Shown one piece after another: positions 1 through 64,000 of a DNA stretch of 64,000 bases. Below the pieces are notes generated by a model. That model saw nothing but the letters and a program-made list of their open reading frames with translations. It searched no databases and was not told the origin of the DNA. Numbering within the stretch: the first letter of the stretch is position 1; every line of letters starts with the position of its first letter. This DNA comes from an uncultured Alphaproteobacteria bacterium. GTDB lineage: Bacteria; Pseudomonadota; Alphaproteobacteria; Rhizobiales; Xanthobacteraceae. The translations under genes were made by a program, and so were the position numbers. The stretch is taken from assembly GCA_963829395.1 (NCBI GenBank), contig CAWHHX010000002.1, positions 599,779-663,778 of the forward strand, in the 5' to 3' direction.

Positions 1-221
1 AACAAGATGTCCGGCACCTCGGCGTTTTTGTCGAAGCCCGCCGCCATGCCGACCGGATTGGGAAAATTGAGCCCGAAGGCGCGGACCGCCAGCCGTTTGT
101 CGTCGCGAACGGCCGGCAGCGGCGGCGCAAATTTCAAGAGCCGCAGCGTCAGGCCATGGGCGTCTTCCGGATCAAGCGCATGCAGGAGCGGCCGGACCAG
201 GCGCTCGAAGGCGCCGATCAC
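1..221 (-). CDS. pyrD: dihydroorotate dehydrogenase (quinone), N-terminal fragment; gene runs off the left edge
   Basis: Minus-strand translation from GTG at 221 reads [72 protein letters not shown]. This is the typical class 2 PyrD N-terminus, including the NPVG(L/M)AAGFDKNAE motif. The GTG overlaps the stop of the upstream DUF952 gene (GTGA). It is absent from the ORF track because no stop lies in the window. Confidence 0.75.
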
Positions 222-562
222 GACGACAGCTCCGGCAGCGGCCGCCGGCCGCTGGCCTCCTCGGCGAGCGGCCGGGCCCACTTGACGGCCGACAGCGGCA
301 GCGCGGCATAGAGGTGGGGGAAAAGCTCGCCGCCGCGCGAAGGCTCCCACTTCAGCGCACCGCCGAGGGCGTCGGCATCGACGGCGACCAGGATCAAATC
401 CGTCAAGCCGGCAAAATGCTTCGCGGCCGTGCCGGCAAGCTGTGGCGCCGTCGAAAAATGAATGAAGCCGTCGCGCACATCGGCCGGCGATCCGACGAGA
501 CGTCGTTCGGCTTCGGCCGCCTCCCACAATGCCCGCTCGCAGATTTTGTAGATCGTTGTCAC
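218..562 (-). CDS. DUF952 domain-containing protein
   Basis: Track ORF 218..664. The family-typical sequence begins at GTG 562: [19 protein letters not shown]...[60 protein letters not shown]. The upstream 34 codons are not family-like. Confidence 0.7.
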
Positions 563-761
563 ACCTTTGCCCTGCGGTCCCGCGACCCTATCGGCGGCAA
601 ATCGCCAGTTCAAGCAACCGACTGGGCCGCGGAACTGACCGCCGGAAGCGACCGGCGGTTCCAAACCCGCCCCGCCCGCCGCCTTGTGTCAGGACTTGAG
701 CGCTCAGGCAATAATTCCTATCATCGGGCCAGCGTTCGCCGCGGCGTTGATGGGACTTAAG

Positions 762-1391
762 ATGCTCACGCACGCGCAGGTCTGGTCGGCCATCGATCGT
801 CTGGCGGCCCGCGCCGGCCTCTCGGCCTCGGGCCTGGCCAAGCGCGCCGGGCTCGACCCGACCACCTTCAATAAATCGAAACGCATCACTCCCGACGGCC
901 GCGCCCGCTGGCCGTCGACCGAGTTGATCGCCAAGGCCCTGGCCGCGACCGACACGCCGCTCGACGTGTTCGTCACATTGATCGACGCGCCGGAGGGACG
1001 CGCGACGCGGGCCGTGCCGCTTCTCGGTTTCGCGCAAGCCGGCAGCGGCGGCTATTTCGACGATGGCGGTTTTCCCGTCGGCGCCGGCTGGGACGAAATC
1101 GCTTTCCCGGCGGTCACCGACCAGCATGCTTACGCGCTGGAAATATCCGGCGAGTCGATGCTGCCGGCCTATCGCGACGGCGACGTGATCCTGGTGTCGC
1201 CGTCAGCGCCGATCCGCCGCGGCGACCGCGTCGTGGTGCGGACCAGGGGCGGCGAAGTGATGGCCAAGGAGCTCAAGCGCCGGACCGCGAAGTCGCTTGA
1301 GCTTCGCTCGCTCAACGCCGAGCACGAGGACCGCACGCTGGCGGCCGAGGATGTATCGTGGATCGCGCGGATTTTGTGGGTGAGCCAGTGA
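762..1391 (+). CDS. LexA/CI-like repressor (N-terminal HTH plus C-terminal S24 peptidase domain)
   Basis: Track ORF 684..1391; ATG at 762 gives MLTHAQVWSAIDRLAARAGLSASGLAKRAGLDPTTFNKSK, an HTH. The C-terminal half carries an S24 signature: GESMLP (Ser nucleophile), a GD..LV stretch and a later Lys in VMAKELK. Confidence 0.7.
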   Translation: MLTHAQVWSAIDRLAARAGLSASGLAKRAGLDPTTFNKSKRITPDGRARWPSTELIAKALAATDTPLDVFVTLIDAPEGRATRAVPLLGFAQAGSGGYFDDGGFPVGAGWDEIAFPAVTDQHAYALEISGESMLPAYRDGDVILVSPSAPIRRGDRVVVRTRGGEVMAKELKRRTAKSLELRSLNAEHEDRTLAAEDVSWIARILWVSQ

Positions 1392-1399
1392 GGCCCGCC

Positions 1400-1480
1400 G
1401 TCATTGCGAGGAGCGTAGCGACGAAGCAATCCAGCACCTCGCCCCTTCAACTGGATTGCTTCGCTTCCGCTCGCAATGAC
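1400..1480. repeat. REP-like palindromic element, family A (GTCATTGCGAG...GAAGCAATCCAG / CTGGATTGCTTCGC...CTCGCAATGAC)
   Basis: Long imperfect inverted repeat between the converging ends of the S24 repressor gene and lysK. The same arms recur at 3147-3225 and 13303-13418. Confidence 0.65.
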
Positions 1481-1491
1481 GAACTAAAAAA

Positions 1492-3129
1492 TCACCCCGA
1501 GCGCGCCAGCGCGCCGTCGATCATGTCGATGGTGTTTTGGATGCCGTAGGCGGCGACGAAGGAGCCGAAGCGCGGGCCTTTTTCCTGACCGAGCAGCACC
1601 TGATAGAGCATGTTGAACCAGTCGAGCGAAACGCCGGGCTTGCCGTCCTTGGCCTTTTTCTTGTGGTCGAGGAACGGCTCGCGGCGGCCGACCTCGTAGA
1701 CCACGTCTTGGATCGCTTGCGCCGACGCGTCCGCCGGCAATTGCGAGAGCGCATCGCGCAGGTCGATCAGCGCGGCGCGGCCGGCCTCGTTCGGCTCGCG
1801 GAATTGTTTTGCCGGCAGCACGAAGTCGCGGAAATAATGGATGGCGTAGTCGACCAGCTTGGCGAGATGCGGATGCGTCGCGCTGGTGACGCCTGGCCGG
1901 TAGCGAGCAATGAAGCCCCATAGGGTCTCGGCGTTCTCCGCGTTCGACGCGGTCACGAGCGACAGCAGCATGGCGAAGGTCACCGGATTGTCGGCCTTCG
2001 GCGGCGCGCCGCCATGGATGTGCCAGACCGGATTCGCCAGCCGCTCCTTCGGAGCCTGGCGCTCATAGGCTTCCAGAAACTGCTGATAGTCGTCGACGTG
2101 CCGCGGGATCACGTCGAAATAGAGCCGCTTGGCGGCTTTCGGCTCGCGGTACATGAAGAGCGACAGGCTTTCCGGACTGGCGTAGCGCAGCCACTCCTCG
2201 ATGGTGAGCCCATTGCCCTTCGACTTGGAAATTTTCTGGCCGTGCTCGTCGAGAAAAAGCTCGTAGTTGAAACCTTCCGGCGGCGCGCCACCGAGCGCGC
2301 GGCAGATTTCGCTCGACAGCTTCACGGAATCGATCAGGTCCTTGCCGGCCATCTCGTAATCGACGCCGAGCGCCACCCAGCGCATCGCCCAATCCGGCTT
2401 CCACTGCAATTTGCATTTTCCGCCGGTGACGAGCGTGGTCACGTGCTCGGCCGTGTCAGGATCCTCATACGTAATCGTTCCGGCTTTCGCATCGTGCGCG
2501 ATCACCGGCACCTGCAGCACGGCGCCGGTGCGCGGCGAGATCGGCAGGAACGGCGAATAGGATTGCGCCCGCTCCTCGCGCAGCGACGGCAGCATGATCG
2601 CCATCACCGCCTCGAAGTGCGCCAGCACTTTTAGAAGCGCGTCGTCGAAACGTCCCGATGTGTAGCAGGCGGTCGATGACAGGAATTCATAGTCGAAGCC
2701 GAACTGATCGAGAAAGGCGCGCAGCCGCGCATTGTTGTGGTCGGCGAAACTCGCGTGCGTGCCGAACGGATCGGGCACCTTGGTCAGCGGCTGGTTGAGA
2801 TATTGCGCCACCATCTCCTTGTTGGGGATGTTGTCGGGAACCTTGCGCAAGCCGTCCATATCGTCGGAGAAGGCGATCAGGCGGGTTTTGACCGTGTCGC
2901 CGGTGAGGACGCGGAAGGCGTGGCGCACCATGGTCGTGCGCGCCACTTCGCCGAAGGTGCCGATATGCGGCAGGCCGGACGGCCCGTAGCCGGTCTCGAA
3001 AATGACTTCGTCTTTCGGACGCTTCTTCAGCCGCGCCACGATCTTGCGCGCTTCCTCGAACGGCCAGGCGTTCGACTGCTCGGCAAGCGCGCGCAGGTCG
3101 GGTTCATTTTCGATCGTCACTGTCATCAT
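1492..3129 (-). CDS. lysK: lysine--tRNA ligase, class I
   Basis: Track ORF 1492..3144 (550 aa). It shows a class I synthetase HIGH-type motif ([15 protein letters not shown]) and a KMSKS-type motif (KISKSKGNG), with overall class I LysRS architecture. The track start at 3144 is TTG; ATG codons at 3129 and 3126 are more likely starts. Confidence 0.9.
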
Positions 3130-3146
3130 CGTCTGTTCTTGCAATC

Positions 3147-3225
3147 GTCATTGCGAGCGACGCGAAGCAATCCAGGAGCTTGCAGAGAGCTGGGTTGCGT
3201 CGTCGCTATCGCGCCTCGCAATGAC
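3147..3225. repeat. REP-like palindromic element, family A
   Basis: GTCATTGCGAGCGACGCGAAGCAATCCAGG...GCGCCTCGCAATGAC lies directly upstream of lysK and shares its arms with the 1400-1480 and 13303-13418 copies. Confidence 0.65.
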
Positions 3226-3262
3226 AAATCGTGGTTCGCGTGGATATCATTGTGGCTCGCGG

Positions 3263-4183
3263 CTAAAACGGGCTGATCGGGAAATAGCGAAGCCACAGAT
3301 CGGTAAAGCTTCCTTTCTCCCAAAGCTGAAATAGCGCCCAATTCAGCGTGAGTCTCATCAGATCGTTGCCGCGCTTCACGGCAATGCCGACGCCCTCGCC
3401 GAAAAAGCGGCTCTCCAGAAATGGCCCGCCGCGGAAGGCGCAGCAGCCCGCCGAATCCGCGCCGTTGAGCCAGAAGGCCAGCGCGATGCCGTCGCCGAAC
3501 AGAAGATCGACCTCCTTGCGGCGCAACGCGTCGCGCGCCGCCTCGGCGTTGGGATAGGAGCGCACCTCGGCCTCGGTGAACATCGCCTTGAGGTAGGCCT
3601 CGTGCGCGGTGCCGGCAACGACGGCGATTTTCTTGCCCTCAAGCCGTTCCGGCAGCACGTCGCCGATGGCGCTGTCGGTGCGCGCCACAAAGCGTGCCGG
3701 CGTGCGGTAATAGGCATCGGTGAAATCGGCGCGGCGGCGCGTTTCCGCCGTCGGCGCGATCGAGGCGATCACGGCGTCACCGCGATTGTCGTTGAGCGCA
3801 TCGAGCAACGTGTCGAACGGCCGCGCCTGAATGGTGCAGCTGATCTTGATCTCGTCGCAGATCAACCGCGCCAGATCGACATTGAAGCCGGCCGGATTGC
3901 CGTCGGCGCCGGTATAGTCGAACGGCGGATAGTCGACGTCGGTGAGAAAGCGGATGCTCTGGATGCGTGACAGATCCGGCCGCTCCGGCCGCCGGCGCGG
4001 GTCCCAAAAGCCGGGCACCACGACGGCGCGCGACGGCGCCGCGGTCTCGGCCGCTGCCGCCGCCGGCCGGTCGCCCGCCGCCGCAAACCCCGCGAGCACA
4101 CATAAAATGGACGCGCCGAGCGCCCCGAGACGCGCTGAGGAGACGGAGCGACTGCGCGATCGCATTACGGCGGAGGGCATCAA
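3263..4183 (-). CDS. amino-acid ABC transporter substrate-binding protein (family 3 type)
   Basis: 306 aa with a signal-peptide-like N-terminus (SARLGALGASILCVLAGFAAA). Body motifs are typical of polar amino-acid binding proteins: YPPFDY....[23 protein letters not shown]. Confidence 0.8.
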   Translation of the reverse strand: MMPSAVMRSRSRSVSSARLGALGASILCVLAGFAAAGDRPAAAAAETAAPSRAVVVPGFWDPRRRPERPDLSRIQSIRFLTDVDYPPFDYTGADGNPAGFNVDLARLICDEIKISCTIQARPFDTLLDALNDNRGDAVIASIAPTAETRRRADFTDAYYRTPARFVARTDSAIGDVLPERLEGKKIAVVAGTAHEAYLKAMFTEAEVRSYPNAEAARDALRRKEVDLLFGDGIALAFWLNGADSAGCCAFRGGPFLESRFFGEGVGIAVKRGNDLMRLTLNWALFQLWEKGSFTDLWLRYFPISPF

Positions 4184-4340
4184 TCGGCGTTTCCCATATA
4201 CGCGGCCCGCTTAGCGGGATCGCAGCAAAAAGTCGAGCCGAAGCATCGCCGCGCGCCGTTGCGTCGCCGCCAGAGGCACCACAAATTTACTGTGAGCCGG
4301 CGGTTTTCAAACACCGATTGCCGAGCGGAGAGACGGATTT

Positions 4341-5511
4341 ATGGATTACGTTCTGCATCAGCCAGTGACGGCGGCGGCGGAGCCGCCCAAGCTGCCGGGT
4401 CAAGTGGTCCTGGTCTTTCAAGGCGGCGGCGCTTTGGGTGCCTATCAGGGCGGCGTCTATCAGGCCCTGCACGAAGCCAAGATCGAACCGGACTGGGTCA
4501 TCGGGACCTCGATCGGCGCCATCAACGCCGCCATCATCGCCGGCAATGACGCCACCGTGCGTCTTGATCGCCTGCGCGAATTCTGGGAGCGGATCGAGCG
4601 CAAGCCGCTGTGGGGCGATACGCCGTTCGGCCAATTGGCCAGCAGCGCCGCCGATTATTGGATGACGATCCTCGGCGGCGTTCCGGGTTACTTCTCGCCC
4701 AACAGCGCCATGGCGTTCGGGTTCAACGCGCCGGTCGGCATCGAGCATGCCGCCTTCTACACCATCGACCAGCTGCGCAAGACGGTCGCCGACGTCGTCG
4801 ACTTCACCTGGCTCAATGCCAAGCACACGCGCCTGACCGTCGGCGCCGTCAATGTGCGCACCGGCAAAATGCATTATTTCGACAGCCGCAGCGTGCCGAT
4901 CACGCTCGACCATGTGCTTGCCTCGGGCGCGGTGCCGCCGGGCTTTCCCGGCGGTCCGCATCGACGGCGATCCGTATTGGGACGGCGGCCTCTACTCGAA
5001 CACGCCGGTCGAGGTCGTATTCGACGACAATCCGCGGCACGATTCCGTCGTGTTCTCGGTGCAGGTCTTTCCGATCGCCGGACCGGAGCCGGAATCGCTC
5101 ATGCAGGTCTTGAGCCGGCAGAAGGACATTCAATTCGCCAGCCGCGCCGACAGTCAGATTCCGCGCCAGGAGCATATCCATCAGCTTCGCCACATGGTGC
5201 GCGAACTGGTGCGCATGATGCCGGAAGCGCAACGCGAGTCGCCGGAGGTCAAGGAGATCGCCGGCTATGGCTGCGGCACGCTCATGCACATCATGCGTCT
5301 CAACGCCGCTCCGCTCGAGCACGAGGACTATCTCCGCGACCTCGATTTTTCGCGCGAGGGCATCCGTCAGCGTTGGCAGGCCGGCTATGCCGACACCTTG
5401 CGCACCTTGGAGCACAAGCCGTGGGAGATACCGATCGACCCGATGGTCGGCGTCGCCGTCTTCGATTCCGACGGCACCGACGCCACGTCGAGTTTGGAAA
5501 AAGCACGATGA
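4341..5511 (+). pseudogene. patatin-like phospholipase, reading frame broken by one extra nucleotide near 4950
   Basis: Frame 1 (4341..) has LVFQGGGALGAYQGG (oxyanion GGG) and GTSIGA (GxSxG), and runs to ...ASGAVPPGFP. Frame 2 (track ORF 4852..5511) continues AVRIDGDPYWDGGLYSNTPVE (catalytic DGG) to the C-terminus. Skipping G at 4950 (TTT CCC [G] GCG GTC) restores one 389-codon frame. Confidence 0.8.
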
Positions 5512-5626
5512 GTGTGCGGCAAAGTGTGTGACGGGCCGTCCGCCGCGCTTGTCCCGCAGTTCAAGCGGATAAGGAACCATCGCGGCCGCCTGGTCATTCT
5601 TGTTCGGCAAGCATCGCGAGGACATC

Positions 5627-6028
5627 ATGGCCGCACCAGCGACACGCCGGAAGACGGCGGCTAAATCGGGCCGTGCCAAATCAACCCGGGCCAAATCCAA
5701 CCGGGCGAAATCCCACCCGGCAAAGTCGGACCGGGGCAAGACGACACGTCGCAAAAGTGCGCACTACTGGTCGGGCCGCGTCACGCGCGAGAGTGACGCG
5801 CTCGATCTGCAAGGCGGCGTCTTTAGCCTGGACGACCCCAAACGCATTGCCGCTTCGCTGAAGCGTTCGGCAGAACGGAGCCGGCGGCGCAAGGCCGAGC
5901 CGTACCGTTCGGCGCTCTCGATGCTGGTCTTCTATATCAACCGCGCCGGCAAAAAATTGTCCGCGAGCCGGCGGCGGACGCTGGAGCGAGCCAAGATCGA
6001 GCTGCGCAGGCAATTCGGTCGGGACTGA
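5627..6028 (+). CDS. DUF3175 domain-containing protein
   Basis: Track ORF 5600..6028. ATG 5627 is preceded by GAGGA. It has a basic Lys/Arg-rich N-terminus followed by a DUF3175-like core: SDALDLQGGVFSLDDPKRIAASLKRSAERSRRRKAEPYRSALSMLVFYINRAGKKL. Confidence 0.7.
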   Translation: MAAPATRRKTAAKSGRAKSTRAKSNRAKSHPAKSDRGKTTRRKSAHYWSGRVTRESDALDLQGGVFSLDDPKRIAASLKRSAERSRRRKAEPYRSALSMLVFYINRAGKKLSASRRRTLERAKIELRRQFGRD

Positions 6029-6156
6029 GCGTTCCCAGGCGGGACGTGCTCATTTCATTGCCGGGCCAGTGATTTTGGCCCGGTCCGGCCGCTAATTTTA
6101 CCGCCAGTTAACCGAGCCCATCAATCATGGCCCCATTGCCTCCAGGGCCGGGGTCG

Positions 6157-7834
6157 ATGGCGATTTGGGACTTTTCCATTCGGACCAAGCTCGCCGCGTG
6201 GGCGACCGTCGGCGTGTTGCTGGTGGCCGGCATGCTGCTCAATCAGCAGATCGGCGACCGCTTTGCCGCGCTGCAACGCGCCGACGCGGACAACAAACAG
6301 CTCGCCGCCGCCGAAGCGTTGCGCGCCGCCTATCATGTGCGCAGCATGCAGATCGAGATCCGGGAAATTCGGCTGGCGATCGCACCGAGCGAGGTCGATC
6401 GCGCCCTGGGGAGGCTCGACGGCGATCGAACAGCCGCGGCGGCGCATCTCGCCGCCGCCCTCAATGTCGCCGACGATCCGGCCGACCGGGCGCGGCTCGA
6501 GAAGCTTGCCGGACTGGTCAAAAGCTATGCCGCCGTCGCCGGCAACCTCGCCGCCGCGGCCAAGAACTACGGCGACACGGTCGAGCAGGTCAACCGCACG
6601 ACCGCGCTCGGCGCCGAGATGAATTCTTTGATCGACGCGACGACAGCCGCACAGATGAGCGCAGCCGACGAGCGCAAGCAGCAGGCGGACGCCGAAACGG
6701 CGTTCGTCAGCCGGCTCGATCTCGGCATCGGCGTGTTCATCGTCGCCGTTCTCGGCAGCGTCGCCGTATTCGGCGCCGTCGCCATCTCCGGCCCGATCCG
6801 GCGCAGCGGCGAAGTGCTGCTGGAACTCGCCGCCGGCAACAAGAACGTCGCGGTTCCCTATACCGGGCGGCGCGACGAGGTCGGCGACAACGCCCGCGCC
6901 GCCCAGACCTTCAAGGAAAAATTGATCCGCATCGACCAACTGGAGGCGGCGGAGAAGGAAACGGTGCGGCGCGCCGCCGACGAGCGCAAAGCCGACATGC
7001 GGGCCTTGGCGAGCGCCTTCGAGACCACGGTGGCGAACGTCGTACGTTCGGTGTCGGCGTCATCGACCGAGCTCGAGGCGGCGGCGCAGGCGCTCGGCAC
7101 AACCGCGGGCGTGACGCGCGATCTGTCCGGCAAAGTCCTCGCCGCCTCGACGCAAGCCTCGCAAAATGTGCAGACGGTTGCGTCGGCCACGGAAGAGCTG
7201 ATCGGATCGGTCGGCGAGATCAGCCGGCAGGTGCAGGAATCCTCCCGCATCGCGCTGCAAGCCGTGGCGCAGGCCGGGAAAACCGACGCCCGGATCGCCG
7301 AGCTGACGCGCGCCGCCGGCCGCATCGGCGACGTCGTGAGGCTGATCACCGACATCGCCGAGCAGACCAACCTCCTGGCGCTCAATGCCACGATCGAGGC
7401 GGCTCGCGCCGGCGAGGCCGGCCGCGGTTTCGCGGTCGTCGCCCAGGAGGTCAAGGCGCTGGCGGCGCAAACCTCCAAGGCGACCGAGGAGATCGGCGTG
7501 CAAATCTCGGGCGTCCAGGCGGCGACGCAGGAACTCCGTCGCCATCATCCAGGAGATCGGCGCCACCATCGGCCGTATCGCCGAGATCGCGGCGACGATC
7601 GCCTCCGCCGTCGAGGTGCAGGCGGCGACGACGCAACAGATCGCCACGAACGTGCAAGCGGCCGCCGGCTCCACCGCGCACGTCACCGCCAACATCGCCG
7701 AAGTCAATGACAGCGCCGCCGAGATCACGTCGGCCTCCGCGCAAGTGCTCGCTTCGGCGCAGACGCTGTCGCACGAAGGCAGCCGGCTATCGGCGGAGAT
7801 GGAAGGGTTTTTCGCCGCGGTGGTGGCGGCGTGA
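6157..7834 (+). pseudogene. methyl-accepting chemotaxis protein, reading frame broken by one extra nucleotide near 7531
   Basis: There are two predicted TM segments ([43 protein letters not shown]). The MCP signalling hairpin [35 protein letters not shown] lies in frame 1. The C-terminal continuation [37 protein letters not shown] is in track ORF 7385..7834. Skipping G at 7531 (ACG CAG [G] AAC TCC) joins them. Confidence 0.85.
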
Positions 7835-7928
7835 AGCAAACCCGTAAAATGGATTGAGCGCAGCGAAACCCATCGTCTTTGCGCCCGGCAACCATCCGCG
7901 ACCTCAAAGAGGCACGCGCGCAGAGTAA

Positions 7929-8378
7929 TTAGCGATTGATCGGCCGACCAATCATGGACGGAACGTTGAAATGCCCCGGCGGTTGGGAATTTTCTTGAAT
8001 GAACTCCATAAGCTTTGTTGTGTAGGTGAACCATTCGGCCCCTCGCGTGTGACGCTCAAAGCGTTGCCCCTCTTTAAAATCATCGTGCAACTTTTGTTCA
8101 AGCTGTTCTGCCTCACGCGCGGGAAATTCACCTTTGTCAAAACAAATGATCCCCAGCAACTGAATTATCTCATGATTGGCAGATTGTATCTGCTCATGCC
8201 GAAGCCGAATACTTTGCTTCAAGTCACGCTTGTCTGGAATACATGTGGTCATGCCAATCTTGATCGCGACTGGCGGGGGACCGCCAGCACCGAAGAAATA
8301 GACAGCTCCCGGACGCCGATACCACTCCGATGACTTACGTTCTGTTTGCAGCGTAAGTTGCGAGATAATTTCTGTCAC
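7929..8378 (-). CDS. T5orf172 (GIY-YIG superfamily-like) domain protein
   Basis: Track ORF 7929..8453. GTG at 8378 sits 7 nt after GGAGGGAGG. The pattern AVYFFGAGG..VAIKIGMTT....R...IQ..N...I.LLG........AE..E..LH..F......R..GAEWF....L.EFI matches what I remember of the T5orf172/MUG113-type domain. It lies in the low-GC island. Confidence 0.6.
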   Translation of the reverse strand: MTEIISQLTLQTERKSSEWYRRPGAVYFFGAGGPPPVAIKIGMTTCIPDKRDLKQSIRLRHEQIQSANHEIIQLLGIICFDKGEFPAREAEQLEQKLHDDFKEGQRFERHTRGAEWFTYTTKLMEFIQENSQPPGHFNVPSMIGRPINR

Positions 8379-8475
8379 GGTCGTTCCTCCCTCCGCCGCG
8401 CCGATCGTAGCGCGATCCCCAATGGCGCTGGCGCCTCGTGGACGACGCAGCACAAGAGACGGGCCGAGCTACCCA

Positions 8476-9339
8476 CTAAATGGGGCATTTCGAGAAGTCG
8501 CGCGCAAAGAAATATTCGCGACTAGTGGTACTCGCAGCACGATTTAATTCAGCTAAATTTTGGTCGGTGATCAGACCGTCGGAGGCAGAATTGACAAGCG
8601 CGAGGCGCGGCGACAGTGGAATGACTGTTTGCAATGGCACGTCTGGCACGATGAACTCGCCCGATTGGGTGGAAATGACGCCCCATCTCGGTACGCCGGC
8701 GGCCAACTGTCGACTGTAAGCGTCTATGCGCAATTGCAGCGTCACGCCGTTGAGTTGCCGGGCGGGCATTCTGCCGCCCTTCCGCGCGAAGAGGTAGCCG
8801 TTCTTTTCTAAATTCTCTTCCTGCTCCTTCGTGACAGCGTCGCCGACAACGCCGTTGAGGTGAATTTCTTGCTCTTCAAGGTTCCTGTAACGGGAACGCA
8901 TGTACCAGAGGGCAAACATCCTATCGATAGTCGCCTTGTCCTCCGACGCGATCGCTCCAACCTTTTTGTCGATGATGGGATCGACAGTCGCCTGAAACTG
9001 ATCCTCGATCCGCTTCATGTAGCCAGCTTCGGTCCTCTGATCCCACGCCCGAGACGCGCAAAACAACGGATTGTTAGGCTTCGTGGCGATGACCTTGCCG
9101 CGCTTCATAAGAAACGCTGTCACAAGGCCACCTTGGGCGAAATGCTCCATCGTTTGCAGCGGAAACACATGCTGGTTGATGGTCAGGCGATTTGGGTTGC
9201 CGGGGCGCGTCCTTTCAGACCTCGTTCTTTTCGGTCGCTTTGCAGACAGCGTTGCCGCCATCACAGCGGCGGCGGGATGCGAGCCAAGGCCCGGTCGCTG
9301 CCGTGGATCATCAAGGATTTTGGTCATCGTGTTGGGCAT
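8476..9339 (-). CDS. DUF4238-like protein
   Basis: 287 aa, with alternative starts at 9327 and 9261. Landmarks resemble DUF4238: an N-terminal H-x-(V/F)-P motif (NQHVFPLQTMEHF), the mid region IDRMFALWYMRSRY, and the C-terminal W.VI....EFIVPDVP......IPLSPRLALV. Assignment is from memory of the family pattern, not from a search. Confidence 0.5.
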   Translation of the reverse strand: MPNTMTKILDDPRQRPGLGSHPAAAVMAATLSAKRPKRTRSERTRPGNPNRLTINQHVFPLQTMEHFAQGGLVTAFLMKRGKVIATKPNNPLFCASRAWDQRTEAGYMKRIEDQFQATVDPIIDKKVGAIASEDKATIDRMFALWYMRSRYRNLEEQEIHLNGVVGDAVTKEQEENLEKNGYLFARKGGRMPARQLNGVTLQLRIDAYSRQLAAGVPRWGVISTQSGEFIVPDVPLQTVIPLSPRLALVNSASDGLITDQNLAELNRAASTTSREYFFARDFSKCPI

Positions 9340-9598
9340 CAGATGGTCAAAGGGCGCTGGGTAGTCCTGGTAATCCTGCTATTTTTCGCTTAACTCTGAA
9401 ATCGCTGTTGATAGAAGATCGGTCGAAAAGTGATTCTAAGGCAAGATCAAAATCACGCAAATTACCCGGGATTACCCAGCATCGAAATGAGCGCCCGCGA
9501 CGTGTAATCGAGTAATTTTCCGGGCGTTAGCCCGGTCGTATATCTAGCCACTTTCACGTTATAATTGCGCTCGTGCAACCAATTCGCGAGCATTTCAA

Positions 9599-9769
9599 AT
9601 GGCCTTCGACCGCACCGCCGGCAACCATCGTTTTGGTTTTTCAGATGAAGTTTGCGTCAGATGCGGCATGACGCGGGAATATTTTCAGGATCACGGCAGG
9701 CCCGTGTGCACAGGACAGAAGCCGGAAAAACGCGAACCCCTCCCCATTGAGGACGACGACAATGGCTGA
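9599..9769 (+). CDS. hypothetical 56-aa protein with a CxxC...C Zn-ribbon-like motif
   Basis: Below the ORF-track length cutoff. Translation: MAFDRTAGNHRFGFSDEVCVRCGMTREYFQDHGRPVCTGQKPEKREPLPIEDDDNG. Its stop overlaps the next gene start (ATGGCTGA). A perfect TATAAT lies at 9560-9565. No clear Shine-Dalgarno, so confidence is low. Confidence 0.3.
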   Translation: MAFDRTAGNHRFGFSDEVCVRCGMTREYFQDHGRPVCTGQKPEKREPLPIEDDDNG

Positions 9770-10186
9770 CGACAAATACGCTGCTCTTGTAGCGCAAGCG
9801 GAGAAGGCCGTTGCAGCGGTAAAGGACCCCTCCCTTAAGCAGATCGCGTTTCAGAAAATACTGATGACCTGCTAAGCGCAAACGAGCAAGAATCGCCGCC
9901 ATCTCGCACTACTAAAGCCGCCAAAAAGGAGCCGAAGGCGAATAAAGTCAGGGGCAGCGCCAGAGGCGGCCCGACAAAATATATTCAAGAGCTGATCGGC
10001 GACAATTTTTTCAAAAAGCCAAAAACCATTTCCGAAGTGAAAGCGGAGCTTGGTAACAGAGGCCACCATATTGCCCTTACCTCCCTTAGTGGCCCCTTGC
10101 AAAATCTTTGCAAGGCGAGAGTTTTAAGGCGGGAGAAGGCAAAAGGCGAAAATAAGAGACAGACGTTCGTCTATTCAATCTTTTAA
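9762..10186 (+). pseudogene. hypothetical protein with a C-terminal winged-helix-like domain; frame broken by one missing nucleotide near 9863
   Basis: Not in the ORF track. ATG 9762 follows GAGGA and gives MADDKYAALVAQAEKAVAAVKDPSLKQIAFQKIL, then TAA at 9873. The adjacent frame has no start codon but reads on coherently: DDLLSANEQESPPSRTTKAAKKEPKANKVRGSARGGPTKYIQELIGDNFFKKPKTISEVKAELGNRGHHIALTSLSGPLQNLCKARVLRREKAKGENKRQTFVYSIF, stopping at 10186. Restoring one G (CTG [G]AT GAC) makes a single 141-codon gene. Confidence 0.45.
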
Positions 10187-10191
10187 ACACC

Positions 10192-10962
10192 ATGCCCCCT
10201 CGCCGGAGCAACGACGACACAAATTCACCTGCTAGTGTCTTGGAGTATCTAGCCAAGCAAGCTGTGGATACTACCAAAAAAGCCCGAAACAATCGTGTTT
10301 CGCTGTCGGGCGACAATTTCTACGGCAACAAACTCGCAAATTTGCGTTTGGGAGCTACGCGGGCCTTTGAAGAGTTTGCAGCACAATCGACGGGCGATGC
10401 CGCTACCGTGGCCGAATTGATTGGAACCATCTTTGACCCTTCCACCGCGCAGCGTGATCGCCTAAACGCATACCGAGAGCTTTCATTTTCTTTGCAAACG
10501 ACTTGGCGAAAGGCTTCGGAAAGCCCTCCACCCGAAGGTGCCAATTCGTTTTTCCCACCCTCGATTTTGGCGCGAGCCAAGCGCGGCTACATTACATCTA
10601 TCGGTCGCCAGATGAACGCTTGCTATGAGGCAGGCTGCCGTGACGCCTGCGCGGTGATGATGCGGAGACTATTGGAAATCGGCATCATTGAGGCGTTCGA
10701 GCACAAGGGTATTGCCCATAGAATCAAAGATAACAACGACAATTATTTTCACTTGTCGCAGCTAGTTGACCTCACGCTGGCAGAGCCAGCTTTTTCGCTT
10801 TCCCGAAACACCAAAAAGGCTCTTCCTAAATTGCGTGACGCAGGCCATCTCTCCGCTCACGGTCGATATTTTCTTGCTGCCCCGGAGGACCTTGAGAAGA
10901 TGCGCGGCGAGTGCCGGATCGTTCTAGAGGAATTTCTCCATCTATCCGGACTTCTGAATTGA
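10192..10962 (+). CDS. DUF4145 domain-containing protein
   Basis: 256 aa, starting 5 nt after the previous stop. The C-terminal half (IGRQMNACYEAGCRDACAVMMRRLLEIGIIEAF....LSQLVDL......LSRNTKKALPKLRDAGHLSAHG) resembles the DUF4145 helical domain known from restriction-enzyme-associated proteins. The N-terminal 120 aa are unassigned. Confidence 0.55.
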   Translation: MPPRRSNDDTNSPASVLEYLAKQAVDTTKKARNNRVSLSGDNFYGNKLANLRLGATRAFEEFAAQSTGDAATVAELIGTIFDPSTAQRDRLNAYRELSFSLQTTWRKASESPPPEGANSFFPPSILARAKRGYITSIGRQMNACYEAGCRDACAVMMRRLLEIGIIEAFEHKGIAHRIKDNNDNYFHLSQLVDLTLAEPAFSLSRNTKKALPKLRDAGHLSAHGRYFLAAPEDLEKMRGECRIVLEEFLHLSGLLN

Positions 10963-10975
10963 GGACGACGACGAA

Positions 10976-11131
10976 ATGGGCACAGACATTCTTCAGGACC
11001 TAAAAAGTTGGCTTGCACAATTGGTCGCGGACGCCCCGCACCGTCGCGGCCAAATGCCTGAAATCGAAATTGATTACGTCCGCCGCGCGATCGAGGAGAT
11101 CGAGCGATTGCGTGCTGCGGAGAAGAAGTAG
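10976..11131 (+). CDS. hypothetical 51-aa helical/coiled-coil miniprotein
   Basis: Below the ORF-track cutoff. Translation: MGTDILQDLKSWLAQLVADAPHRRGQMPEIEIDYVRRAIEEIERLRAAEKK. It is preceded by the same 15-nt ATTGAGGACGACGAC box that precedes the 9762 start. Confidence 0.3.
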   Translation: MGTDILQDLKSWLAQLVADAPHRRGQMPEIEIDYVRRAIEEIERLRAAEKK

Positions 11132-11347
11132 GCGATTGCGGACCGCCAACGCGCCGGGCTGCGCTTTTCAAGCGCTCCGCCGGAGCATTACACGCGTAAC
11201 GATTTCTCTGGGGACGCTCTCAAAAAACCGTCCTATAATAGTGGTGGTCGAGCTTTTACCTCCGCGAAACTGGCCCCTCCGTTAGCAGCAAAACGCGCGT
11301 AAAAGGTTCGGGAACAATACGATAAATGCCGATTAAATATGGGTTTC

Positions 11348-11422
11348 GCGGGCGTAGTTCAGTGGTAGAACATCAGCTTCCCAAGCTGAGTGTCGTGGGT
11401 TCGATTCCCATCGCCCGCTCCA
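11348..11422 (+). tRNA. tRNA-Gly (anticodon CCC)
   Basis: GCGGGCG TA GTTC AGTGGTA GAAC A TCAGC TTCCCAA GCTGA GTGTC GTGGG TTCGATT CCCAT CGCCCGC T CCA. This folds as a clean cloverleaf with a 7-bp acceptor stem, anticodon loop TT-CCC-AA and an encoded CCA. It closely resembles the E. coli glyU-type sequence. Confidence 0.92.
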
Positions 11423-11461
11423 ATGCTTTGTAACGCGCCACGCGGCAAAACGGGGTGACCG

Positions 11462-11680
11462 ATGGATCAGCGGACAAGCCAGCCGGCCGAGCGGCAGCGG
11501 GGATGGAGCTGGTGGTACCTCCTGTTCGTGATCCAATTCGTCGCGGTGCTGTGGCCGCCGTTTTATAACAAGGCCGAGCCGGCCTTGATCGGCATGCCGT
11601 TCTTCTACTGGTACCAGCTTCTCTGGGTCATCATCGGCGCCGTTCTGACCGCGATCGTGTACGTCGCCACCAGAGATTAG
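11462..11680 (+). CDS. DUF3311 domain-containing small membrane protein
   Basis: 72 aa with two hydrophobic segments (WWYLLFVIQFVAVLWPPFYN....GMPFFYWYQLLWVIIGAVLTAIVY). It sits in the characteristic position immediately upstream of a sodium:solute symporter gene. Confidence 0.75.
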   Translation: MDQRTSQPAERQRGWSWWYLLFVIQFVAVLWPPFYNKAEPALIGMPFFYWYQLLWVIIGAVLTAIVYVATRD

Positions 11681-11745
11681 AACCAGCGCGTCGTTTTTCA
11701 CCTCTCCCGCTTTGGAGAGAGGGCGCAACAATCGGGGGAGACGCC

Positions 11746-13290
11746 GTGGCGGAGGTGAACTGGACTGCGCTGATCATTTTTGTCGTGCTGTTTGCCTTCA
11801 TCACCTGGCTCGGCTTTGCGGCGGCGCACTGGCGCAAGGGCGACCTCGACCAGCTGCATGAATGGGGGCTCGGCGGCCGGCGGTTCGGCACCATCATCAC
11901 CTGGTTCCTGATCGGCGGCGATCTCTACACGGCCTATACCTTCATCGCCGTGCCGGCGCTGGCATTCGGCGCCGGCGCCGTCGCCTTCTTCGCCGTGCCT
12001 TACACCATCATGATCTATCCGATCCTGTTCCTGGTTTTCCCGCGGCTCTGGCATGTCTGTCACAAGCACAACTACATCACGCCGGCCGATTTCGTCCGCG
12101 GTCGCTTCGGCAATCGCTGGCTGGCGCTGGCGACGGCGATCACCGGCCTGATCGCGACCATGCCCTACATCGCCCTGCAGCTGGTCGGCTTACAGGTGGT
12201 CATCGCCGGCATGGGCGTTTCCGGCACCGGCATCATGGGCGACCTGCCGCTCGCCATCGCCTTCATCATCCTGGCGGCTTTCACCTATTCCAGCGGGCTG
12301 CGCGCGCCGGCCTCGATCGCCGTCGTCAAGGACGTCCTGATCTATGTCACAGCGTTCGCCGCGGTGATCGTGGTGCCGATCCAGATGGGCGGCTTCGGCA
12401 AGATTTTTGCTGCGGTGCCACAGGCGAAATTGCTGCTGGCCACGCCGGCCGCCCATTCGACCGGCGCCTTCAGCTATTACGCAACGCTGGCGCTCGGCTC
12501 GGCGCTGGCGCTGTTCCTCTATCCGCATTCCGTCACCGGCATATTGAGCGCGTCGAGCGGCCGCGCCATCCGCCGCAATGCGGCGATGCTGCCGGGCTAT
12601 TCATTCATGCTCGGGCTCCTTGCTCTGGTCGGCTTCTTCGCCATCGCCGCCGGCGTCGGCAGCCTTCCCGAGTTCGCCGAAGGCTTCAAGCAGTTCGGCA
12701 CCAATTTCGCGGTGCCGGCGCTGTTCCTGCACAGTTTCCCGTCCTGGTTCGTCGGCATCGCCTTTGCCGCGGTCGGCATCGGCGCCCTGGTGCCGGCGGC
12801 GATCATGTCGATCGCGGCGGCCAATCTCTATACCCGCAACATCCATCGCGAGTTCATCAACCCCAATCCGACCGACAAGCAGGAAGCGCGGATGGCAAAG
12901 TGGGTGTCGCTGATCGTCAAGTTCGGCGCGCTCGTCTTCATCGTGGTCGAGCCGGCGCAATATGCGATTTATCTGCAGCTGCTCGGCGGCATCCTGATCA
13001 TCCAAACGCTGCCGGCGATCATGCTCGGCGTCTATACGCGCTGGTTCAACGATTGGGCGCTGCTGGTCGGCTGGGCGGTGGGGATGGCGACCGGCACCGC
13101 GATGTTCGTTGTGGTCAACACGCCCAATTATCCGTTGGCGATCGCCGGTTTCGTCTTTCCGGGCTATGCGGCGATCTACAGCGTCGTGCTCAATCTTGCC
13201 GTCGCGGTCGTGCTCACCCCGGTGTTCAACGCCATGAGCAGCAGCAAGGCGCCGCGCGACGCGACGGTGGCGGCGGATTATCGGGCGTAG
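11746..13290 (+). CDS. sodium:solute symporter family transporter (MctP-like)
   Basis: 514 aa and strongly hydrophobic throughout. The SSF-type N-terminus reads FVVLFAFITWLGFAAAHWRKGDLDQLHEWGLGGRRFGTIITWFLIGGDLYTAYTFIAVPA. It is paired with DUF3311. Confidence 0.85.
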   Translation: MAEVNWTALIIFVVLFAFITWLGFAAAHWRKGDLDQLHEWGLGGRRFGTIITWFLIGGDLYTAYTFIAVPALAFGAGAVAFFAVPYTIMIYPILFLVFPRLWHVCHKHNYITPADFVRGRFGNRWLALATAITGLIATMPYIALQLVGLQVVIAGMGVSGTGIMGDLPLAIAFIILAAFTYSSGLRAPASIAVVKDVLIYVTAFAAVIVVPIQMGGFGKIFAAVPQAKLLLATPAAHSTGAFSYYATLALGSALALFLYPHSVTGILSASSGRAIRRNAAMLPGYSFMLGLLALVGFFAIAAGVGSLPEFAEGFKQFGTNFAVPALFLHSFPSWFVGIAFAAVGIGALVPAAIMSIAAANLYTRNIHREFINPNPTDKQEARMAKWVSLIVKFGALVFIVVEPAQYAIYLQLLGGILIIQTLPAIMLGVYTRWFNDWALLVGWAVGMATGTAMFVVVNTPNYPLAIAGFVFPGYAAIYSVVLNLAVAVVLTPVFNAMSSSKAPRDATVAADYRA

Positions 13291-13302
13291 GCGGCGATTG
13301 TC

Positions 13303-13418
13303 GTCATTGCGAGCGAAGCGGAGCAATCAAGGGCGGCCTGCGCGCGAAAGCTGGATTGCTTCGCGGAGCTTGTCATCGGGCCGGCCACTTCGGGCCGAAC
13401 CCGTTGGCTCGCAATGAC
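13303..13418. repeat. REP-like palindromic element, family A (extended copy)
   Basis: GTCATTGCGAGCGAAGCGGAGCAATCAAGG...CTGGATTGCTTCGCGGAGC...GGCTCGCAATGAC lies between the converging ends of the symporter and TPP-enzyme genes. Confidence 0.65.
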
Positions 13419-13426
13419 GGGTAGAT

Positions 13427-15172
13427 TTACATCCGCGTGACGCGGACGTGCAGCAGCGCGGAGCGGCCGCCGCGGACCTCCTTGGCGCAGCGCGCGATCG
13501 CTGCCGGCACTTCGGCCGGGTCGCTGAGCTTCTCCGCATAGGCGCCGAACGCTTCCGCGACCTTGCCGAATTCGACCTTGGGCGCGAGCTCGGCCTCGAA
13601 TTCGTTGGCGGCGCTCGCCTCGCCGTCGGGATAGACCCGCAGCGTCGATTGCTTGACCGCCGACCAGCCGGAATTGTCGAGGATGATCGAGAGAAACGGC
13701 AGGCGGTATTGCTGCGCGACCGCAAACACCGAGCACGGATTGCAGAAATAGAAGCCGCCGTCGCCGGCGACTTGCACCATCATCCGGTTCGGCGCGGCAA
13801 GCTTGGCGCCGAGCGCCATGGCGCCCGACCAGCCGAGCCCGGCGCCGTTGGTGTTGAACGCGGTGTTGGGCACGCGGCGCGGAATCTGCATCAGCACCGC
13901 CGGCGTGTTGGTGACCGCCTCGTTGAAAATAATATCGTCGTCGTCGAGCACCTTGCCGAGCTCCGCCATGAAGTAATGCGGATTGATCGCACCAGGCTTG
14001 CCGTGATCGGCGGCGAGCTTGGCGGCGTGCGCGAGCCGCGCTTGGCGCGTCGCTTTCAGCCGATCGCGCCGGGCCGCCGCCGCCGCCTTGAAGCCCGGCG
14101 TCGCTTTGGCTTTCAGCTCCGTGAGCAACTGATCGAGGATGCGGCCGGTATGGCCCTGCAGGCGCAAGTTGCCGGGAAAGGTCCACATCGGCGAGCCCAG
14201 CTTGAGCACGTCGACATCGATATGGGCCCAGAAGGTTTTATCGTTCGGCTCGACGTCGGCAGGAAACCACGGCGCTTCCACGTCGACGAGGAGGCCGACA
14301 TCGGTTTCGGGCAGAGCCTCGTCCGGTGAAAAGCCGGCGAAACACGGGCTCTCATAGGAGATGTTGCTTTTCGAGTTTGCCTCATAGATCGGAATCCCGG
14401 CGAATTGCGCGAGCTCGTCGATCTTGGCCGCCGCCAGCGCATCCATGCCGCCATAGCCGGTGATCAGGATCGGATTTTGCGCCGCCAGCAGGCGGTCGGC
14501 CAGCGCGGCCACCAGCGCCGGATCGGCGCCGGCGCCGGCCAGCGCACCGAACCGGTCGGACGGAAAGCGTTTGATGTCGTCGACGCTCCAATGCTGCGTC
14601 AAGGTTTCACGCTGCATCATCAGATAGACCGGCCCGCACGGCGCGCTCTGCATGATCGAATAAGCCCGCTGCAGCGCTTCCTTGACGACGACGCCCGATG
14701 GCAGCGTCCACTCCCATTTGGTGTAAGGCCGCACCAGGCTCCCCTGATCGAACGGCTCCTGGACGAAATGCACGTGGGTGTCGCGCGTTCCGATCAGCTC
14801 ATCGTGCGAGGTATAGGGCGCCTTGCCTGCCATCAGCAGCACCGGCAGGCGGCTGCGGTAGAGATTGTGCATGGCGTTGGCGGCATTGGCGGTGCCGACA
14901 TCGACATGCACCAGCACGCCTTGGCCGCGGCCGGTAACCAGCGCATAGCCTCCGGCCATGTGCGCCGCCGTATTCTCGTGCGGACAGCGCACGATGTCCG
15001 GCATCGCCTCGCCGCGCTTTCGCCGATGCGCCATTTCCTCGATGATCGGCGCGTGATCGGTGCCGAGATTGCAGAACAAATAATCGATGCCGATCTCTTT
15101 GAGACCCTCGAGCAGATAATAAGCGCTGGAGAAATCGCTGACGTTGGTGTTCCGCCCTACCGATGTATCCAT
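13427..15172 (-). CDS. thiamine pyrophosphate-binding enzyme (acetolactate synthase large-subunit-like)
   Basis: 581 aa. The N-terminal TPP_N pattern reads AYYLLEGLKEIGIDYLFCNLGTDHAPIIEE....CPHENTAAHMAGGYALVTGRGQGVLVHVDVGTANA. The C-terminal TPP-binding stretch reads GAGLGWSGAMALGAKLAAPNRMMVQVAGDGGFYF. Confidence 0.85.
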   Translation of the reverse strand: MDTSVGRNTNVSDFSSAYYLLEGLKEIGIDYLFCNLGTDHAPIIEEMAHRRKRGEAMPDIVRCPHENTAAHMAGGYALVTGRGQGVLVHVDVGTANAANAMHNLYRSRLPVLLMAGKAPYTSHDELIGTRDTHVHFVQEPFDQGSLVRPYTKWEWTLPSGVVVKEALQRAYSIMQSAPCGPVYLMMQRETLTQHWSVDDIKRFPSDRFGALAGAGADPALVAALADRLLAAQNPILITGYGGMDALAAAKIDELAQFAGIPIYEANSKSNISYESPCFAGFSPDEALPETDVGLLVDVEAPWFPADVEPNDKTFWAHIDVDVLKLGSPMWTFPGNLRLQGHTGRILDQLLTELKAKATPGFKAAAAARRDRLKATRQARLAHAAKLAADHGKPGAINPHYFMAELGKVLDDDDIIFNEAVTNTPAVLMQIPRRVPNTAFNTNGAGLGWSGAMALGAKLAAPNRMMVQVAGDGGFYFCNPCSVFAVAQQYRLPFLSIILDNSGWSAVKQSTLRVYPDGEASAANEFEAELAPKVEFGKVAEAFGAYAEKLSDPAEVPAAIARCAKEVRGGRSALLHVRVTRM

Positions 15173-15398
15173 GGATGAAGCCCAGCCGTTCCTAGGTTTA
15201 AATCCCTCGCACTATAGCATCATAGCGTCAGCTCGCGCCCACCGGCTGCGCACGCGCCGAGCGGCCCGGCCGGCACCATGACAAAAGCTTGGCGTTCCCC
15301 CGGAAATTTACCCTCCACACAATTCTCTGGACCGCCCTCCGAACTCTCGCCACAATAGGCAGGGATGGTCACGGGCGGAACGGGGAAAGGTCTCAAGC

Positions 15399-15866
15399 AT
15401 GAAGTGGCAGGCAGCCTTGGTCGGCGCATTGGCGTCGGCTGCGCTCTCGACTGTGGTTTTCGCACCGGCGGCTTATGCGGAAGTCCACATCGTCAACGAT
15501 CCGGGCGGCGAAGTCAGCGAATATGCCCAGAAATTCCACGAACTGAGCGAAGCCGGCGAACATCTCGTCATCGACGGGCCCTGTCTTTCGGCCTGCACGT
15601 TGTTCACGGCCTTTATTCCGCGCGACCATGTCTGCGTGACACGCCGCGCGGTGCTGGGGTTCCACGCCGCATCTTATTTCGATGACGCGAGGCGCTCGCT
15701 GGTGCCGACGCGCAAGGGCACGGCCTTGATCATGAAGCTCTATCCGCCGGAGATCCGCAGTTGGATCGAGCGACATGGCGGCTTAACGCCGCACATCCTC
15801 GCGATGCGCGGCAAGGAGCTCACGGCGCTCTACGACACCTGCCCGGAAGAGGGCGTCGGCAACTAA
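15399..15866 (+). CDS. hypothetical secreted protein
   Basis: 155 aa with a clear signal peptide (MKWQAALVGALASAALSTVVFAPAAYA). No family recognised with confidence; conserved Cys residues lie in GPCLSACTLF and HVCVT. Confidence 0.55.
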   Translation: MKWQAALVGALASAALSTVVFAPAAYAEVHIVNDPGGEVSEYAQKFHELSEAGEHLVIDGPCLSACTLFTAFIPRDHVCVTRRAVLGFHAASYFDDARRSLVPTRKGTALIMKLYPPEIRSWIERHGGLTPHILAMRGKELTALYDTCPEEGVGN

Positions 15867-15949
15867 GCGCCCGCCACCAGGCGCTACGATCCGATCGGTT
15901 GTCGGCTGCCGCGTTCGGACCTATTTACGATAGGTCCGAGAGAAAGCCG

Positions 15950-16120
15950 ATGCCTGTCACACCACGCCTGACCGCACCACGCCCGACGTCGAAGCCGCTG
16001 ATTGTGGCGGGCGGAGCGATTGTGGTCGCGCTGGCGGGCACGCTCTGGCTCTGGGCCCAATACGGCACGACGATATTCTTCGAGACCATCCGTACCGGCT
16101 TTGCCGCCTGCTTCGGCTGA
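15950..16120 (+). CDS. hypothetical 56-aa single-pass membrane protein
   Basis: This is the inner part of track ORF 15761..16120. ATG 15950 follows GAGAGAAAG. Translation: MPVTPRLTAPRPTSKPLIVAGGAIVVALAGTLWLWAQYGTTIFFETIRTGFAACFG. It ends 11 nt before the SCO gene. Confidence 0.4.
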   Translation: MPVTPRLTAPRPTSKPLIVAGGAIVVALAGTLWLWAQYGTTIFFETIRTGFAACFG

Positions 16121-16131
16121 CGGAGGATGGC

Positions 16132-16737
16132 GTGAGCGACCCGAAAGCCGTTTCCCGCGTCCTGCCGGTTATCGGCGCCTTCGTCGCCGGGCTCGTCCTG
16201 GTGCTGGGCGTCTTGGTGTATCTGACCGGACATTCGGCCTCGCCGATCGGACGCGCGATGGCGTCCGTGGGCGGTCCCTTTCACCTAGAGGACCAGAGCG
16301 GCAAGCCGGTCAGCGATGTGGACATGAAGGGCCGGCCGTTCCTGGTGTTCTTCGGCTACACCCATTGTCCGGACGTCTGTCCGACCACCTTGTTCGAGAT
16401 TTCCGAAGTCATGAAGGCGCTCGGCAAGGATGCCGACCGCACCGGAGCGCTGTTCATCACCGTCGATCCGGCGCGCGATACGCCGGCCGTGCTCAAGGAC
16501 TATTTGTCGAATTTCGACCCGCATTTGCGCGGCCTGACCGGCGATCCCGCGGCAGTCGAGGCGGCGCTCAAGGCCTATCGGGTTTATGCGGCGAAAATCC
16601 CGCTCAAGGACGGCGACTACACCATGGACCACACCGCCGCCGTCTATCTCATGGACAAAGACGGCCGCTTCGTCGCGACCTTCAATCTCAAGCAGACGCC
16701 CGAAGCGGCAGCCAGCCAGTTGCGCGGCTATCTGTAA
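16132..16737 (+). CDS. SCO family copper chaperone / thiol-disulfide protein (Sco1/SenC)
   Basis: 201 aa with an N-terminal TM anchor, the CPDVCP (CxxxC) motif, FITVDPARDTP, and a downstream His in MDHTAAVYLMD. GTG start after GGAGGA. Confidence 0.85.
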   Translation: MSDPKAVSRVLPVIGAFVAGLVLVLGVLVYLTGHSASPIGRAMASVGGPFHLEDQSGKPVSDVDMKGRPFLVFFGYTHCPDVCPTTLFEISEVMKALGKDADRTGALFITVDPARDTPAVLKDYLSNFDPHLRGLTGDPAAVEAALKAYRVYAAKIPLKDGDYTMDHTAAVYLMDKDGRFVATFNLKQTPEAAASQLRGYL

Positions 16738-16752
16738 GGCGCGCCCGTTCGG

Positions 16753-17649
16753 TCAGTCCGAAATCCGTCCCAAGGCATAGAGTGCGTCGAGCAGGATGCC
16801 GGGACGCGAACCGAAAAACCACCGCTCGAACAGGTCGACCGTTTTGCCGGAGCGGAAAATCTGCGCCAGTCCGGTATTCACCGCCAGGCGGAAAGCCCAA
16901 TCGCCGCGCGGCAGGACGATTGCATATTGTTCGATCGATAGATCGTCCGGCAGCATCACGAAAGCTTCCGGATGTTTGATCTGGGCGCCGGCCAGCAAGA
17001 GCTTGTCGCTGGCGAAGCCATCGACCTTGCCTGCTTCGAGCGCCGCGACCGCTTCGTCGCGATCCTTGACCGCCACAAGCGTGACATTGAGGCTTCGCGC
17101 CCGCACCTGTTCGGTCGCGACGCGCTCATTGGTCGTGCCGGCGACGACGGCGATCTTCTTGCCAGCCAGCTCGGCAAAAGAATGAATGTTGGACGCGGCC
17201 CCGACCAGGACGCCGGTGGATTCGACAAAGACCAGATTGGAGAAGTCGATTTCTTTCATGCGGCCGAGCGTCACCGTGCTCGAGCCGCATTCCAGATCCG
17301 CCTTGCCGCCGGCGACGGCGGAGAACCGGCTCTCGACCGTCACCGGCACCCATTCGATCTTCAGCTCGGACGATCCAAACTGCTGCTCGATCGATTTCGT
17401 CACCTGCTTGCAGAGGTCGATGGTGTAACCGAGCGGCTCCTTGGCGTCGTTGACGAACGCAAACGGCCGGGCGTCGGCGCGGTAGGCGATGCGAATGACC
17501 TTCTTGGCCAGGATGGTTTTCAGGCGGCTGTCGGCCGGGACGTGCGTCTCCGCCGCCAGTGCCGCGGCCGATACCAGCAGCGCGCACGAAACGGCTGCCA
17601 AACGGAGAGTGATCCTTGCGCCCCGACTGCCTGCGACATTGCCCCGCAT
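16753..17649 (-). CDS. amino-acid ABC transporter substrate-binding protein
   Basis: Track ORF 16753..17676 starts at TTG; ATG 17649 gives [33 protein letters not shown], a signal peptide. The body is a typical family 3 [17 protein letters not shown].....[18 protein letters not shown]. Confidence 0.8.
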
Positions 17650-17915
17650 GTTTTCACCACCACCCTGTTGCTCCAACTGCCGGCGATCTTAGACGCGGCA
17701 GCACGGTGGGGATAGCCCGCCTTGGTGCTGAAACTGATGAAACAATGCGTGCCAGCCAGGCGCCATTCGCTGCGCGGCGCAACGGCCGCTCGCGGCCAAC
17801 GCAAGGCCTGAAAGCACGTAGAGAAAAACGGACTAGAAACAGAGTGTTCCAAGGCACATTGACGGGAGCGCCCGGCGCCCCTATAAGCGCCCCTTCACGA
17901 AACCCCATATCGATC

Positions 17916-18185
17916 ATGGCCAATACAAAATCAGCCAAGAAGGCCGCGCGCCAAAGTGTGCGCCGCACAGTCATCAATAAAGCGCGGCGCTCGCGGCTGC
18001 GCGGTGCGGTGCGCAAAGTCGAAGAGGCCATCACCGCCGGCGATCGGTCGCGCGCTCTCACTGCCATGGCGGAAGCCGAGCCCGTCATCATTCGTGCAGC
18101 GCAAAAGAACGTCGTGCACCGCAACGCGGCGCAGCGTAAGGTGTCACGCTTGGCACATCGGATCGCCGCGCTCGGCAAATCTTGA
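17916..18185 (+). CDS. rpsT: 30S ribosomal protein S20
   Basis: This is the inner part of track ORF 17616..18185. ATG 17916 gives [39 protein letters not shown]..., the canonical S20. Confidence 0.92.
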
Positions 18186-19275
18186 TCGCGGCGCGAGCGG
18201 CATGCGAACTCGTGCGCGGGATTTGACCGCCGGTAGAACGCGGCGGCTTCGACGTTTCAATTCTGGCCCTCGGGTGTCGGCGTTGGCGTTGCTCATCTGC
18301 AATCGTGCGCGATGCACGCTTGACGATTTGCAGTGAATTGCCATTAATCTGTTGCAGAATTGTCACGTCAACCTGCAAAACTGCAGGCTGTAGTAACTGG
18401 GCGTTGGTGCCTCATTACCACGCTAAAGTTTTGTTTGTTCCGTGTGGGGCCCTGAAGGGCTACCCTGAATTACTGCACAAAATAATCGACGCGCTATGAA
18501 AGGGTTATCCCTCATGCGCAGCGGGGGGCTTCGAGTTCGGCGCCGAATCTGACATGTGTGTCTTTATTTGCTCCGCAAAATAATTGCGTCAATTCGAAGC
18601 CTCCGGTCGATTGTCACAGAATTGTAAATCACTCGTTAAGTCAAAGTCTTGCAAGCGCGGTTTTTTCGACCGCGTGAGTGCGCTCCAAAAAGCCCACCAT
18701 TAGCGACACCTTTTTTGCGGTTGCGGGCCGAAAACGGCGTGCTAACCTCAAATTCCCTTCGGTTTTGCCGAAGGTCCTCAAACATCGGTCGATACCAAAC
18801 TCATCGAGTGTGGGTGCGGGAGAGTTGCGTCCAAAGCGTAGAGCGCGCGCGTCGCGTCGAAAGACATTGCGCCATCTTTGTCGGAGTTGAGTCGCGAAAG
18901 GATTTCACGGGAGCACGCCTGGCGGTTCGGCGAGGGGTGTCAGCGGCAAATAGATCACCATCGATTGGGAGCGATGGAGGTGGGGGCATGAAAACCAAAT
19001 TCAGCAAGCCGTTACAGGCAAGTGTTTCTCCGTCCAGGGTCGGTTGGCTCCTTGCGTCCGCGCAATCATCGGTGCCACGCCGTGATCGTTGGTCGACAAT
19101 TACGTCCGGCGGCTAAATCGCCGGCTGTCGATCGGCGCCGGCTTTTGTCCTCGGCGCGCCTTCACATCATCAGTTGATCAACGTCCGTTGCGTTTTCCAG
19201 AGGTGGAACATGGTGGGTGCTAGCTCGCCTCAGTTGCTTGTTTCGAATCCTATTCCGGCAAAAAAGCAGGCCGAC
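18186..19275. other. 1.09 kb non-coding spacer upstream of dnaA (dnaA promoter/leader; possible replication-control region)
   Basis: No credible long ORF on either strand, and visibly lower GC than the flanks. Features seen: repeated (G)AATTGTCAC-type motifs at 18356-18365, 18609-18617 and 18621-18630; several short hairpins; and a DnaA-box-like TTTTCCAGA at 19191-19199. See findings. Confidence 0.4.
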
Positions 19276-20700
19276 ATGATGAACACGGATCAGGAGCGCT
19301 GGCAGCGGGTCAAGAACCGGCTGCGCACGGAGCTCGGTGACGATGTCTTTACGAGTTGGTTCGCGCGGATGGAGCTGGAAACCGTGGACAAGGGAGCGGT
19401 CCGATTGTCGGTACCGACGCGGTTTCTGCGCAACTGGATCCAATCGCATTACAGCGAGAAGGTGCTGGGCAATTGGCAGGCCGAGGAGCCTTCCGTCACC
19501 CGTCTTGAATTGAGCGTGCGGTCGGCTGCAATCCGGCCGATCGCCGTCAAGCCGCGGTTGCCGGATGCGCCGCCGCCGTTGCGCGATGCCCGCGACCCCG
19601 CCATGAACGGGGCGGAGATACGCGCCAGCATCCCGTTCATGTCGGTGCACGAAGCGCTCGGCGGCTCGCCGCTCGACCCGCGGCTCGCGTTCGACACCTT
19701 CATCGTCGGGCGCTCGAACACGCTCGCGCACGCCGCGGCCCGCCAGGTCGCGACCACCCGACGTGGCGACCAGCTGATGTTCAATCCGCTCTACATTCAT
19801 GCCGGCGTCGGTCTCGGCAAGACCCACCTGTTGCAGGCGATTACCTGGGCCGGCAATGGCAACGATCGCAAGGTGCTCTACCTGACGGCCGAACGGTTCA
19901 TGTACGGCTTCGTGTCGGCGTTGCGCACGCAGACGACGCTGGCGTTTAAGGAAGCCGTGCGCGCCATCGATGTCCTGATCATCGATGACCTGCAATTCCT
20001 CCAGGGCCGATCGACCCAGGCGGAGTTCTGCCACACGCTCAACACGCTGATCGATGCTGGACGCCAGGTGGTGATCGCCAGCGACCGTCCGCCGTCCGAT
20101 CTCGAGAGTCTCGACGATCGGGTACGCTCGCGCCTCGCCGGCGGCCTGGTGGTGGAGATCGGCTCGCTCGGCGAAGAGTTGCGGCTCGAAATCCTCAAGA
20201 GCCGGATTGCGGCTGCCTGCAGCCATCATCCCGGCTTCGAGGTTCCCCCGCCGGTGCTGGTCTTCATCGCCAAATCGGTCACCCACAATGGCCGCGACCT
20301 GGAAGGCGCCGTCAATCGCTTGTTGGCCCATAACAAGCTCACCGGCCAGCCGGTGACGCTGGAGATGGCGGAGCGCGAAATGCGCGACCTCATCCGGCCG
20401 GCCGAACCGAAACGCGTGCGGATCGAGGACATCCAGCGTGTGGTGGCGCGCCAATACAATGTGAGCCGCGCCGATCTGCTCTCCTCGCGCCGCACGGCCA
20501 ACGTGGTGCGGCCGCGGCAGGTCGCCATGTATCTGGCGAAAATCCTTACGTTGCGGTCATTGCCGGAAATCGGCCGCCGCTTCGGGGGCCGCGATCACAC
20601 CACCGTCCTGCATGCGGTGCGCAAGATCGAGACGCTGGCCGGCAACGACAGCACCTTCGCCGAGGAGATCGAGGCGCTCAAGCGTCAGCTGCAGGATTGA
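19276..20700 (+). CDS. dnaA: chromosomal replication initiator protein DnaA
   Basis: Track ORF 19174..20700. ATG-ATG at 19276 gives [29 protein letters not shown], a typical DnaA N-terminus. It has the AAA+ Walker A ([12 protein letters not shown]) and the C-terminal DNA-binding helix ([19 protein letters not shown]). Confidence 0.95.
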
Positions 20701-20987
20701 CCGTCATGCCGCGTCGGCTCAACGGGCCGACCCCGGATCCATCATCGCGCATGGTTGGGCTTCCGAAGGCGGTGGCCAATCCGTAATATCCACGGTTAGG
20801 GATTCCGGGCTGCTGCCGCGCCTGCCAATGGGCGGCCATTTTGGGCCCGAACGGTCGGCTCGGCCTTGGAATGACGAGGGGTTGCGAAACTTAGGGAAAA
20901 ACGCCGTTTCCGCCGCGTTCCGCCCTTGCCGAAAGCGCAGCGCCACGCCACCTTCCCTACCCCCGTGTTCGTGAGCGGATTTTTGCG

Positions 20988-22106
20988 ATGAAGGTCACTG
21001 TAGAGCGTTCCGAGTTGCTGAGGTCGCTCGGCCATGTGCATCGCGCGGTGGAGCGACGCAACACCATTCCTATTCTCGCCAATGTGCTGCTTCGCGCCGA
21101 CCGCGCCAAGCTCAGCCTGAAGGCGACCGACCTCGATCTCGAAGTGACCGACACGATCGCCGCCGAAGCCGCGCCCGGCGGATCGACTACCGTGCCCGCG
21201 CACATGTTCTACGACATCGTGCGCAAGCTGCCCGAGGGCGCGCAGATCGTTCTGGAATCCTCCGGCGACCGTGCCGCGCTGGCGATCCGCGCCGGCCGTT
21301 CGCGGTTCACGCTGCAGACTTTGCCGGAGAGCGATTTTCCCGATCTCGCTCCCGGCGAGATGACGCACAAATTCGCGCTCAAGGCCGCCGATCTCAAGCG
21401 CCTCATCGACAAGACCCAGTTTGCGATCTCGACCGAGGAAACCCGCTACTATCTCAACGGCATCTACCTGCACGTCGCCGGCACCGGGCCAGCGCAGACC
21501 TTGCGGGCCGTCGCCACTGACGGCCACCGCCTGGCGCAGATGGAGCTTGAGCTGCCGAAGGGCGCCGCCGGCATGCCGGGCATCATCGTGCCGCGCAAGA
21601 CCGTCGGCGAAGTCCAGCGGCTGCTCGAGGACGGCGACGCCGAAGTCGCCGTCGAGCTGTCGCCGGGAAAAATTCGCTTCACCGTCGGCGAGGTGATCCT
21701 GACCTCAAAGCTGATCGATGGTACCTTTCCCGATTACGCACGCGTCATTCCGGCCGGCAACGACAAGGAACTGGTGGTCGACAAAAAGGAATTCGAGGCG
21801 GCGGTCGACCGCGTCTCGACGGTGTCGAGCGAACGCGGCCGTGCCGTGAAGCTGTCGCTCACCGCTGGGCGGCTGCTGTTGTCGGTGACCAATCCCGATT
21901 CCGGCAGCGCCACCGAGGAGCTGGAAGTCGCCTACGAAGCCGACCCGATCGATATCGGCTTTAACTCGCGCTACCTGCTCGACATCGCCACCCAGATCGA
22001 AAGCGAGGCCGCGGTGCTCAAGCTCGCCGATCCGGGTTCGCCGACGCTGATCCAAGACAAAGAGCCGCACGGCGCCCTCTACGTGCTGATGCCGATGCGC
22101 GTGTGA
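20988..22106 (+). CDS. dnaN: DNA polymerase III subunit beta
   Basis: 372 aa. Sequence MKVTVERSELLRSLGHVHRAVERRNTIPILANVLL..., ending ...YVLMPMRV. Canonical sliding clamp located downstream of dnaA. Confidence 0.95.
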   Translation: MKVTVERSELLRSLGHVHRAVERRNTIPILANVLLRADRAKLSLKATDLDLEVTDTIAAEAAPGGSTTVPAHMFYDIVRKLPEGAQIVLESSGDRAALAIRAGRSRFTLQTLPESDFPDLAPGEMTHKFALKAADLKRLIDKTQFAISTEETRYYLNGIYLHVAGTGPAQTLRAVATDGHRLAQMELELPKGAAGMPGIIVPRKTVGEVQRLLEDGDAEVAVELSPGKIRFTVGEVILTSKLIDGTFPDYARVIPAGNDKELVVDKKEFEAAVDRVSTVSSERGRAVKLSLTAGRLLLSVTNPDSGSATEELEVAYEADPIDIGFNSRYLLDIATQIESEAAVLKLADPGSPTLIQDKEPHGALYVLMPMRV

Positions 22107-22117
22107 CCGGCATCATC

Positions 22118-22270
22118 CTGCCCCGCGAAGCGGGGAAGGGGGACCGTCCTGCGCAGCAGGACGGTGGAAGGGGCGCCGGCCTGACGGCTGGCCTCAATGC
22201 CGCATGCCCCCTCCAGCATGCTTCGCATGGTCCCCCTCCCTGGCTCCGTTGCAGTTCGCGGGGGCGGATA
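22118..22270. repeat. cluster of GC-rich palindromic (REP-like) units
   Basis: Hairpins CCCCGC-gaa-GCGGGG (22121-22135), CCGTCCTGC-gca-GCAGGACGG (22144-22164) and CATGC-ttc-GCATG inside CCCCCTCC...CCCCCTCCC (about 22205-22240) fill the dnaN-recF spacer. Confidence 0.45.
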
Positions 22271-22294
22271 TTTCACTGCGATCGCTGATTACTG

Positions 22295-23431
22295 ATGCCT
22301 GCAACCATCCGCCGCCTGACGCTGAGCAATTTCCGTAATTACCGCACCGCGTCGCTTGAAGCCGACGACAGGCCAATCGTGCTTGTCGGGCCGAACGGCG
22401 CGGGCAAGACCAATCTGATCGAGGCCATTTCGTTTCTCGCCCCCGGCCGCGGCTTGCGCCGCGCCACGCTCGAAGAGGTTGCCTTCCAGGAAGGCGACGG
22501 ATCGTGGGCTGTTGCCGCCGAGGTCGAGGGCGCGCTCGGCCTCGCTACGCTCGGCACCGGCCTCGAAGGCGCACAAGACGACGGCGCGGCGGCCCACCGC
22601 AAATATCGGATCGATCGCGAGTCGGTGACCTCGGCGTCGGCGTTCGCCGATCATCTCCGCGTGGTCTGGCTGGTGCCGGCGATGGATTCCCTGTTCGTCG
22701 GCGCCCCGTCCGAGCGCCGCCGATTTCTCGACCGCATGGCGCTTGCCGTCGATGCCGAGCATACCAGCCGGGTCAACGCGCTCGAGCGGGCGCTGCGCTC
22801 GCGCAACCGGTTGTTGGCGGAGCCGCGCCCCGATCCGCATTGGCTGGACGCCGTCGAGCATGAGACCGCCGAGCTTGCGGTCGCCGTGGCCGCCGTGCGG
22901 GCCGAAACGGTGAGCCGGATGGAGCGGGTGCTGGCGAGCCGGCGAGCGTCCGATTTCCCGCCTGCCGAGCTGACGCTGGAAGGCTGGATGGAAAAGTTAT
23001 TGCCGACCCATCCCGCCCTCGAGGTCGAGGAGCGCTATCGCGCCGTGCTGCGCGACAACCGAGCCCGCGACGCCGCCGCCGGACGCACCCTCGACGGCCC
23101 GCACGTGACCGACCTGTCGGTCGTCTACATACACAAGAACATTGCCGCCGGCGCCGCTTCGACCGGCGAACAGAAAGCCTTGCTGATCGGTCTGGTGCTC
23201 GCTCACGCCAGACTGATCACCGAGATGACCGGGTCGACGCCGGTGCTTCTGCTCGACGAGATCGTCGCCCATCTCGATCCCGGCCGGCGCACTGCGTTGC
23301 ATGCCGAGCTGGCCGAACTCGGCGCGCAGGTGTGGATGACCGGCGCCGATCCGGCGGCCTTCGCCGAGGTTGCCGATCGCGCAGCGATGATCGGGGTTCG
23401 TTCTGGCCGTCTCGAATTGCACAGCGAATAA
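22295..23431 (+). CDS. recF: DNA replication/repair protein RecF
   Basis: 378 aa. Sequence RRLTLSNFRNYRTASLEADDRPIVLVGPNGAGKTNLIEAISFLAPGRGLRRA (Walker A), with signature and Walker B motifs near the C-terminus (STGEQKALLIGLVLAHARL...VLLLDEIVAHLD). Confidence 0.95.
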   Translation: MPATIRRLTLSNFRNYRTASLEADDRPIVLVGPNGAGKTNLIEAISFLAPGRGLRRATLEEVAFQEGDGSWAVAAEVEGALGLATLGTGLEGAQDDGAAAHRKYRIDRESVTSASAFADHLRVVWLVPAMDSLFVGAPSERRRFLDRMALAVDAEHTSRVNALERALRSRNRLLAEPRPDPHWLDAVEHETAELAVAVAAVRAETVSRMERVLASRRASDFPPAELTLEGWMEKLLPTHPALEVEERYRAVLRDNRARDAAAGRTLDGPHVTDLSVVYIHKNIAAGAASTGEQKALLIGLVLAHARLITEMTGSTPVLLLDEIVAHLDPGRRTALHAELAELGAQVWMTGADPAAFAEVADRAAMIGVRSGRLELHSE

Positions 23432-23587
23432 CGCCCGCAGAGAACCGGGCGAATAGTTCCAACGCGCATGTAATCATTGGTTTTTTGCGGCGCCCGGGAA
23501 ATGGGAACAACGACGCGGACAGCCTCTTGTCATTCAAAGAGCAAAAACCTCGGGTGAGGACCAACAGATCGCGTGAGGACCAACAGC

Positions 23588-23770
23588 ATGTCGGAGCAAG
23601 CGGAAGACCTGATCGTGCGTAATCTGATCGAGGCGCTCGACCGGCTCCACAACGATCTGGATCGCATCGAATTGTGGACCGCGGCTTTGAGCTGTTTCAA
23701 AGGCCGGGCACCGGAATATCAGCCGGGCGACGACCATATGTTGCCGCCGCCGAAGCCGGCCGCCCGCTGA
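23588..23770 (+). CDS. hypothetical 60-aa protein
   Basis: This is the inner part of track ORF 23573..23770. ATG 23588 follows GAGGAC. Translation: MSEQAEDLIVRNLIEALDRLHNDLDRIELWTAALSCFKGRAPEYQPGDDHMLPPPKPAAR. The composition is protein-like, but no family is recognised. Confidence 0.4.
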   Translation: MSEQAEDLIVRNLIEALDRLHNDLDRIELWTAALSCFKGRAPEYQPGDDHMLPPPKPAAR

Positions 23771-23906
23771 ACGCAGTAGCGCGCACGCGACGCGCCGCCT
23801 TCCAATTGCCGCCTCGGATTTACGCGCTTTTCCAGCGTCAATTTTAGCGCCGGAATCGGGCGCCACAACGCTCCAAATCAGGGCCTTTTGCGGCGCTGCC
23901 AAAACC

Positions 23907-23934
23907 TTGAAAAATCGCGATCTGACAATATCTT
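23907..23934 (+). promoter_or_regulatory. candidate sigma70-type promoter upstream of gyrB
   Basis: TTGAAA (23907-23912), a 16-nt spacer, then TATCTT (23929-23934), about 100 nt upstream of the gyrB ATG. Pattern match only. Confidence 0.3.
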
Positions 23935-23950
23935 ATGGCTACTCAAATAG

Positions 23951-28067
<4,117 letters not shown>

Positions 28068-28135
28068 CTGTTGGGCGAGTGGCGAGTGGCGTTTACGCGA
28101 GTTTTGCCTACTCGCTATTCGCCATTCCCTATTCG

Positions 28136-29440
28136 CTAATGCCAGCTTTTCGTCTCTTGGCGCCCTTGGCTGGTGCGCTGCCAATAGCCTTGCCAATCGC
28201 CAGCCGGACCGATGCCGTCAACACAAGCCGGACCGGTGATGGTCGCCGCCGCAGCTGGATCGAGCACCATCATCGGCTTGCTGCCCGTGCCGGATTGATC
28301 GAGCGCCTGCCGCAGCAGCCGGCGATAGGCGCTGATCGCCTTGTCGGACGTGCCGAGATGCTCGGCCGTGCGGTCCTGGATGGCGCCCATCAACTCGCAC
28401 GCCCATTGGTCGTGCACGTTGATGTCGGCGCCCATGCCGGTAAAGGTCGCGTGCTCCTGCTCGTGCGGATCGAAGCCGTAATCGTTGCTCTTGTTCTTGC
28501 GCGGCACGTAATCCGGCAATTCGTAGAGCTCAAGCCGCTGCCGGCGCATCTCGTCTTTGTCGACCGGCGCACCGAACGAGGTGAAGATCGCGTACCAGTA
28601 ATGTTTCACATCGTCGATCGGCACGTGCCATTGCGAGATCGTCATCTCGCGGCTCATCGGAATGATGAACGCGTTGGGAAAGATCAGATTGGTGACGCGC
28701 ACGTGCGCTTTGGCAGCGCTGATCTGGCGCAGCGTGATCAGCCGGAAGCCGTAATCGGTCGGCTCGACTTCGATGCGCGGCCGCGGAAACTCGCGCATGA
28801 TCTGCGTCATCGGCATGTCGGAGTCTTTCGAGGTGTCCCGGAACATCTTGCCGTAACCTTGGTTCGGGTCCTCGTCCTCGAAGAAGCGGTGCAGGAACGA
28901 GGTGTGCACCGGATCGATGCCGACTTCCAGCGATTGCAGCCAATTGCAATCGATCATGCCCTTGAACGCAAAGGTGTGCGTCGACGGCGCGACAAAGCAA
29001 TCGAATTGCGGAAAGGCCGGCGGCTCGCCCGGCCCGAGATAAGCGAACAGGATGCCGTTCTTCTCGACCACCGGGTAGGACTTCTGTTTGACGTTGGCGC
29101 ACAGATTGCTGTTGTCCGGCTCCGCCGGCGTCTGCAGGCATTGGCCGTTGACGTCGAACAACCAGCCATGAAAGGCGCAGCGCAAGCCGCCGTCTTCCAA
29201 TCGCCCATAGGCGAGATCGGTGCCGCGATGCGGACAATGCCGGCCGATCAGGCCATAACGGCCCTGGTCGTCCTTAAACGCCACCAGGTCCTCGCCCATC
29301 AGCCGCACCGGCTTGACCGGCCGGTTGCCGGATAGCTCGTCGACCAAAGCGGCCGGCTGCCAGTAGCGCCGCATCAGCGTGCCGGCGGCGGTGCCCGGTC
29401 CGGTGCGGGTGATGAGATCGTTCTGTTCGGCGCTCAGCAT
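28136..29440 (-). CDS. Rieske [2Fe-2S] aromatic-ring-hydroxylating / O-demethylating oxygenase alpha subunit (LigXa/KshA-like)
   Basis: Track ORF 28136..29686. ATG 29440 gives MLSAEQNDLITRTGPGTAAGTLMRRYWQPAALVDEL.... It has the Rieske motif CPHRGTDLAYGR...LRCAFHGWLFD and a mononuclear-iron region (DPVHTSFLHRF). The upstream 82 codons of the track ORF lie in repeat sequence. Confidence 0.8.
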   Translation of the reverse strand: MLSAEQNDLITRTGPGTAAGTLMRRYWQPAALVDELSGNRPVKPVRLMGEDLVAFKDDQGRYGLIGRHCPHRGTDLAYGRLEDGGLRCAFHGWLFDVNGQCLQTPAEPDNSNLCANVKQKSYPVVEKNGILFAYLGPGEPPAFPQFDCFVAPSTHTFAFKGMIDCNWLQSLEVGIDPVHTSFLHRFFEDEDPNQGYGKMFRDTSKDSDMPMTQIMREFPRPRIEVEPTDYGFRLITLRQISAAKAHVRVTNLIFPNAFIIPMSREMTISQWHVPIDDVKHYWYAIFTSFGAPVDKDEMRRQRLELYELPDYVPRKNKSNDYGFDPHEQEHATFTGMGADINVHDQWACELMGAIQDRTAEHLGTSDKAISAYRRLLRQALDQSGTGSKPMMVLDPAAAATITGPACVDGIGPAGDWQGYWQRTSQGRQETKSWH

Positions 29441-29456
29441 CGGCGAACTCTCTTCC

Positions 29457-29590
29457 GTCACCCCAAGGTGCGAGCGAAGCGAGCCTCGAAGGGCGACGGC
29501 CGAGGCGCTTCGGATGTTTATACGATGATCCCCCGCCGCCCGGAAGCTGAAGCGGTTCTTCTTCCGCCCCCGCTTCGCGGAAGCAGACAT
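29457..29590. repeat. GC-rich palindromic (REP-like) sequence
   Basis: GTCACCCCAAGGTGCGAGCGAAGCGAGCCTCGAAGGGCGACGGCCGAGGCGCTTCGG...CTTCCGCccccgcttcGCGGAAG. It lies between the MBL hydrolase and Rieske genes and artificially extends the Rieske ORF in the track. Confidence 0.4.
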
Positions 29591-29592
29591 GA

Positions 29593-30471
29593 TCAAAATC
29601 CGGTCAGCACCAAAACCTTCGGGCTCGTCGGCAGCGTCGTTTTCGACACCACGACCGAGGGAATCTCCGACCGCTCGACCGGCCATTGCTGAGCGGCCCG
29701 CTCGAGGAAACGCTCCAGCGTCGCCCAGCCGAAAAAATGCATCGGGATGATCAGCGGCGCCTTCAGTGCGGTCAGCACCTCCATCATGCCATCGAGATCG
29801 AGCGTGTAATTGCCGTCGACCGGCGCCATCACCACGTCGACCCGGCCGATCTCATTGAGCTGCTGCTGGGTCAGCGTGTGATGCAGATGGCCGAGATGCG
29901 CGATGCACAAGTTGGCGATCTCGAAGACGAAGATCGAATTGCCGTAGCGCTCGGTGCCGCCGGTCCAGGTGCGGATATTGGTCGGCACGTTGCGCACCCG
30001 CACGTCGCCATATTTCAGATCCCAGATCGCCGGCTCTTCGGGGCTCGGTCCCCAGCCGCGCAGCACGTATTTGATCGCCGGGTCGGGGTGCTCGCTGAAA
30101 TGGGTATCGTGGGCATGGTTCATGGTGACGATGTCGGGCACGACGTGCGGCCTGACATAGTCGTTGTAGTCGGTGACGATGCGGACCTGCTGCGGGCTCT
30201 CGATCAGGAATGTCGAATGCCCGATAAAGCTCAGGCGCACCTGGTCGGCGTTGAGCGCCGCGAGTTTGAATGCCGCCGGCATCACCGGCGGCCGATCCGC
30301 GGAGATCAGGCCCGGACAATTCTCCTGCATTTCCGGCGGCGGTTGCGGCGTTGGTGACGGCGGCGCTTCCGACGGCTGCGCCACGGCGATCGCATGACAT
30401 GCGGCGTACAAGAAGACCGCAGCAACGACCCGCGCAACGCAGGCCGACGCGCCGATGGGCGACGGGCTCAC
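29593..30471 (-). CDS. MBL-fold metallo-hydrolase, secreted
   Basis: 292 aa with a signal-like N-terminus (ACVARVVAAVFLYAACHAIAVA). Beta-lactamase-fold landmarks: RLSFIGHSTFLIES, TMNHAHDTH, AHLGHLHH, PMHF. Confidence 0.7.
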   Translation of the reverse strand: MSPSPIGASACVARVVAAVFLYAACHAIAVAQPSEAPPSPTPQPPPEMQENCPGLISADRPPVMPAAFKLAALNADQVRLSFIGHSTFLIESPQQVRIVTDYNDYVRPHVVPDIVTMNHAHDTHFSEHPDPAIKYVLRGWGPSPEEPAIWDLKYGDVRVRNVPTNIRTWTGGTERYGNSIFVFEIANLCIAHLGHLHHTLTQQQLNEIGRVDVVMAPVDGNYTLDLDGMMEVLTALKAPLIIPMHFFGWATLERFLERAAQQWPVERSEIPSVVVSKTTLPTSPKVLVLTGF

Positions 30472-30512
30472 TTCCCCAACTCCTCAAGTCTGCCCCCGGC
30501 AGCCTATTAGTG

Positions 30513-30585
30513 GCACATGATCTTGTCGGAAAACCGGCGTCCACCGCGGATCAAGTCCGGGGCAGGCATTTTTCGGATCGTGTGC
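30513..30585. repeat. palindromic element, family C (GCACATGATC..CGGAAAA / TTTTTCGGATCGTGTGC)
   Basis: Imperfect inverted repeat whose arms resemble the 46991-47039 palindrome (GAGCATGATCCGGAAAA / TTTTCCG..GATCATGCTC). Confidence 0.45.
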
Positions 30586-30641
30586 TTTGGAGTCGGCAAA
30601 TTGGCACGGAATCGGGCGCCGGACGACCGGCGTTCGCTTAT

Positions 30642-30729
30642 CCGCTCATTCCCGCGAAAGCGGGAATCCAGAAGGAGCAATCGGCTTTGTGACAAGATGC
30701 TGGGTCCCCGCCTTCGCGGGGACGAGCGG
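30642..30729. repeat. bipartite REP/MITE-like element, family B, copy 2 (inverted relative to copy 1)
   Basis: CCGCTCATTCCCGCgaaaGCGGGAATCCAG, a 28-nt centre, then CTGGGTCCCCGCcttcGCGGGGACGAGCGG. Against the reverse complement of 26492-26574, the arms match 27/30 and 30/30. Confidence 0.65.
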
Positions 30730-30743
30730 AAGGTGTTCGCGCA

Positions 30744-31625
30744 TCACGGTGCTGAGTAAATGAGCCCGTGCGCGGTGACGACGATCCATTGGTTGTCCTG
30801 CCGCTTGATGGTTTCGACCTTGCCGAGCCCGGGAAGGATGCTGCCGGCGCCGATATCGAAAATGGCACCGTAGCGATTTTGCACCAGCGCCCGGCCGCCG
30901 CGCACGTCCTGCACGATCCATTCCCGCAAAACATTTTCCGGCGGCTTGGCGTCGGCGGACGATAGCTGTGGGCTGGCGGCAACGGAGCCGGTCGTGTCCG
31001 GCGCAGCGGTGGCCGCCGACGCCGTCACGCTTTTCTTCTCCAGGCGGTCGATCACTTCGGCGATGTGGGCGAGCTTCGCCGCCGGCTCCGCCTGCGCCCG
31101 CTCGACGCGGTCGAGACGTTCGGCAAGCTTGGCGAATTGGCCGTTGGCGCTGCGCGCGGCGCCGTCGAGGCTTGCCTTGAGCGCCGACAATTCGGCGAGT
31201 TCGGCCTTGATCGCCTGCGGGCTGCCAATCGCAGCCATCGTGGCGCTCGGGGCCGGCCAAAAATGCGCAACGCCGCTGGTCGAGAGCGACCCGGCGAAGG
31301 AGCCAACCGCGGCTGCAGCCGCAAGCGACGCGGCCAGCAGCGCAAAACGCAACGAGCGCGGCAGCGATGCGCCGTTGGCCGGCTCGCCGGCCGGTTCGCT
31401 CGATTCGTCGTTCGCTGAGTCCGCGGACGATGCCGTCGCCTCGTCGGCAGACCCGAGAAGGTCCTCGCTGATCCCCTCGGTGGCGCTCAGCGTCGGCGAC
31501 CAGACAACCGGCAGCTTGCTGTTGTTGGCCTTGCTTTCGGATGGCGTTTCGCTGGCGGCGGATGGCGCAGGCTTATTCTCGGCGTTCTCGCCCTCATCCG
31601 GGCTTTTGCCGGCATTCTCGTCCAT
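30744..31625 (-). CDS. hypothetical membrane-anchored protein (acidic/Ser-rich N-terminus, TM segment, coiled coil, C-terminal beta-rich domain)
   Basis: 293 aa. It has one hydrophobic segment (LRFALLAASLAAAAAVGSFAG), a heptad-like region (AIKAELAELSALKASLDGAARSANGQFAKLAERLDRVERAQ), and a conserved-looking tail (WIVQDVRGGRALVQNRYG.FDIGAGSILPGLGKVETIKRQDNQWIVVT). No family name recalled. Confidence 0.55.
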   Translation of the reverse strand: MDENAGKSPDEGENAENKPAPSAASETPSESKANNSKLPVVWSPTLSATEGISEDLLGSADEATASSADSANDESSEPAGEPANGASLPRSLRFALLAASLAAAAAVGSFAGSLSTSGVAHFWPAPSATMAAIGSPQAIKAELAELSALKASLDGAARSANGQFAKLAERLDRVERAQAEPAAKLAHIAEVIDRLEKKSVTASAATAAPDTTGSVAASPQLSSADAKPPENVLREWIVQDVRGGRALVQNRYGAIFDIGAGSILPGLGKVETIKRQDNQWIVVTAHGLIYSAP

Positions 31626-31702
31626 GGTCGGATCCTCCGCTCGGCGGGTGATCCGTCGTTAACCAATTATGGTTAGCAAATGGTTAGCGAGGTGCCGTGC
31701 GG

Positions 31703-32704
31703 TCAGTCTGACAGGCCGTTTTCGCGCGCCAGGTCCCTGAGCGATGTCTCCGGACGGGCGCCCAGATGTTGGATCACCTCGGCAGCCGCCAGCGCGCCGA
31801 GCCGGCCGCAGGTGCGGTCATCGGCGCCGCGCGCCAGACCCGAAAGGAAGCCGGCGGCGAACAGATCGCCGGCGCCGGTCGTATCGACCACGCGCTCGAC
31901 GGGAAACGCCGGCACCGCTTCGGTCCCCTCCGGGCCGATCACCAGGCAGCCCTTTTCGCTCCGCGTCACCACCGCGGTGCCGACATCGGCGCGCAACGCC
32001 TTGACCGCCGTGTCGAAGTCGGACGTTTGATAGAGGCTGTGCAGCTCGGCCTCGTTGGCGAAGATGAGATCGACGGTGTGCGAGCGCATCAGGTGCAGGA
32101 ACTCGGCGCGCCAGCGATCGACGCAGAACGCGTCCGACAAGGTCAGCGCCACGGTGCGCTCGGCCTCGTGCGCGATTTGCGCCGCCTTGAGGAACGCATC
32201 CTTGGCGTTCTTCGGATCCCACAGATAGCCTTCCAGATAGAGCACCGCGCTGGCGGCGACCATGTCGGCGTCGATGTCGGCCGGATGCAGATCCTGCGCA
32301 GCGCCGAGATAGGTGTTCATGGTGCGCTCGCCGTCCGGCGTCACCAGCACGTAACAGCGCGCGGTCGATGGTCCGTCCGCCGCCGGCGGCGTGCCAAAGG
32401 CCACGCCGGCGGCGCGGATGTCATGGGTAAAGGCGCGGCCGAGCACGTCGTCTTTGACCTTGCCGATGAAGGCCGAACGCGAGCCCAGCGACGCCAGGCC
32501 GACGATCGTATTCGCCGCCGAGCCGCCGGACGTTTCGATCGCCGGACCCATGGCGTCGTAGATCGCTTGCGCGCGCGGCTCGTCGATCAGCGCCATCGTG
32601 CCCTTGTGCATGCCCTGCTTGAGCAAAAAATCTTCCTCGGTTCGCGCAATCACGTCGACGATTGCATTGCCGATGCCGAGAACGTCGTACTGGGTCGATG
32701 GCAT
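31703..32704 (-). CDS. adenosine kinase (PfkB family carbohydrate kinase)
   Basis: Track ORF 31703..32743. ATG 32704 gives [18 protein letters not shown].... It has a PfkB GG motif (SGGSAANT) and the C-terminal [14 protein letters not shown] signature. Alternative start at 32743. Confidence 0.8.
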
Positions 32705-32873
32705 ATTTTTAGACTTCAGAACAATCTCTTCACGGAGACTCATCTCTTCAGGGAGACCTTGGCGGGAGGCGCACTATAACCGCCACCTCTTGCAGGGCAA
32801 GGCGCGGACGTGTCATGGGGACGCCGCGAGCGGCGCCATGGTACACGGCGCCCACTTTTCGCGGAGACCGTGC

Positions 32874-33908
32874 ATGCCATTCCAGGAGCGGGTTTTTTCG
32901 GGGGTGCAGCCCACCGGCAACTTGCACCTCGGCAATTATCTCGGCGCGATCAAGCGCTTTGTCGAGCTGCAGAACCGTTATGACTGCATTTATTGCGTCG
33001 TCGACATGCACGCGATCACGGTGTGGCAGGATCCCGCCGAGCTGCCGCAAGCGACGCGCGAAGTCACCGCGGCGTTCATCGCCTGTGGGATCGATCCCGC
33101 CAAGCACATCGTCTTCAACCAGAGCCAGGTCGCCGAGCACGCCGAGCTCGCCTGGGTGTTCAACTGCGTCGCCCGGCTGGGTTGGCTCAACCGGATGACG
33201 CAGTTCAAGGAAAAGGCCGGCAAGGACCGGGAGAACGCTTCCGTCGGCCTCTACGCCTATCCGGCCCTGATGGCCGCCGACATTCTGGTCTATCGCGCCA
33301 CCCACGTGCCGGTCGGCGAAGATCAGAAACAGCATCTCGAGCTGTCGCGCGACATTGCGCAAAAGTTCAACAACGATTTCGCCCACTCGATCCACGAGCA
33401 CGGCTATGGCGAGAGCTTCTTTCCGCTGCCGGAGCCGTTGATCACCGGCGAGGCGACGCGCGTCATGTCGCTGCGCGACGGCTCAAAAAAAATGTCGAAG
33501 TCGGACGCGTCGGATTATTCCCGCATCAATCTCACCGACGACGCCGATTCGATCGCGCAGAAAATCCGCAAGGCCAAGACCGATCCGGAACCGCTGCCGA
33601 GCGAGGAAGCGGGACTCAAGACCCGGCCGGAGGCGGACAATCTGGTCGGCATTTACGCTGCGCTCGAAGGCACCACGCGCGCCGGCGTGCTCGGCCAATT
33701 CGGCAATGCGCAATTCTCCACCTTCAAGTCGGCGCTGGTCGATCTCTCGGTCGCCAAGCTCGGCCCGATCGGCGCCGAGATGAAACGGCTGCTGCGCGAT
33801 CCGGTGACGATCGATTCAATCCTGGCCGGCGGCTCGGCGCGCGCCCAAAAGCTTGCCGGCGAAACCATGAAGGCGGTGAAAGATATCGTCGGCTTCGTGC
33901 GCGCGTAG
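32874..33908 (+). CDS. trpS: tryptophan--tRNA ligase
   Basis: This is the inner part of track ORF 32598..33908. ATG 32874 gives [25 protein letters not shown] (HIGH-type motif), with KMSKS at ...GSKKMSKSD. Confidence 0.95.
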
Positions 33909-34046
33909 CAAGCGCGTCGTCCGCGGTTTTATTTTGTGCAGTGCATTCTCAGCCAAGCTTGTCTGTTTTAGACCGGCTTGTCCGACGACATGGCGTCATG
34001 GCAGCATGAAGCGCTTGTGGCGTGTTGGTCGTGCCGGGGAGATTGC

Positions 34047-34544
34047 ATGTCGCGCAGGCGCCGCAGCTACGAGGCCGGTCATAAGCCGAAGCTGCTCGTC
34101 GTCGTCGACGATACCGCGGAATGCGATCGCGCCGTCTACTTCGCCAGCCGGCGGGCGGCGCGCATCGGCGGCAACGTGGTCATGCTGCAGGTGATCGAAA
34201 CCCACGACCAGAGCCAGCAATGGCTCGGCGTCGCCGAGGTCATGCGGGCCGAGGCTCGTGACGAGGCTGACGCGCAGCTCGCCAAATACGCCGCCCGCGC
34301 CGGCGGCATTGCCGGCATCACGCCCGAACGCGCCGTGCGCGAGGGCGAGAAGGCGGAAGAAATCCTCAAGCTGATCGATGAGGACGAAGACATATTCATT
34401 CTGGTGCTCGCCGCCGGCACGAGCTCGGAGGGGCCGGGCCCGCTGGTCGCCACCATCGGCCGCACCGCCGGCGATTATCCCATTCCGGTCGCCATCGTGC
34501 CCGGGCACCTGACCGACGAAGAAATCGATGCGCTGTCGGGGTAG
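34047..34544 (+). CDS. universal stress protein family protein
   Basis: Track ORF 33978..34544. ATG 34047 follows GGGGAG. The Usp pattern is KLLVVVDDT.E...A...A...A...G..V.LL.V, followed by ...LVLAAG......GPLV.......PIPVAIVPG. Confidence 0.7.
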   Translation: MSRRRRSYEAGHKPKLLVVVDDTAECDRAVYFASRRAARIGGNVVMLQVIETHDQSQQWLGVAEVMRAEARDEADAQLAKYAARAGGIAGITPERAVREGEKAEEILKLIDEDEDIFILVLAAGTSSEGPGPLVATIGRTAGDYPIPVAIVPGHLTDEEIDALSG

Positions 34545-34654
34545 CTGCGTACGCTGCTCTTGAAGTTCCAGCGGAATTCGCCACGTATTGGACGAGATTG
34601 ACGTGAGTCACTGCGTCGCCCTATGAGTGGCGCCAGCTGACGGAGGGATACCCG

Positions 34655-35215
34655 ATGTTTATCCAGACCGAAGCGACGCCAAACCCGGCAACCTTGAAAT
34701 TCCTGCCCGGCCGCGCCGTGCTCGAAAGCGGAACACTCGACCTGCGCGACCCGGAAGCGGCGGCGCAGTCGCCGCTGGCCGAACGGCTGTTCGCGGTGAA
34801 TGGCGTCAATGGCGTGTTTTTCGGCTCCGATTTTATCGCGGTGACCAAGGAGGATGGCGGCGAGTGGCAGCAACTCAAGCCGATGATCCTTGGCGCCATC
34901 ATGGAACACTTTATGTCCGGGGCGCCGCTCCTCAACACCGGGAGCGCCGAACAGGGCGATGCCGACGAGTTCTTCGAGGCGGCCGACGCCGAGACCGTCG
35001 CCACCATCAAGGAACTGATCGAGACGCGGGTGCGGCCGGCGGTCGCCAATGACGGCGGCGACATCACGTTCAAGGGCTTCAAGGACGGCGTCGTCTATCT
35101 CAACATGAAAGGCGCGTGCGCCGGTTGCCCATCATCGACCGCGACGCTCCGGCACGGCATCCAGAATCTGTTGCGTCATTTCATTCCCGATGTGACCGAA
35201 GTCCGGCCGATGTAA
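34655..35215 (+). CDS. NifU family Fe-S cluster assembly protein (Nfu_N plus NifU C-terminal domain)
   Basis: 186 aa. Sequence MFIQTEATPNPATLKFLPG..., with the C-terminal CxxC motif (GACAGCPSS) inside VRPAVANDGGDITFKGFKDGVVYLNMKGAC. Confidence 0.85.
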   Translation: MFIQTEATPNPATLKFLPGRAVLESGTLDLRDPEAAAQSPLAERLFAVNGVNGVFFGSDFIAVTKEDGGEWQQLKPMILGAIMEHFMSGAPLLNTGSAEQGDADEFFEAADAETVATIKELIETRVRPAVANDGGDITFKGFKDGVVYLNMKGACAGCPSSTATLRHGIQNLLRHFIPDVTEVRPM

Positions 35216-35254
35216 TGCGGCGCTCGACCCGAGCGCTTGCCGGCATGATCGATT

Positions 35255-35938
35255 ATGCGTCTGCTCGCCATTGATACGGCGCTGGCGGCCTGTTCGGCGG
35301 CCGTGCTCGACACCGAGCGTGGCGGCATCGTCGCGAGCGAAAGCCTGCCGATGGTCCGCGGCCACGCCGAAGCGCTGATGCCGCTGGTGCAGCGGGTAAT
35401 GACCCAGGCGCGCGTCGCATTTTCCGATATCGACCGCATCGCCGTGACCACGGGGCCCGGCAGCTTCACCGGCTTGCGGGTCGGCATCGCTGCCGCGCGC
35501 GGCATTGCGCTCGCGGCCGACAAGCCGGCCGTGGGTTTGTCGACGCTGTCGGCCTATGCGGCGCCGCACATGGCGGCCGATGCGGGGCTTCCGGTCGTCG
35601 CCGCGATCGATGCGCGGCACGGTCATGTTTATTTGCAGGTATTTACGCCGGGCGGCCGCACATTCATGGCGCCACGGCTGGCGCCGTTGCGCGAAGCGGT
35701 ACAAGCGGCGGCGGCGACGCCGTCTTGTATCGTCGGCTCGGCCGCACACGCGGTTGCCGCCGCGTTGTCCGGCGACGACGCGGCGCCGGCGGCGGTGGAT
35801 GCGCGCGCCGCGCCCGATATTGCCTGGGTGGCACGCATGGGCGCCGTCGTGCCGGAAGATCAATCGCCGTTGAAGCCGCAATATCTGCGCGCACCGGATG
35901 CGCAGCCGCAAAACGCCGCGCAGCTGCCGCGCCGATGA
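35255..35938 (+). CDS. tsaB: tRNA threonylcarbamoyladenosine biosynthesis protein TsaB
   Basis: 227 aa. Sequence MRLLAIDTALAACSAAV......HAEALMPLV......DIDRIAVTTGPGSFTGLRVGIAAARGIALA. It overlaps rimI by ATGA. Confidence 0.85.
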   Translation: MRLLAIDTALAACSAAVLDTERGGIVASESLPMVRGHAEALMPLVQRVMTQARVAFSDIDRIAVTTGPGSFTGLRVGIAAARGIALAADKPAVGLSTLSAYAAPHMAADAGLPVVAAIDARHGHVYLQVFTPGGRTFMAPRLAPLREAVQAAAATPSCIVGSAAHAVAAALSGDDAAPAAVDARAAPDIAWVARMGAVVPEDQSPLKPQYLRAPDAQPQNAAQLPRR

Positions 35939-36408
35939 TGAACTTCGTCGCACGGCTGATGGGTCGGACCCAACCGTCCATCGCGGAGGCGCGCGACCGT
36001 GACGCCGCCACGATCGCGCAATTGCACGCGGCATCGTTCCAGCGCGGCTGGGGCGAGGAGGAGTTTCACCGGCTCTTGATCGATCGCCATGTCGTCGGTC
36101 ATCGCGCGATGGTCGGCGCAACTTTGGTCGGGTTCATCCTCTCCCGTCTGGCTGCGGGCGAGGCGGAGATCCTGTCGGTTGCCATCGCACCGGGCTGGCG
36201 TGGCCGCGGTTTCGCCCGCCCGCTGCTGGATTTGCATCTGCGGCGCCTGGCCGGGCTCGGCGCCCGCGCCGTGTTTCTTGAGGTCGGCGAAACTAATACG
36301 CCCGCCGGCCGGCTTTACCGGAGGGCCGGATTTTACGAGGTCGGCCGGCGCCAGGGCTATTATGACGGCGGCGCGACGGCTTTGGTCCTGCGCCGCGACC
36401 TTGGCTGA
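35935..36408 (+). CDS. rimI: ribosomal protein S18-alanine N-acetyltransferase
   Basis: This is the inner part of track ORF 35725..36408. ATG 35935 overlaps the tsaB stop. GNAT motifs: EILSVAIAPGWRGRGFARPLL, FLEVGETNTPAGRLYRRAGF. The tsaB-rimI pairing is conserved. Confidence 0.8.
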   Translation: MMNFVARLMGRTQPSIAEARDRDAATIAQLHAASFQRGWGEEEFHRLLIDRHVVGHRAMVGATLVGFILSRLAAGEAEILSVAIAPGWRGRGFARPLLDLHLRRLAGLGARAVFLEVGETNTPAGRLYRRAGFYEVGRRQGYYDGGATALVLRRDLG

Positions 36409-36490
36409 CGTTCGGGCCCAAAAGCGATATGATCCCGTTACAGAATAGCGTCACAAGGAAGCGACCGAGAAAGGCTCAGATTCGACCGGA

Positions 36491-37867
36491 ATGACAGGTT
36501 CCCGCAAGCTCTACGTCAAATCTTTCGGCTGCCAGATGAACGTCTACGACTCACAGCGTATGGCGGACACGCTGGCGCCGCAGGGCTATGCCGAGACCGG
36601 CACCGCCGACGACGCCGATCTCATTATTCTCAACACCTGCCATATCCGCGAGAAGGCGGCCGAAAAGGTCTATTCCGAGCTCGGCCGCATGCGCGTTTTG
36701 AAAGAAGCGGCTGCCGGGAACGGCCGCGACGTCCTCATCGCCGTTGCCGGCTGCGTCGCCCAGGCCGAAGGCGGTGAGATCATCCGCCGGGCGCCGGCAG
36801 TCGATCTGGTCGTCGGATCGCAGAATTACCATCGCCTGCCCGATCTGATCGCGCGCGCCGCGCGTGACGGCAAGGCGGTCGATACCGAGTTTCCGGTCGG
36901 CGACAAGTTCGATCATCTCGCCGCGCCGAGCCGCGCCGCGATGCGCGCGCGCGGCGTCGCCGCCTTCGTTACGGTGCAAGAAGGCTGCGACAAATTCTGC
37001 ACGTTTTGCGTGGTGCCTTACACACGCGGGGCGGAAATCTCCCGCCCGGTCGACAAGATCGCCGCCGAGGTGGCGCGGCTTGCCGACGCCGGCGTTCGCG
37101 AAGTCACGCTCATCGGGCAGAACGTCAACGCCTATCACGGCGACGGGCCGCACGGTCGAGCGTGGTCGCTGGCGCAACTGCTCGAGCGGCTCGCAGGACT
37201 GCCCGGCATCGAGCGGCTTCGCTACACGACCAGCCATCCGCTCGACATGGCGGACGATTTGATCGAAGCACATCGCGATCTGCCGGCGCTGATGCCGCAG
37301 TTGCATCTGCCGATCCAATCGGGCTCCGACCGCATCCTCGCCGCCATGAACCGGCGGCACACGCGCGCCGACTATGTCGCGGTCGTTGCGCGGCTCCTCG
37401 AGACACGGCCCGATCTGGCGCTGACGTCCGATTTCATTGTTGGTTTCCCGGGAGAAACCGAACAGGATTTCGCCGAGACGCTCAACTTGATCGACGAAAT
37501 CGGTTTTTCCGGCGCCTTCTCCTTCAAATACTCGCCGCGGCCCGGCACGCCCGGCGCCGACATGGCCGATCAAGTCGCCGAAGCGGCCAAATCGGAGCGC
37601 TTGCAGCGGCTGCAACAGGCGATCGACCGCAACCAAGCGCGTTTCAACCGCAGCTGCGTCGGCCGCACCATCTCGGTGCTGTTCGAACGGCCGGGCCGGC
37701 ACAACGGCCAGATTGTCGGCCGCTCACCCTATCTGCAGCCGGTGCAGATCGATGCGCCGCCGTCGCTGATCGGGGAAATCGCCACCGTGACCATCACCGA
37801 CGTCGCCAGCAACAGTCTGTTCGGCGCGCTGACGCAAGAGCCGGCACTCGCCGGCGCCGGAGCCTGA
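36491..37867 (+). CDS. miaB: tRNA (N6-isopentenyladenosine-37-C2)-methylthiotransferase MiaB
   Basis: 458 aa. Sequence [16 protein letters not shown] (UPF0004 domain), a radical-SAM CxxxCxxC ([18 protein letters not shown]) and a TRAM tail. Confidence 0.95.
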
Positions 37868-38914
37868 ATGCGCAAACCTGATCCTACCGTTCCACTGACA
37901 GCGGACGCGGCATCTCTGGTCGCGGAAGCCAATGGTCCCACCCAGGTCATTTTGACGTTCGACGACAATCGGCTCGCTTCGGCGCTGTTCGGCCAATACG
38001 GCCAGAACCTCGCCTTGATCGAACGGCGTCTTGGCGTGGTTGCGACCTCGCGCGGCAATCATGTCACGCTGGAAGGCTCGCGCGAGGCCAGCGAGCAGGC
38101 CCGCAGAGTCCTCGAAAGCCTCTATCAGCGTCTCAAGAGCGGCGACGAATTGGTGCAGGGCGACGTCGACGGCACCATCCGGCTGACCCTGTCGCAGGGT
38201 TCGCTGTTCGATTTCGATCCCGCCGCTGCGCGGGAGAATTTCGAGGAGATCAATCTGCGCAAGCGCCGCGTGCGCGCCCGCACGCCGGCGCAAGATGCCT
38301 ATGTTCGCGCACTCAAACGTCACGCCCTGGTGTTCTCGACCGGTCCGGCCGGCACCGGCAAGACCTGGCTTGCGGTCGCCAACGCGGTGCAATTGTTCGA
38401 GCGCAAGGAAGTCGATCGCATCGTGCTGTCGCGGCCTGCCGTCGAAGCCGGCGAGCGGCTCGGTTTTCTTCCCGGCGACATGCGCGAAAAGGTCGATCCT
38501 TATCTGCGGCCGATCTACGACGCGCTCTATGATTTGATGGATGCGCGCATCGTCGAGCGGGCGCTGCAGGCGACCGAGATCGAAATTGCGCCGCTCGCTT
38601 TCATGCGCGGCCGCACGCTGTCGAATGCGGCGATCATTCTCGACGAGGCACAGAATACCACTGCAATGCAGATGAAGATGCTGCTGACCCGGCTCGGCGA
38701 GAATAGCCGCATGGTGGTCACCGGCGATCCGAGCCAGGTCGACCTGCCGCCGGGCCAGACCTCCGGTCTTGCCGAAGCAGTGCGTCTGCTCGACGGCGTC
38801 GAAGGTATCGCGCACGTCACCTTCTCCGCCGCCGACGTCATCCGTCACGAACTCGTCGCCCGCATCGTCGAGGCCTATGACAAGGCGGCGGCGACCAGGC
38901 GCGAGCGGACGTGA
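37868..38914 (+). CDS. phoH: PhoH family ATPase (YbeZ-like)
   Basis: 348 aa. It has Walker A GPAGTGKTWLAV, LSRPAVEAGERLGFLPGD and FMRGRTL. It sits in the conserved miaB-phoH-ybeY-corC-lnt order. Confidence 0.9.
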   Translation: MRKPDPTVPLTADAASLVAEANGPTQVILTFDDNRLASALFGQYGQNLALIERRLGVVATSRGNHVTLEGSREASEQARRVLESLYQRLKSGDELVQGDVDGTIRLTLSQGSLFDFDPAAARENFEEINLRKRRVRARTPAQDAYVRALKRHALVFSTGPAGTGKTWLAVANAVQLFERKEVDRIVLSRPAVEAGERLGFLPGDMREKVDPYLRPIYDALYDLMDARIVERALQATEIEIAPLAFMRGRTLSNAAIILDEAQNTTAMQMKMLLTRLGENSRMVVTGDPSQVDLPPGQTSGLAEAVRLLDGVEGIAHVTFSAADVIRHELVARIVEAYDKAAATRRERT

Positions 38915-39411
38915 TGAGACCGGCGGCACGGAAGGCGCGAACGGCACTCAAGATCGATGTCATCGTCGAGTCCAATCTCTGGAAGCAGCACGACGACATC
39001 AAATCGGCAGTCCGGGGCGCCGTCACCAAGGCTGCCGCCGTGCTGTCAACACAGAGCTGCGAGCTTGCTATCGTGCTGACCGATGATTCGGCGATCCGTT
39101 TGCTCAACCGCGATTGGCGCGGCGTCGACGCGCCGACCAATGTTTTGTCGTTTCCGGCCGGCCGCGCCGGCGGTGCGCCGCCTTTCATCGGTGATATCGT
39201 GCTGGCCTACCAAACCATCGCCGGCGAGGCCAAAGCCGAGCGCAAGCTGCTCACCCATCATATTGCCCATCTTGCCGTGCACGGTTTCCTGCATCTTTTG
39301 GGGTACGACCACGTGCGCAAGAAGGACGCCGAGACGATGGAAGCGGTCGAGCGCGACGTTCTGCAACGGCTTGGCATCCCGGACCCCTACCCGCATCCGG
39401 CCAGGGTCTGA
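38911..39411 (+). CDS. ybeY: rRNA maturation RNase YbeY
   Basis: 166 aa with the zinc motif HLAVHGFLHLLGYDH. It overlaps the phoH stop by 4 nt. Confidence 0.9.
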   Translation: MMRPAARKARTALKIDVIVESNLWKQHDDIKSAVRGAVTKAAAVLSTQSCELAIVLTDDSAIRLLNRDWRGVDAPTNVLSFPAGRAGGAPPFIGDIVLAYQTIAGEAKAERKLLTHHIAHLAVHGFLHLLGYDHVRKKDAETMEAVERDVLQRLGIPDPYPHPARV

Positions 39412-39476
39412 CGCCGGCGGCCAAAAAAATATCGCCCGACCGCAACCATGACGACGAACCCATTCGCCATTGAACC

Positions 39477-40598
39477 ATGATCCACGAAGCCATGTCCCAA
39501 ACCCCGACCCGCACCCAACCGAACGAGACCGAACGGCCCGGCCTGCCGATGGTCCTGCCGGAGGCCGGCGAACTGCACGAGGGATGGCTCGGGCGCGTCA
39601 TGCGCATTCTGTTTGGTTGGAAGGCGGCGGCGACGCGCGCCGATCTCGAGCTGGTGCTGACCACCGAGCAACCGGAGTCCGGCTTCTCACCGACCGAAGC
39701 CGCGATGCTCAAAAATATTCTCGGCCTGCGCGAGTGCCGGATCGAGAGCGTGATGGTGACGCGCGCCGACATCGTCGCCGTGCAGCAAGACATTACCATC
39801 GGTGAACTCGTCAAGGTGTTCGCCGGCGCCGGCCACTCCCGGCTGGTCGTCTATAACGATACCCTCGACGATCCGGTCGGCATGGTCCACATTCGCGATC
39901 TCGTGGCCTTCATGGCCGCGCGCGCCGCGCTCGACCCGGCCGCCGCCGATGAGCAAAAGCAGCCGCCGGCGGCCGATCTCGATCTTGGCAAGTTCGATCT
40001 ATCGATGCCGTTGAAGGTGGCCAAGATCGTCCGCGAGATGCTCTATGCGCCACCGTCCATGCCGGCGCTTGATTTGCTCGCCAAGATGCAGGCGACCCGC
40101 ATTCACCTCGCTCTGATCATCGACGAATATGGCGGCAGCGACGGCCTGGTCTCGATCGAAGATCTGGTCGAGCTCATCGTCGGCGATATCGCCGACGAAC
40201 ATGACGAAGCGGAAATCGCCGCCGTCATGCGGCAGAGCGACGGCTCGTTCCTGGCCATCGGCCGCGCCAGCCTTGACGACGTGCGCGCCGTGATCGGCGA
40301 GGAGTTCGACGTCGGCGAAGCCGCACAAGAGGTCGACACGCTCGGCGGCTATCTGGTCATGCGTGCGGGCCACGTCCCAGTACGCGGTGAGCTGGTGCCG
40401 GGGCCGGCGACCTTCGAGGCCGAAGTGCTTGATGCCGATCCGCGGCGGGTCAAGCGGGTGAAAATCTATCGCAGCAAAGATCGCCGTCCCGGCGCGGCGC
40501 GCGAACTGCCGACACCGCTGCGGCCGCCGCAAGCGCGGCCGGCGCCGACGCGCGACGAGGCCGCCAAGCCGAACCCGAATTCTCCGCCGCCGCCGTGA
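39477..40598 (+). CDS. CBS-domain magnesium/cobalt efflux-type protein (CorC/TlyC family)
   Basis: 373 aa with a CBS pair (VMVTRADIVAV...HSRLVVYNDTLDDPVGMVHIRDL) and a CorC_HlyC C-terminal domain (TLGGYLVMRAGHVP..GE). Alternative start at 39492. Confidence 0.85.
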   Translation: MIHEAMSQTPTRTQPNETERPGLPMVLPEAGELHEGWLGRVMRILFGWKAAATRADLELVLTTEQPESGFSPTEAAMLKNILGLRECRIESVMVTRADIVAVQQDITIGELVKVFAGAGHSRLVVYNDTLDDPVGMVHIRDLVAFMAARAALDPAAADEQKQPPAADLDLGKFDLSMPLKVAKIVREMLYAPPSMPALDLLAKMQATRIHLALIIDEYGGSDGLVSIEDLVELIVGDIADEHDEAEIAAVMRQSDGSFLAIGRASLDDVRAVIGEEFDVGEAAQEVDTLGGYLVMRAGHVPVRGELVPGPATFEAEVLDADPRRVKRVKIYRSKDRRPGAARELPTPLRPPQARPAPTRDEAAKPNPNSPPPP

Positions 40599-42230
40599 AG
40601 CCGACGGCCCTGATCCACGCCATCGTCCTGTCCTACGGATGGCGGCGCTGGCTCATTGCCTTCGCCGCCGGTGCGCTTTCGGCCTTGGCCATGGCGCCGC
40701 TCAACGTCTGGCCGGTCCTGTTTCTGACTTTTCCGACTCTGGTCTGGCTGATTGACGGCGCCGGTGCCGGCCATTGGCGCGGCGTCAGCGGCGCGGCGGC
40801 GACCGGCTGGTGGTTCGGCTTCGGCTATTTTCTCGCCGGTCTCTATTGGGTCGGCTTCGCCTTCCTGGTCGATGCACCGACCTTCGGCTGGCTGTTGCCG
40901 ATCGCGGTGATCGGTCTGCCGGCCGGGCTCGCGATCTTCACCGGCTTTGGTGTCGCCGTGGCGCGGCTGTTATGGACGCGCGGAGCCACGCGCATCCTGG
41001 CGCTGGGCGTGGCGCTGACCGCCGCGGAATGGTTGCGCGGCCACCTGCTGACCGGTTTTCCATGGAACGCCTTCGGCTACGCCCTGACCTCGCCGCTCAT
41101 CCTGGCGCAGAGCGCCGCGGTGATCGGCATGTGGGGTCTGACTTTCATGGCCGTCGTGGTGTTTGCCAGTCCGGCGACGCTGGCGGACGATCCGGTTGAA
41201 CATCGCTTGCGCTGGCTGCCGCTCACGCTCGGCATCGTCGTTCTCGTCGGCATGGGCGCGTTTGGCGCAATCCGCCTCGCGCGCACGCCGACCCGGCTGG
41301 TCGATGGCGTGCAGCTGCGCATCATGCAGCCGAACCTGCAGCAGGATGTGCGCTTCAACTATGCCGCCAAGCGGCAGGTGATGGAGCGCTACATCGCGCT
41401 GTCGCAGCGCCCGTCCGCGGCGCAATCCGCCGGCAGCGGCGGCGTGACGCATCTCATCTGGCCGGAATCGGCGTTTCCATTTTTCCTGGCGCGCGAACCC
41501 GATGCGCTCGCCCAAATCGCCCAGCTGTTGCACGGCGGCGCCGTGCTGATCACCGGCGCGGTGCGGCTCGCCGAACCGGTCACGACCTCCGACATCGGCG
41601 TCTACAACTCGATCTATGTCATCGACCATGACGGCTCGCTCGATTCGATTTTACGACAAGACGCATCTGGTGCCGTTCGGCGAATATCTTCCGTTCCAGC
41701 GCGTCCTCGAACGTCTCGGCCTTCAGCAGCTCACCAAACAGCGCGGTGGTTTTCTTGCCGGCGACCGCCGCCGGCTTATTGCCGTGCCCGGCGCGCCGCA
41801 GGCGCTGCCGCTGATCTGCTACGAGATCATCTTTGCGGGCGAGATGATGCCTAAAGGCCCGCGGCCGGGCTGGATCGTCAATGTCACCAATGACGGCTGG
41901 TTCGGCATTTCGAGCGGCCCCTATCAGCATTTCCAGCAGGCGCGGGTGCGCGCGATCGAGCAAGGGCTGCCGCTGGTTCGCGCCGCGAACACCGGAATTT
42001 CCGCCGTCGTCGACCCGGTCGGCCGGATCGTTAATGCATTGCCGCTCGGCGCTGAGGGCGTGATCGATGCGCCGCTGCCGCGGCCGATCGGCGCCCCGGT
42101 TTATGCCCGGGTTGGCGATGTTCCGGCGGCCATGATCGTTGCGCTGGCGCTGCTCGCCCTCATTCGCCGCCGCCTGCAGCCGAGTGCGCTCAACAGCAAA
42201 CGCTTCCCGCGCGGCAAAAATCTATCCTGA
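40595..42230 (+). pseudogene. lnt: apolipoprotein N-acyltransferase, reading frame broken by one extra T in a T-run at about 41651
   Basis: Frame 1 (40595.., GTGA overlap with the corC stop) carries the multi-TM N-domain and the start of the nitrilase-like domain (LRIMQPNLQQ...LIWPESAFPF...YNSIYVIDHDGSLDSI). Track ORF 41616..42230 continues YDKTHLVPFGEYLPF...LICYEIIF...VNVTNDGWFG...ARVRAIEQGLPLVRAANTGISAVVD. Skipping T 41651 (TCG ATT [T] TAC GAC) gives 544 codons. Confidence 0.88.
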
Positions 42231-42489
42231 GACGCAACAGCGCAGTTGGGTGCCGGCACGGCCAAAAGACGCCGGACAACGACCATCGGATGTACTAGGT
42301 GAATGAGATTCAACTATTCCGGGTAAAAGGCGAAAATAAATCTCCCTCGTAATATTATGGCAAATTTTATTACTAAACATTCTTGCTGAAACACCATGAT
42401 AAAAAACCGTTCCTGCAAATAATCGTCCACCTCATATTTGATATCTAAAGCAATTACGGTAAATAGGATGGGCACAGGAGACCGGTTAA

Positions 42490-42906
42490 ATGATGGCCAA
42501 AAAGGCACCAAACCCCATCGACAAGCATGTCGGTAGCCGCGTTCGCATGCGCCGCATGATGCTGGGGATGAGCCAAGAGAAGCTTGGCAACAATCTTGGC
42601 CTGACATTTCAGCAGGTGCAAAAATACGAGAAGGGCACCAACCGTATCGGCGCCAGCCGGCTGCAGCAGATTTCGCAAATCTTGCAAGTGCCGGTTTCGT
42701 TTTTTTTCGAAGGCGCGCCGACTGTCGGTCCATCGATCCGCGTCGAAGGCATGAGCGAAGCGCCGTCGCCGGCTTACGTCTCCGACTTTCTCGCCACCTC
42801 CGACGGCTTGGCGCTCACCAAGGCCTTCATGCGCATCTCCGACTCCAAGTTGCGACGCCGCATCGTCGATCTGGTCGAGCAAATCTCGGTCTGCGACAAA
42901 CACTGA
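42490..42906 (+). CDS. XRE-family helix-turn-helix transcriptional regulator
   Basis: 138 aa. Sequence IDKHVGSRVRMRRMMLGMSQEKLGNNLGLTFQQVQKYEKGTNRIGASRLQQISQILQVPVSFFF. It occupies the conserved lnt-metK interval. Confidence 0.8.
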   Translation: MMAKKAPNPIDKHVGSRVRMRRMMLGMSQEKLGNNLGLTFQQVQKYEKGTNRIGASRLQQISQILQVPVSFFFEGAPTVGPSIRVEGMSEAPSPAYVSDFLATSDGLALTKAFMRISDSKLRRRIVDLVEQISVCDKH

Positions 42907-43090
42907 CCAGAGATCAGCAACCGCGTTGTCGCCCCGCGCGGACCCAACACTTAGCCCACATCTCGCCCACATCTTGACCGCGCAGAGGGACGCTGCAACA
43001 ACTTTGTCATGGTCAGCGCGCCTGCTCGTCGGCGCGCGATCCGAATAAAGCCCGGGGACGAGGCTAGGTTCATAAGGGGAGTGTCTTTCT

Positions 43091-44366
43091 GTGGAACGTG
43101 CAAACTACCTGTTCACGAGCGAGTCTGTGTCGGAAGGACATCCCGACAAAGTCTGCGACCAGATTTCGGACGCCATTCTCGACGCGTTTCTTGAGAACGA
43201 TCTCAAGCTCGGCATCGCCGACGAGAGCAAAGTCAATACCCGGCTTGGCTGCGAGACTTTGTGCACGACCAACAAAATCATCATCGCCGGCGAGGGGCGC
43301 GGCCAGGCGCCGCTGTTCCACAAACACGGCGACAAGGCGGTGGTCAACCGCGAGCTGATCACGGAAACCGCCCGCCAGGTGGTGAAAGACATCGGCTACG
43401 ACCAGGATCGGATTCTCCTATTATGGCGCCGACGTCGAAGTGCTGCTGCACGGCCAGTCGCCGGACATCGCCATGGGCGTCGACGCGAAAAAGAAGAAGA
43501 GCGGCGACGAAGAAGGCGCCGGCGATCAAGGCATGATGTTCGGCTTTGCCTGCACCGAGAGCGAGGTCTACGAAAAAGGCTCGTTCATGCCGGCGCCGAT
43601 CTATTTTGCGCACAAGATCCTCAAGGTGCTGTCGGAAAAGCGCCGGTCCGGCGCGCTGTTCGATCTGCAGCCTGATGCCAAGAGCCAGGTGACGGTGAAA
43701 TACGTCGACGGCAAGCCGGTCGGCTGCACCAAGGTGGTCGTGTCGACGCAGCACAACGCGCAGACCCGCAACGGCAAGAAATATTCGCCGGGCATGGTCA
43801 AGGACATGATCAGCGACGCGGTCGAGGAGGCTTTGCCGGAAGGCTGGATGCCGAGCCGGCCGAGCGACTTCCTGGTCAATCCGACCGGCAATTTCGTTGT
43901 CGGCGGCCCCGACGGCGACTGCGGCCTGACCGGGCGAAAGATCATCGTCGACACCTACGGCGGCTACGCGCCACATGGCGGCGGCGCTTTCTCCGGCAAG
44001 GATCCGACCAAGGTCGATCGCTCCGCCGCTTATGCCGCCCGCTATCTGGCCAAGAACGTGGTCGCCGCCGGCCTCGCCGACAGCTGCACCATCCAGATCG
44101 CGTATGCGATCGGCGTTGCCGATCCGATGTCGGTTTATGTCGACACCCACGGCACCGGCAAGGTCGAAGAGGCCAAGCTGCAAAAGCTGCTGCCCGAGCT
44201 GTTTCCGTTGCGGCCGACCAATATTCGCCGCGCGCTGAAGCTCAATCGCCCGATTTATCGGCGCACTGCGGCCTACGGCCATTTCGGCCGCGCGCCGGAA
44301 AAGGACGGCGGTTTCTCCTGGGAGCGGACCGACCTCGCCGACGCGCTCAAGCGCAGCCTGCGTTAA
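43091..44366 (+). pseudogene. metK: S-adenosylmethionine synthase, reading frame broken by one extra nucleotide at about 43409
   Basis: GTG 43091 gives [34 protein letters not shown]... up to ...KDIGYDQD. Track ORF 43440..44366 and its upstream extension read [25 protein letters not shown]...[12 protein letters not shown]...[21 protein letters not shown]...[20 protein letters not shown]. Skipping C 43409 (CAG GAT [C] GGA TTC) gives 424 codons. Confidence 0.92.
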
Positions 44367-44508
44367 GCCTTGGCTTGCCAAAACGCGCTAACCAGCACGG
44401 CGGATCTCGACAATCCGCCGTGTCTTGATTTGTTGGCCGCCCCTCCCACATTGGCGGCGGAACGAAATCGCGCACCGTGGATTGCCGAAGCGAACGGAAC
44501 TGATCGAT

Positions 44509-44736
44509 ATGAAAGCACCATTCGCCGGACTCGTATTGGCTTTGGCATTCGCGGCAACGACAATGCCGGCCGATGCCAAAGGGTGCATCAAAGGCGCCTT
44601 CATCGGCGGCGTCGCCGGTCACTATGCCGGCCACCACGGTCTGGTCGGTGCGGTGGGCGGGTGTTTGGTCGGCCGTCATATGGCCAGACAGCACCAGAGG
44701 GACATGCAAAATTCCTCGCCCGACCAAAGTCGTTGA
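44509..44736 (+). CDS. small secreted glycine-zipper protein
   Basis: This is the inner part of track ORF 44425..44736. ATG 44509 gives MKAPFAGLVLALAFAATTMPADA (signal peptide), then GCIKGAFIGGVAGHYAGHHGLVGAVGGCLVGRHMA (GxxxG repeats). Confidence 0.5.
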   Translation: MKAPFAGLVLALAFAATTMPADAKGCIKGAFIGGVAGHYAGHHGLVGAVGGCLVGRHMARQHQRDMQNSSPDQSR

Positions 44737-44838
44737 CGATAAGGTCATTGACGATAGCCTGAGACTTTGGCCGGTCTGTTGGACGGCATTTGCCGGCTTC
44801 CGTTTACGCGCAGCTTGTATTTGCCCGGGCCGGATTCG

Positions 44839-45543
44839 ATGACGACGGCGGTGGACCCCGAAACGCATCAGGCGCGGGCTTTTTTTGGCCGGCGCAAAGG
44901 TCATAAGCTGCGCCAACGGCAGGCGGCGTTGATCGAAACGCTGCTGCCGCGGCTCGCGATCGACATTGCCCAGCCGGCTCCCGCCGAACTCGCTGCGCTG
45001 TTTCCGCTACCGACGAGCGAGGTCGCGCTCGAGATCGGCTTTGGCGGCGGCGAGAACATGATCGCGCAGGCCGCGGCGCAACCGCAGATCGGATTGATCG
45101 GCGTCGAGCCCTTCGTCAATGGCATGGCCAAGGCGCTCGCGGCCATCGACGCCGCCGGTTTGCACAACATCCGCCTGCATTTTGACGACGCCACAAGCTT
45201 GATCGCCTGGCTGCCGACCGCGTCGCTGACACGGATCGACCTGATCCATCCCGATCCATGGCCAAAACGACGGCACTGGAAGCGCCGTTTCATTCAAGAC
45301 GCGACGATCGCGCAATTCGCCCGCGTCCTGCGGCGCGGCGGCGACGTGCGCTTCGTCACCGACATCGCCGACTATGCCGCCTGGACGTTGCGGCATTTCA
45401 TCCGATCGGCAGACTTCACATGGACTGCGCAACGCGCCGACGATTGGCGTAACGCGTGGCCGGATTTCGCCGGCACGCGCTATCATGCCAAAGCGGCGCG
45501 CGAGCAGCGCCCGTCGTGCTTCCTGATTTTTCGTCGCGTCTAG
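44839..45543 (+). CDS. trmB: tRNA (guanine-N7)-methyltransferase
   Basis: This is the inner part of track ORF 44767..45543. ATG 44839 gives a sequence including FFGRRKGHKL...LEIGFGGGE...GVEPF.NG....I..... and the hallmark FPDPWPKRRH-type motif (HPDPWPKRRHWKRRF). Confidence 0.85.
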   Translation: MTTAVDPETHQARAFFGRRKGHKLRQRQAALIETLLPRLAIDIAQPAPAELAALFPLPTSEVALEIGFGGGENMIAQAAAQPQIGLIGVEPFVNGMAKALAAIDAAGLHNIRLHFDDATSLIAWLPTASLTRIDLIHPDPWPKRRHWKRRFIQDATIAQFARVLRRGGDVRFVTDIADYAAWTLRHFIRSADFTWTAQRADDWRNAWPDFAGTRYHAKAAREQRPSCFLIFRRV

Positions 45544-45583
45544 TGAACAGCCGGCGCCGGCATTATCATTGGCCTTGCCGGAA

Positions 45584-46663
45584 TTACTGTCCCTGCCGGA
45601 CCTGCCAAAAACGGACCACGCGTTGCGCGGTCGAGGCCGAGAGCCGTCCGTAATTGCCGAAGGCGGCATCGAGGCCCTGCACCGATGTCCCGGCTCCGTC
45701 GGCGCGCGCCACGATGACTGCTTTCACCGTGGGCCAAGTTAGATCAGCGGCCTTGCACAAGATCAGGATTGGATCGGGCCGGTCGCCGCCCATCAGCCGG
45801 TCGGCGATTTTCATCGGCACCTTGGCGAGCGTCGCCAGCGCGACCACCGTCTCTTCGAATTTGCCTTCGTTGCAGAACGACATCAGAGCGCCTTCGTCCA
45901 AACGGTTGGCGCGATCGAGGTTCAGCACGACGCGTTGCGCGGCGCGGTAATCGCGCGGGCCGACACGAGCGCCGACTTCTTTGGAAACCTTGGCGAGGAT
46001 GTCGCAGATCGCCGCCCGCACTTCCGGCGTCGCCGCGGCGATCAGCCGGCGGTGCACCACGGCGGTCGCTTTAGTCAGCAGGTCGCGGAACATCGGCGCA
46101 GGAATGTCCGGCCGGAGGCCAACCTTCTCGGCCAAGATCCCGTCCTCTTCGGCGCGCTTGACCAGGCGGTAAAAGCCTTTTTCCGAGATGCGGGCGCTGC
46201 GATTGTCGGCGACGCGGCGGGCGACGTCGCGATTGCCGCGCCGCACCAGCACATCGGTCACGGCTTCGCCGAGCGGCCGGCGCGCCGAGATGGCGTGCAA
46301 GTGGGCTTGCCCCTTGGTGCTGGCGAGATCGACCAGGTCGGCTTCGGCCAGACGCGGTGCGAATTTCAGCACCGGCCCGGCGACGGCGATGTCGTCGTCG
46401 TTGGCGAGCGTGCGCAGCACCTTGACCGGCGCATTGGTTACCGGCGCCAGGTGGTTGGCGAGCTCGGCGCGCGCCTTGGTCTCGATCTCTTCGATGAGGA
46501 CGCCGAATACCTCATCGAACAGATCGACATGCTCATCGTTGTAACGGCTGGCGCCGTCGAGAAACAGCGCCGTGATGCGCGCCAGCGTTTCGGTGCGCTT
46601 CTCGCGCGAGCCGCGCTGGACAACGTCTTCAAGCTCGGGAATTAACGAGCGGGTAGCGCCCAT
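45584..46663 (-). CDS. DUF2336 domain-containing protein
   Basis: Track ORF 45584..46675 begins at TTG; ATG is at 46663. It is a helical-repeat protein (ARITALFLDGASRYNDEHVDLFDEVFGVLIEEIETKARAELANHLAP....LRTLANDDDIAVAGPVL), as I recall for DUF2336. Confidence 0.7.
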   Translation of the reverse strand: MGATRSLIPELEDVVQRGSREKRTETLARITALFLDGASRYNDEHVDLFDEVFGVLIEEIETKARAELANHLAPVTNAPVKVLRTLANDDDIAVAGPVLKFAPRLAEADLVDLASTKGQAHLHAISARRPLGEAVTDVLVRRGNRDVARRVADNRSARISEKGFYRLVKRAEEDGILAEKVGLRPDIPAPMFRDLLTKATAVVHRRLIAAATPEVRAAICDILAKVSKEVGARVGPRDYRAAQRVVLNLDRANRLDEGALMSFCNEGKFEETVVALATLAKVPMKIADRLMGGDRPDPILILCKAADLTWPTVKAVIVARADGAGTSVQGLDAAFGNYGRLSASTAQRVVRFWQVRQGQ

Positions 46664-46990
46664 ACCAAGGTTCAACGGTCAAATGGCCAGGGATCGGAAA
46701 TTCTGGCCGATTATTTTCTGGCCTATTCTTGATTACTGGTTACCGGCTACTGATTACCGATCCCTGAATGGCCGATCCCGTTGCTGATCCCCCAATTGGT
46801 GGTCCCTGAATTACTGATTACTGATCCCTGAACGGGCCTTGCAACGTCTTAGGGAAAGGCTATATTCGGCGCGTCCGTCATGGATACCTCATAACGGTCG
46901 GTTGATCCGAACGGTTTGTGAGAGTGGGCCCCCCGGGACCCGCTCTTTTTTATTACCTGAGGCCCGACGGTTCTTTGCCGGACGTAACGA

Positions 46991-47090
46991 GAGCATGATC
47001 CGGAAAAGTGGAAGCCATTTTTCCGAACCGATCATGCTCCAGCAAAAAGTGGAACGCCGGTCGTTCAAGACGAAGCGATCGCGTTCTAGT
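46991..47090. repeat. palindromic element, family C plus an adjacent second hairpin
   Basis: GAGCATGATCCGGAAAAgtggaagccaTTTTTCCGAACCGATCATGCTC, followed by GAACGCC...GCGTTC. It translates to the spurious [18 protein letters not shown] stretch that inflates track ORF 46839..47822. Confidence 0.5.
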
Positions 47091-47111
47091 GCAGGACAAA
47101 GTTTAGGAAGC

Positions 47112-47822
47112 ATGGACGACAGGCCGACAGCCTTTGCCGAAGAACCGCGGCTGATCACCGAGCCGGGACGAGCGGCGCGCGTTGCCGCGATCGCCGAGCC
47201 GGTGCTCGCCGGTCTCGGCTATCGGCTGGTTCGCATCCGTATTTCCGCCGCCGCCGGCTGCACCGTTCAAATCATGGCGGAGCGGCCGGACGGAGCGATG
47301 GCCATCGAGGATTGCGAGGCCGCCTCGCGCGCGCTGTCGCCGGTGCTCGATGCCAGCGATCCGATCGAAGGCGCCTATCGCCTGGAAATCTCGTCGCCCG
47401 GCATCGACCGGCCGCTGGTGCGCCGCTCGGACTTCGATCGCTATGCCGGCCATATCGCGCACGTCGAGATGCTAGCGCCGATCGACGGCCGCAAGCGCTT
47501 CCGCGGCGAATTGCTCGGCACGCAGGGCGACTGCGCGCGGGTTCGCTTCGGCGAGCCGGTCGCGGGCGAAAATCCGGAAATCCTGCTGCCGATCGAAGAC
47601 ATGATGGAAGCACGGCTTGTTCTCACCGATGCGCTGATTTCGGAGTCGCTACGGCGGAGCAAGCGCGGCGACAAGCTTGAAGAACGCCCTGCCCGAACCG
47701 ACGCAAGCGGCGGGCGGCAGGACCTGCAACGACGACCGGCGGCGCCACGCCCGAGCCAATCGGACGCGCCGACCAACGCAAGGGAGATTGATGATGGCGA
47801 CGGTAAGCGCCAACAAACTTGA
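47112..47822 (+). CDS. rimP: ribosome maturation factor RimP
   Basis: This is the inner part of track ORF 46839..47822. ATG 47112 follows AGGAAG. Sequence: [22 protein letters not shown]....[46 protein letters not shown]. It lies immediately upstream of nusA, with a 32-nt overlap. Confidence 0.85.
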
Positions 47823-49401
47823 GCTTCTGCAGATCGCCGACGCGGTCGCCCGCGAAAAGGCGATCGATCGCAAGATCGTGCTCGGCGCCATGGAGGATGC
47901 AATCGCCAAGGCCGCGCGCTCGCGCTATGGCAGCGAGACCGAGGTGCGCGCCGAGATCGATCCGAAAAGCGGCGAGCTGCATCTGTCCCGGCACATGCTG
48001 GTGGTGGATGCCGTCGAGAATCCGTCGTTTCAGATCAGCCTCGAAGATGCGCGCCGGCGCCATCCGGCGGCGCAAATCGGCGACACCATCGCCGACCCGC
48101 TGCCGCCGCTCGAATACGGCCGCATCGCCGCGCAGTCCGCCAAGCAGGTGATCGTGCAGAAGGTGCGCGAGGCCGAGCGCGACCGCCAATACGAGGAATA
48201 CAAAGACCGCATCGGCGACATCGTCAACGGCATCGTCAAGCGCGTCGAGTACGGCAACGTCGTGGTCGATCTGGGCCGCGGCGAAGCCATCGTTCGCCGC
48301 GACGAGATGCTGCCGCGCGAAGTGTTCCGCAACGGCGATCGCATACGCGCCTATATCTACGACGTTCGCCGCGAGCAGCGCGGGCCGCAGATCTTCCTGT
48401 CCCGCACGCACCCGCAATTCATGTCGAAGCTGTTTGCGCAGGAAGTCCCGGAAATCTACGACGGCATCGTGGAAGTCAAAGCGGTGGCCCGCGATCCCGG
48501 CTCGCGCGCCAAGATCGCGGTGGTGTCGCGGGATTCCTCGGTCGATCCGGTCGGCGCCTGCGTCGGCATGCGCGGCTCGCGCGTGCAGGCCGTGGTCAAC
48601 GAGCTGCAGGGCGAGAAGATCGACATCATCCCGTGGTCGCCCGACATCGCGACCTTCGTCGTCAACGCGCTGGCGCCGGCGGAGGTCGCCAAGGTGGTGC
48701 TCGACGAGGAACGCGAGCGCATCGAGGTGGTGGTGCCCGACCAGCAGCTTTCGCTGGCCATCGGCCGGCGCGGCCAGAATGTGCGTCTCGCCTCGCAACT
48801 CACCGGCTGGGACATCGACATTCTCACCGAGCAGGAAGAGTCGGAACGCCGTCAGGCCGAATTCGAAAATCGCACGCGCATGTTCATCGACTCGCTCAAT
48901 GTCGACGAGGTGATTGGACAATTGCTGGCATCCGAGGGCTTCACCTCGGTGGAGGAGCTCGCCATGGTCGACACCAAGGAAATCGCCGGCATCGAAGGCT
49001 TTGACGAGGATACCGCCGGCGAACTGCAGACGCGGGCGCGCGAATATCTGGCCAAGATCGAGGCCGAGCTCGACGCCAAGCGCCAGGAACTCGGCGTCGC
49101 CGACGAACTCAAGGAGGTGCCGGGCGTCACCACGGCGATGCTGGTCCGCTTCGGCGAGCACAGCGTCAAGACGGTCGAGGATCTCGCCGGTTGCGCGACC
49201 GACGACCTGGTCGGCTGGACCGAGCGCAAGGACGGCGAGACCGTGCGGGAAGCCGGCATTCTCGACGGCTTCGATCTGTCCCGCGAAGAAGCCGAGGCTT
49301 TGGTCATGCAGGCGCGTGTCAAAGCCGGCTGGGTCAGCGAAGCCGACCTCGCACCGCCGCCGCCCGCCGAGGAAGCGGCGGTGACCGAGGCGCAAGCCTG
49401 A
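47791..49401 (+). CDS. nusA: transcription termination/antitermination factor NusA
   Basis: This is the inner part of track ORF 47677..49401. ATG-ATG at 47791 follows AAGGGAG. Sequence: [36 protein letters not shown]..., with S1 and KH domains ([44 protein letters not shown]). Confidence 0.95.
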
Positions 49402-49430
49402 AGACAAGCCTGAAGGAACAAAACGAACGC

Positions 49431-50108
49431 ATGATCGCTGCCGCGCAAGATACCGATCTCGCCGCCGCGCTCGACCGCGGACCCCACGCCGCGCAACGCG
49501 TGCGGCTGTGCGCGGCGACGCGCGCGGTGCAGCCGGTTTCGGACTTGATCCGGTTCGTCGTCGGGCCGGACGGCGAGGCGGTTGCCGATATCAAGAGCAA
49601 GCTGCCGGGCCGCGGCCTCTGGGTCACCGCCACCCGCGACGCGGTCCTCGAGGCGATCAAGCGCAAAGCCTTCGCCCGCGGCTTCAAGCGCGAGGTCCGC
49701 GTGCCGTCCGACCTGGCCGACCGCACCGAACGGCTCCTGGAGCGAGCCGTCCTTGATGCTTTGGCCATGGCCGGCAAGGCGGGCCTGGTGGCGACCGGCT
49801 TCGGCAAGACGGAGGCCGCCCTGGAGCGGGACGACGTTATTGGGCTTTTGCACGCCGCTGCGGCCTCTGCCGACGGGACCCGCAAGCTCGCTGCGGCATC
49901 GCGCCGCCATCGATCCGAGGCGCCCCCCGTTGTGATCGGATTCCTGAGCGCGGCGCAATTGGATTTGGCATTGAACCGTACAAATGTGGTACATGCTGCC
50001 CTGCTCGCCGGTCCTGCGAGCGAAACCTTTTTGGCGCGCTGCCGGCGCCTCGAACGGTTTCGCGCCGGCGGTCAGCATCATCAGGCCGGAGAGGCTGTGC
50101 CGAACTAA
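49431..50108 (+). CDS. YlxR/DUF448 RNA-binding protein fused to an L7Ae-like domain
   Basis: This is the inner part of track ORF 49191..50108, starting at ATG 49431. Sequence: RLCAATRAVQPVSDLIRFVVGPDGEAVADIKSKLPGRGLWVTATRDAV. It occupies the conserved slot between nusA and infB. Confidence 0.75.
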   Translation: MIAAAQDTDLAAALDRGPHAAQRVRLCAATRAVQPVSDLIRFVVGPDGEAVADIKSKLPGRGLWVTATRDAVLEAIKRKAFARGFKREVRVPSDLADRTERLLERAVLDALAMAGKAGLVATGFGKTEAALERDDVIGLLHAAAASADGTRKLAAASRRHRSEAPPVVIGFLSAAQLDLALNRTNVVHAALLAGPASETFLARCRRLERFRAGGQHHQAGEAVPN

Positions 50109-50129
50109 CCGGCCGGGGACACGACGCGT

Positions 50130-52730
<2,601 letters not shown>

Positions 52731-52860
52731 GTTCAAATCTCACGTTCGCGGTCCGGTCTTGGGTCATCGTTGCCGCGTAACCGGCAGTCCCGACACAAAC
52801 GTTCACAGGCAATAGCAACGAGATGTGCGGGCCAGGCCCGCGCACGAGCGCAGTAAGAAG

Positions 52861-53271
52861 ATGCCGCGTCACCACCAACGTGCTCAATCCGCCGGCGGCT
52901 CGCAGCGCCAATTGCGCGTCGGCGAGCTCATTCGCCATGAGCTGGCCGGCATGCTGACGCGCGGCGACGTCCACGATCCGGTGATCGAGGCGCACCTGAT
53001 CACGGTGCCGGAAGTGCGCATGAGCCCGGACTTGCGGCTGGCGACGATCTACATCGTGCCGCTCGGCGGCCGCGACGAAAAGGACGTGCTCGCCGCACTC
53101 GATCGCAACAAGCGCTATATGCGCGGCGAAATCGCGCGGCGCGTTAACTTAAAATTTGCTCCTGAAATTCGCTTTCGCATTGACGAACAATTCGACGAAG
53201 CGGAACGGATCGAGAAGCTTTTGCGAACACCCGACGTACAACGCGACCTCGGCGACAAGAAAGACGAATAA
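52861..53271 (+). CDS. rbfA: 30S ribosome-binding factor RbfA
   Basis: This is the inner part of track ORF 52825..53271, starting at ATG 52861. Sequence: [18 protein letters not shown]..........[19 protein letters not shown]. Confidence 0.9.
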
Positions 53272-54332
53272 TGTCGACAATCATCATGGCGGATGCGCGC
53301 GGCGAGGATGACCGCACTGCCGAAGTGGCGGCCACCGTCGAGGCTAATGCCAAGTCGCAGGACAAAAACGCCAACAAGAAGCCGCCAAAGCGCGACGTTC
53401 ACGGCTGGGTGGTGCTCGACAAGCCGGTCGGCATGACGTCGACCCATGCGGTCGCGGTCATCAAACGCCTGTTCGCGGCCAAGCGCGCCGGTCACGCCGG
53501 CACGCTCGATCCGCTGGCGTCGGGATGCCTGCCGATCGCGCTCGGCGAGGCCACCAAGACCGTTCCGTTCGTGGTCGACGGCCGCAAGACCTATATCTTC
53601 ACTGTGCATTGGGGGCAGGAGCGCGACACTGACGACGCGGAAGGACGCGTCGTGCAGACCAGCGCAAGCCGTCCCGACCGGGCGGCGATCGAGGCGCTGC
53701 TGCCGCGTTTTGTCGGGACGATCGAGCAGGTTCCACCGCGCTTCTCCGCCATCAAGATCGATGGCGAGCGGGCCTATGACCTGGCGCGCGAAGGCGAGAC
53801 CGTCGAGATCGCCGCCCGCCCGGTAACCATATACCGGCTTGAGCTCCTCGATATGCCGGATCCGGATCATGCCGTGCTGGCGGCTGAATGCGGCAAGGGC
53901 ACTTACGTACGGGCGCTCGCCCGCGACCTTGGCCGGGCGCTTGGCGGCTTTGGCCATGTTTCCGCGCTGCGGCGGAGCCGCGTCAATCCCTTCACCGAAA
54001 ACGACATGATTTCGCTGGAACGACTTGAGTCTTTGTGCCATAGAGCGGCCGCTGGCGAGGGAAATCTCGCCGATATGCTACTGCCGGTCGAGACCGCGCT
54101 GGACGACATCCCGGCGCTGGCCGTAAGCCCGGCAGATGCGGCGAGGCTCCACAAGGGTCAAACCGTTTTATTGCGCGGACGGGACGCTGCCGTCATCCGC
54201 GGCACGGTCCAGGTCGCTTCGAGCGGAGCGCTCGTAGCAATTGCCGAGATCGATCGCGGTGAGATCGTCCCCAAGCGCGTGTTCAATTTGAACGGCGTGA
54301 CAGGTCGCGCCGATAGACAAAAAGGTTGGTGA
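53271..54332 (+). CDS. truB: tRNA pseudouridine(55) synthase
   Basis: 353 aa. Sequence [51 protein letters not shown] (catalytic Asp motif). The TAATG overlaps the rbfA stop. Confidence 0.9.
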
Positions 54333-54334
54333 CG

Positions 54335-54604
54335 ATGTCGATTACGACCGCACGTAAGGCGGAGGTTATCCAGACGTACGCCGTGAAGTCGGGTGATACG
54401 GGTTCGCCGGAAGTCCAGGTTGCGCTTCTTTCGGAGCGCATCAACAACCTGACCGATCACTTCAAGACCCATATCAAGGACAACCACTCGCGCCGCGGGC
54501 TGCTTAAGCTCGTGTCGCAGCGCCGGCAAATTCTCGATTATCTCCGGCGCACGAACGAAGGGCGTTACAAAGAGTTGATCGAACGGCTTGGTATTCGCCG
54601 TTGA
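54335..54604 (+). CDS. rpsO: 30S ribosomal protein S15
   Basis: This is the inner part of track ORF 54326..54604. ATG 54335 gives [70 protein letters not shown]. Confidence 0.95.
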
Positions 54605-54852
54605 AGAAGATTGCGCGCGGGACATCCCGTGCGCGTCGTGGCGGAGCGCATCAGGCGCCCGCTCGTATGTGCGGCAGCAAAGCTGCCGATTGAACGACGG
54701 GCCAAAGGTCCGTCCCTATCAATGGAAGGTCCGAAGGCCATGGCAGGATCGCCGGATGCTGGTGGGGCATTGCCGCTTCGCTGCGCCGACAGTGTCTCGC
54801 CGTCTTGCTTATGGCTTTCGCATCTCCGTGAAAACCATGAGAGACAATCGCA
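54605..54852 (+). promoter_or_regulatory. structured rpsO-pnp intercistronic leader
   Basis: Several stable hairpins are visible: CGCGCGGGA-ca-TCCCGTGCG (about 54612-54632), CGGCAGC-aaa-GCTGCCG (about 54673-54689) and GACGGGCC-aaa-GGTCCGTC (about 54697-54715). In E. coli the equivalent leader is the RNase III/PNPase autoregulation site; the same function here is inference only. Confidence 0.35.
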
Positions 54853-57018
<2,166 letters not shown>

Positions 57019-57043
57019 CCGCCGTCAACGATTGAAAGTGCTG

Positions 57044-57071
57044 AAAGGCGGCCGGTAAGGCCGCCTTTTTT
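57044..57071. terminator. rho-independent terminator between the converging pnp and emrB genes
   Basis: AAAGGCGGCC-ggtaa-GGCCGCCTTT forms a 10-bp stem followed by a run of six T (57066-57071). On the opposite strand the stem is likewise preceded by a run of A, so it may be bidirectional. Confidence 0.7.
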
Positions 57072-57084
57072 GTTGCTCTCGATA

Positions 57085-58623
57085 TCACTCGACGACGGCG
57101 ATCGGCTCGGCCGCGCCCCCGGCCGGCGGTCGCCGAAACACCAAGAGCAGCGGAATCACCGCGAGCGTCGCGATCATCAGCAATTTGTAGTCGTCGATAT
57201 AGGCGATGATCTGCGCCTGCCGGGTGATCACCGCATCGAGCGCCGCGCGCCCGGCGGCCGTCAACGGATTCCACGCTTGCGCGATCAGCGGGTTTTCGAA
57301 CGCGCGATTGACCGCGTTGACGTTGGGGACGATGGCGGCATGGTTCGCCTGGGTGTTTTGAATCAAGAGCGTATTGACCACCGAAATGCCGACGCTTGAC
57401 CCGATGTTGCGCGACAGGCTGAAAAAGCCGGCGCCCTCGGTCCGCTCCGCGAGCGGCAGCGTCGCCAATGTCGCCGCGCTGAGCGGCACGAACAGGAAGC
57501 CAAGACCGGCGCCCTGAACCAGCGTAACGCCGATGATCGTTCCTTGCGAAACGTCCGGCGTCCATCCGGTCATGGCATTGAACGACCAGGCGGTGAGCGC
57601 CAGCCCGATAACGAGAAGATAGCGGGTATCCACCCGCCCGACGAAACGGCCGACGATCAGCATGGAAGCCATGGTACCGATGCCGCGGGGGCCCATGACC
57701 AGGCCCGCGGTGATGACCGGATATCCCATCAGCCCCTGCAGGTACGGCGGCTGCAGCGCCATCGAGGCGTAATACGTCAGGCCGACGATGGCGATGAACA
57801 AAACGCCGGCGGTGAAATTTCGGTCGCGGAACAAAGACGGTCTGACGAACGGCTTTTCTGCGGTAAAGGTGTGGACCAGGAACAGATAGAATGCCGAAGC
57901 GGCGACGACGGCTTCGATGATGATTTCGCCGGAACTGAACCAATCCTGTTGCTCGCCGCGGTCAAGCATGATCTGCAGGCCGCCGATGGCGACGCTCAAG
58001 GTGCCAAAGCCGAACCAGTCAAGCTTGGCACCGGCGTTGCGCGGCGTGTCGGGGAGGAAAATCATGATGCCGATCATGTCGAGAATGCCGATCGGCAGGT
58101 TGATGTAGAAGACATAGCGCCAGCTGTAATTCTCGGTGAGCCAGCCGCCGAGCACCGGCCCGAGCACCGGACCGACCATGACGCCCATGCCGAACAGCGC
58201 CATGGCAAAACCCTGCCGCTCGCGAGGATACGAGCCGAGCAGCACGGTTTGCGAGAGCGGAACCAGCGAGGCGCCGAACGCGCCCTGCAGAACGCGAAAC
58301 AACACGATCTGCGTCACCGACTGCGCCATGCCGCACAGCATCGACGCCACCGTGAAGCCGCCGATGGCAACCAAAAAAAGCCGCTTGAGACCGAACCGGC
58401 CGGCCAGGAAGCCGGTCGGCGGCGTCATGATCGCGGCGGCGACAATGTAAGACGTCAGCACCCAGTCGATCTGGTCCTGGCTGGCGGCGACGCTGCCCTG
58501 CATATAGGGCAGCGCGACATTGGCGATCGTGGTGTCGAGCGCCTGCATCAGCGTCGCGAGGATGACGCAGACGGTGATCGCGGCGCGATTGCCGCCGATC
58601 TCTGAGGAAGCCGCGGCGGCCAT
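57085..58623 (-). CDS. emrB: MFS multidrug efflux transporter, DHA2 (EmrB/QacA) family
   Basis: 512 aa and 14-TMS-like. The N-terminal motifs are VILATLMQALDTTIANVALPYMQGS and GRFGLKRLFL. The start overlaps the emrA stop (TAATG). Confidence 0.85.
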   Translation of the reverse strand: MAAAASSEIGGNRAAITVCVILATLMQALDTTIANVALPYMQGSVAASQDQIDWVLTSYIVAAAIMTPPTGFLAGRFGLKRLFLVAIGGFTVASMLCGMAQSVTQIVLFRVLQGAFGASLVPLSQTVLLGSYPRERQGFAMALFGMGVMVGPVLGPVLGGWLTENYSWRYVFYINLPIGILDMIGIMIFLPDTPRNAGAKLDWFGFGTLSVAIGGLQIMLDRGEQQDWFSSGEIIIEAVVAASAFYLFLVHTFTAEKPFVRPSLFRDRNFTAGVLFIAIVGLTYYASMALQPPYLQGLMGYPVITAGLVMGPRGIGTMASMLIVGRFVGRVDTRYLLVIGLALTAWSFNAMTGWTPDVSQGTIIGVTLVQGAGLGFLFVPLSAATLATLPLAERTEGAGFFSLSRNIGSSVGISVVNTLLIQNTQANHAAIVPNVNAVNRAFENPLIAQAWNPLTAAGRAALDAVITRQAQIIAYIDDYKLLMIATLAVIPLLLVFRRPPAGGAAEPIAVVE

Positions 58624-59818
58624 TACGACGCCTTATGCGCCCCGCCGAAGAGCGCTTTCAGAAAGTGTGGAAGCCCACGAGCGTGGCCGGTATCGACGTC
58701 GACCTCGACGCTCATGCCGGCGCGCAGCGGCGGCAGATTTTTGCCGCTGGTGTCGAGGCGCACGCGCATCGGCACGCGCTGCACCACCTTCACCCAGTTG
58801 CCGCTGGTATTCTGCGCCGGCAGCAATGAGAATTCCTGCGCCGCCGCAGGGCTCACGCTGTCGACCACACCGTGCCACTCGAAATCCGGATAGGTGTCGA
58901 CGGTGACGATGACCGGTTGACCGGGGCGAACGTAAGTCAGCTCGGTCTCTTTCGGCGTCGCGTCGACCCAGACGTGATCGGTGTCGACGAGGAAGAATGC
59001 CGTCGTCGAGGCGGCCAGATATTTGCCCGGCGCGATCGCCGGCACATTGGTGACGGTGCCGGCGAACGGCGCGGTGATGACCGTATGGTCGAGTTGCCGC
59101 TGCGCTTCGTCGACCTGCGCCTTGGCCTGACGGTATTGCGGGTGCTCGGTGGTGGCGATATCCGGATTGCCGCCGAGCTTGGCAAGCTGCACTTTCGCCT
59201 GCTGCTGCAGCGCCGCGAGCTTGCCCTTGTCGTTGTCGAGCGTGTAGCGCGCCTGATCGAAAACGGCCTGCGAAACCGTGGCGGTTTTCAGAAGCATGGC
59301 GTTGCGGTCATAGTTGGTCTGATCGAGATCCACTTGCGCCTGCTGAGCCGTGGTGTCGCTCAACATGCGCTTGTAATCCTGCTTCATCGCTTCGATCGAC
59401 AAGGCGGTCTGCGCCAGATTGGCCTTGGCGTTGTCGAGCGCGATCTGGAATTGGCGTGGATCCAGCCGATAGAGCACCTGGCCGGCGTCGACGTGCTGGT
59501 TGTCCTTGACCGCGACGTCTTGCACGATGCCGGAGACGTCCGTCGAAACGCCGACCCTGTCGGCTTGGACATAAGCGTCGTCGGTCGACATGACCTGACC
59601 GCCGGTCACGTAGAGATAAACGCCGACGAGCAGCACAAGCGGCAGCAATGCGAACAGGCCCCACCGAATGCGGTCGCGGCGGCGAAGCGGCGCACTTTGT
59701 CAGCGCCCGGCGTTGCCGTCTTGGAACGTTTTTCCGCCGGCGCGACCGGTTGCGGCCGCGGGTTTTCCGCCGTTTCGTCGCGAACCGGCACGATCGTCTT
59801 GCGCGCGGGCTCAGCCAT
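58623..59818 (-). pseudogene. emrA: HlyD/EmrA-family membrane fusion protein, reading frame broken by one missing nucleotide between about 59650 and 59699
   Basis: Track ORF 59606..59818 gives the N-terminus MAEPARKTIVPVRDETAENPRPQPVAPAEKRSKTATPGADKVRRF.... The main frame (track 58623..59648, which starts at an internal TTG) reads back as ...RRRDRIRWGLFALLPLVLLVGVYLYVTGG. This completes the single TM anchor but hits TGA at 59702-59700. The body is EmrA-like (STDDAYVQAD, coiled coil, TAPFAGTV, beta-barrel). Confidence 0.8.
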
Positions 59819-60293
59819 AGTGGCGCACTCCGGCCGCCGTACTGGCGTGTCGCTGCTGGATCAGCCGGCGCAAGTTCTCTTTGACGATGGCGAGCTGCGT
59901 GACGATCTGCTCGACGTCTTGCGGCGCGACGCCTTCGAGCGCGCCCGCCATGGTCTCCTCGCCAAGGACACCGAGCTGCTTGAGCAACGGCCGCGCCGCG
60001 GCAGTCAGAAACAATCGTTTGGCGCGGCGGTCGTCCGGGTCCGGCCGGCGCTCGATCAAACCGTTGTCGCAGAGCTTGTCGAGCAGCCGGGTGAGCGTGA
60101 TCGGTTGCAGATCGAGCATTTCGGCGAGTTCGGACTGGTTGAGGCCTTCGAAGCGGTCGAGCCGGACCAGCACCGCCCATTGCGCCCGAGTCATGCCGAA
60201 CTGGGCCGCCCGGTAATCGGCATAGGTCCGCAACAGGCGGGCTACATCATTGAGAATAAAGGCGAATTCTCTGTTCTTGGAAGGTTGGGGCAT
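59811..60293 (-). CDS. MarR family transcriptional regulator (first gene of the emrAB operon)
   Basis: Track ORF 59811..60386; start at ATG 60293. Sequence: MPQPSKNREFAFILNDVARLLRTYADYRAAQFGMTRAQWAVLVRLDRFEGLNQSELAEMLDLQPITLTRLLDKLCDNGLIERRPDPDDRRAKRL. Its stop overlaps the emrA ATG (ATGGCTGA). Confidence 0.8.
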   Translation of the reverse strand: MPQPSKNREFAFILNDVARLLRTYADYRAAQFGMTRAQWAVLVRLDRFEGLNQSELAEMLDLQPITLTRLLDKLCDNGLIERRPDPDDRRAKRLFLTAAARPLLKQLGVLGEETMAGALEGVAPQDVEQIVTQLAIVKENLRRLIQQRHASTAAGVRHYG

Positions 60294-60418
60294 GGTGCGA
60301 TCACAGGCGTCAATGTGAGAGCCCACAATATAAGCTGGCTTATATTCTATCCATGGATTCAAACGCAGAGCAGCGTTGCAAATCACTCAAAGCCGTCGGC
60401 GTTTTCGCGAGACTGAAA

Positions 60419-60980
60419 TTAAGCGAGGCCCAGATCGCCGAAGGCGGCGACATGATGGTCCGCCGCGTCGGCCGAAAAGCAGCAGAGCACGACTTGGCCG
60501 ATGCCGTTCGGCACCGCCGCCAATTCCGCGGCGACAGTCGCCGACCGCAATGCGCGCGGCGCGGTCGGGTGGGAAGCGATAGACGCCGGTCGAGATCGCC
60601 GGGAATGCCAGCGAGCGCAGCCGATGCGCAGCGGCAAGATCGAGCGCCGTGCGATAGCAGGACGCCAGCAGTTCGTCCTCGCCCTTGCCGCCGCCGTTCC
60701 AGACCGGCCCGACCGCGTGGATGACGTGCTTGGCCGGCAGCCGATAACCGCGCGTGATCTTGGCGCTACCGGTGGCGCAGCCGCCGAGCGTCCGGCATTC
60801 GGCCATCAGTTCCGGTCCGGCAGCGCGGTGGATGGCGCCGTCGACTCCGCCGCCGCCAAGCAGCGAACTGTTCGCCGCATTGACGATCGCGTCCAGCGCC
60901 AGCGTCGTGATATCGGCAACGCAGATTTCAAGCCGGGCGGCGCCGACCTCGGCCGAACACAGCGGCTTCACATCCAGCAT
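60419..60980 (-). pseudogene. macro-domain protein (O-acetyl-ADP-ribose deacetylase, YmdB-like), frame broken by one extra nucleotide at about 60542
   Basis: Frame 1 (from 60980) has the macro-domain core: [40 protein letters not shown]...[10 protein letters not shown]...[26 protein letters not shown]. The natural C-terminus [34 protein letters not shown] is in track ORF 60419..60637. On the coding strand, GTC [G] GCG ACT. Confidence 0.75.
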
Positions 60981-60993
60981 GAGCGCAATGATA

Positions 60994-62094
60994 TCACGCC
61001 CATTCGGCTTGCGCTTCCGCGCGCAAATCCACCGTGCTCTTCACGCCGATATCATCAAAATGCTCGTCGAGGAACCGACGCGCCGCGCGTTTGCCGTTGA
61101 CGCGCAGCATTTCAAAGAAGTCATAGTCGGTCGTCAGCTTGGAAGACGCGTCGAGCTCCTTGCCGAAGCGATCCAGCACGATGCGATGGACATTGATGCG
61201 GCGGTATTGGCCCGGACCGGTGCCGTGCGGCAAGCGGCCCTGATCGATCAAACGCGCAACAAATTCCATGGCGCGATATTCGGCAATCAGCGGCGAGTTG
61301 AAGGTAATCTCGTTCAGCCGGTTCATGATCTCGCCGGCGGAGGTCGGGGTCTTTTGCCGCACCAGCGGGTTGATCTGCACCACCAGCACGTCTTCGCTTT
61401 GTGTCGTGGCGAAGAACGGAAAGATCACCGGGTTGCCGAGATAGCCGCCGTCCCAGTACGGCACGCCGTCGATCTCGACGGCATGGAATAATTCCGGCAG
61501 ACACGCCGAGGCCATGACCGCATCGGCGGTGATCTTCTCGCGCGGGAAAATGCGGACCCGGCCGGTCTGCACATTCGTTGCCGACACAAAGACCTGCAGA
61601 TCCGCGAACGATTGCACGGCGCTGAAATCGACAAAGCGCTCGAACAGCTCCTTCAGCGGATTGATGTTGAGCGGATTGACATCGTACGGCGAAAAATAGC
61701 GCGACATCATGTCGAGCCAGGCTTGCACGGGCGAGCCTTCAAGCGGCGTGAACGACAGGAACCGCTCCACCACGGCGCGCTGCATCGGCGGCAGATCGCC
61801 GGTGCTGCTGACCGCACGCCAGAAATCGGTCAGCCGCTTTTGCGCTTCGGCGCGGCCGCCGCGCGCCAGCCCGTCGGCCAGCATGACGGCATTGACGGCG
61901 CCGGAAGAGGTGCCGGACACACCTTCGACCACCAGGCGGTCGTCGCTCAGCAAGTGATCCAGCACGCCGGCGGTGAATGCGCCGTGCGCGCCGCCGCCCT
62001 GCAGCGCGAGATTGATGCCCTTGGTAGTCGGTGCGCCGGGCGTGTCGGCGGCGCGGCCAGGCAACAGCGACGTGAGCATACCTTTCACAGCCAT
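60994..62094 (-). CDS. patatin-like phospholipase family protein
   Basis: 366 aa. Sequence [21 protein letters not shown] (oxyanion GGG), GTSSGAVNA (GxSxG) and [12 protein letters not shown] (catalytic Asp). It is intact, unlike the paralog at 4341. Confidence 0.8.
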
Positions 62095-62142
62095 GCGCGC
62101 CTCAGGGTCGCGAAGCCGCGCAGTTCGCGCGCCGACGATAAC

Positions 62143-62925
62143 TCATTCCGCCGTCCAACCGCCGTCGATCGACAGGTTGGCGCCGGTGATCGCCTTCGCC
62201 GCGTCGGAGCAAAGGTAGATTGCCAGGGCTGCGACCTCTTCGACCGTGACGAATTCCTTGGTCGGTTGCGCGGCCAGGAGCACGTCGTGTTTCACCTGTT
62301 CCGCGGTCATACCGCGCGCCTTCATGGTGTCGGGAATTTGCTTCTCGACCAGCGGCGTCCAGACGTAGCCGGGACTGATGCAATTGGCGGTGATGCCGAA
62401 CGTAGCGACTTCGAGCGCAACCGTCTTGGTCAAACCGGCGAGGCCATGCTTGGCGGACACGTAGGCGGATTTGAACGGCGAAGCCACCAGCGAATGCGCC
62501 GACGCGGTGTTGATGATGCGCCCCCATTTGCGCGACTTCATGCCGGGCACCGCGGCGCGGATGGTATGAAAGGCCGACGAGAGATTGATCGCGATGATCT
62601 GGTCCCATTTTTCGATCGGGAATTCCTCGATCGGCGCGACGTGTTGGATGCCTGCGTTGTTGATGAGCACGTCGAGCGAGCCGAAGGTCTTCTGGGTTGT
62701 GTGCACCATGTCGGCGATTTCGGCGGGCTTGGTCATGTCGGCGGGCGAATAGGTCGCTTTGACGCCAAAATCCTTTTCGATGGCGCCACGCTCCTTTTCG
62801 ATCGCGGCGGCGTCGCCGAAACCGTTGATGGTGACGTTGGCGCCCTCCGCGGCCAAGGCGCGCGCGTAGGCCAGTCCGATTCCGGAGGTCGAGCCGGTCA
62901 CCAACGCAGTCTTTCCTTTGAGCAT
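62143..62925 (-). CDS. bdhA: 3-hydroxybutyrate dehydrogenase (SDR family)
   Basis: Track ORF 62143..62988. ATG 62925 lies 7 nt after GGGGA and gives MLKGKTALVTGSTSGIGLAYARALA (TGxxxGIG). It has NNAG, the catalytic YVSAKHG, and the BdhA-typical tail ...ITGANLSIDGGWTAE. Confidence 0.8.
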   Translation of the reverse strand: MLKGKTALVTGSTSGIGLAYARALAAEGANVTINGFGDAAAIEKERGAIEKDFGVKATYSPADMTKPAEIADMVHTTQKTFGSLDVLINNAGIQHVAPIEEFPIEKWDQIIAINLSSAFHTIRAAVPGMKSRKWGRIINTASAHSLVASPFKSAYVSAKHGLAGLTKTVALEVATFGITANCISPGYVWTPLVEKQIPDTMKARGMTAEQVKHDVLLAAQPTKEFVTVEEVAALAIYLCSDAAKAITGANLSIDGGWTAE

Positions 62926-63129
62926 GATCATCCCCAATTGAAGGCCGTGGGCCGCAGTGAAAAGCGCCTTGTCGCCGTTGTTTTGCATAAGGCGGCGGCA
63001 ATGTGAGACGCTTTTTGCTGCGGCGCAATATCAAAGTCGGCGGCCGCGTCACGTTTTCGCGATACCGGGTAAGTCGCTACGATGGTACCAAATGCAAGCA
63101 GCATGGTCCGGCCGGTTCATGGCTCCCAG

Positions 63130-63615
63130 ATGACAAAATTGGACGTGATCTTTCCGGCGCCTGACCACGATCACGGCAGCTGCGCCAGCGCCGCAATCAC
63201 GCACGCGGAAGAACTCTGCGCTGCGCGCGCGCAGCGGCTGACGCCGATGCGCCGTCACGTGCTCGAAGCGCTTCTCGACAGTCACAAGCCGCTCGGCGCT
63301 TACGAGATCATGGAGCGCTTGGCGCAGCGGTCTCGGCCGGCGCCGATCACGGTCTATCGCGCCCTCGATTTTTTGCGGGACAACGGCCTGGTCCATCGGA
63401 TCGAAAGCCGCAACGCGTTTGTCGCCTGCGTGCACCATCACGCCGACAGCGATCCGATCGTATTCCTGATCTGTGAACGCTGTGGCGCCGTCGGCGAAGC
63501 GCCCGGTGGCGCCGTCGCGGAGGCGCTCAAAGGCTCCTGTCGCGCGGCGGGCTTCACGCCGAAAAGTCCAGTGATCGAAATTGCCGGCATTTGCTCGCAT
63601 TGCCGCGAGCGATGA
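63130..63615 (+). CDS. Fur family transcriptional regulator (Zur-like)
   Basis: Track ORF 63082..63615; start at ATG 63130. It has a winged helix (LTPMRRHVLEALLDSHKPLGAYEIMERL......ITVYRALDFLRDNGLVHRIE) and metal sites (HHH, CERCG...CSHC). Confidence 0.8.
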   Translation: MTKLDVIFPAPDHDHGSCASAAITHAEELCAARAQRLTPMRRHVLEALLDSHKPLGAYEIMERLAQRSRPAPITVYRALDFLRDNGLVHRIESRNAFVACVHHHADSDPIVFLICERCGAVGEAPGGAVAEALKGSCRAAGFTPKSPVIEIAGICSHCRER

Positions 63616-63708
63616 CACGTTGTTTTTCTCTCGCAACCGCGGCTTCGCCGACGTGACCGTGCGGCGCCTATCTGCGTTGCGAAAATCTTGCGTTGGCGAA
63701 AATTTGAA

Positions 63709-64000
63709 TTGAGTCCAGTGCCGCAATCCCCGCAATCCCGTCCGCTCGACGCGCTCGCCATCGCCGTGACCATTGGGCTGTGCCTGACCTGGGGCTTCAA
63801 CCAGGTCGCGATCAAACTTGCAATTCACGACATCCCGCCACTCATCCAGGCGGCGGTCCGGTCGGCCGTCGCGGCATTGTGCGTCGCCGGCTATGCGCGG
63901 CTGCGCGGAATTCCATTGTTCAAGCGCGACGGCACGCTCAAAGCCGGCATCATTGCCGGCGTTCTGTTCGCGGTTGAGTTCCTGTTGGTCTATCGTGGGC
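63709..64000 (+). CDS. DMT (EamA-like) family transporter, N-terminal fragment; runs off the right edge
   Basis: Open frame from TTG 63709 (or GTG 63718) to the window end: SPVPQSPQSRPLDALAIAVTIGLCLTWGFNQVAIKLAIHDIPPLIQAAVRSAVAALCVAGYARLRGIPLFKRDGTLKAGIIAGVLFAVEFLLVYRG. This is the typical first EamA repeat. It is absent from the ORF track because there is no stop in the window. Confidence 0.6.
   Translation, partial: MSPVPQSPQSRPLDALAIAVTIGLCLTWGFNQVAIKLAIHDIPPLIQAAVRSAVAALCVAGYARLRGIPLFKRDGTLKAGIIAGVLFAVEFLLVYRG

Follow-up and report, generated by a model that had tools for sequence, protein, structure and literature searches.

Toxin-antitoxin (TA) modules of types II and IV and Abi modules with HEPN toxins include those that follow the HEPN-MNT, RnlAB/LsoAB and AbiEi-AbiEii logic. 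The DUF4145 domain has been classed as HEPN (PMC3710099). It is the HEPN RNase domain of RAZR/PD-T7-4, in which R146 and H154 are catalytic (PMC13017515). PD-λ-5 is a compact two-gene RM and Abi system (PMC9519451), and a single DUF4238 protein from the P2 hotspot of E. coli is an experimentally validated one-gene anti-T7 system (PMC9122126). Members of both DUF families are encoded in a low-GC islet that we analyzed in a 64-kb stretch of DNA (the window) from a Xanthobacteraceae genome.

The low G+C content reported for the islet in the initial annotation was confirmed. Positions 7925-11347 have a G+C content of 53.1%, against 63.6% for the whole window, 65.4% for the left flank and 62.6% for the right flank. 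This is the lowest-G+C 3.4-kb stretch of the whole window, 6.8 SD under the mean of 16 non-overlapping 3.4-kb windows. The GC3 of the islet ORFs (0.51-0.66) also contrasts with that of the chemoreceptor, symporter and ThDP-enzyme genes (0.82-0.87). The change had been described as abrupt at both ends, which holds for the left edge, where the G+C content falls from 0.70 (7.4-7.8 kb) to 0.52 (7.8-8.2 kb). The change is more gradual on the right, with values of 0.55-0.57 until 11.6 kb and of 0.60-0.65 beyond. Collinearity with relatives is lost at 7837-7871 and regained at 11316-11348, placing the limits of the insertion at about 7841/7872 and 11315/11347, within about 50 bp of those first proposed. 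From the G+C content, the collinearity breaks and the absence from 80 related loci, we delimited the insertion (unstranded) as 7872-11315. It begins beyond the stop codon (7832-7834) of its left neighbour, the chemoreceptor gene, and is followed by the conserved DNA upstream of tRNA-Gly. Its right-hand neighbour, outside the insertion, is a tRNA-Gly(CCC) gene that ARAGORN located at 11348-11422 on the plus strand, and the islet thus adjoins the tRNA gene on its 5′ side, as had been stated. Also as stated, no integrase domain (and likewise no transposase domain) was found in any islet ORF by the Pfam domain search, no tRNA-derived direct repeat of at least 10 nt was found within 6001-11340, and none of the genes of the islet is housekeeping. 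The ORFs are arranged as first described, with orf1 and orf2 on the minus strand and orfA to orfD on the plus strand; what had to be corrected is orfB, which contains a 1-nt frameshift near position 9863.

For 80 related Xanthobacteraceae genomes, we compared the DNA up to 10 kb from the ortholog of the symporter gene. Islet genes were found in none of these 80 loci. The tRNA-Gly(CCC) gene beside the DUF4212/symporter genes is kept in most relatives. The chemoreceptor ortholog lies close to tRNA-Gly in several of them, at distances of 77-550 bp (77-99 bp in L047 and L076, about 530 bp in six further relatives). Some relatives have nothing in the slot between the two genes; others have fillers that differ. 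Being of foreign composition and missing from relatives, the islet is a small, strain-specific, horizontally acquired segment in a variable slot between the chemoreceptor gene and tRNA-Gly(CCC), and the horizontal acquisition that had been proposed is upheld. It is extremely improbable that the assembly or binning of a metagenome-assembled genome produced the low-GC block artefactually, by a chimeric join. The relatives are all metagenome-assembled genomes and the window contains many indel errors, which would suit such an artefact. However, many relatives are collinear with the window on either side of the block, and its junctions lie within an intergenic slot, one that is variable in the relatives too. 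Moreover, L171 independently has an orfA-orfB-orfC cassette beside a tRNA-Gly(CCC) gene that is 100% identical to that of the window.

The initial annotation regarded the six ORFs as one undescribed defence system of two cooperating divergent modules, namely T5orf172 with DUF4238, and wHTH with DUF4145 and two small ORFs. The ORFs do lie together in a single low-GC block and share a divergent intergenic region, and every domain is of a defence type. However, the co-occurrence check showed that the genes are not together elsewhere. In the 80 orfC loci, orf1, orf2, orfA and orfD are all absent. Homologs of orf2 occurred in seven contexts (three of them distinct) as solo genes, without orf1 and without orfB/orfC. 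The one context of an orf1 homolog contained neither a DUF4238 gene nor any other islet gene. The supposed T5orf172-DUF4238 module was thus not borne out. Of the four-ORF plus-strand unit, a core of orfB and orfC remained, with an intact orfB homolog immediately upstream of orfC in 67/67 informative metagenome loci; orfD was found in none of the other loci, and orfA in L171 only. In addition, the similarity to the nearest relatives ends at cassette borders. Nucleotide similarity to the islet is confined to orf2 in L003/L004, and to the promoter region, orfA, orfB and orfC in L171. The one-system reading is therefore very unlikely and already largely refuted. Islet genes other than orfB-orfC are without linkage to one another. 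We somewhat favour the reading that the islet consists of three independent cassettes (orf1, orf2 and orfB-orfC), with orfC as a predicted HEPN RNase of TA-like or abortive-infection logic and any defence phenotype of the cassettes being putative. Cassettes of this kind are carried by integrative elements and defence islands. It had also been claimed that the genes match no named system. For orf2 this does not quite hold, since its Pfam family includes a DUF4238 protein validated as an anti-T7 system (PMC9122126); DUF4145 is known from RAZR/PD-T7-4 (PMC13017515).

Gene orf1 (7929-8378, minus strand; the longest ORF extends to 8453) encodes an orphan T5orf172/MUG113 protein of the GIY-YIG clan. 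As read off the sequence, its start codon is probably GTG at 8378, with the Shine-Dalgarno sequence GGAGGGAGGA just upstream, which would give a protein of 149 aa. Its Pfam scores are above the cut-offs for both MUG113 (23.4 bits; cut-off 22.3) and T5orf172 (22.8 bits; cut-off 20), so the T5orf172 guess was correct. It has the usual motifs, 'VYFF...IKIGMT' close to the N-terminus and 'E..LH..F....EWF' further on. Unlike typical T5orf172/MUG113 proteins, it belongs to a rare stand-alone subfamily of mostly about 110-190 aa, with 80 matching cluster representatives out of 1.84 billion. Among the matches listed, most were shorter than about 200 aa and a few 255-295 aa long, and the alignment began at about query residue 38. 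The protein is presumably DNA-binding or a nuclease; with neither a fused nor a linked partner domain, it provides no lead to its function.

Gene orf2 (8476-9339, minus strand) encodes a solo DUF4238-family protein of 287 aa. Its own match to PF14022 is weak (14.7 bits; cut-off 27); 22 of 30 homologs match this family (best 3.6e-8), and the homologs are labelled DUF4238 by NCBI. As both orf2 and orfC of the window fall under the Pfam gathering cut-offs, their domain assignments rest on their families, and at that level the guesses of DUF4238 and DUF4145 were right. Homologs of orf2 are single genes in mobile or defence contexts and were found on 217 plasmids. In L005 the homolog adjoins a CBASS-like operon, and in L006-L009 it lies at the variable end of integrase/AlpA/primase elements, beside a retron RT, SLATT or Fic gene. 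The E. coli P2-hotspot DUF4238 system is presumably the one named 'Rst_DUF4238' in DefenseFinder. At the family level alone, orf2 can be likened to this system, which is also a stand-alone gene of the same Pfam family (PMC9122126). It differs in belonging to a divergent alpha/beta-proteobacterial subfamily, in scoring below the Pfam cut-off and in matching none of the PADLOC models.

Gene orfC (10192-10962, plus strand) encodes a 256-aa predicted HEPN RNase effector of the DUF4145 type, as suggested by PF13643 (DUF4145) through its family, a conserved motif and the AF2 model. It has 885 homologs, and 34/35 family members match PF13643 (best 5.6e-8). The family has the conserved motif LRDxGHxSAHGR; H223 is invariant, and at least 90% of the sequences have R215 (Rx7H). 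The AF2 model (pLDDT 83.7) is all-helical, with a helical N-domain at residues ~10-110 and a DUF4145-type HEPN domain at ~125-255. The N-domain of about 110 residues is specific to this family, is also conserved and has invariant residues. Searched against PDB and BFVD, the full-length model had no significant structural matches; HEPN entries came up only weakly, with E above 1.

The divergent HEPN domain of orfC is of the same DUF4145 type as that of RAZR/PD-T7-4, and the spacing of Rx7H is equal (R215/H223 vs R146/H154); in both cases the genes are small and their homologs are often beside an integrase (PMC13017515, PMC9519451). However, RAZR consists of one gene and carries a Cys4 zinc ribbon at its N-terminus. 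No such Cys motif is present in the helical N-domain of orfC, and orfC comes with an obligate wHTH partner encoded upstream. Neither the orfC of the window nor the 35 family members matched PADLOC PD-T7-4, and the family profile search found no solved relatives of orfC by sequence. Weak matches to PADLOC PD-Lambda-5_A came from 23/35 family members (best 3.7e-5), presumably via the common HEPN/DUF4145 region, but the orfC of the window itself was unmatched. Its partner is a 140-aa wHTH protein and not a methyltransferase, and no methyltransferase is conserved beside orfB-orfC in the loci examined. Thus, orfB-orfC shares its HEPN type with RAZR/PD-T7-4 and PD-λ-5_A and is a member of neither. 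It also resembles the HEPN-toxin TA/Abi modules (PMC3710099), being a two-gene operon in which tight translational coupling links a small DNA-binding partner encoded upstream to a HEPN toxin-like protein encoded downstream. Unlike the partners in those modules, orfB is neither an MNT nucleotidyltransferase nor RnlB-like; it has a C-terminal wHTH, and its neutralisation of orfC is putative.

Gene orfB (9762-10186, plus strand) encodes this partner, about 141 aa long once repaired, and was characterized from its homologs (a family of 444 proteins), an AF2 model and Foldseek. A conserved helical hairpin at its N-terminus is followed by a basic, disordered linker and, at the C-terminus, a wHTH. 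The wHTH had been guessed in the initial annotation and is present in the AF2 model, for which the top Foldseek matches are all winged-helix domains (probability ~1.0, rmsd ~2 Å). The reading frame is broken by a 1-nt deletion (CTG[G]ATGAC), such that homolog P0242 aligns to frame 3 with its residues 1-34 and to frame 2 with residues 35-139. If this frameshift were real, the cassettes might be what is left, in a decaying and non-functional state, of an integrative element once present at tRNA-Gly; the lack of an integrase and of an att repeat and the orphan status of orfA and orfD agree with this. However, frameshifts relative to orthologs are also seen in conserved core genes (~4945, 7535, 16123 and 17115), and the lnt ORFs at 40.6-42.2 kb likewise appear split, which indicates assembly indel errors. 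Furthermore, orf1, orf2 and orfC are of full length, and their alignments with their families run from one end to the other. Decay is therefore quite unlikely, and the frameshift in orfB probably stems from an assembly error. A real frameshift would leave an intact toxin without its partner and would count against an essential antitoxin role of orfB.

The two genes form a strictly linked, widespread, unnamed bicistron of a DNA-binding protein and a predicted HEPN toxin. In the window, the start of orfB overlaps the end of orfA by 8 nt, orfC begins 5 nt past orfB, and orfD begins 13 nt past orfC. The orfB-orfC intergenic gaps range from -18 to +25 nt (58 loci), and no third conserved neighbour was found among 143 neighbouring ORFs in 33 loci. 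In L176 and L093/L173, a tyrosine integrase gene is the immediate neighbour of the pair. Its neighbours include integrases (4) and resolvases (2), and a tRNA gene is within 3 kb in eight distinct loci. The neighbourhoods consist for the most part of housekeeping genes. As restriction-modification genes were near just 1-2 of the 33 loci, enrichment in defence islands was not demonstrated.

We consider orfB-orfC most likely to be a TA-like or abortive-infection RNase module. The pair would be transcribed from the divergent promoter region, and the winged helix of orfB might autoregulate the operon, and/or its N-terminal hairpin might keep orfC inactive. Upon a trigger (conceivably a phage infection that the orfC N-domain senses, or the loss of labile orfB), the HEPN domains would dimerise or be released, cleave RNA and thereby arrest growth. 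It is possible, although rather unlikely, that orfB-orfC is a plain addiction (TA) module, selected for stabilising the integrative elements or islets carrying it, with no phage sensing. Points in favour of this are that the two-gene operon is small and tightly coupled, with a DNA-binding partner encoded upstream, that it is found as cargo next to integrases, and that its chromosomal contexts are scattered and mainly housekeeping rather than defence islands. However, the conserved N-domain of orfC would be superfluous for a minimal toxin, and the other DUF4145 proteins treated in PMC13017515 and PMC9519451, namely RAZR and PD-λ-5, are anti-phage. Addiction and anti-phage roles are also not mutually exclusive.

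The divergent intergenic region (9340-9598, unstranded), defined from the sequence and the window/L171 alignment, probably serves the plus-strand operon as its promoter or operator region. It contains TATAAT at 9560-9565, conserved with L171. We infer its function rather than read it from a canonical sigma-70 site, as the consensus scan found none in 9340-9598. Downstream, orfA (9599-9769, plus strand) is a lineage-specific 56-aa ORF or leader of doubtful coding status. Among the fetched loci, it has a homolog only in the closest relative L171 (76% aa), where a 2-nt indel occurs near the start and the CxxC and H residues are gone. Substitutions between the window and L171 are distributed 6/6/13 over the codon positions. 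At the other end of the operon, orfD (10976-11131, plus strand) is a 51-aa orphan ORF, also of doubtful status, with no homolog in any other locus fetched. Neither orfA nor orfD had matches in Pfam, PADLOC or NCBIfam. A 15-nt exact direct repeat, ATTGAGGACGACGAC, is present twice on the plus strand. Copy 1 (9746-9760) is just ahead of the orfB ATG and holds a GAGGA Shine-Dalgarno sequence. Copy 2 (10958-10972) extends across the orfC stop codon, ahead of the orfD ATG, and is the right end of the segment common to the window and L171. L171 has ATTGAGGATGACG at both equivalent positions. The number of 15-nt repeat pairs expected by chance in 3.9 kb was estimated at about 0.007.

The low-GC segment between the chemoreceptor gene and tRNA-Gly(CCC) is foreign DNA. 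In 7925-11347 the G+C content is 53.1%, whereas it is 63.6% over the whole window, 65.4% in 1-7850 and 62.6% in 11423-20000. No other 3.4-kb stretch in the window has a lower G+C content, and this one lies 6.8 SD under the mean of 16 non-overlapping windows of the same size. Third-codon-position GC was 0.51-0.66 in the island ORFs, whereas the chemoreceptor, symporter and ThDP-enzyme genes on the flanks had 0.82-0.87. The compositional island proposed in the initial annotation is thus real. That annotation also described an abrupt change at both ends, which was observed at the left border, whereas the right border is more gradual. Two other low-GC spots (0.49-0.55) were noted in the window. 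The one at 18200-19000 is present in relatives at ~70% identity and is thus native; most of the one at 42000-42750 is intergenic, with lnt on one side and, on the other, a small XRE-type HTH gene that lies upstream of metK.

We sampled relatives with the symporter protein, taking one genome per species. In none of the 80 loci (80-91% identity; nearly all from Xanthobacteraceae or "Alphaproteobacteria" MAGs, plus Bradyrhizobium and Pseudolabrys) were homologs of the island ORFs present within 10 kb. In nucleotide alignments, the window was collinear with relatives up to 7837-7871 and became so again at 11316-11348. The chemoreceptor ortholog was separated from tRNA-Gly by 77 bp in one relative, 99 bp in another and about 530 bp in six more. 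In other relatives, 1-6 kb of unrelated DNA with native G+C filled this slot and seemed, judging from ORF translations, to encode TetR-/GntR-type regulators, transporters and IS110-/IS630-type transposases. As the slot is nearly empty (77-550 bp) or differently filled in relatives, it is variable and its content here is strain-specific. A block of native composition shared by all relatives was looked for and not found, which supports the view that the segment was acquired horizontally by this strain. In view of these fillers, we rejected the idea that relatives use the slot as a hotspot dedicated to defence, as far as ORF translations go. Of the four closest relatives, L010, L014 and L017 lack the chemoreceptor gene at the slot, and the available sequence of L012 does not include the upstream region.

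The tRNA-Gly(CCC) gene (11348-11422, plus strand) was the only tRNA that ARAGORN found in the window, and the island lies on its 5′ side. A Pfam search revealed no integrase or transposase domain in any island ORF, and no repeats of tRNA fragments of 10 nt or longer were present in 6001-11340. We therefore dismissed the idea that the island contains an integrase remnant or an att repeat derived from the tRNA. On the 5′ position and on both of these absences, the earlier reading of the sequence was accurate. The features of a classical tRNA-integrated genomic island, i.e. an integrase, a repeat derived from the tRNA 3′ end and a location at that end, were all lacking. As acquired DNA, the island as a whole is small and ordinary.

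Its six genes had been taken for one undescribed system. Two are on the minus strand, orf1 (7929-8453 as the longest ORF) and orf2 (8476-9339, 287 aa). Four are on the plus strand, orfA (9599-9769), orfB (9762-10186), orfC (10192-10962) and orfD (10976-11131), with spacings of -8, +5 and +13 nt, respectively. We found that they are three unlinked cassettes, i.e. a mosaic rather than one system. No homologs of orfA, orfD, orf1 or orf2 were present in the 80 loci returned by a metagenome scan with orfC, and the seven contexts fetched for orf2 homologs contained no other island gene, orf1 included. This result should guard against over-calling multi-gene systems from adjacency in one genome.

The first cassette is orf1. 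Its product passed the Pfam gathering cut-offs of both MUG113 (23.4 bits, cut-off 22.3) and T5orf172 (22.8 bits, cut-off 20), so the T5orf172 assignment in the initial annotation stands. Homologs started to match near query residue 38, and a GTG at 8378 is preceded by GGAGGGAGGA; the product is therefore probably 149 aa long, starting at this GTG. When 1.84 billion cluster representatives were searched exhaustively with phmmer, only 80 relatives were found, mostly shorter than ~200 aa with a few reaching 255-295 aa. In the one homolog context retrieved, CreA and a Phd/YefM antitoxin were nearby and no DUF4238 gene was found. Neither orf1 nor orf2 had a tblastn match in GenBank phages. On these matches, orf1 is a rare orphan of the GIY-YIG clan, belonging to T5orf172/MUG113.

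The second cassette, orf2, matched PF14022 (DUF4238) only weakly (14.7 bits, below the cut-off of 27). The DUF4238-like assignment thus fell short for the window protein alone, but it held for the family: PF14022 was matched by 22 of the 30 orf2 homologs sampled (best 3.6e-8). We found 275 homologs with 50-76% identity, and several of them, including Burkholderia homologs with 57-60% identity, are labelled "DUF4238 domain-containing protein" at NCBI. At the family level, orf2 is thus a new, divergent member of DUF4238, a family with one validated defence member, a single DUF4238 protein of an E. coli P2 hotspot that gives strong resistance to T7 (Rousset et al., PMC9122126). This poorly understood family thereby gains environmental members from the alpha- and beta-proteobacteria.

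The orf2 family shares with the P2-hotspot system its organisation as a solo gene in variable regions of mobile elements. The homologs stood alone in all seven contexts. Two of them were located within core genes, between those for RNase J and an MFS transporter. In Bradyrhizobium (L005, 8942-13503), the homolog was directly beside a CBASS-like operon (patatin, an E1/E2/JAB fusion and a 375-aa protein), near a large serine recombinase. In the four Burkholderia contexts, it was at the variable end of an integrase/AlpA/primase element and adjoined a retron-type RT, SLATT or Fic gene. More distant relatives were found on 217 plasmids, and two in IMG/VR contigs. An IMG/VR contig (L174, 760-6834) carried a tandem of two DUF4238-family genes, of which one is canonical (322 aa, starting with HYVARTYLKHF) and the other of the orf2 type (307 aa); the adjoining gene for a QueC-like ATP-pyrophosphatase may belong to another defence cluster. 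When PADLOC v2 was run on the window proteins, it gave no defence model beyond mREase_II for orf2 (E 0.007), a weak match over a short stretch that we treated as noise.

The third cassette contains orfB and orfC, an obligate and tightly coupled pair of a winged-helix gene and a DUF4145/HEPN gene with an intact catalytic dyad. We found at least 885 orfC homologs (~255 aa, mostly 50-57% identical) and at least 444 orfB-type proteins, mostly from environmental metagenomes and MAGs. Against PF13643 (DUF4145, a HEPN family; PMC3710099), orfC scored 18.4 bits (E 0.002), under the cut-off of 23.1. As with orf2, the domain that had been assigned was sub-threshold in the window protein alone but evident in the family: 34 of 35 members matched at E ≤ 0.1 (best 5.6e-8), and about a fifth of the listed homologs had a precomputed match. 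An alignment of 35 sequences showed a conserved core, LRDxGHxSAHGR, in which H223 is invariant; at least 90% of the sequences have R215, and a few have K instead. The classical HEPN dyad has the spacing Rx4-6H. The spacing between R215 and H223 in orfC is identical to that in RAZR, in which both residues of the dyad R146/H154 (Rx7H) are needed for defence (PMC13017515).

The AF2 model of orfC (pLDDT 83.7) was all-helical, with two helical domains, a disordered linker at 106-117 and four helices in residues 1-120. With this full-length, two-domain model, Foldseek gave no significant match in PDB or BFVD; the HEPN matches it gave were weak (1o3u, 2hsb, Csm6 6tug and Csx1-Crn2 8y7f, all with E > 1). 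The orfC-family profile had no match among PDB sequences, so RAZR was not recovered by sequence, and orfC had no match among plasmids.

The orfB family has a conserved N-terminal helical hairpin, a variable basic linker and a conserved C-terminal domain. In an AF2 model based on database homologs, the latter domain had the order H-β-H-H-β-β, and its top Foldseek matches were all winged-helix DNA-binding domains (PadR, Fur, CzrA and BlaI; probability ~1.0, rmsd ~2 Å over ~70 residues). The modelled fold thus agrees with the wHTH-like character that had been guessed. In the window, orfB is split by a frameshift: residues 1-34 of its homolog P0242 align to 9762-9863 and residues 35-139 to another frame at 9863-10183. 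At ~9863, the window has CTGATGAC where homologs predict CTGGATGAC, i.e. one G is missing. Compared with orthologs, further single-base frameshifts were found at ~4945 (a patatin-like gene), ~7535 (the chemoreceptor gene), ~16123 and ~17115 (two conserved genes), and the lnt ORFs at 40.6-42.2 kb also look split (~41620). Such a density of frameshifts in conserved genes points to the indel errors typical of long-read metagenome assembly and not to pseudogenes. Therefore, orfB is probably intact in the organism.

Among the 80 loci of the orfC scan, 67 had room upstream for orfB, and all 67 had an orfB homolog directly 5′ of orfC; the gap was between -18 and +25 nt in 58 loci. We also surveyed 143 neighbouring ORFs from 33 non-redundant loci and found no third conserved partner. 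Families that recurred among the neighbours were integrases (4), resolvases (2) and, in 1-2 loci, a type I R-M set; the remaining neighbours were diverse housekeeping genes. In one locus (L176), a tyrosine integrase precedes the pair, at the edge of a prophage-like element; in L093/L173, the pair is beside a P4-type integrase within an IMG/VR contig. A tRNA gene was found within 3 kb of the pair in eight distinct loci. The pair is thus frequently cargo of integrative elements. In another locus (L002), a tRNA-Gln lies ~180 bp upstream of orfB, and downstream of the pair there is a three-gene operon (9136-13213; 536, 184 and 644 aa) with no Pfam match on record. By eye, the first protein of this operon has an HKD/PLD-like motif at its end (HDRF...GSSLN).

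With RAZR/PD-T7-4 and PD-λ-5_A, orfB-orfC shares the HEPN type, but it fails the tests for membership in either. RAZR/PD-T7-4, which cleaves single-stranded RNA in an abortive-infection mechanism (PMC13017515), is a single gene, whereas orfC always has its orfB partner. The N-terminal Cys4 zinc ribbon of RAZR is not present in orfC, in which residues 1-120 are helical without a Cys4 motif; RAZR is activated by assembly of a zinc-finger ring, and orfC has a helical N-domain instead. The PADLOC model of PD-T7-4 matched neither orfC nor any of the 35 orfC-family members. That of PD-Lambda-5_A weakly matched 23 of the 35 members (best 3.7e-5) but not the orfC of the window. PD-λ-5 is a compact RM+Abi system in which the other gene is labelled a methyltransferase (PMC9519451), whereas the neighbour of orfC encodes a wHTH protein, and no conserved methyltransferase was found beside orfB-orfC in the surveyed loci. 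With no zinc ribbon, two genes, no methyltransferase and no strong model match, orfB-orfC is neither RAZR nor PD-λ-5. NCBIfam had no match for any of the six island proteins. The earlier statement that the genes match no named system has to be restricted for orf2, whose family includes the validated DUF4238 anti-T7 member. As judged from sequence, orfB-orfC would best be filed as a variant among the HEPN RNase toxin-antitoxin/Abi modules.

The pair has the organisation of a type II toxin-antitoxin system, i.e. a small DNA-binding partner and a toxin-domain gene that are coupled and co-inherited. In a possible mechanism, orfC would be a latent RNase, as its sequence suggests, and orfB might repress the operon, neutralise orfC through the conserved hairpin, or do both. 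HEPN domains usually act as dimers; a trigger would free or assemble those of orfC, which would then cleave RNA and so arrest growth. We lean, by a modest degree, towards such a toxin-antitoxin or abortive-infection function, which might take the form of pure addiction or of phage sensing. A more tentative proposal, to which we give rather less than an even chance, is that orfB-orfC is a widespread unnamed two-gene system against phages or mobile elements, in which the N-domain senses the invader and the wHTH protein gates the RNase. If orfB-orfC did sense invaders in this way, its activation logic would differ from the zinc-finger ring assembly of RAZR. The mechanism of DUF4145 HEPN RNases was worked out only recently, in RAZR, and a second DUF4145 architecture, with another sensor and a separate wHTH partner, would show that one effector can be wired to different triggers. 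Current defence catalogues hardly recognise orfB-orfC, a two-gene HEPN module with strict conservation, or overlook it. With its promoter this module spans ~1.4 kb and is small enough to be cloned directly.

The nearest relative of the orfA-orfB-orfC cassette, locus L171, was 84% identical in nucleotide sequence across 9551-10970 of the window. Both share a TATAAT (9560-9565 in the window), orfA, orfB and orfC, and orfB is intact in L171. The similarity stops after orfC, where L171 has a different next gene, TIR-like judging from its sequence. No homologs of orfD were found in the loci and databases examined. Between the window and L171, orfA had 6, 6 and 13 substitutions at the three codon positions, respectively, and in L171 it also had a 2-nt indel and had lost the CxxC and His residues. 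A role of orfA as a separate zinc ribbon, comparable to the zinc finger of RAZR, was thus rejected. Instead of a zinc ribbon, orfA could encode a short peptide, or it could be no more than a leader.

The orfB-orfC pair is bracketed by an exact 15-nt direct repeat, ATTGAGGACGACGAC: one copy is just before the ATG of orfB (9746-9760) and the other spans the stop codon of orfC (10958-10972). L171 has ATTGAGGATGACG at both equivalent sites (~715-727 and ~1943-1955), with the same C-to-T change in both copies, and the repeat was absent from more distant orfB-orfC loci. A Shine-Dalgarno sequence is part of the repeat, and the cassette shared with L171 has its right end at the repeat. It may be a recombination junction, or a Shine-Dalgarno/translation-initiation element that was reused. 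In L171 (1-2674), the cassette lies ~270 bp from a tRNA-Gly(CCC) that is 100% identical to that of the window, again on the 5′ side but in inverted orientation, and an apparent integrase C-terminus is present on the 3′ side of this tRNA-Gly.
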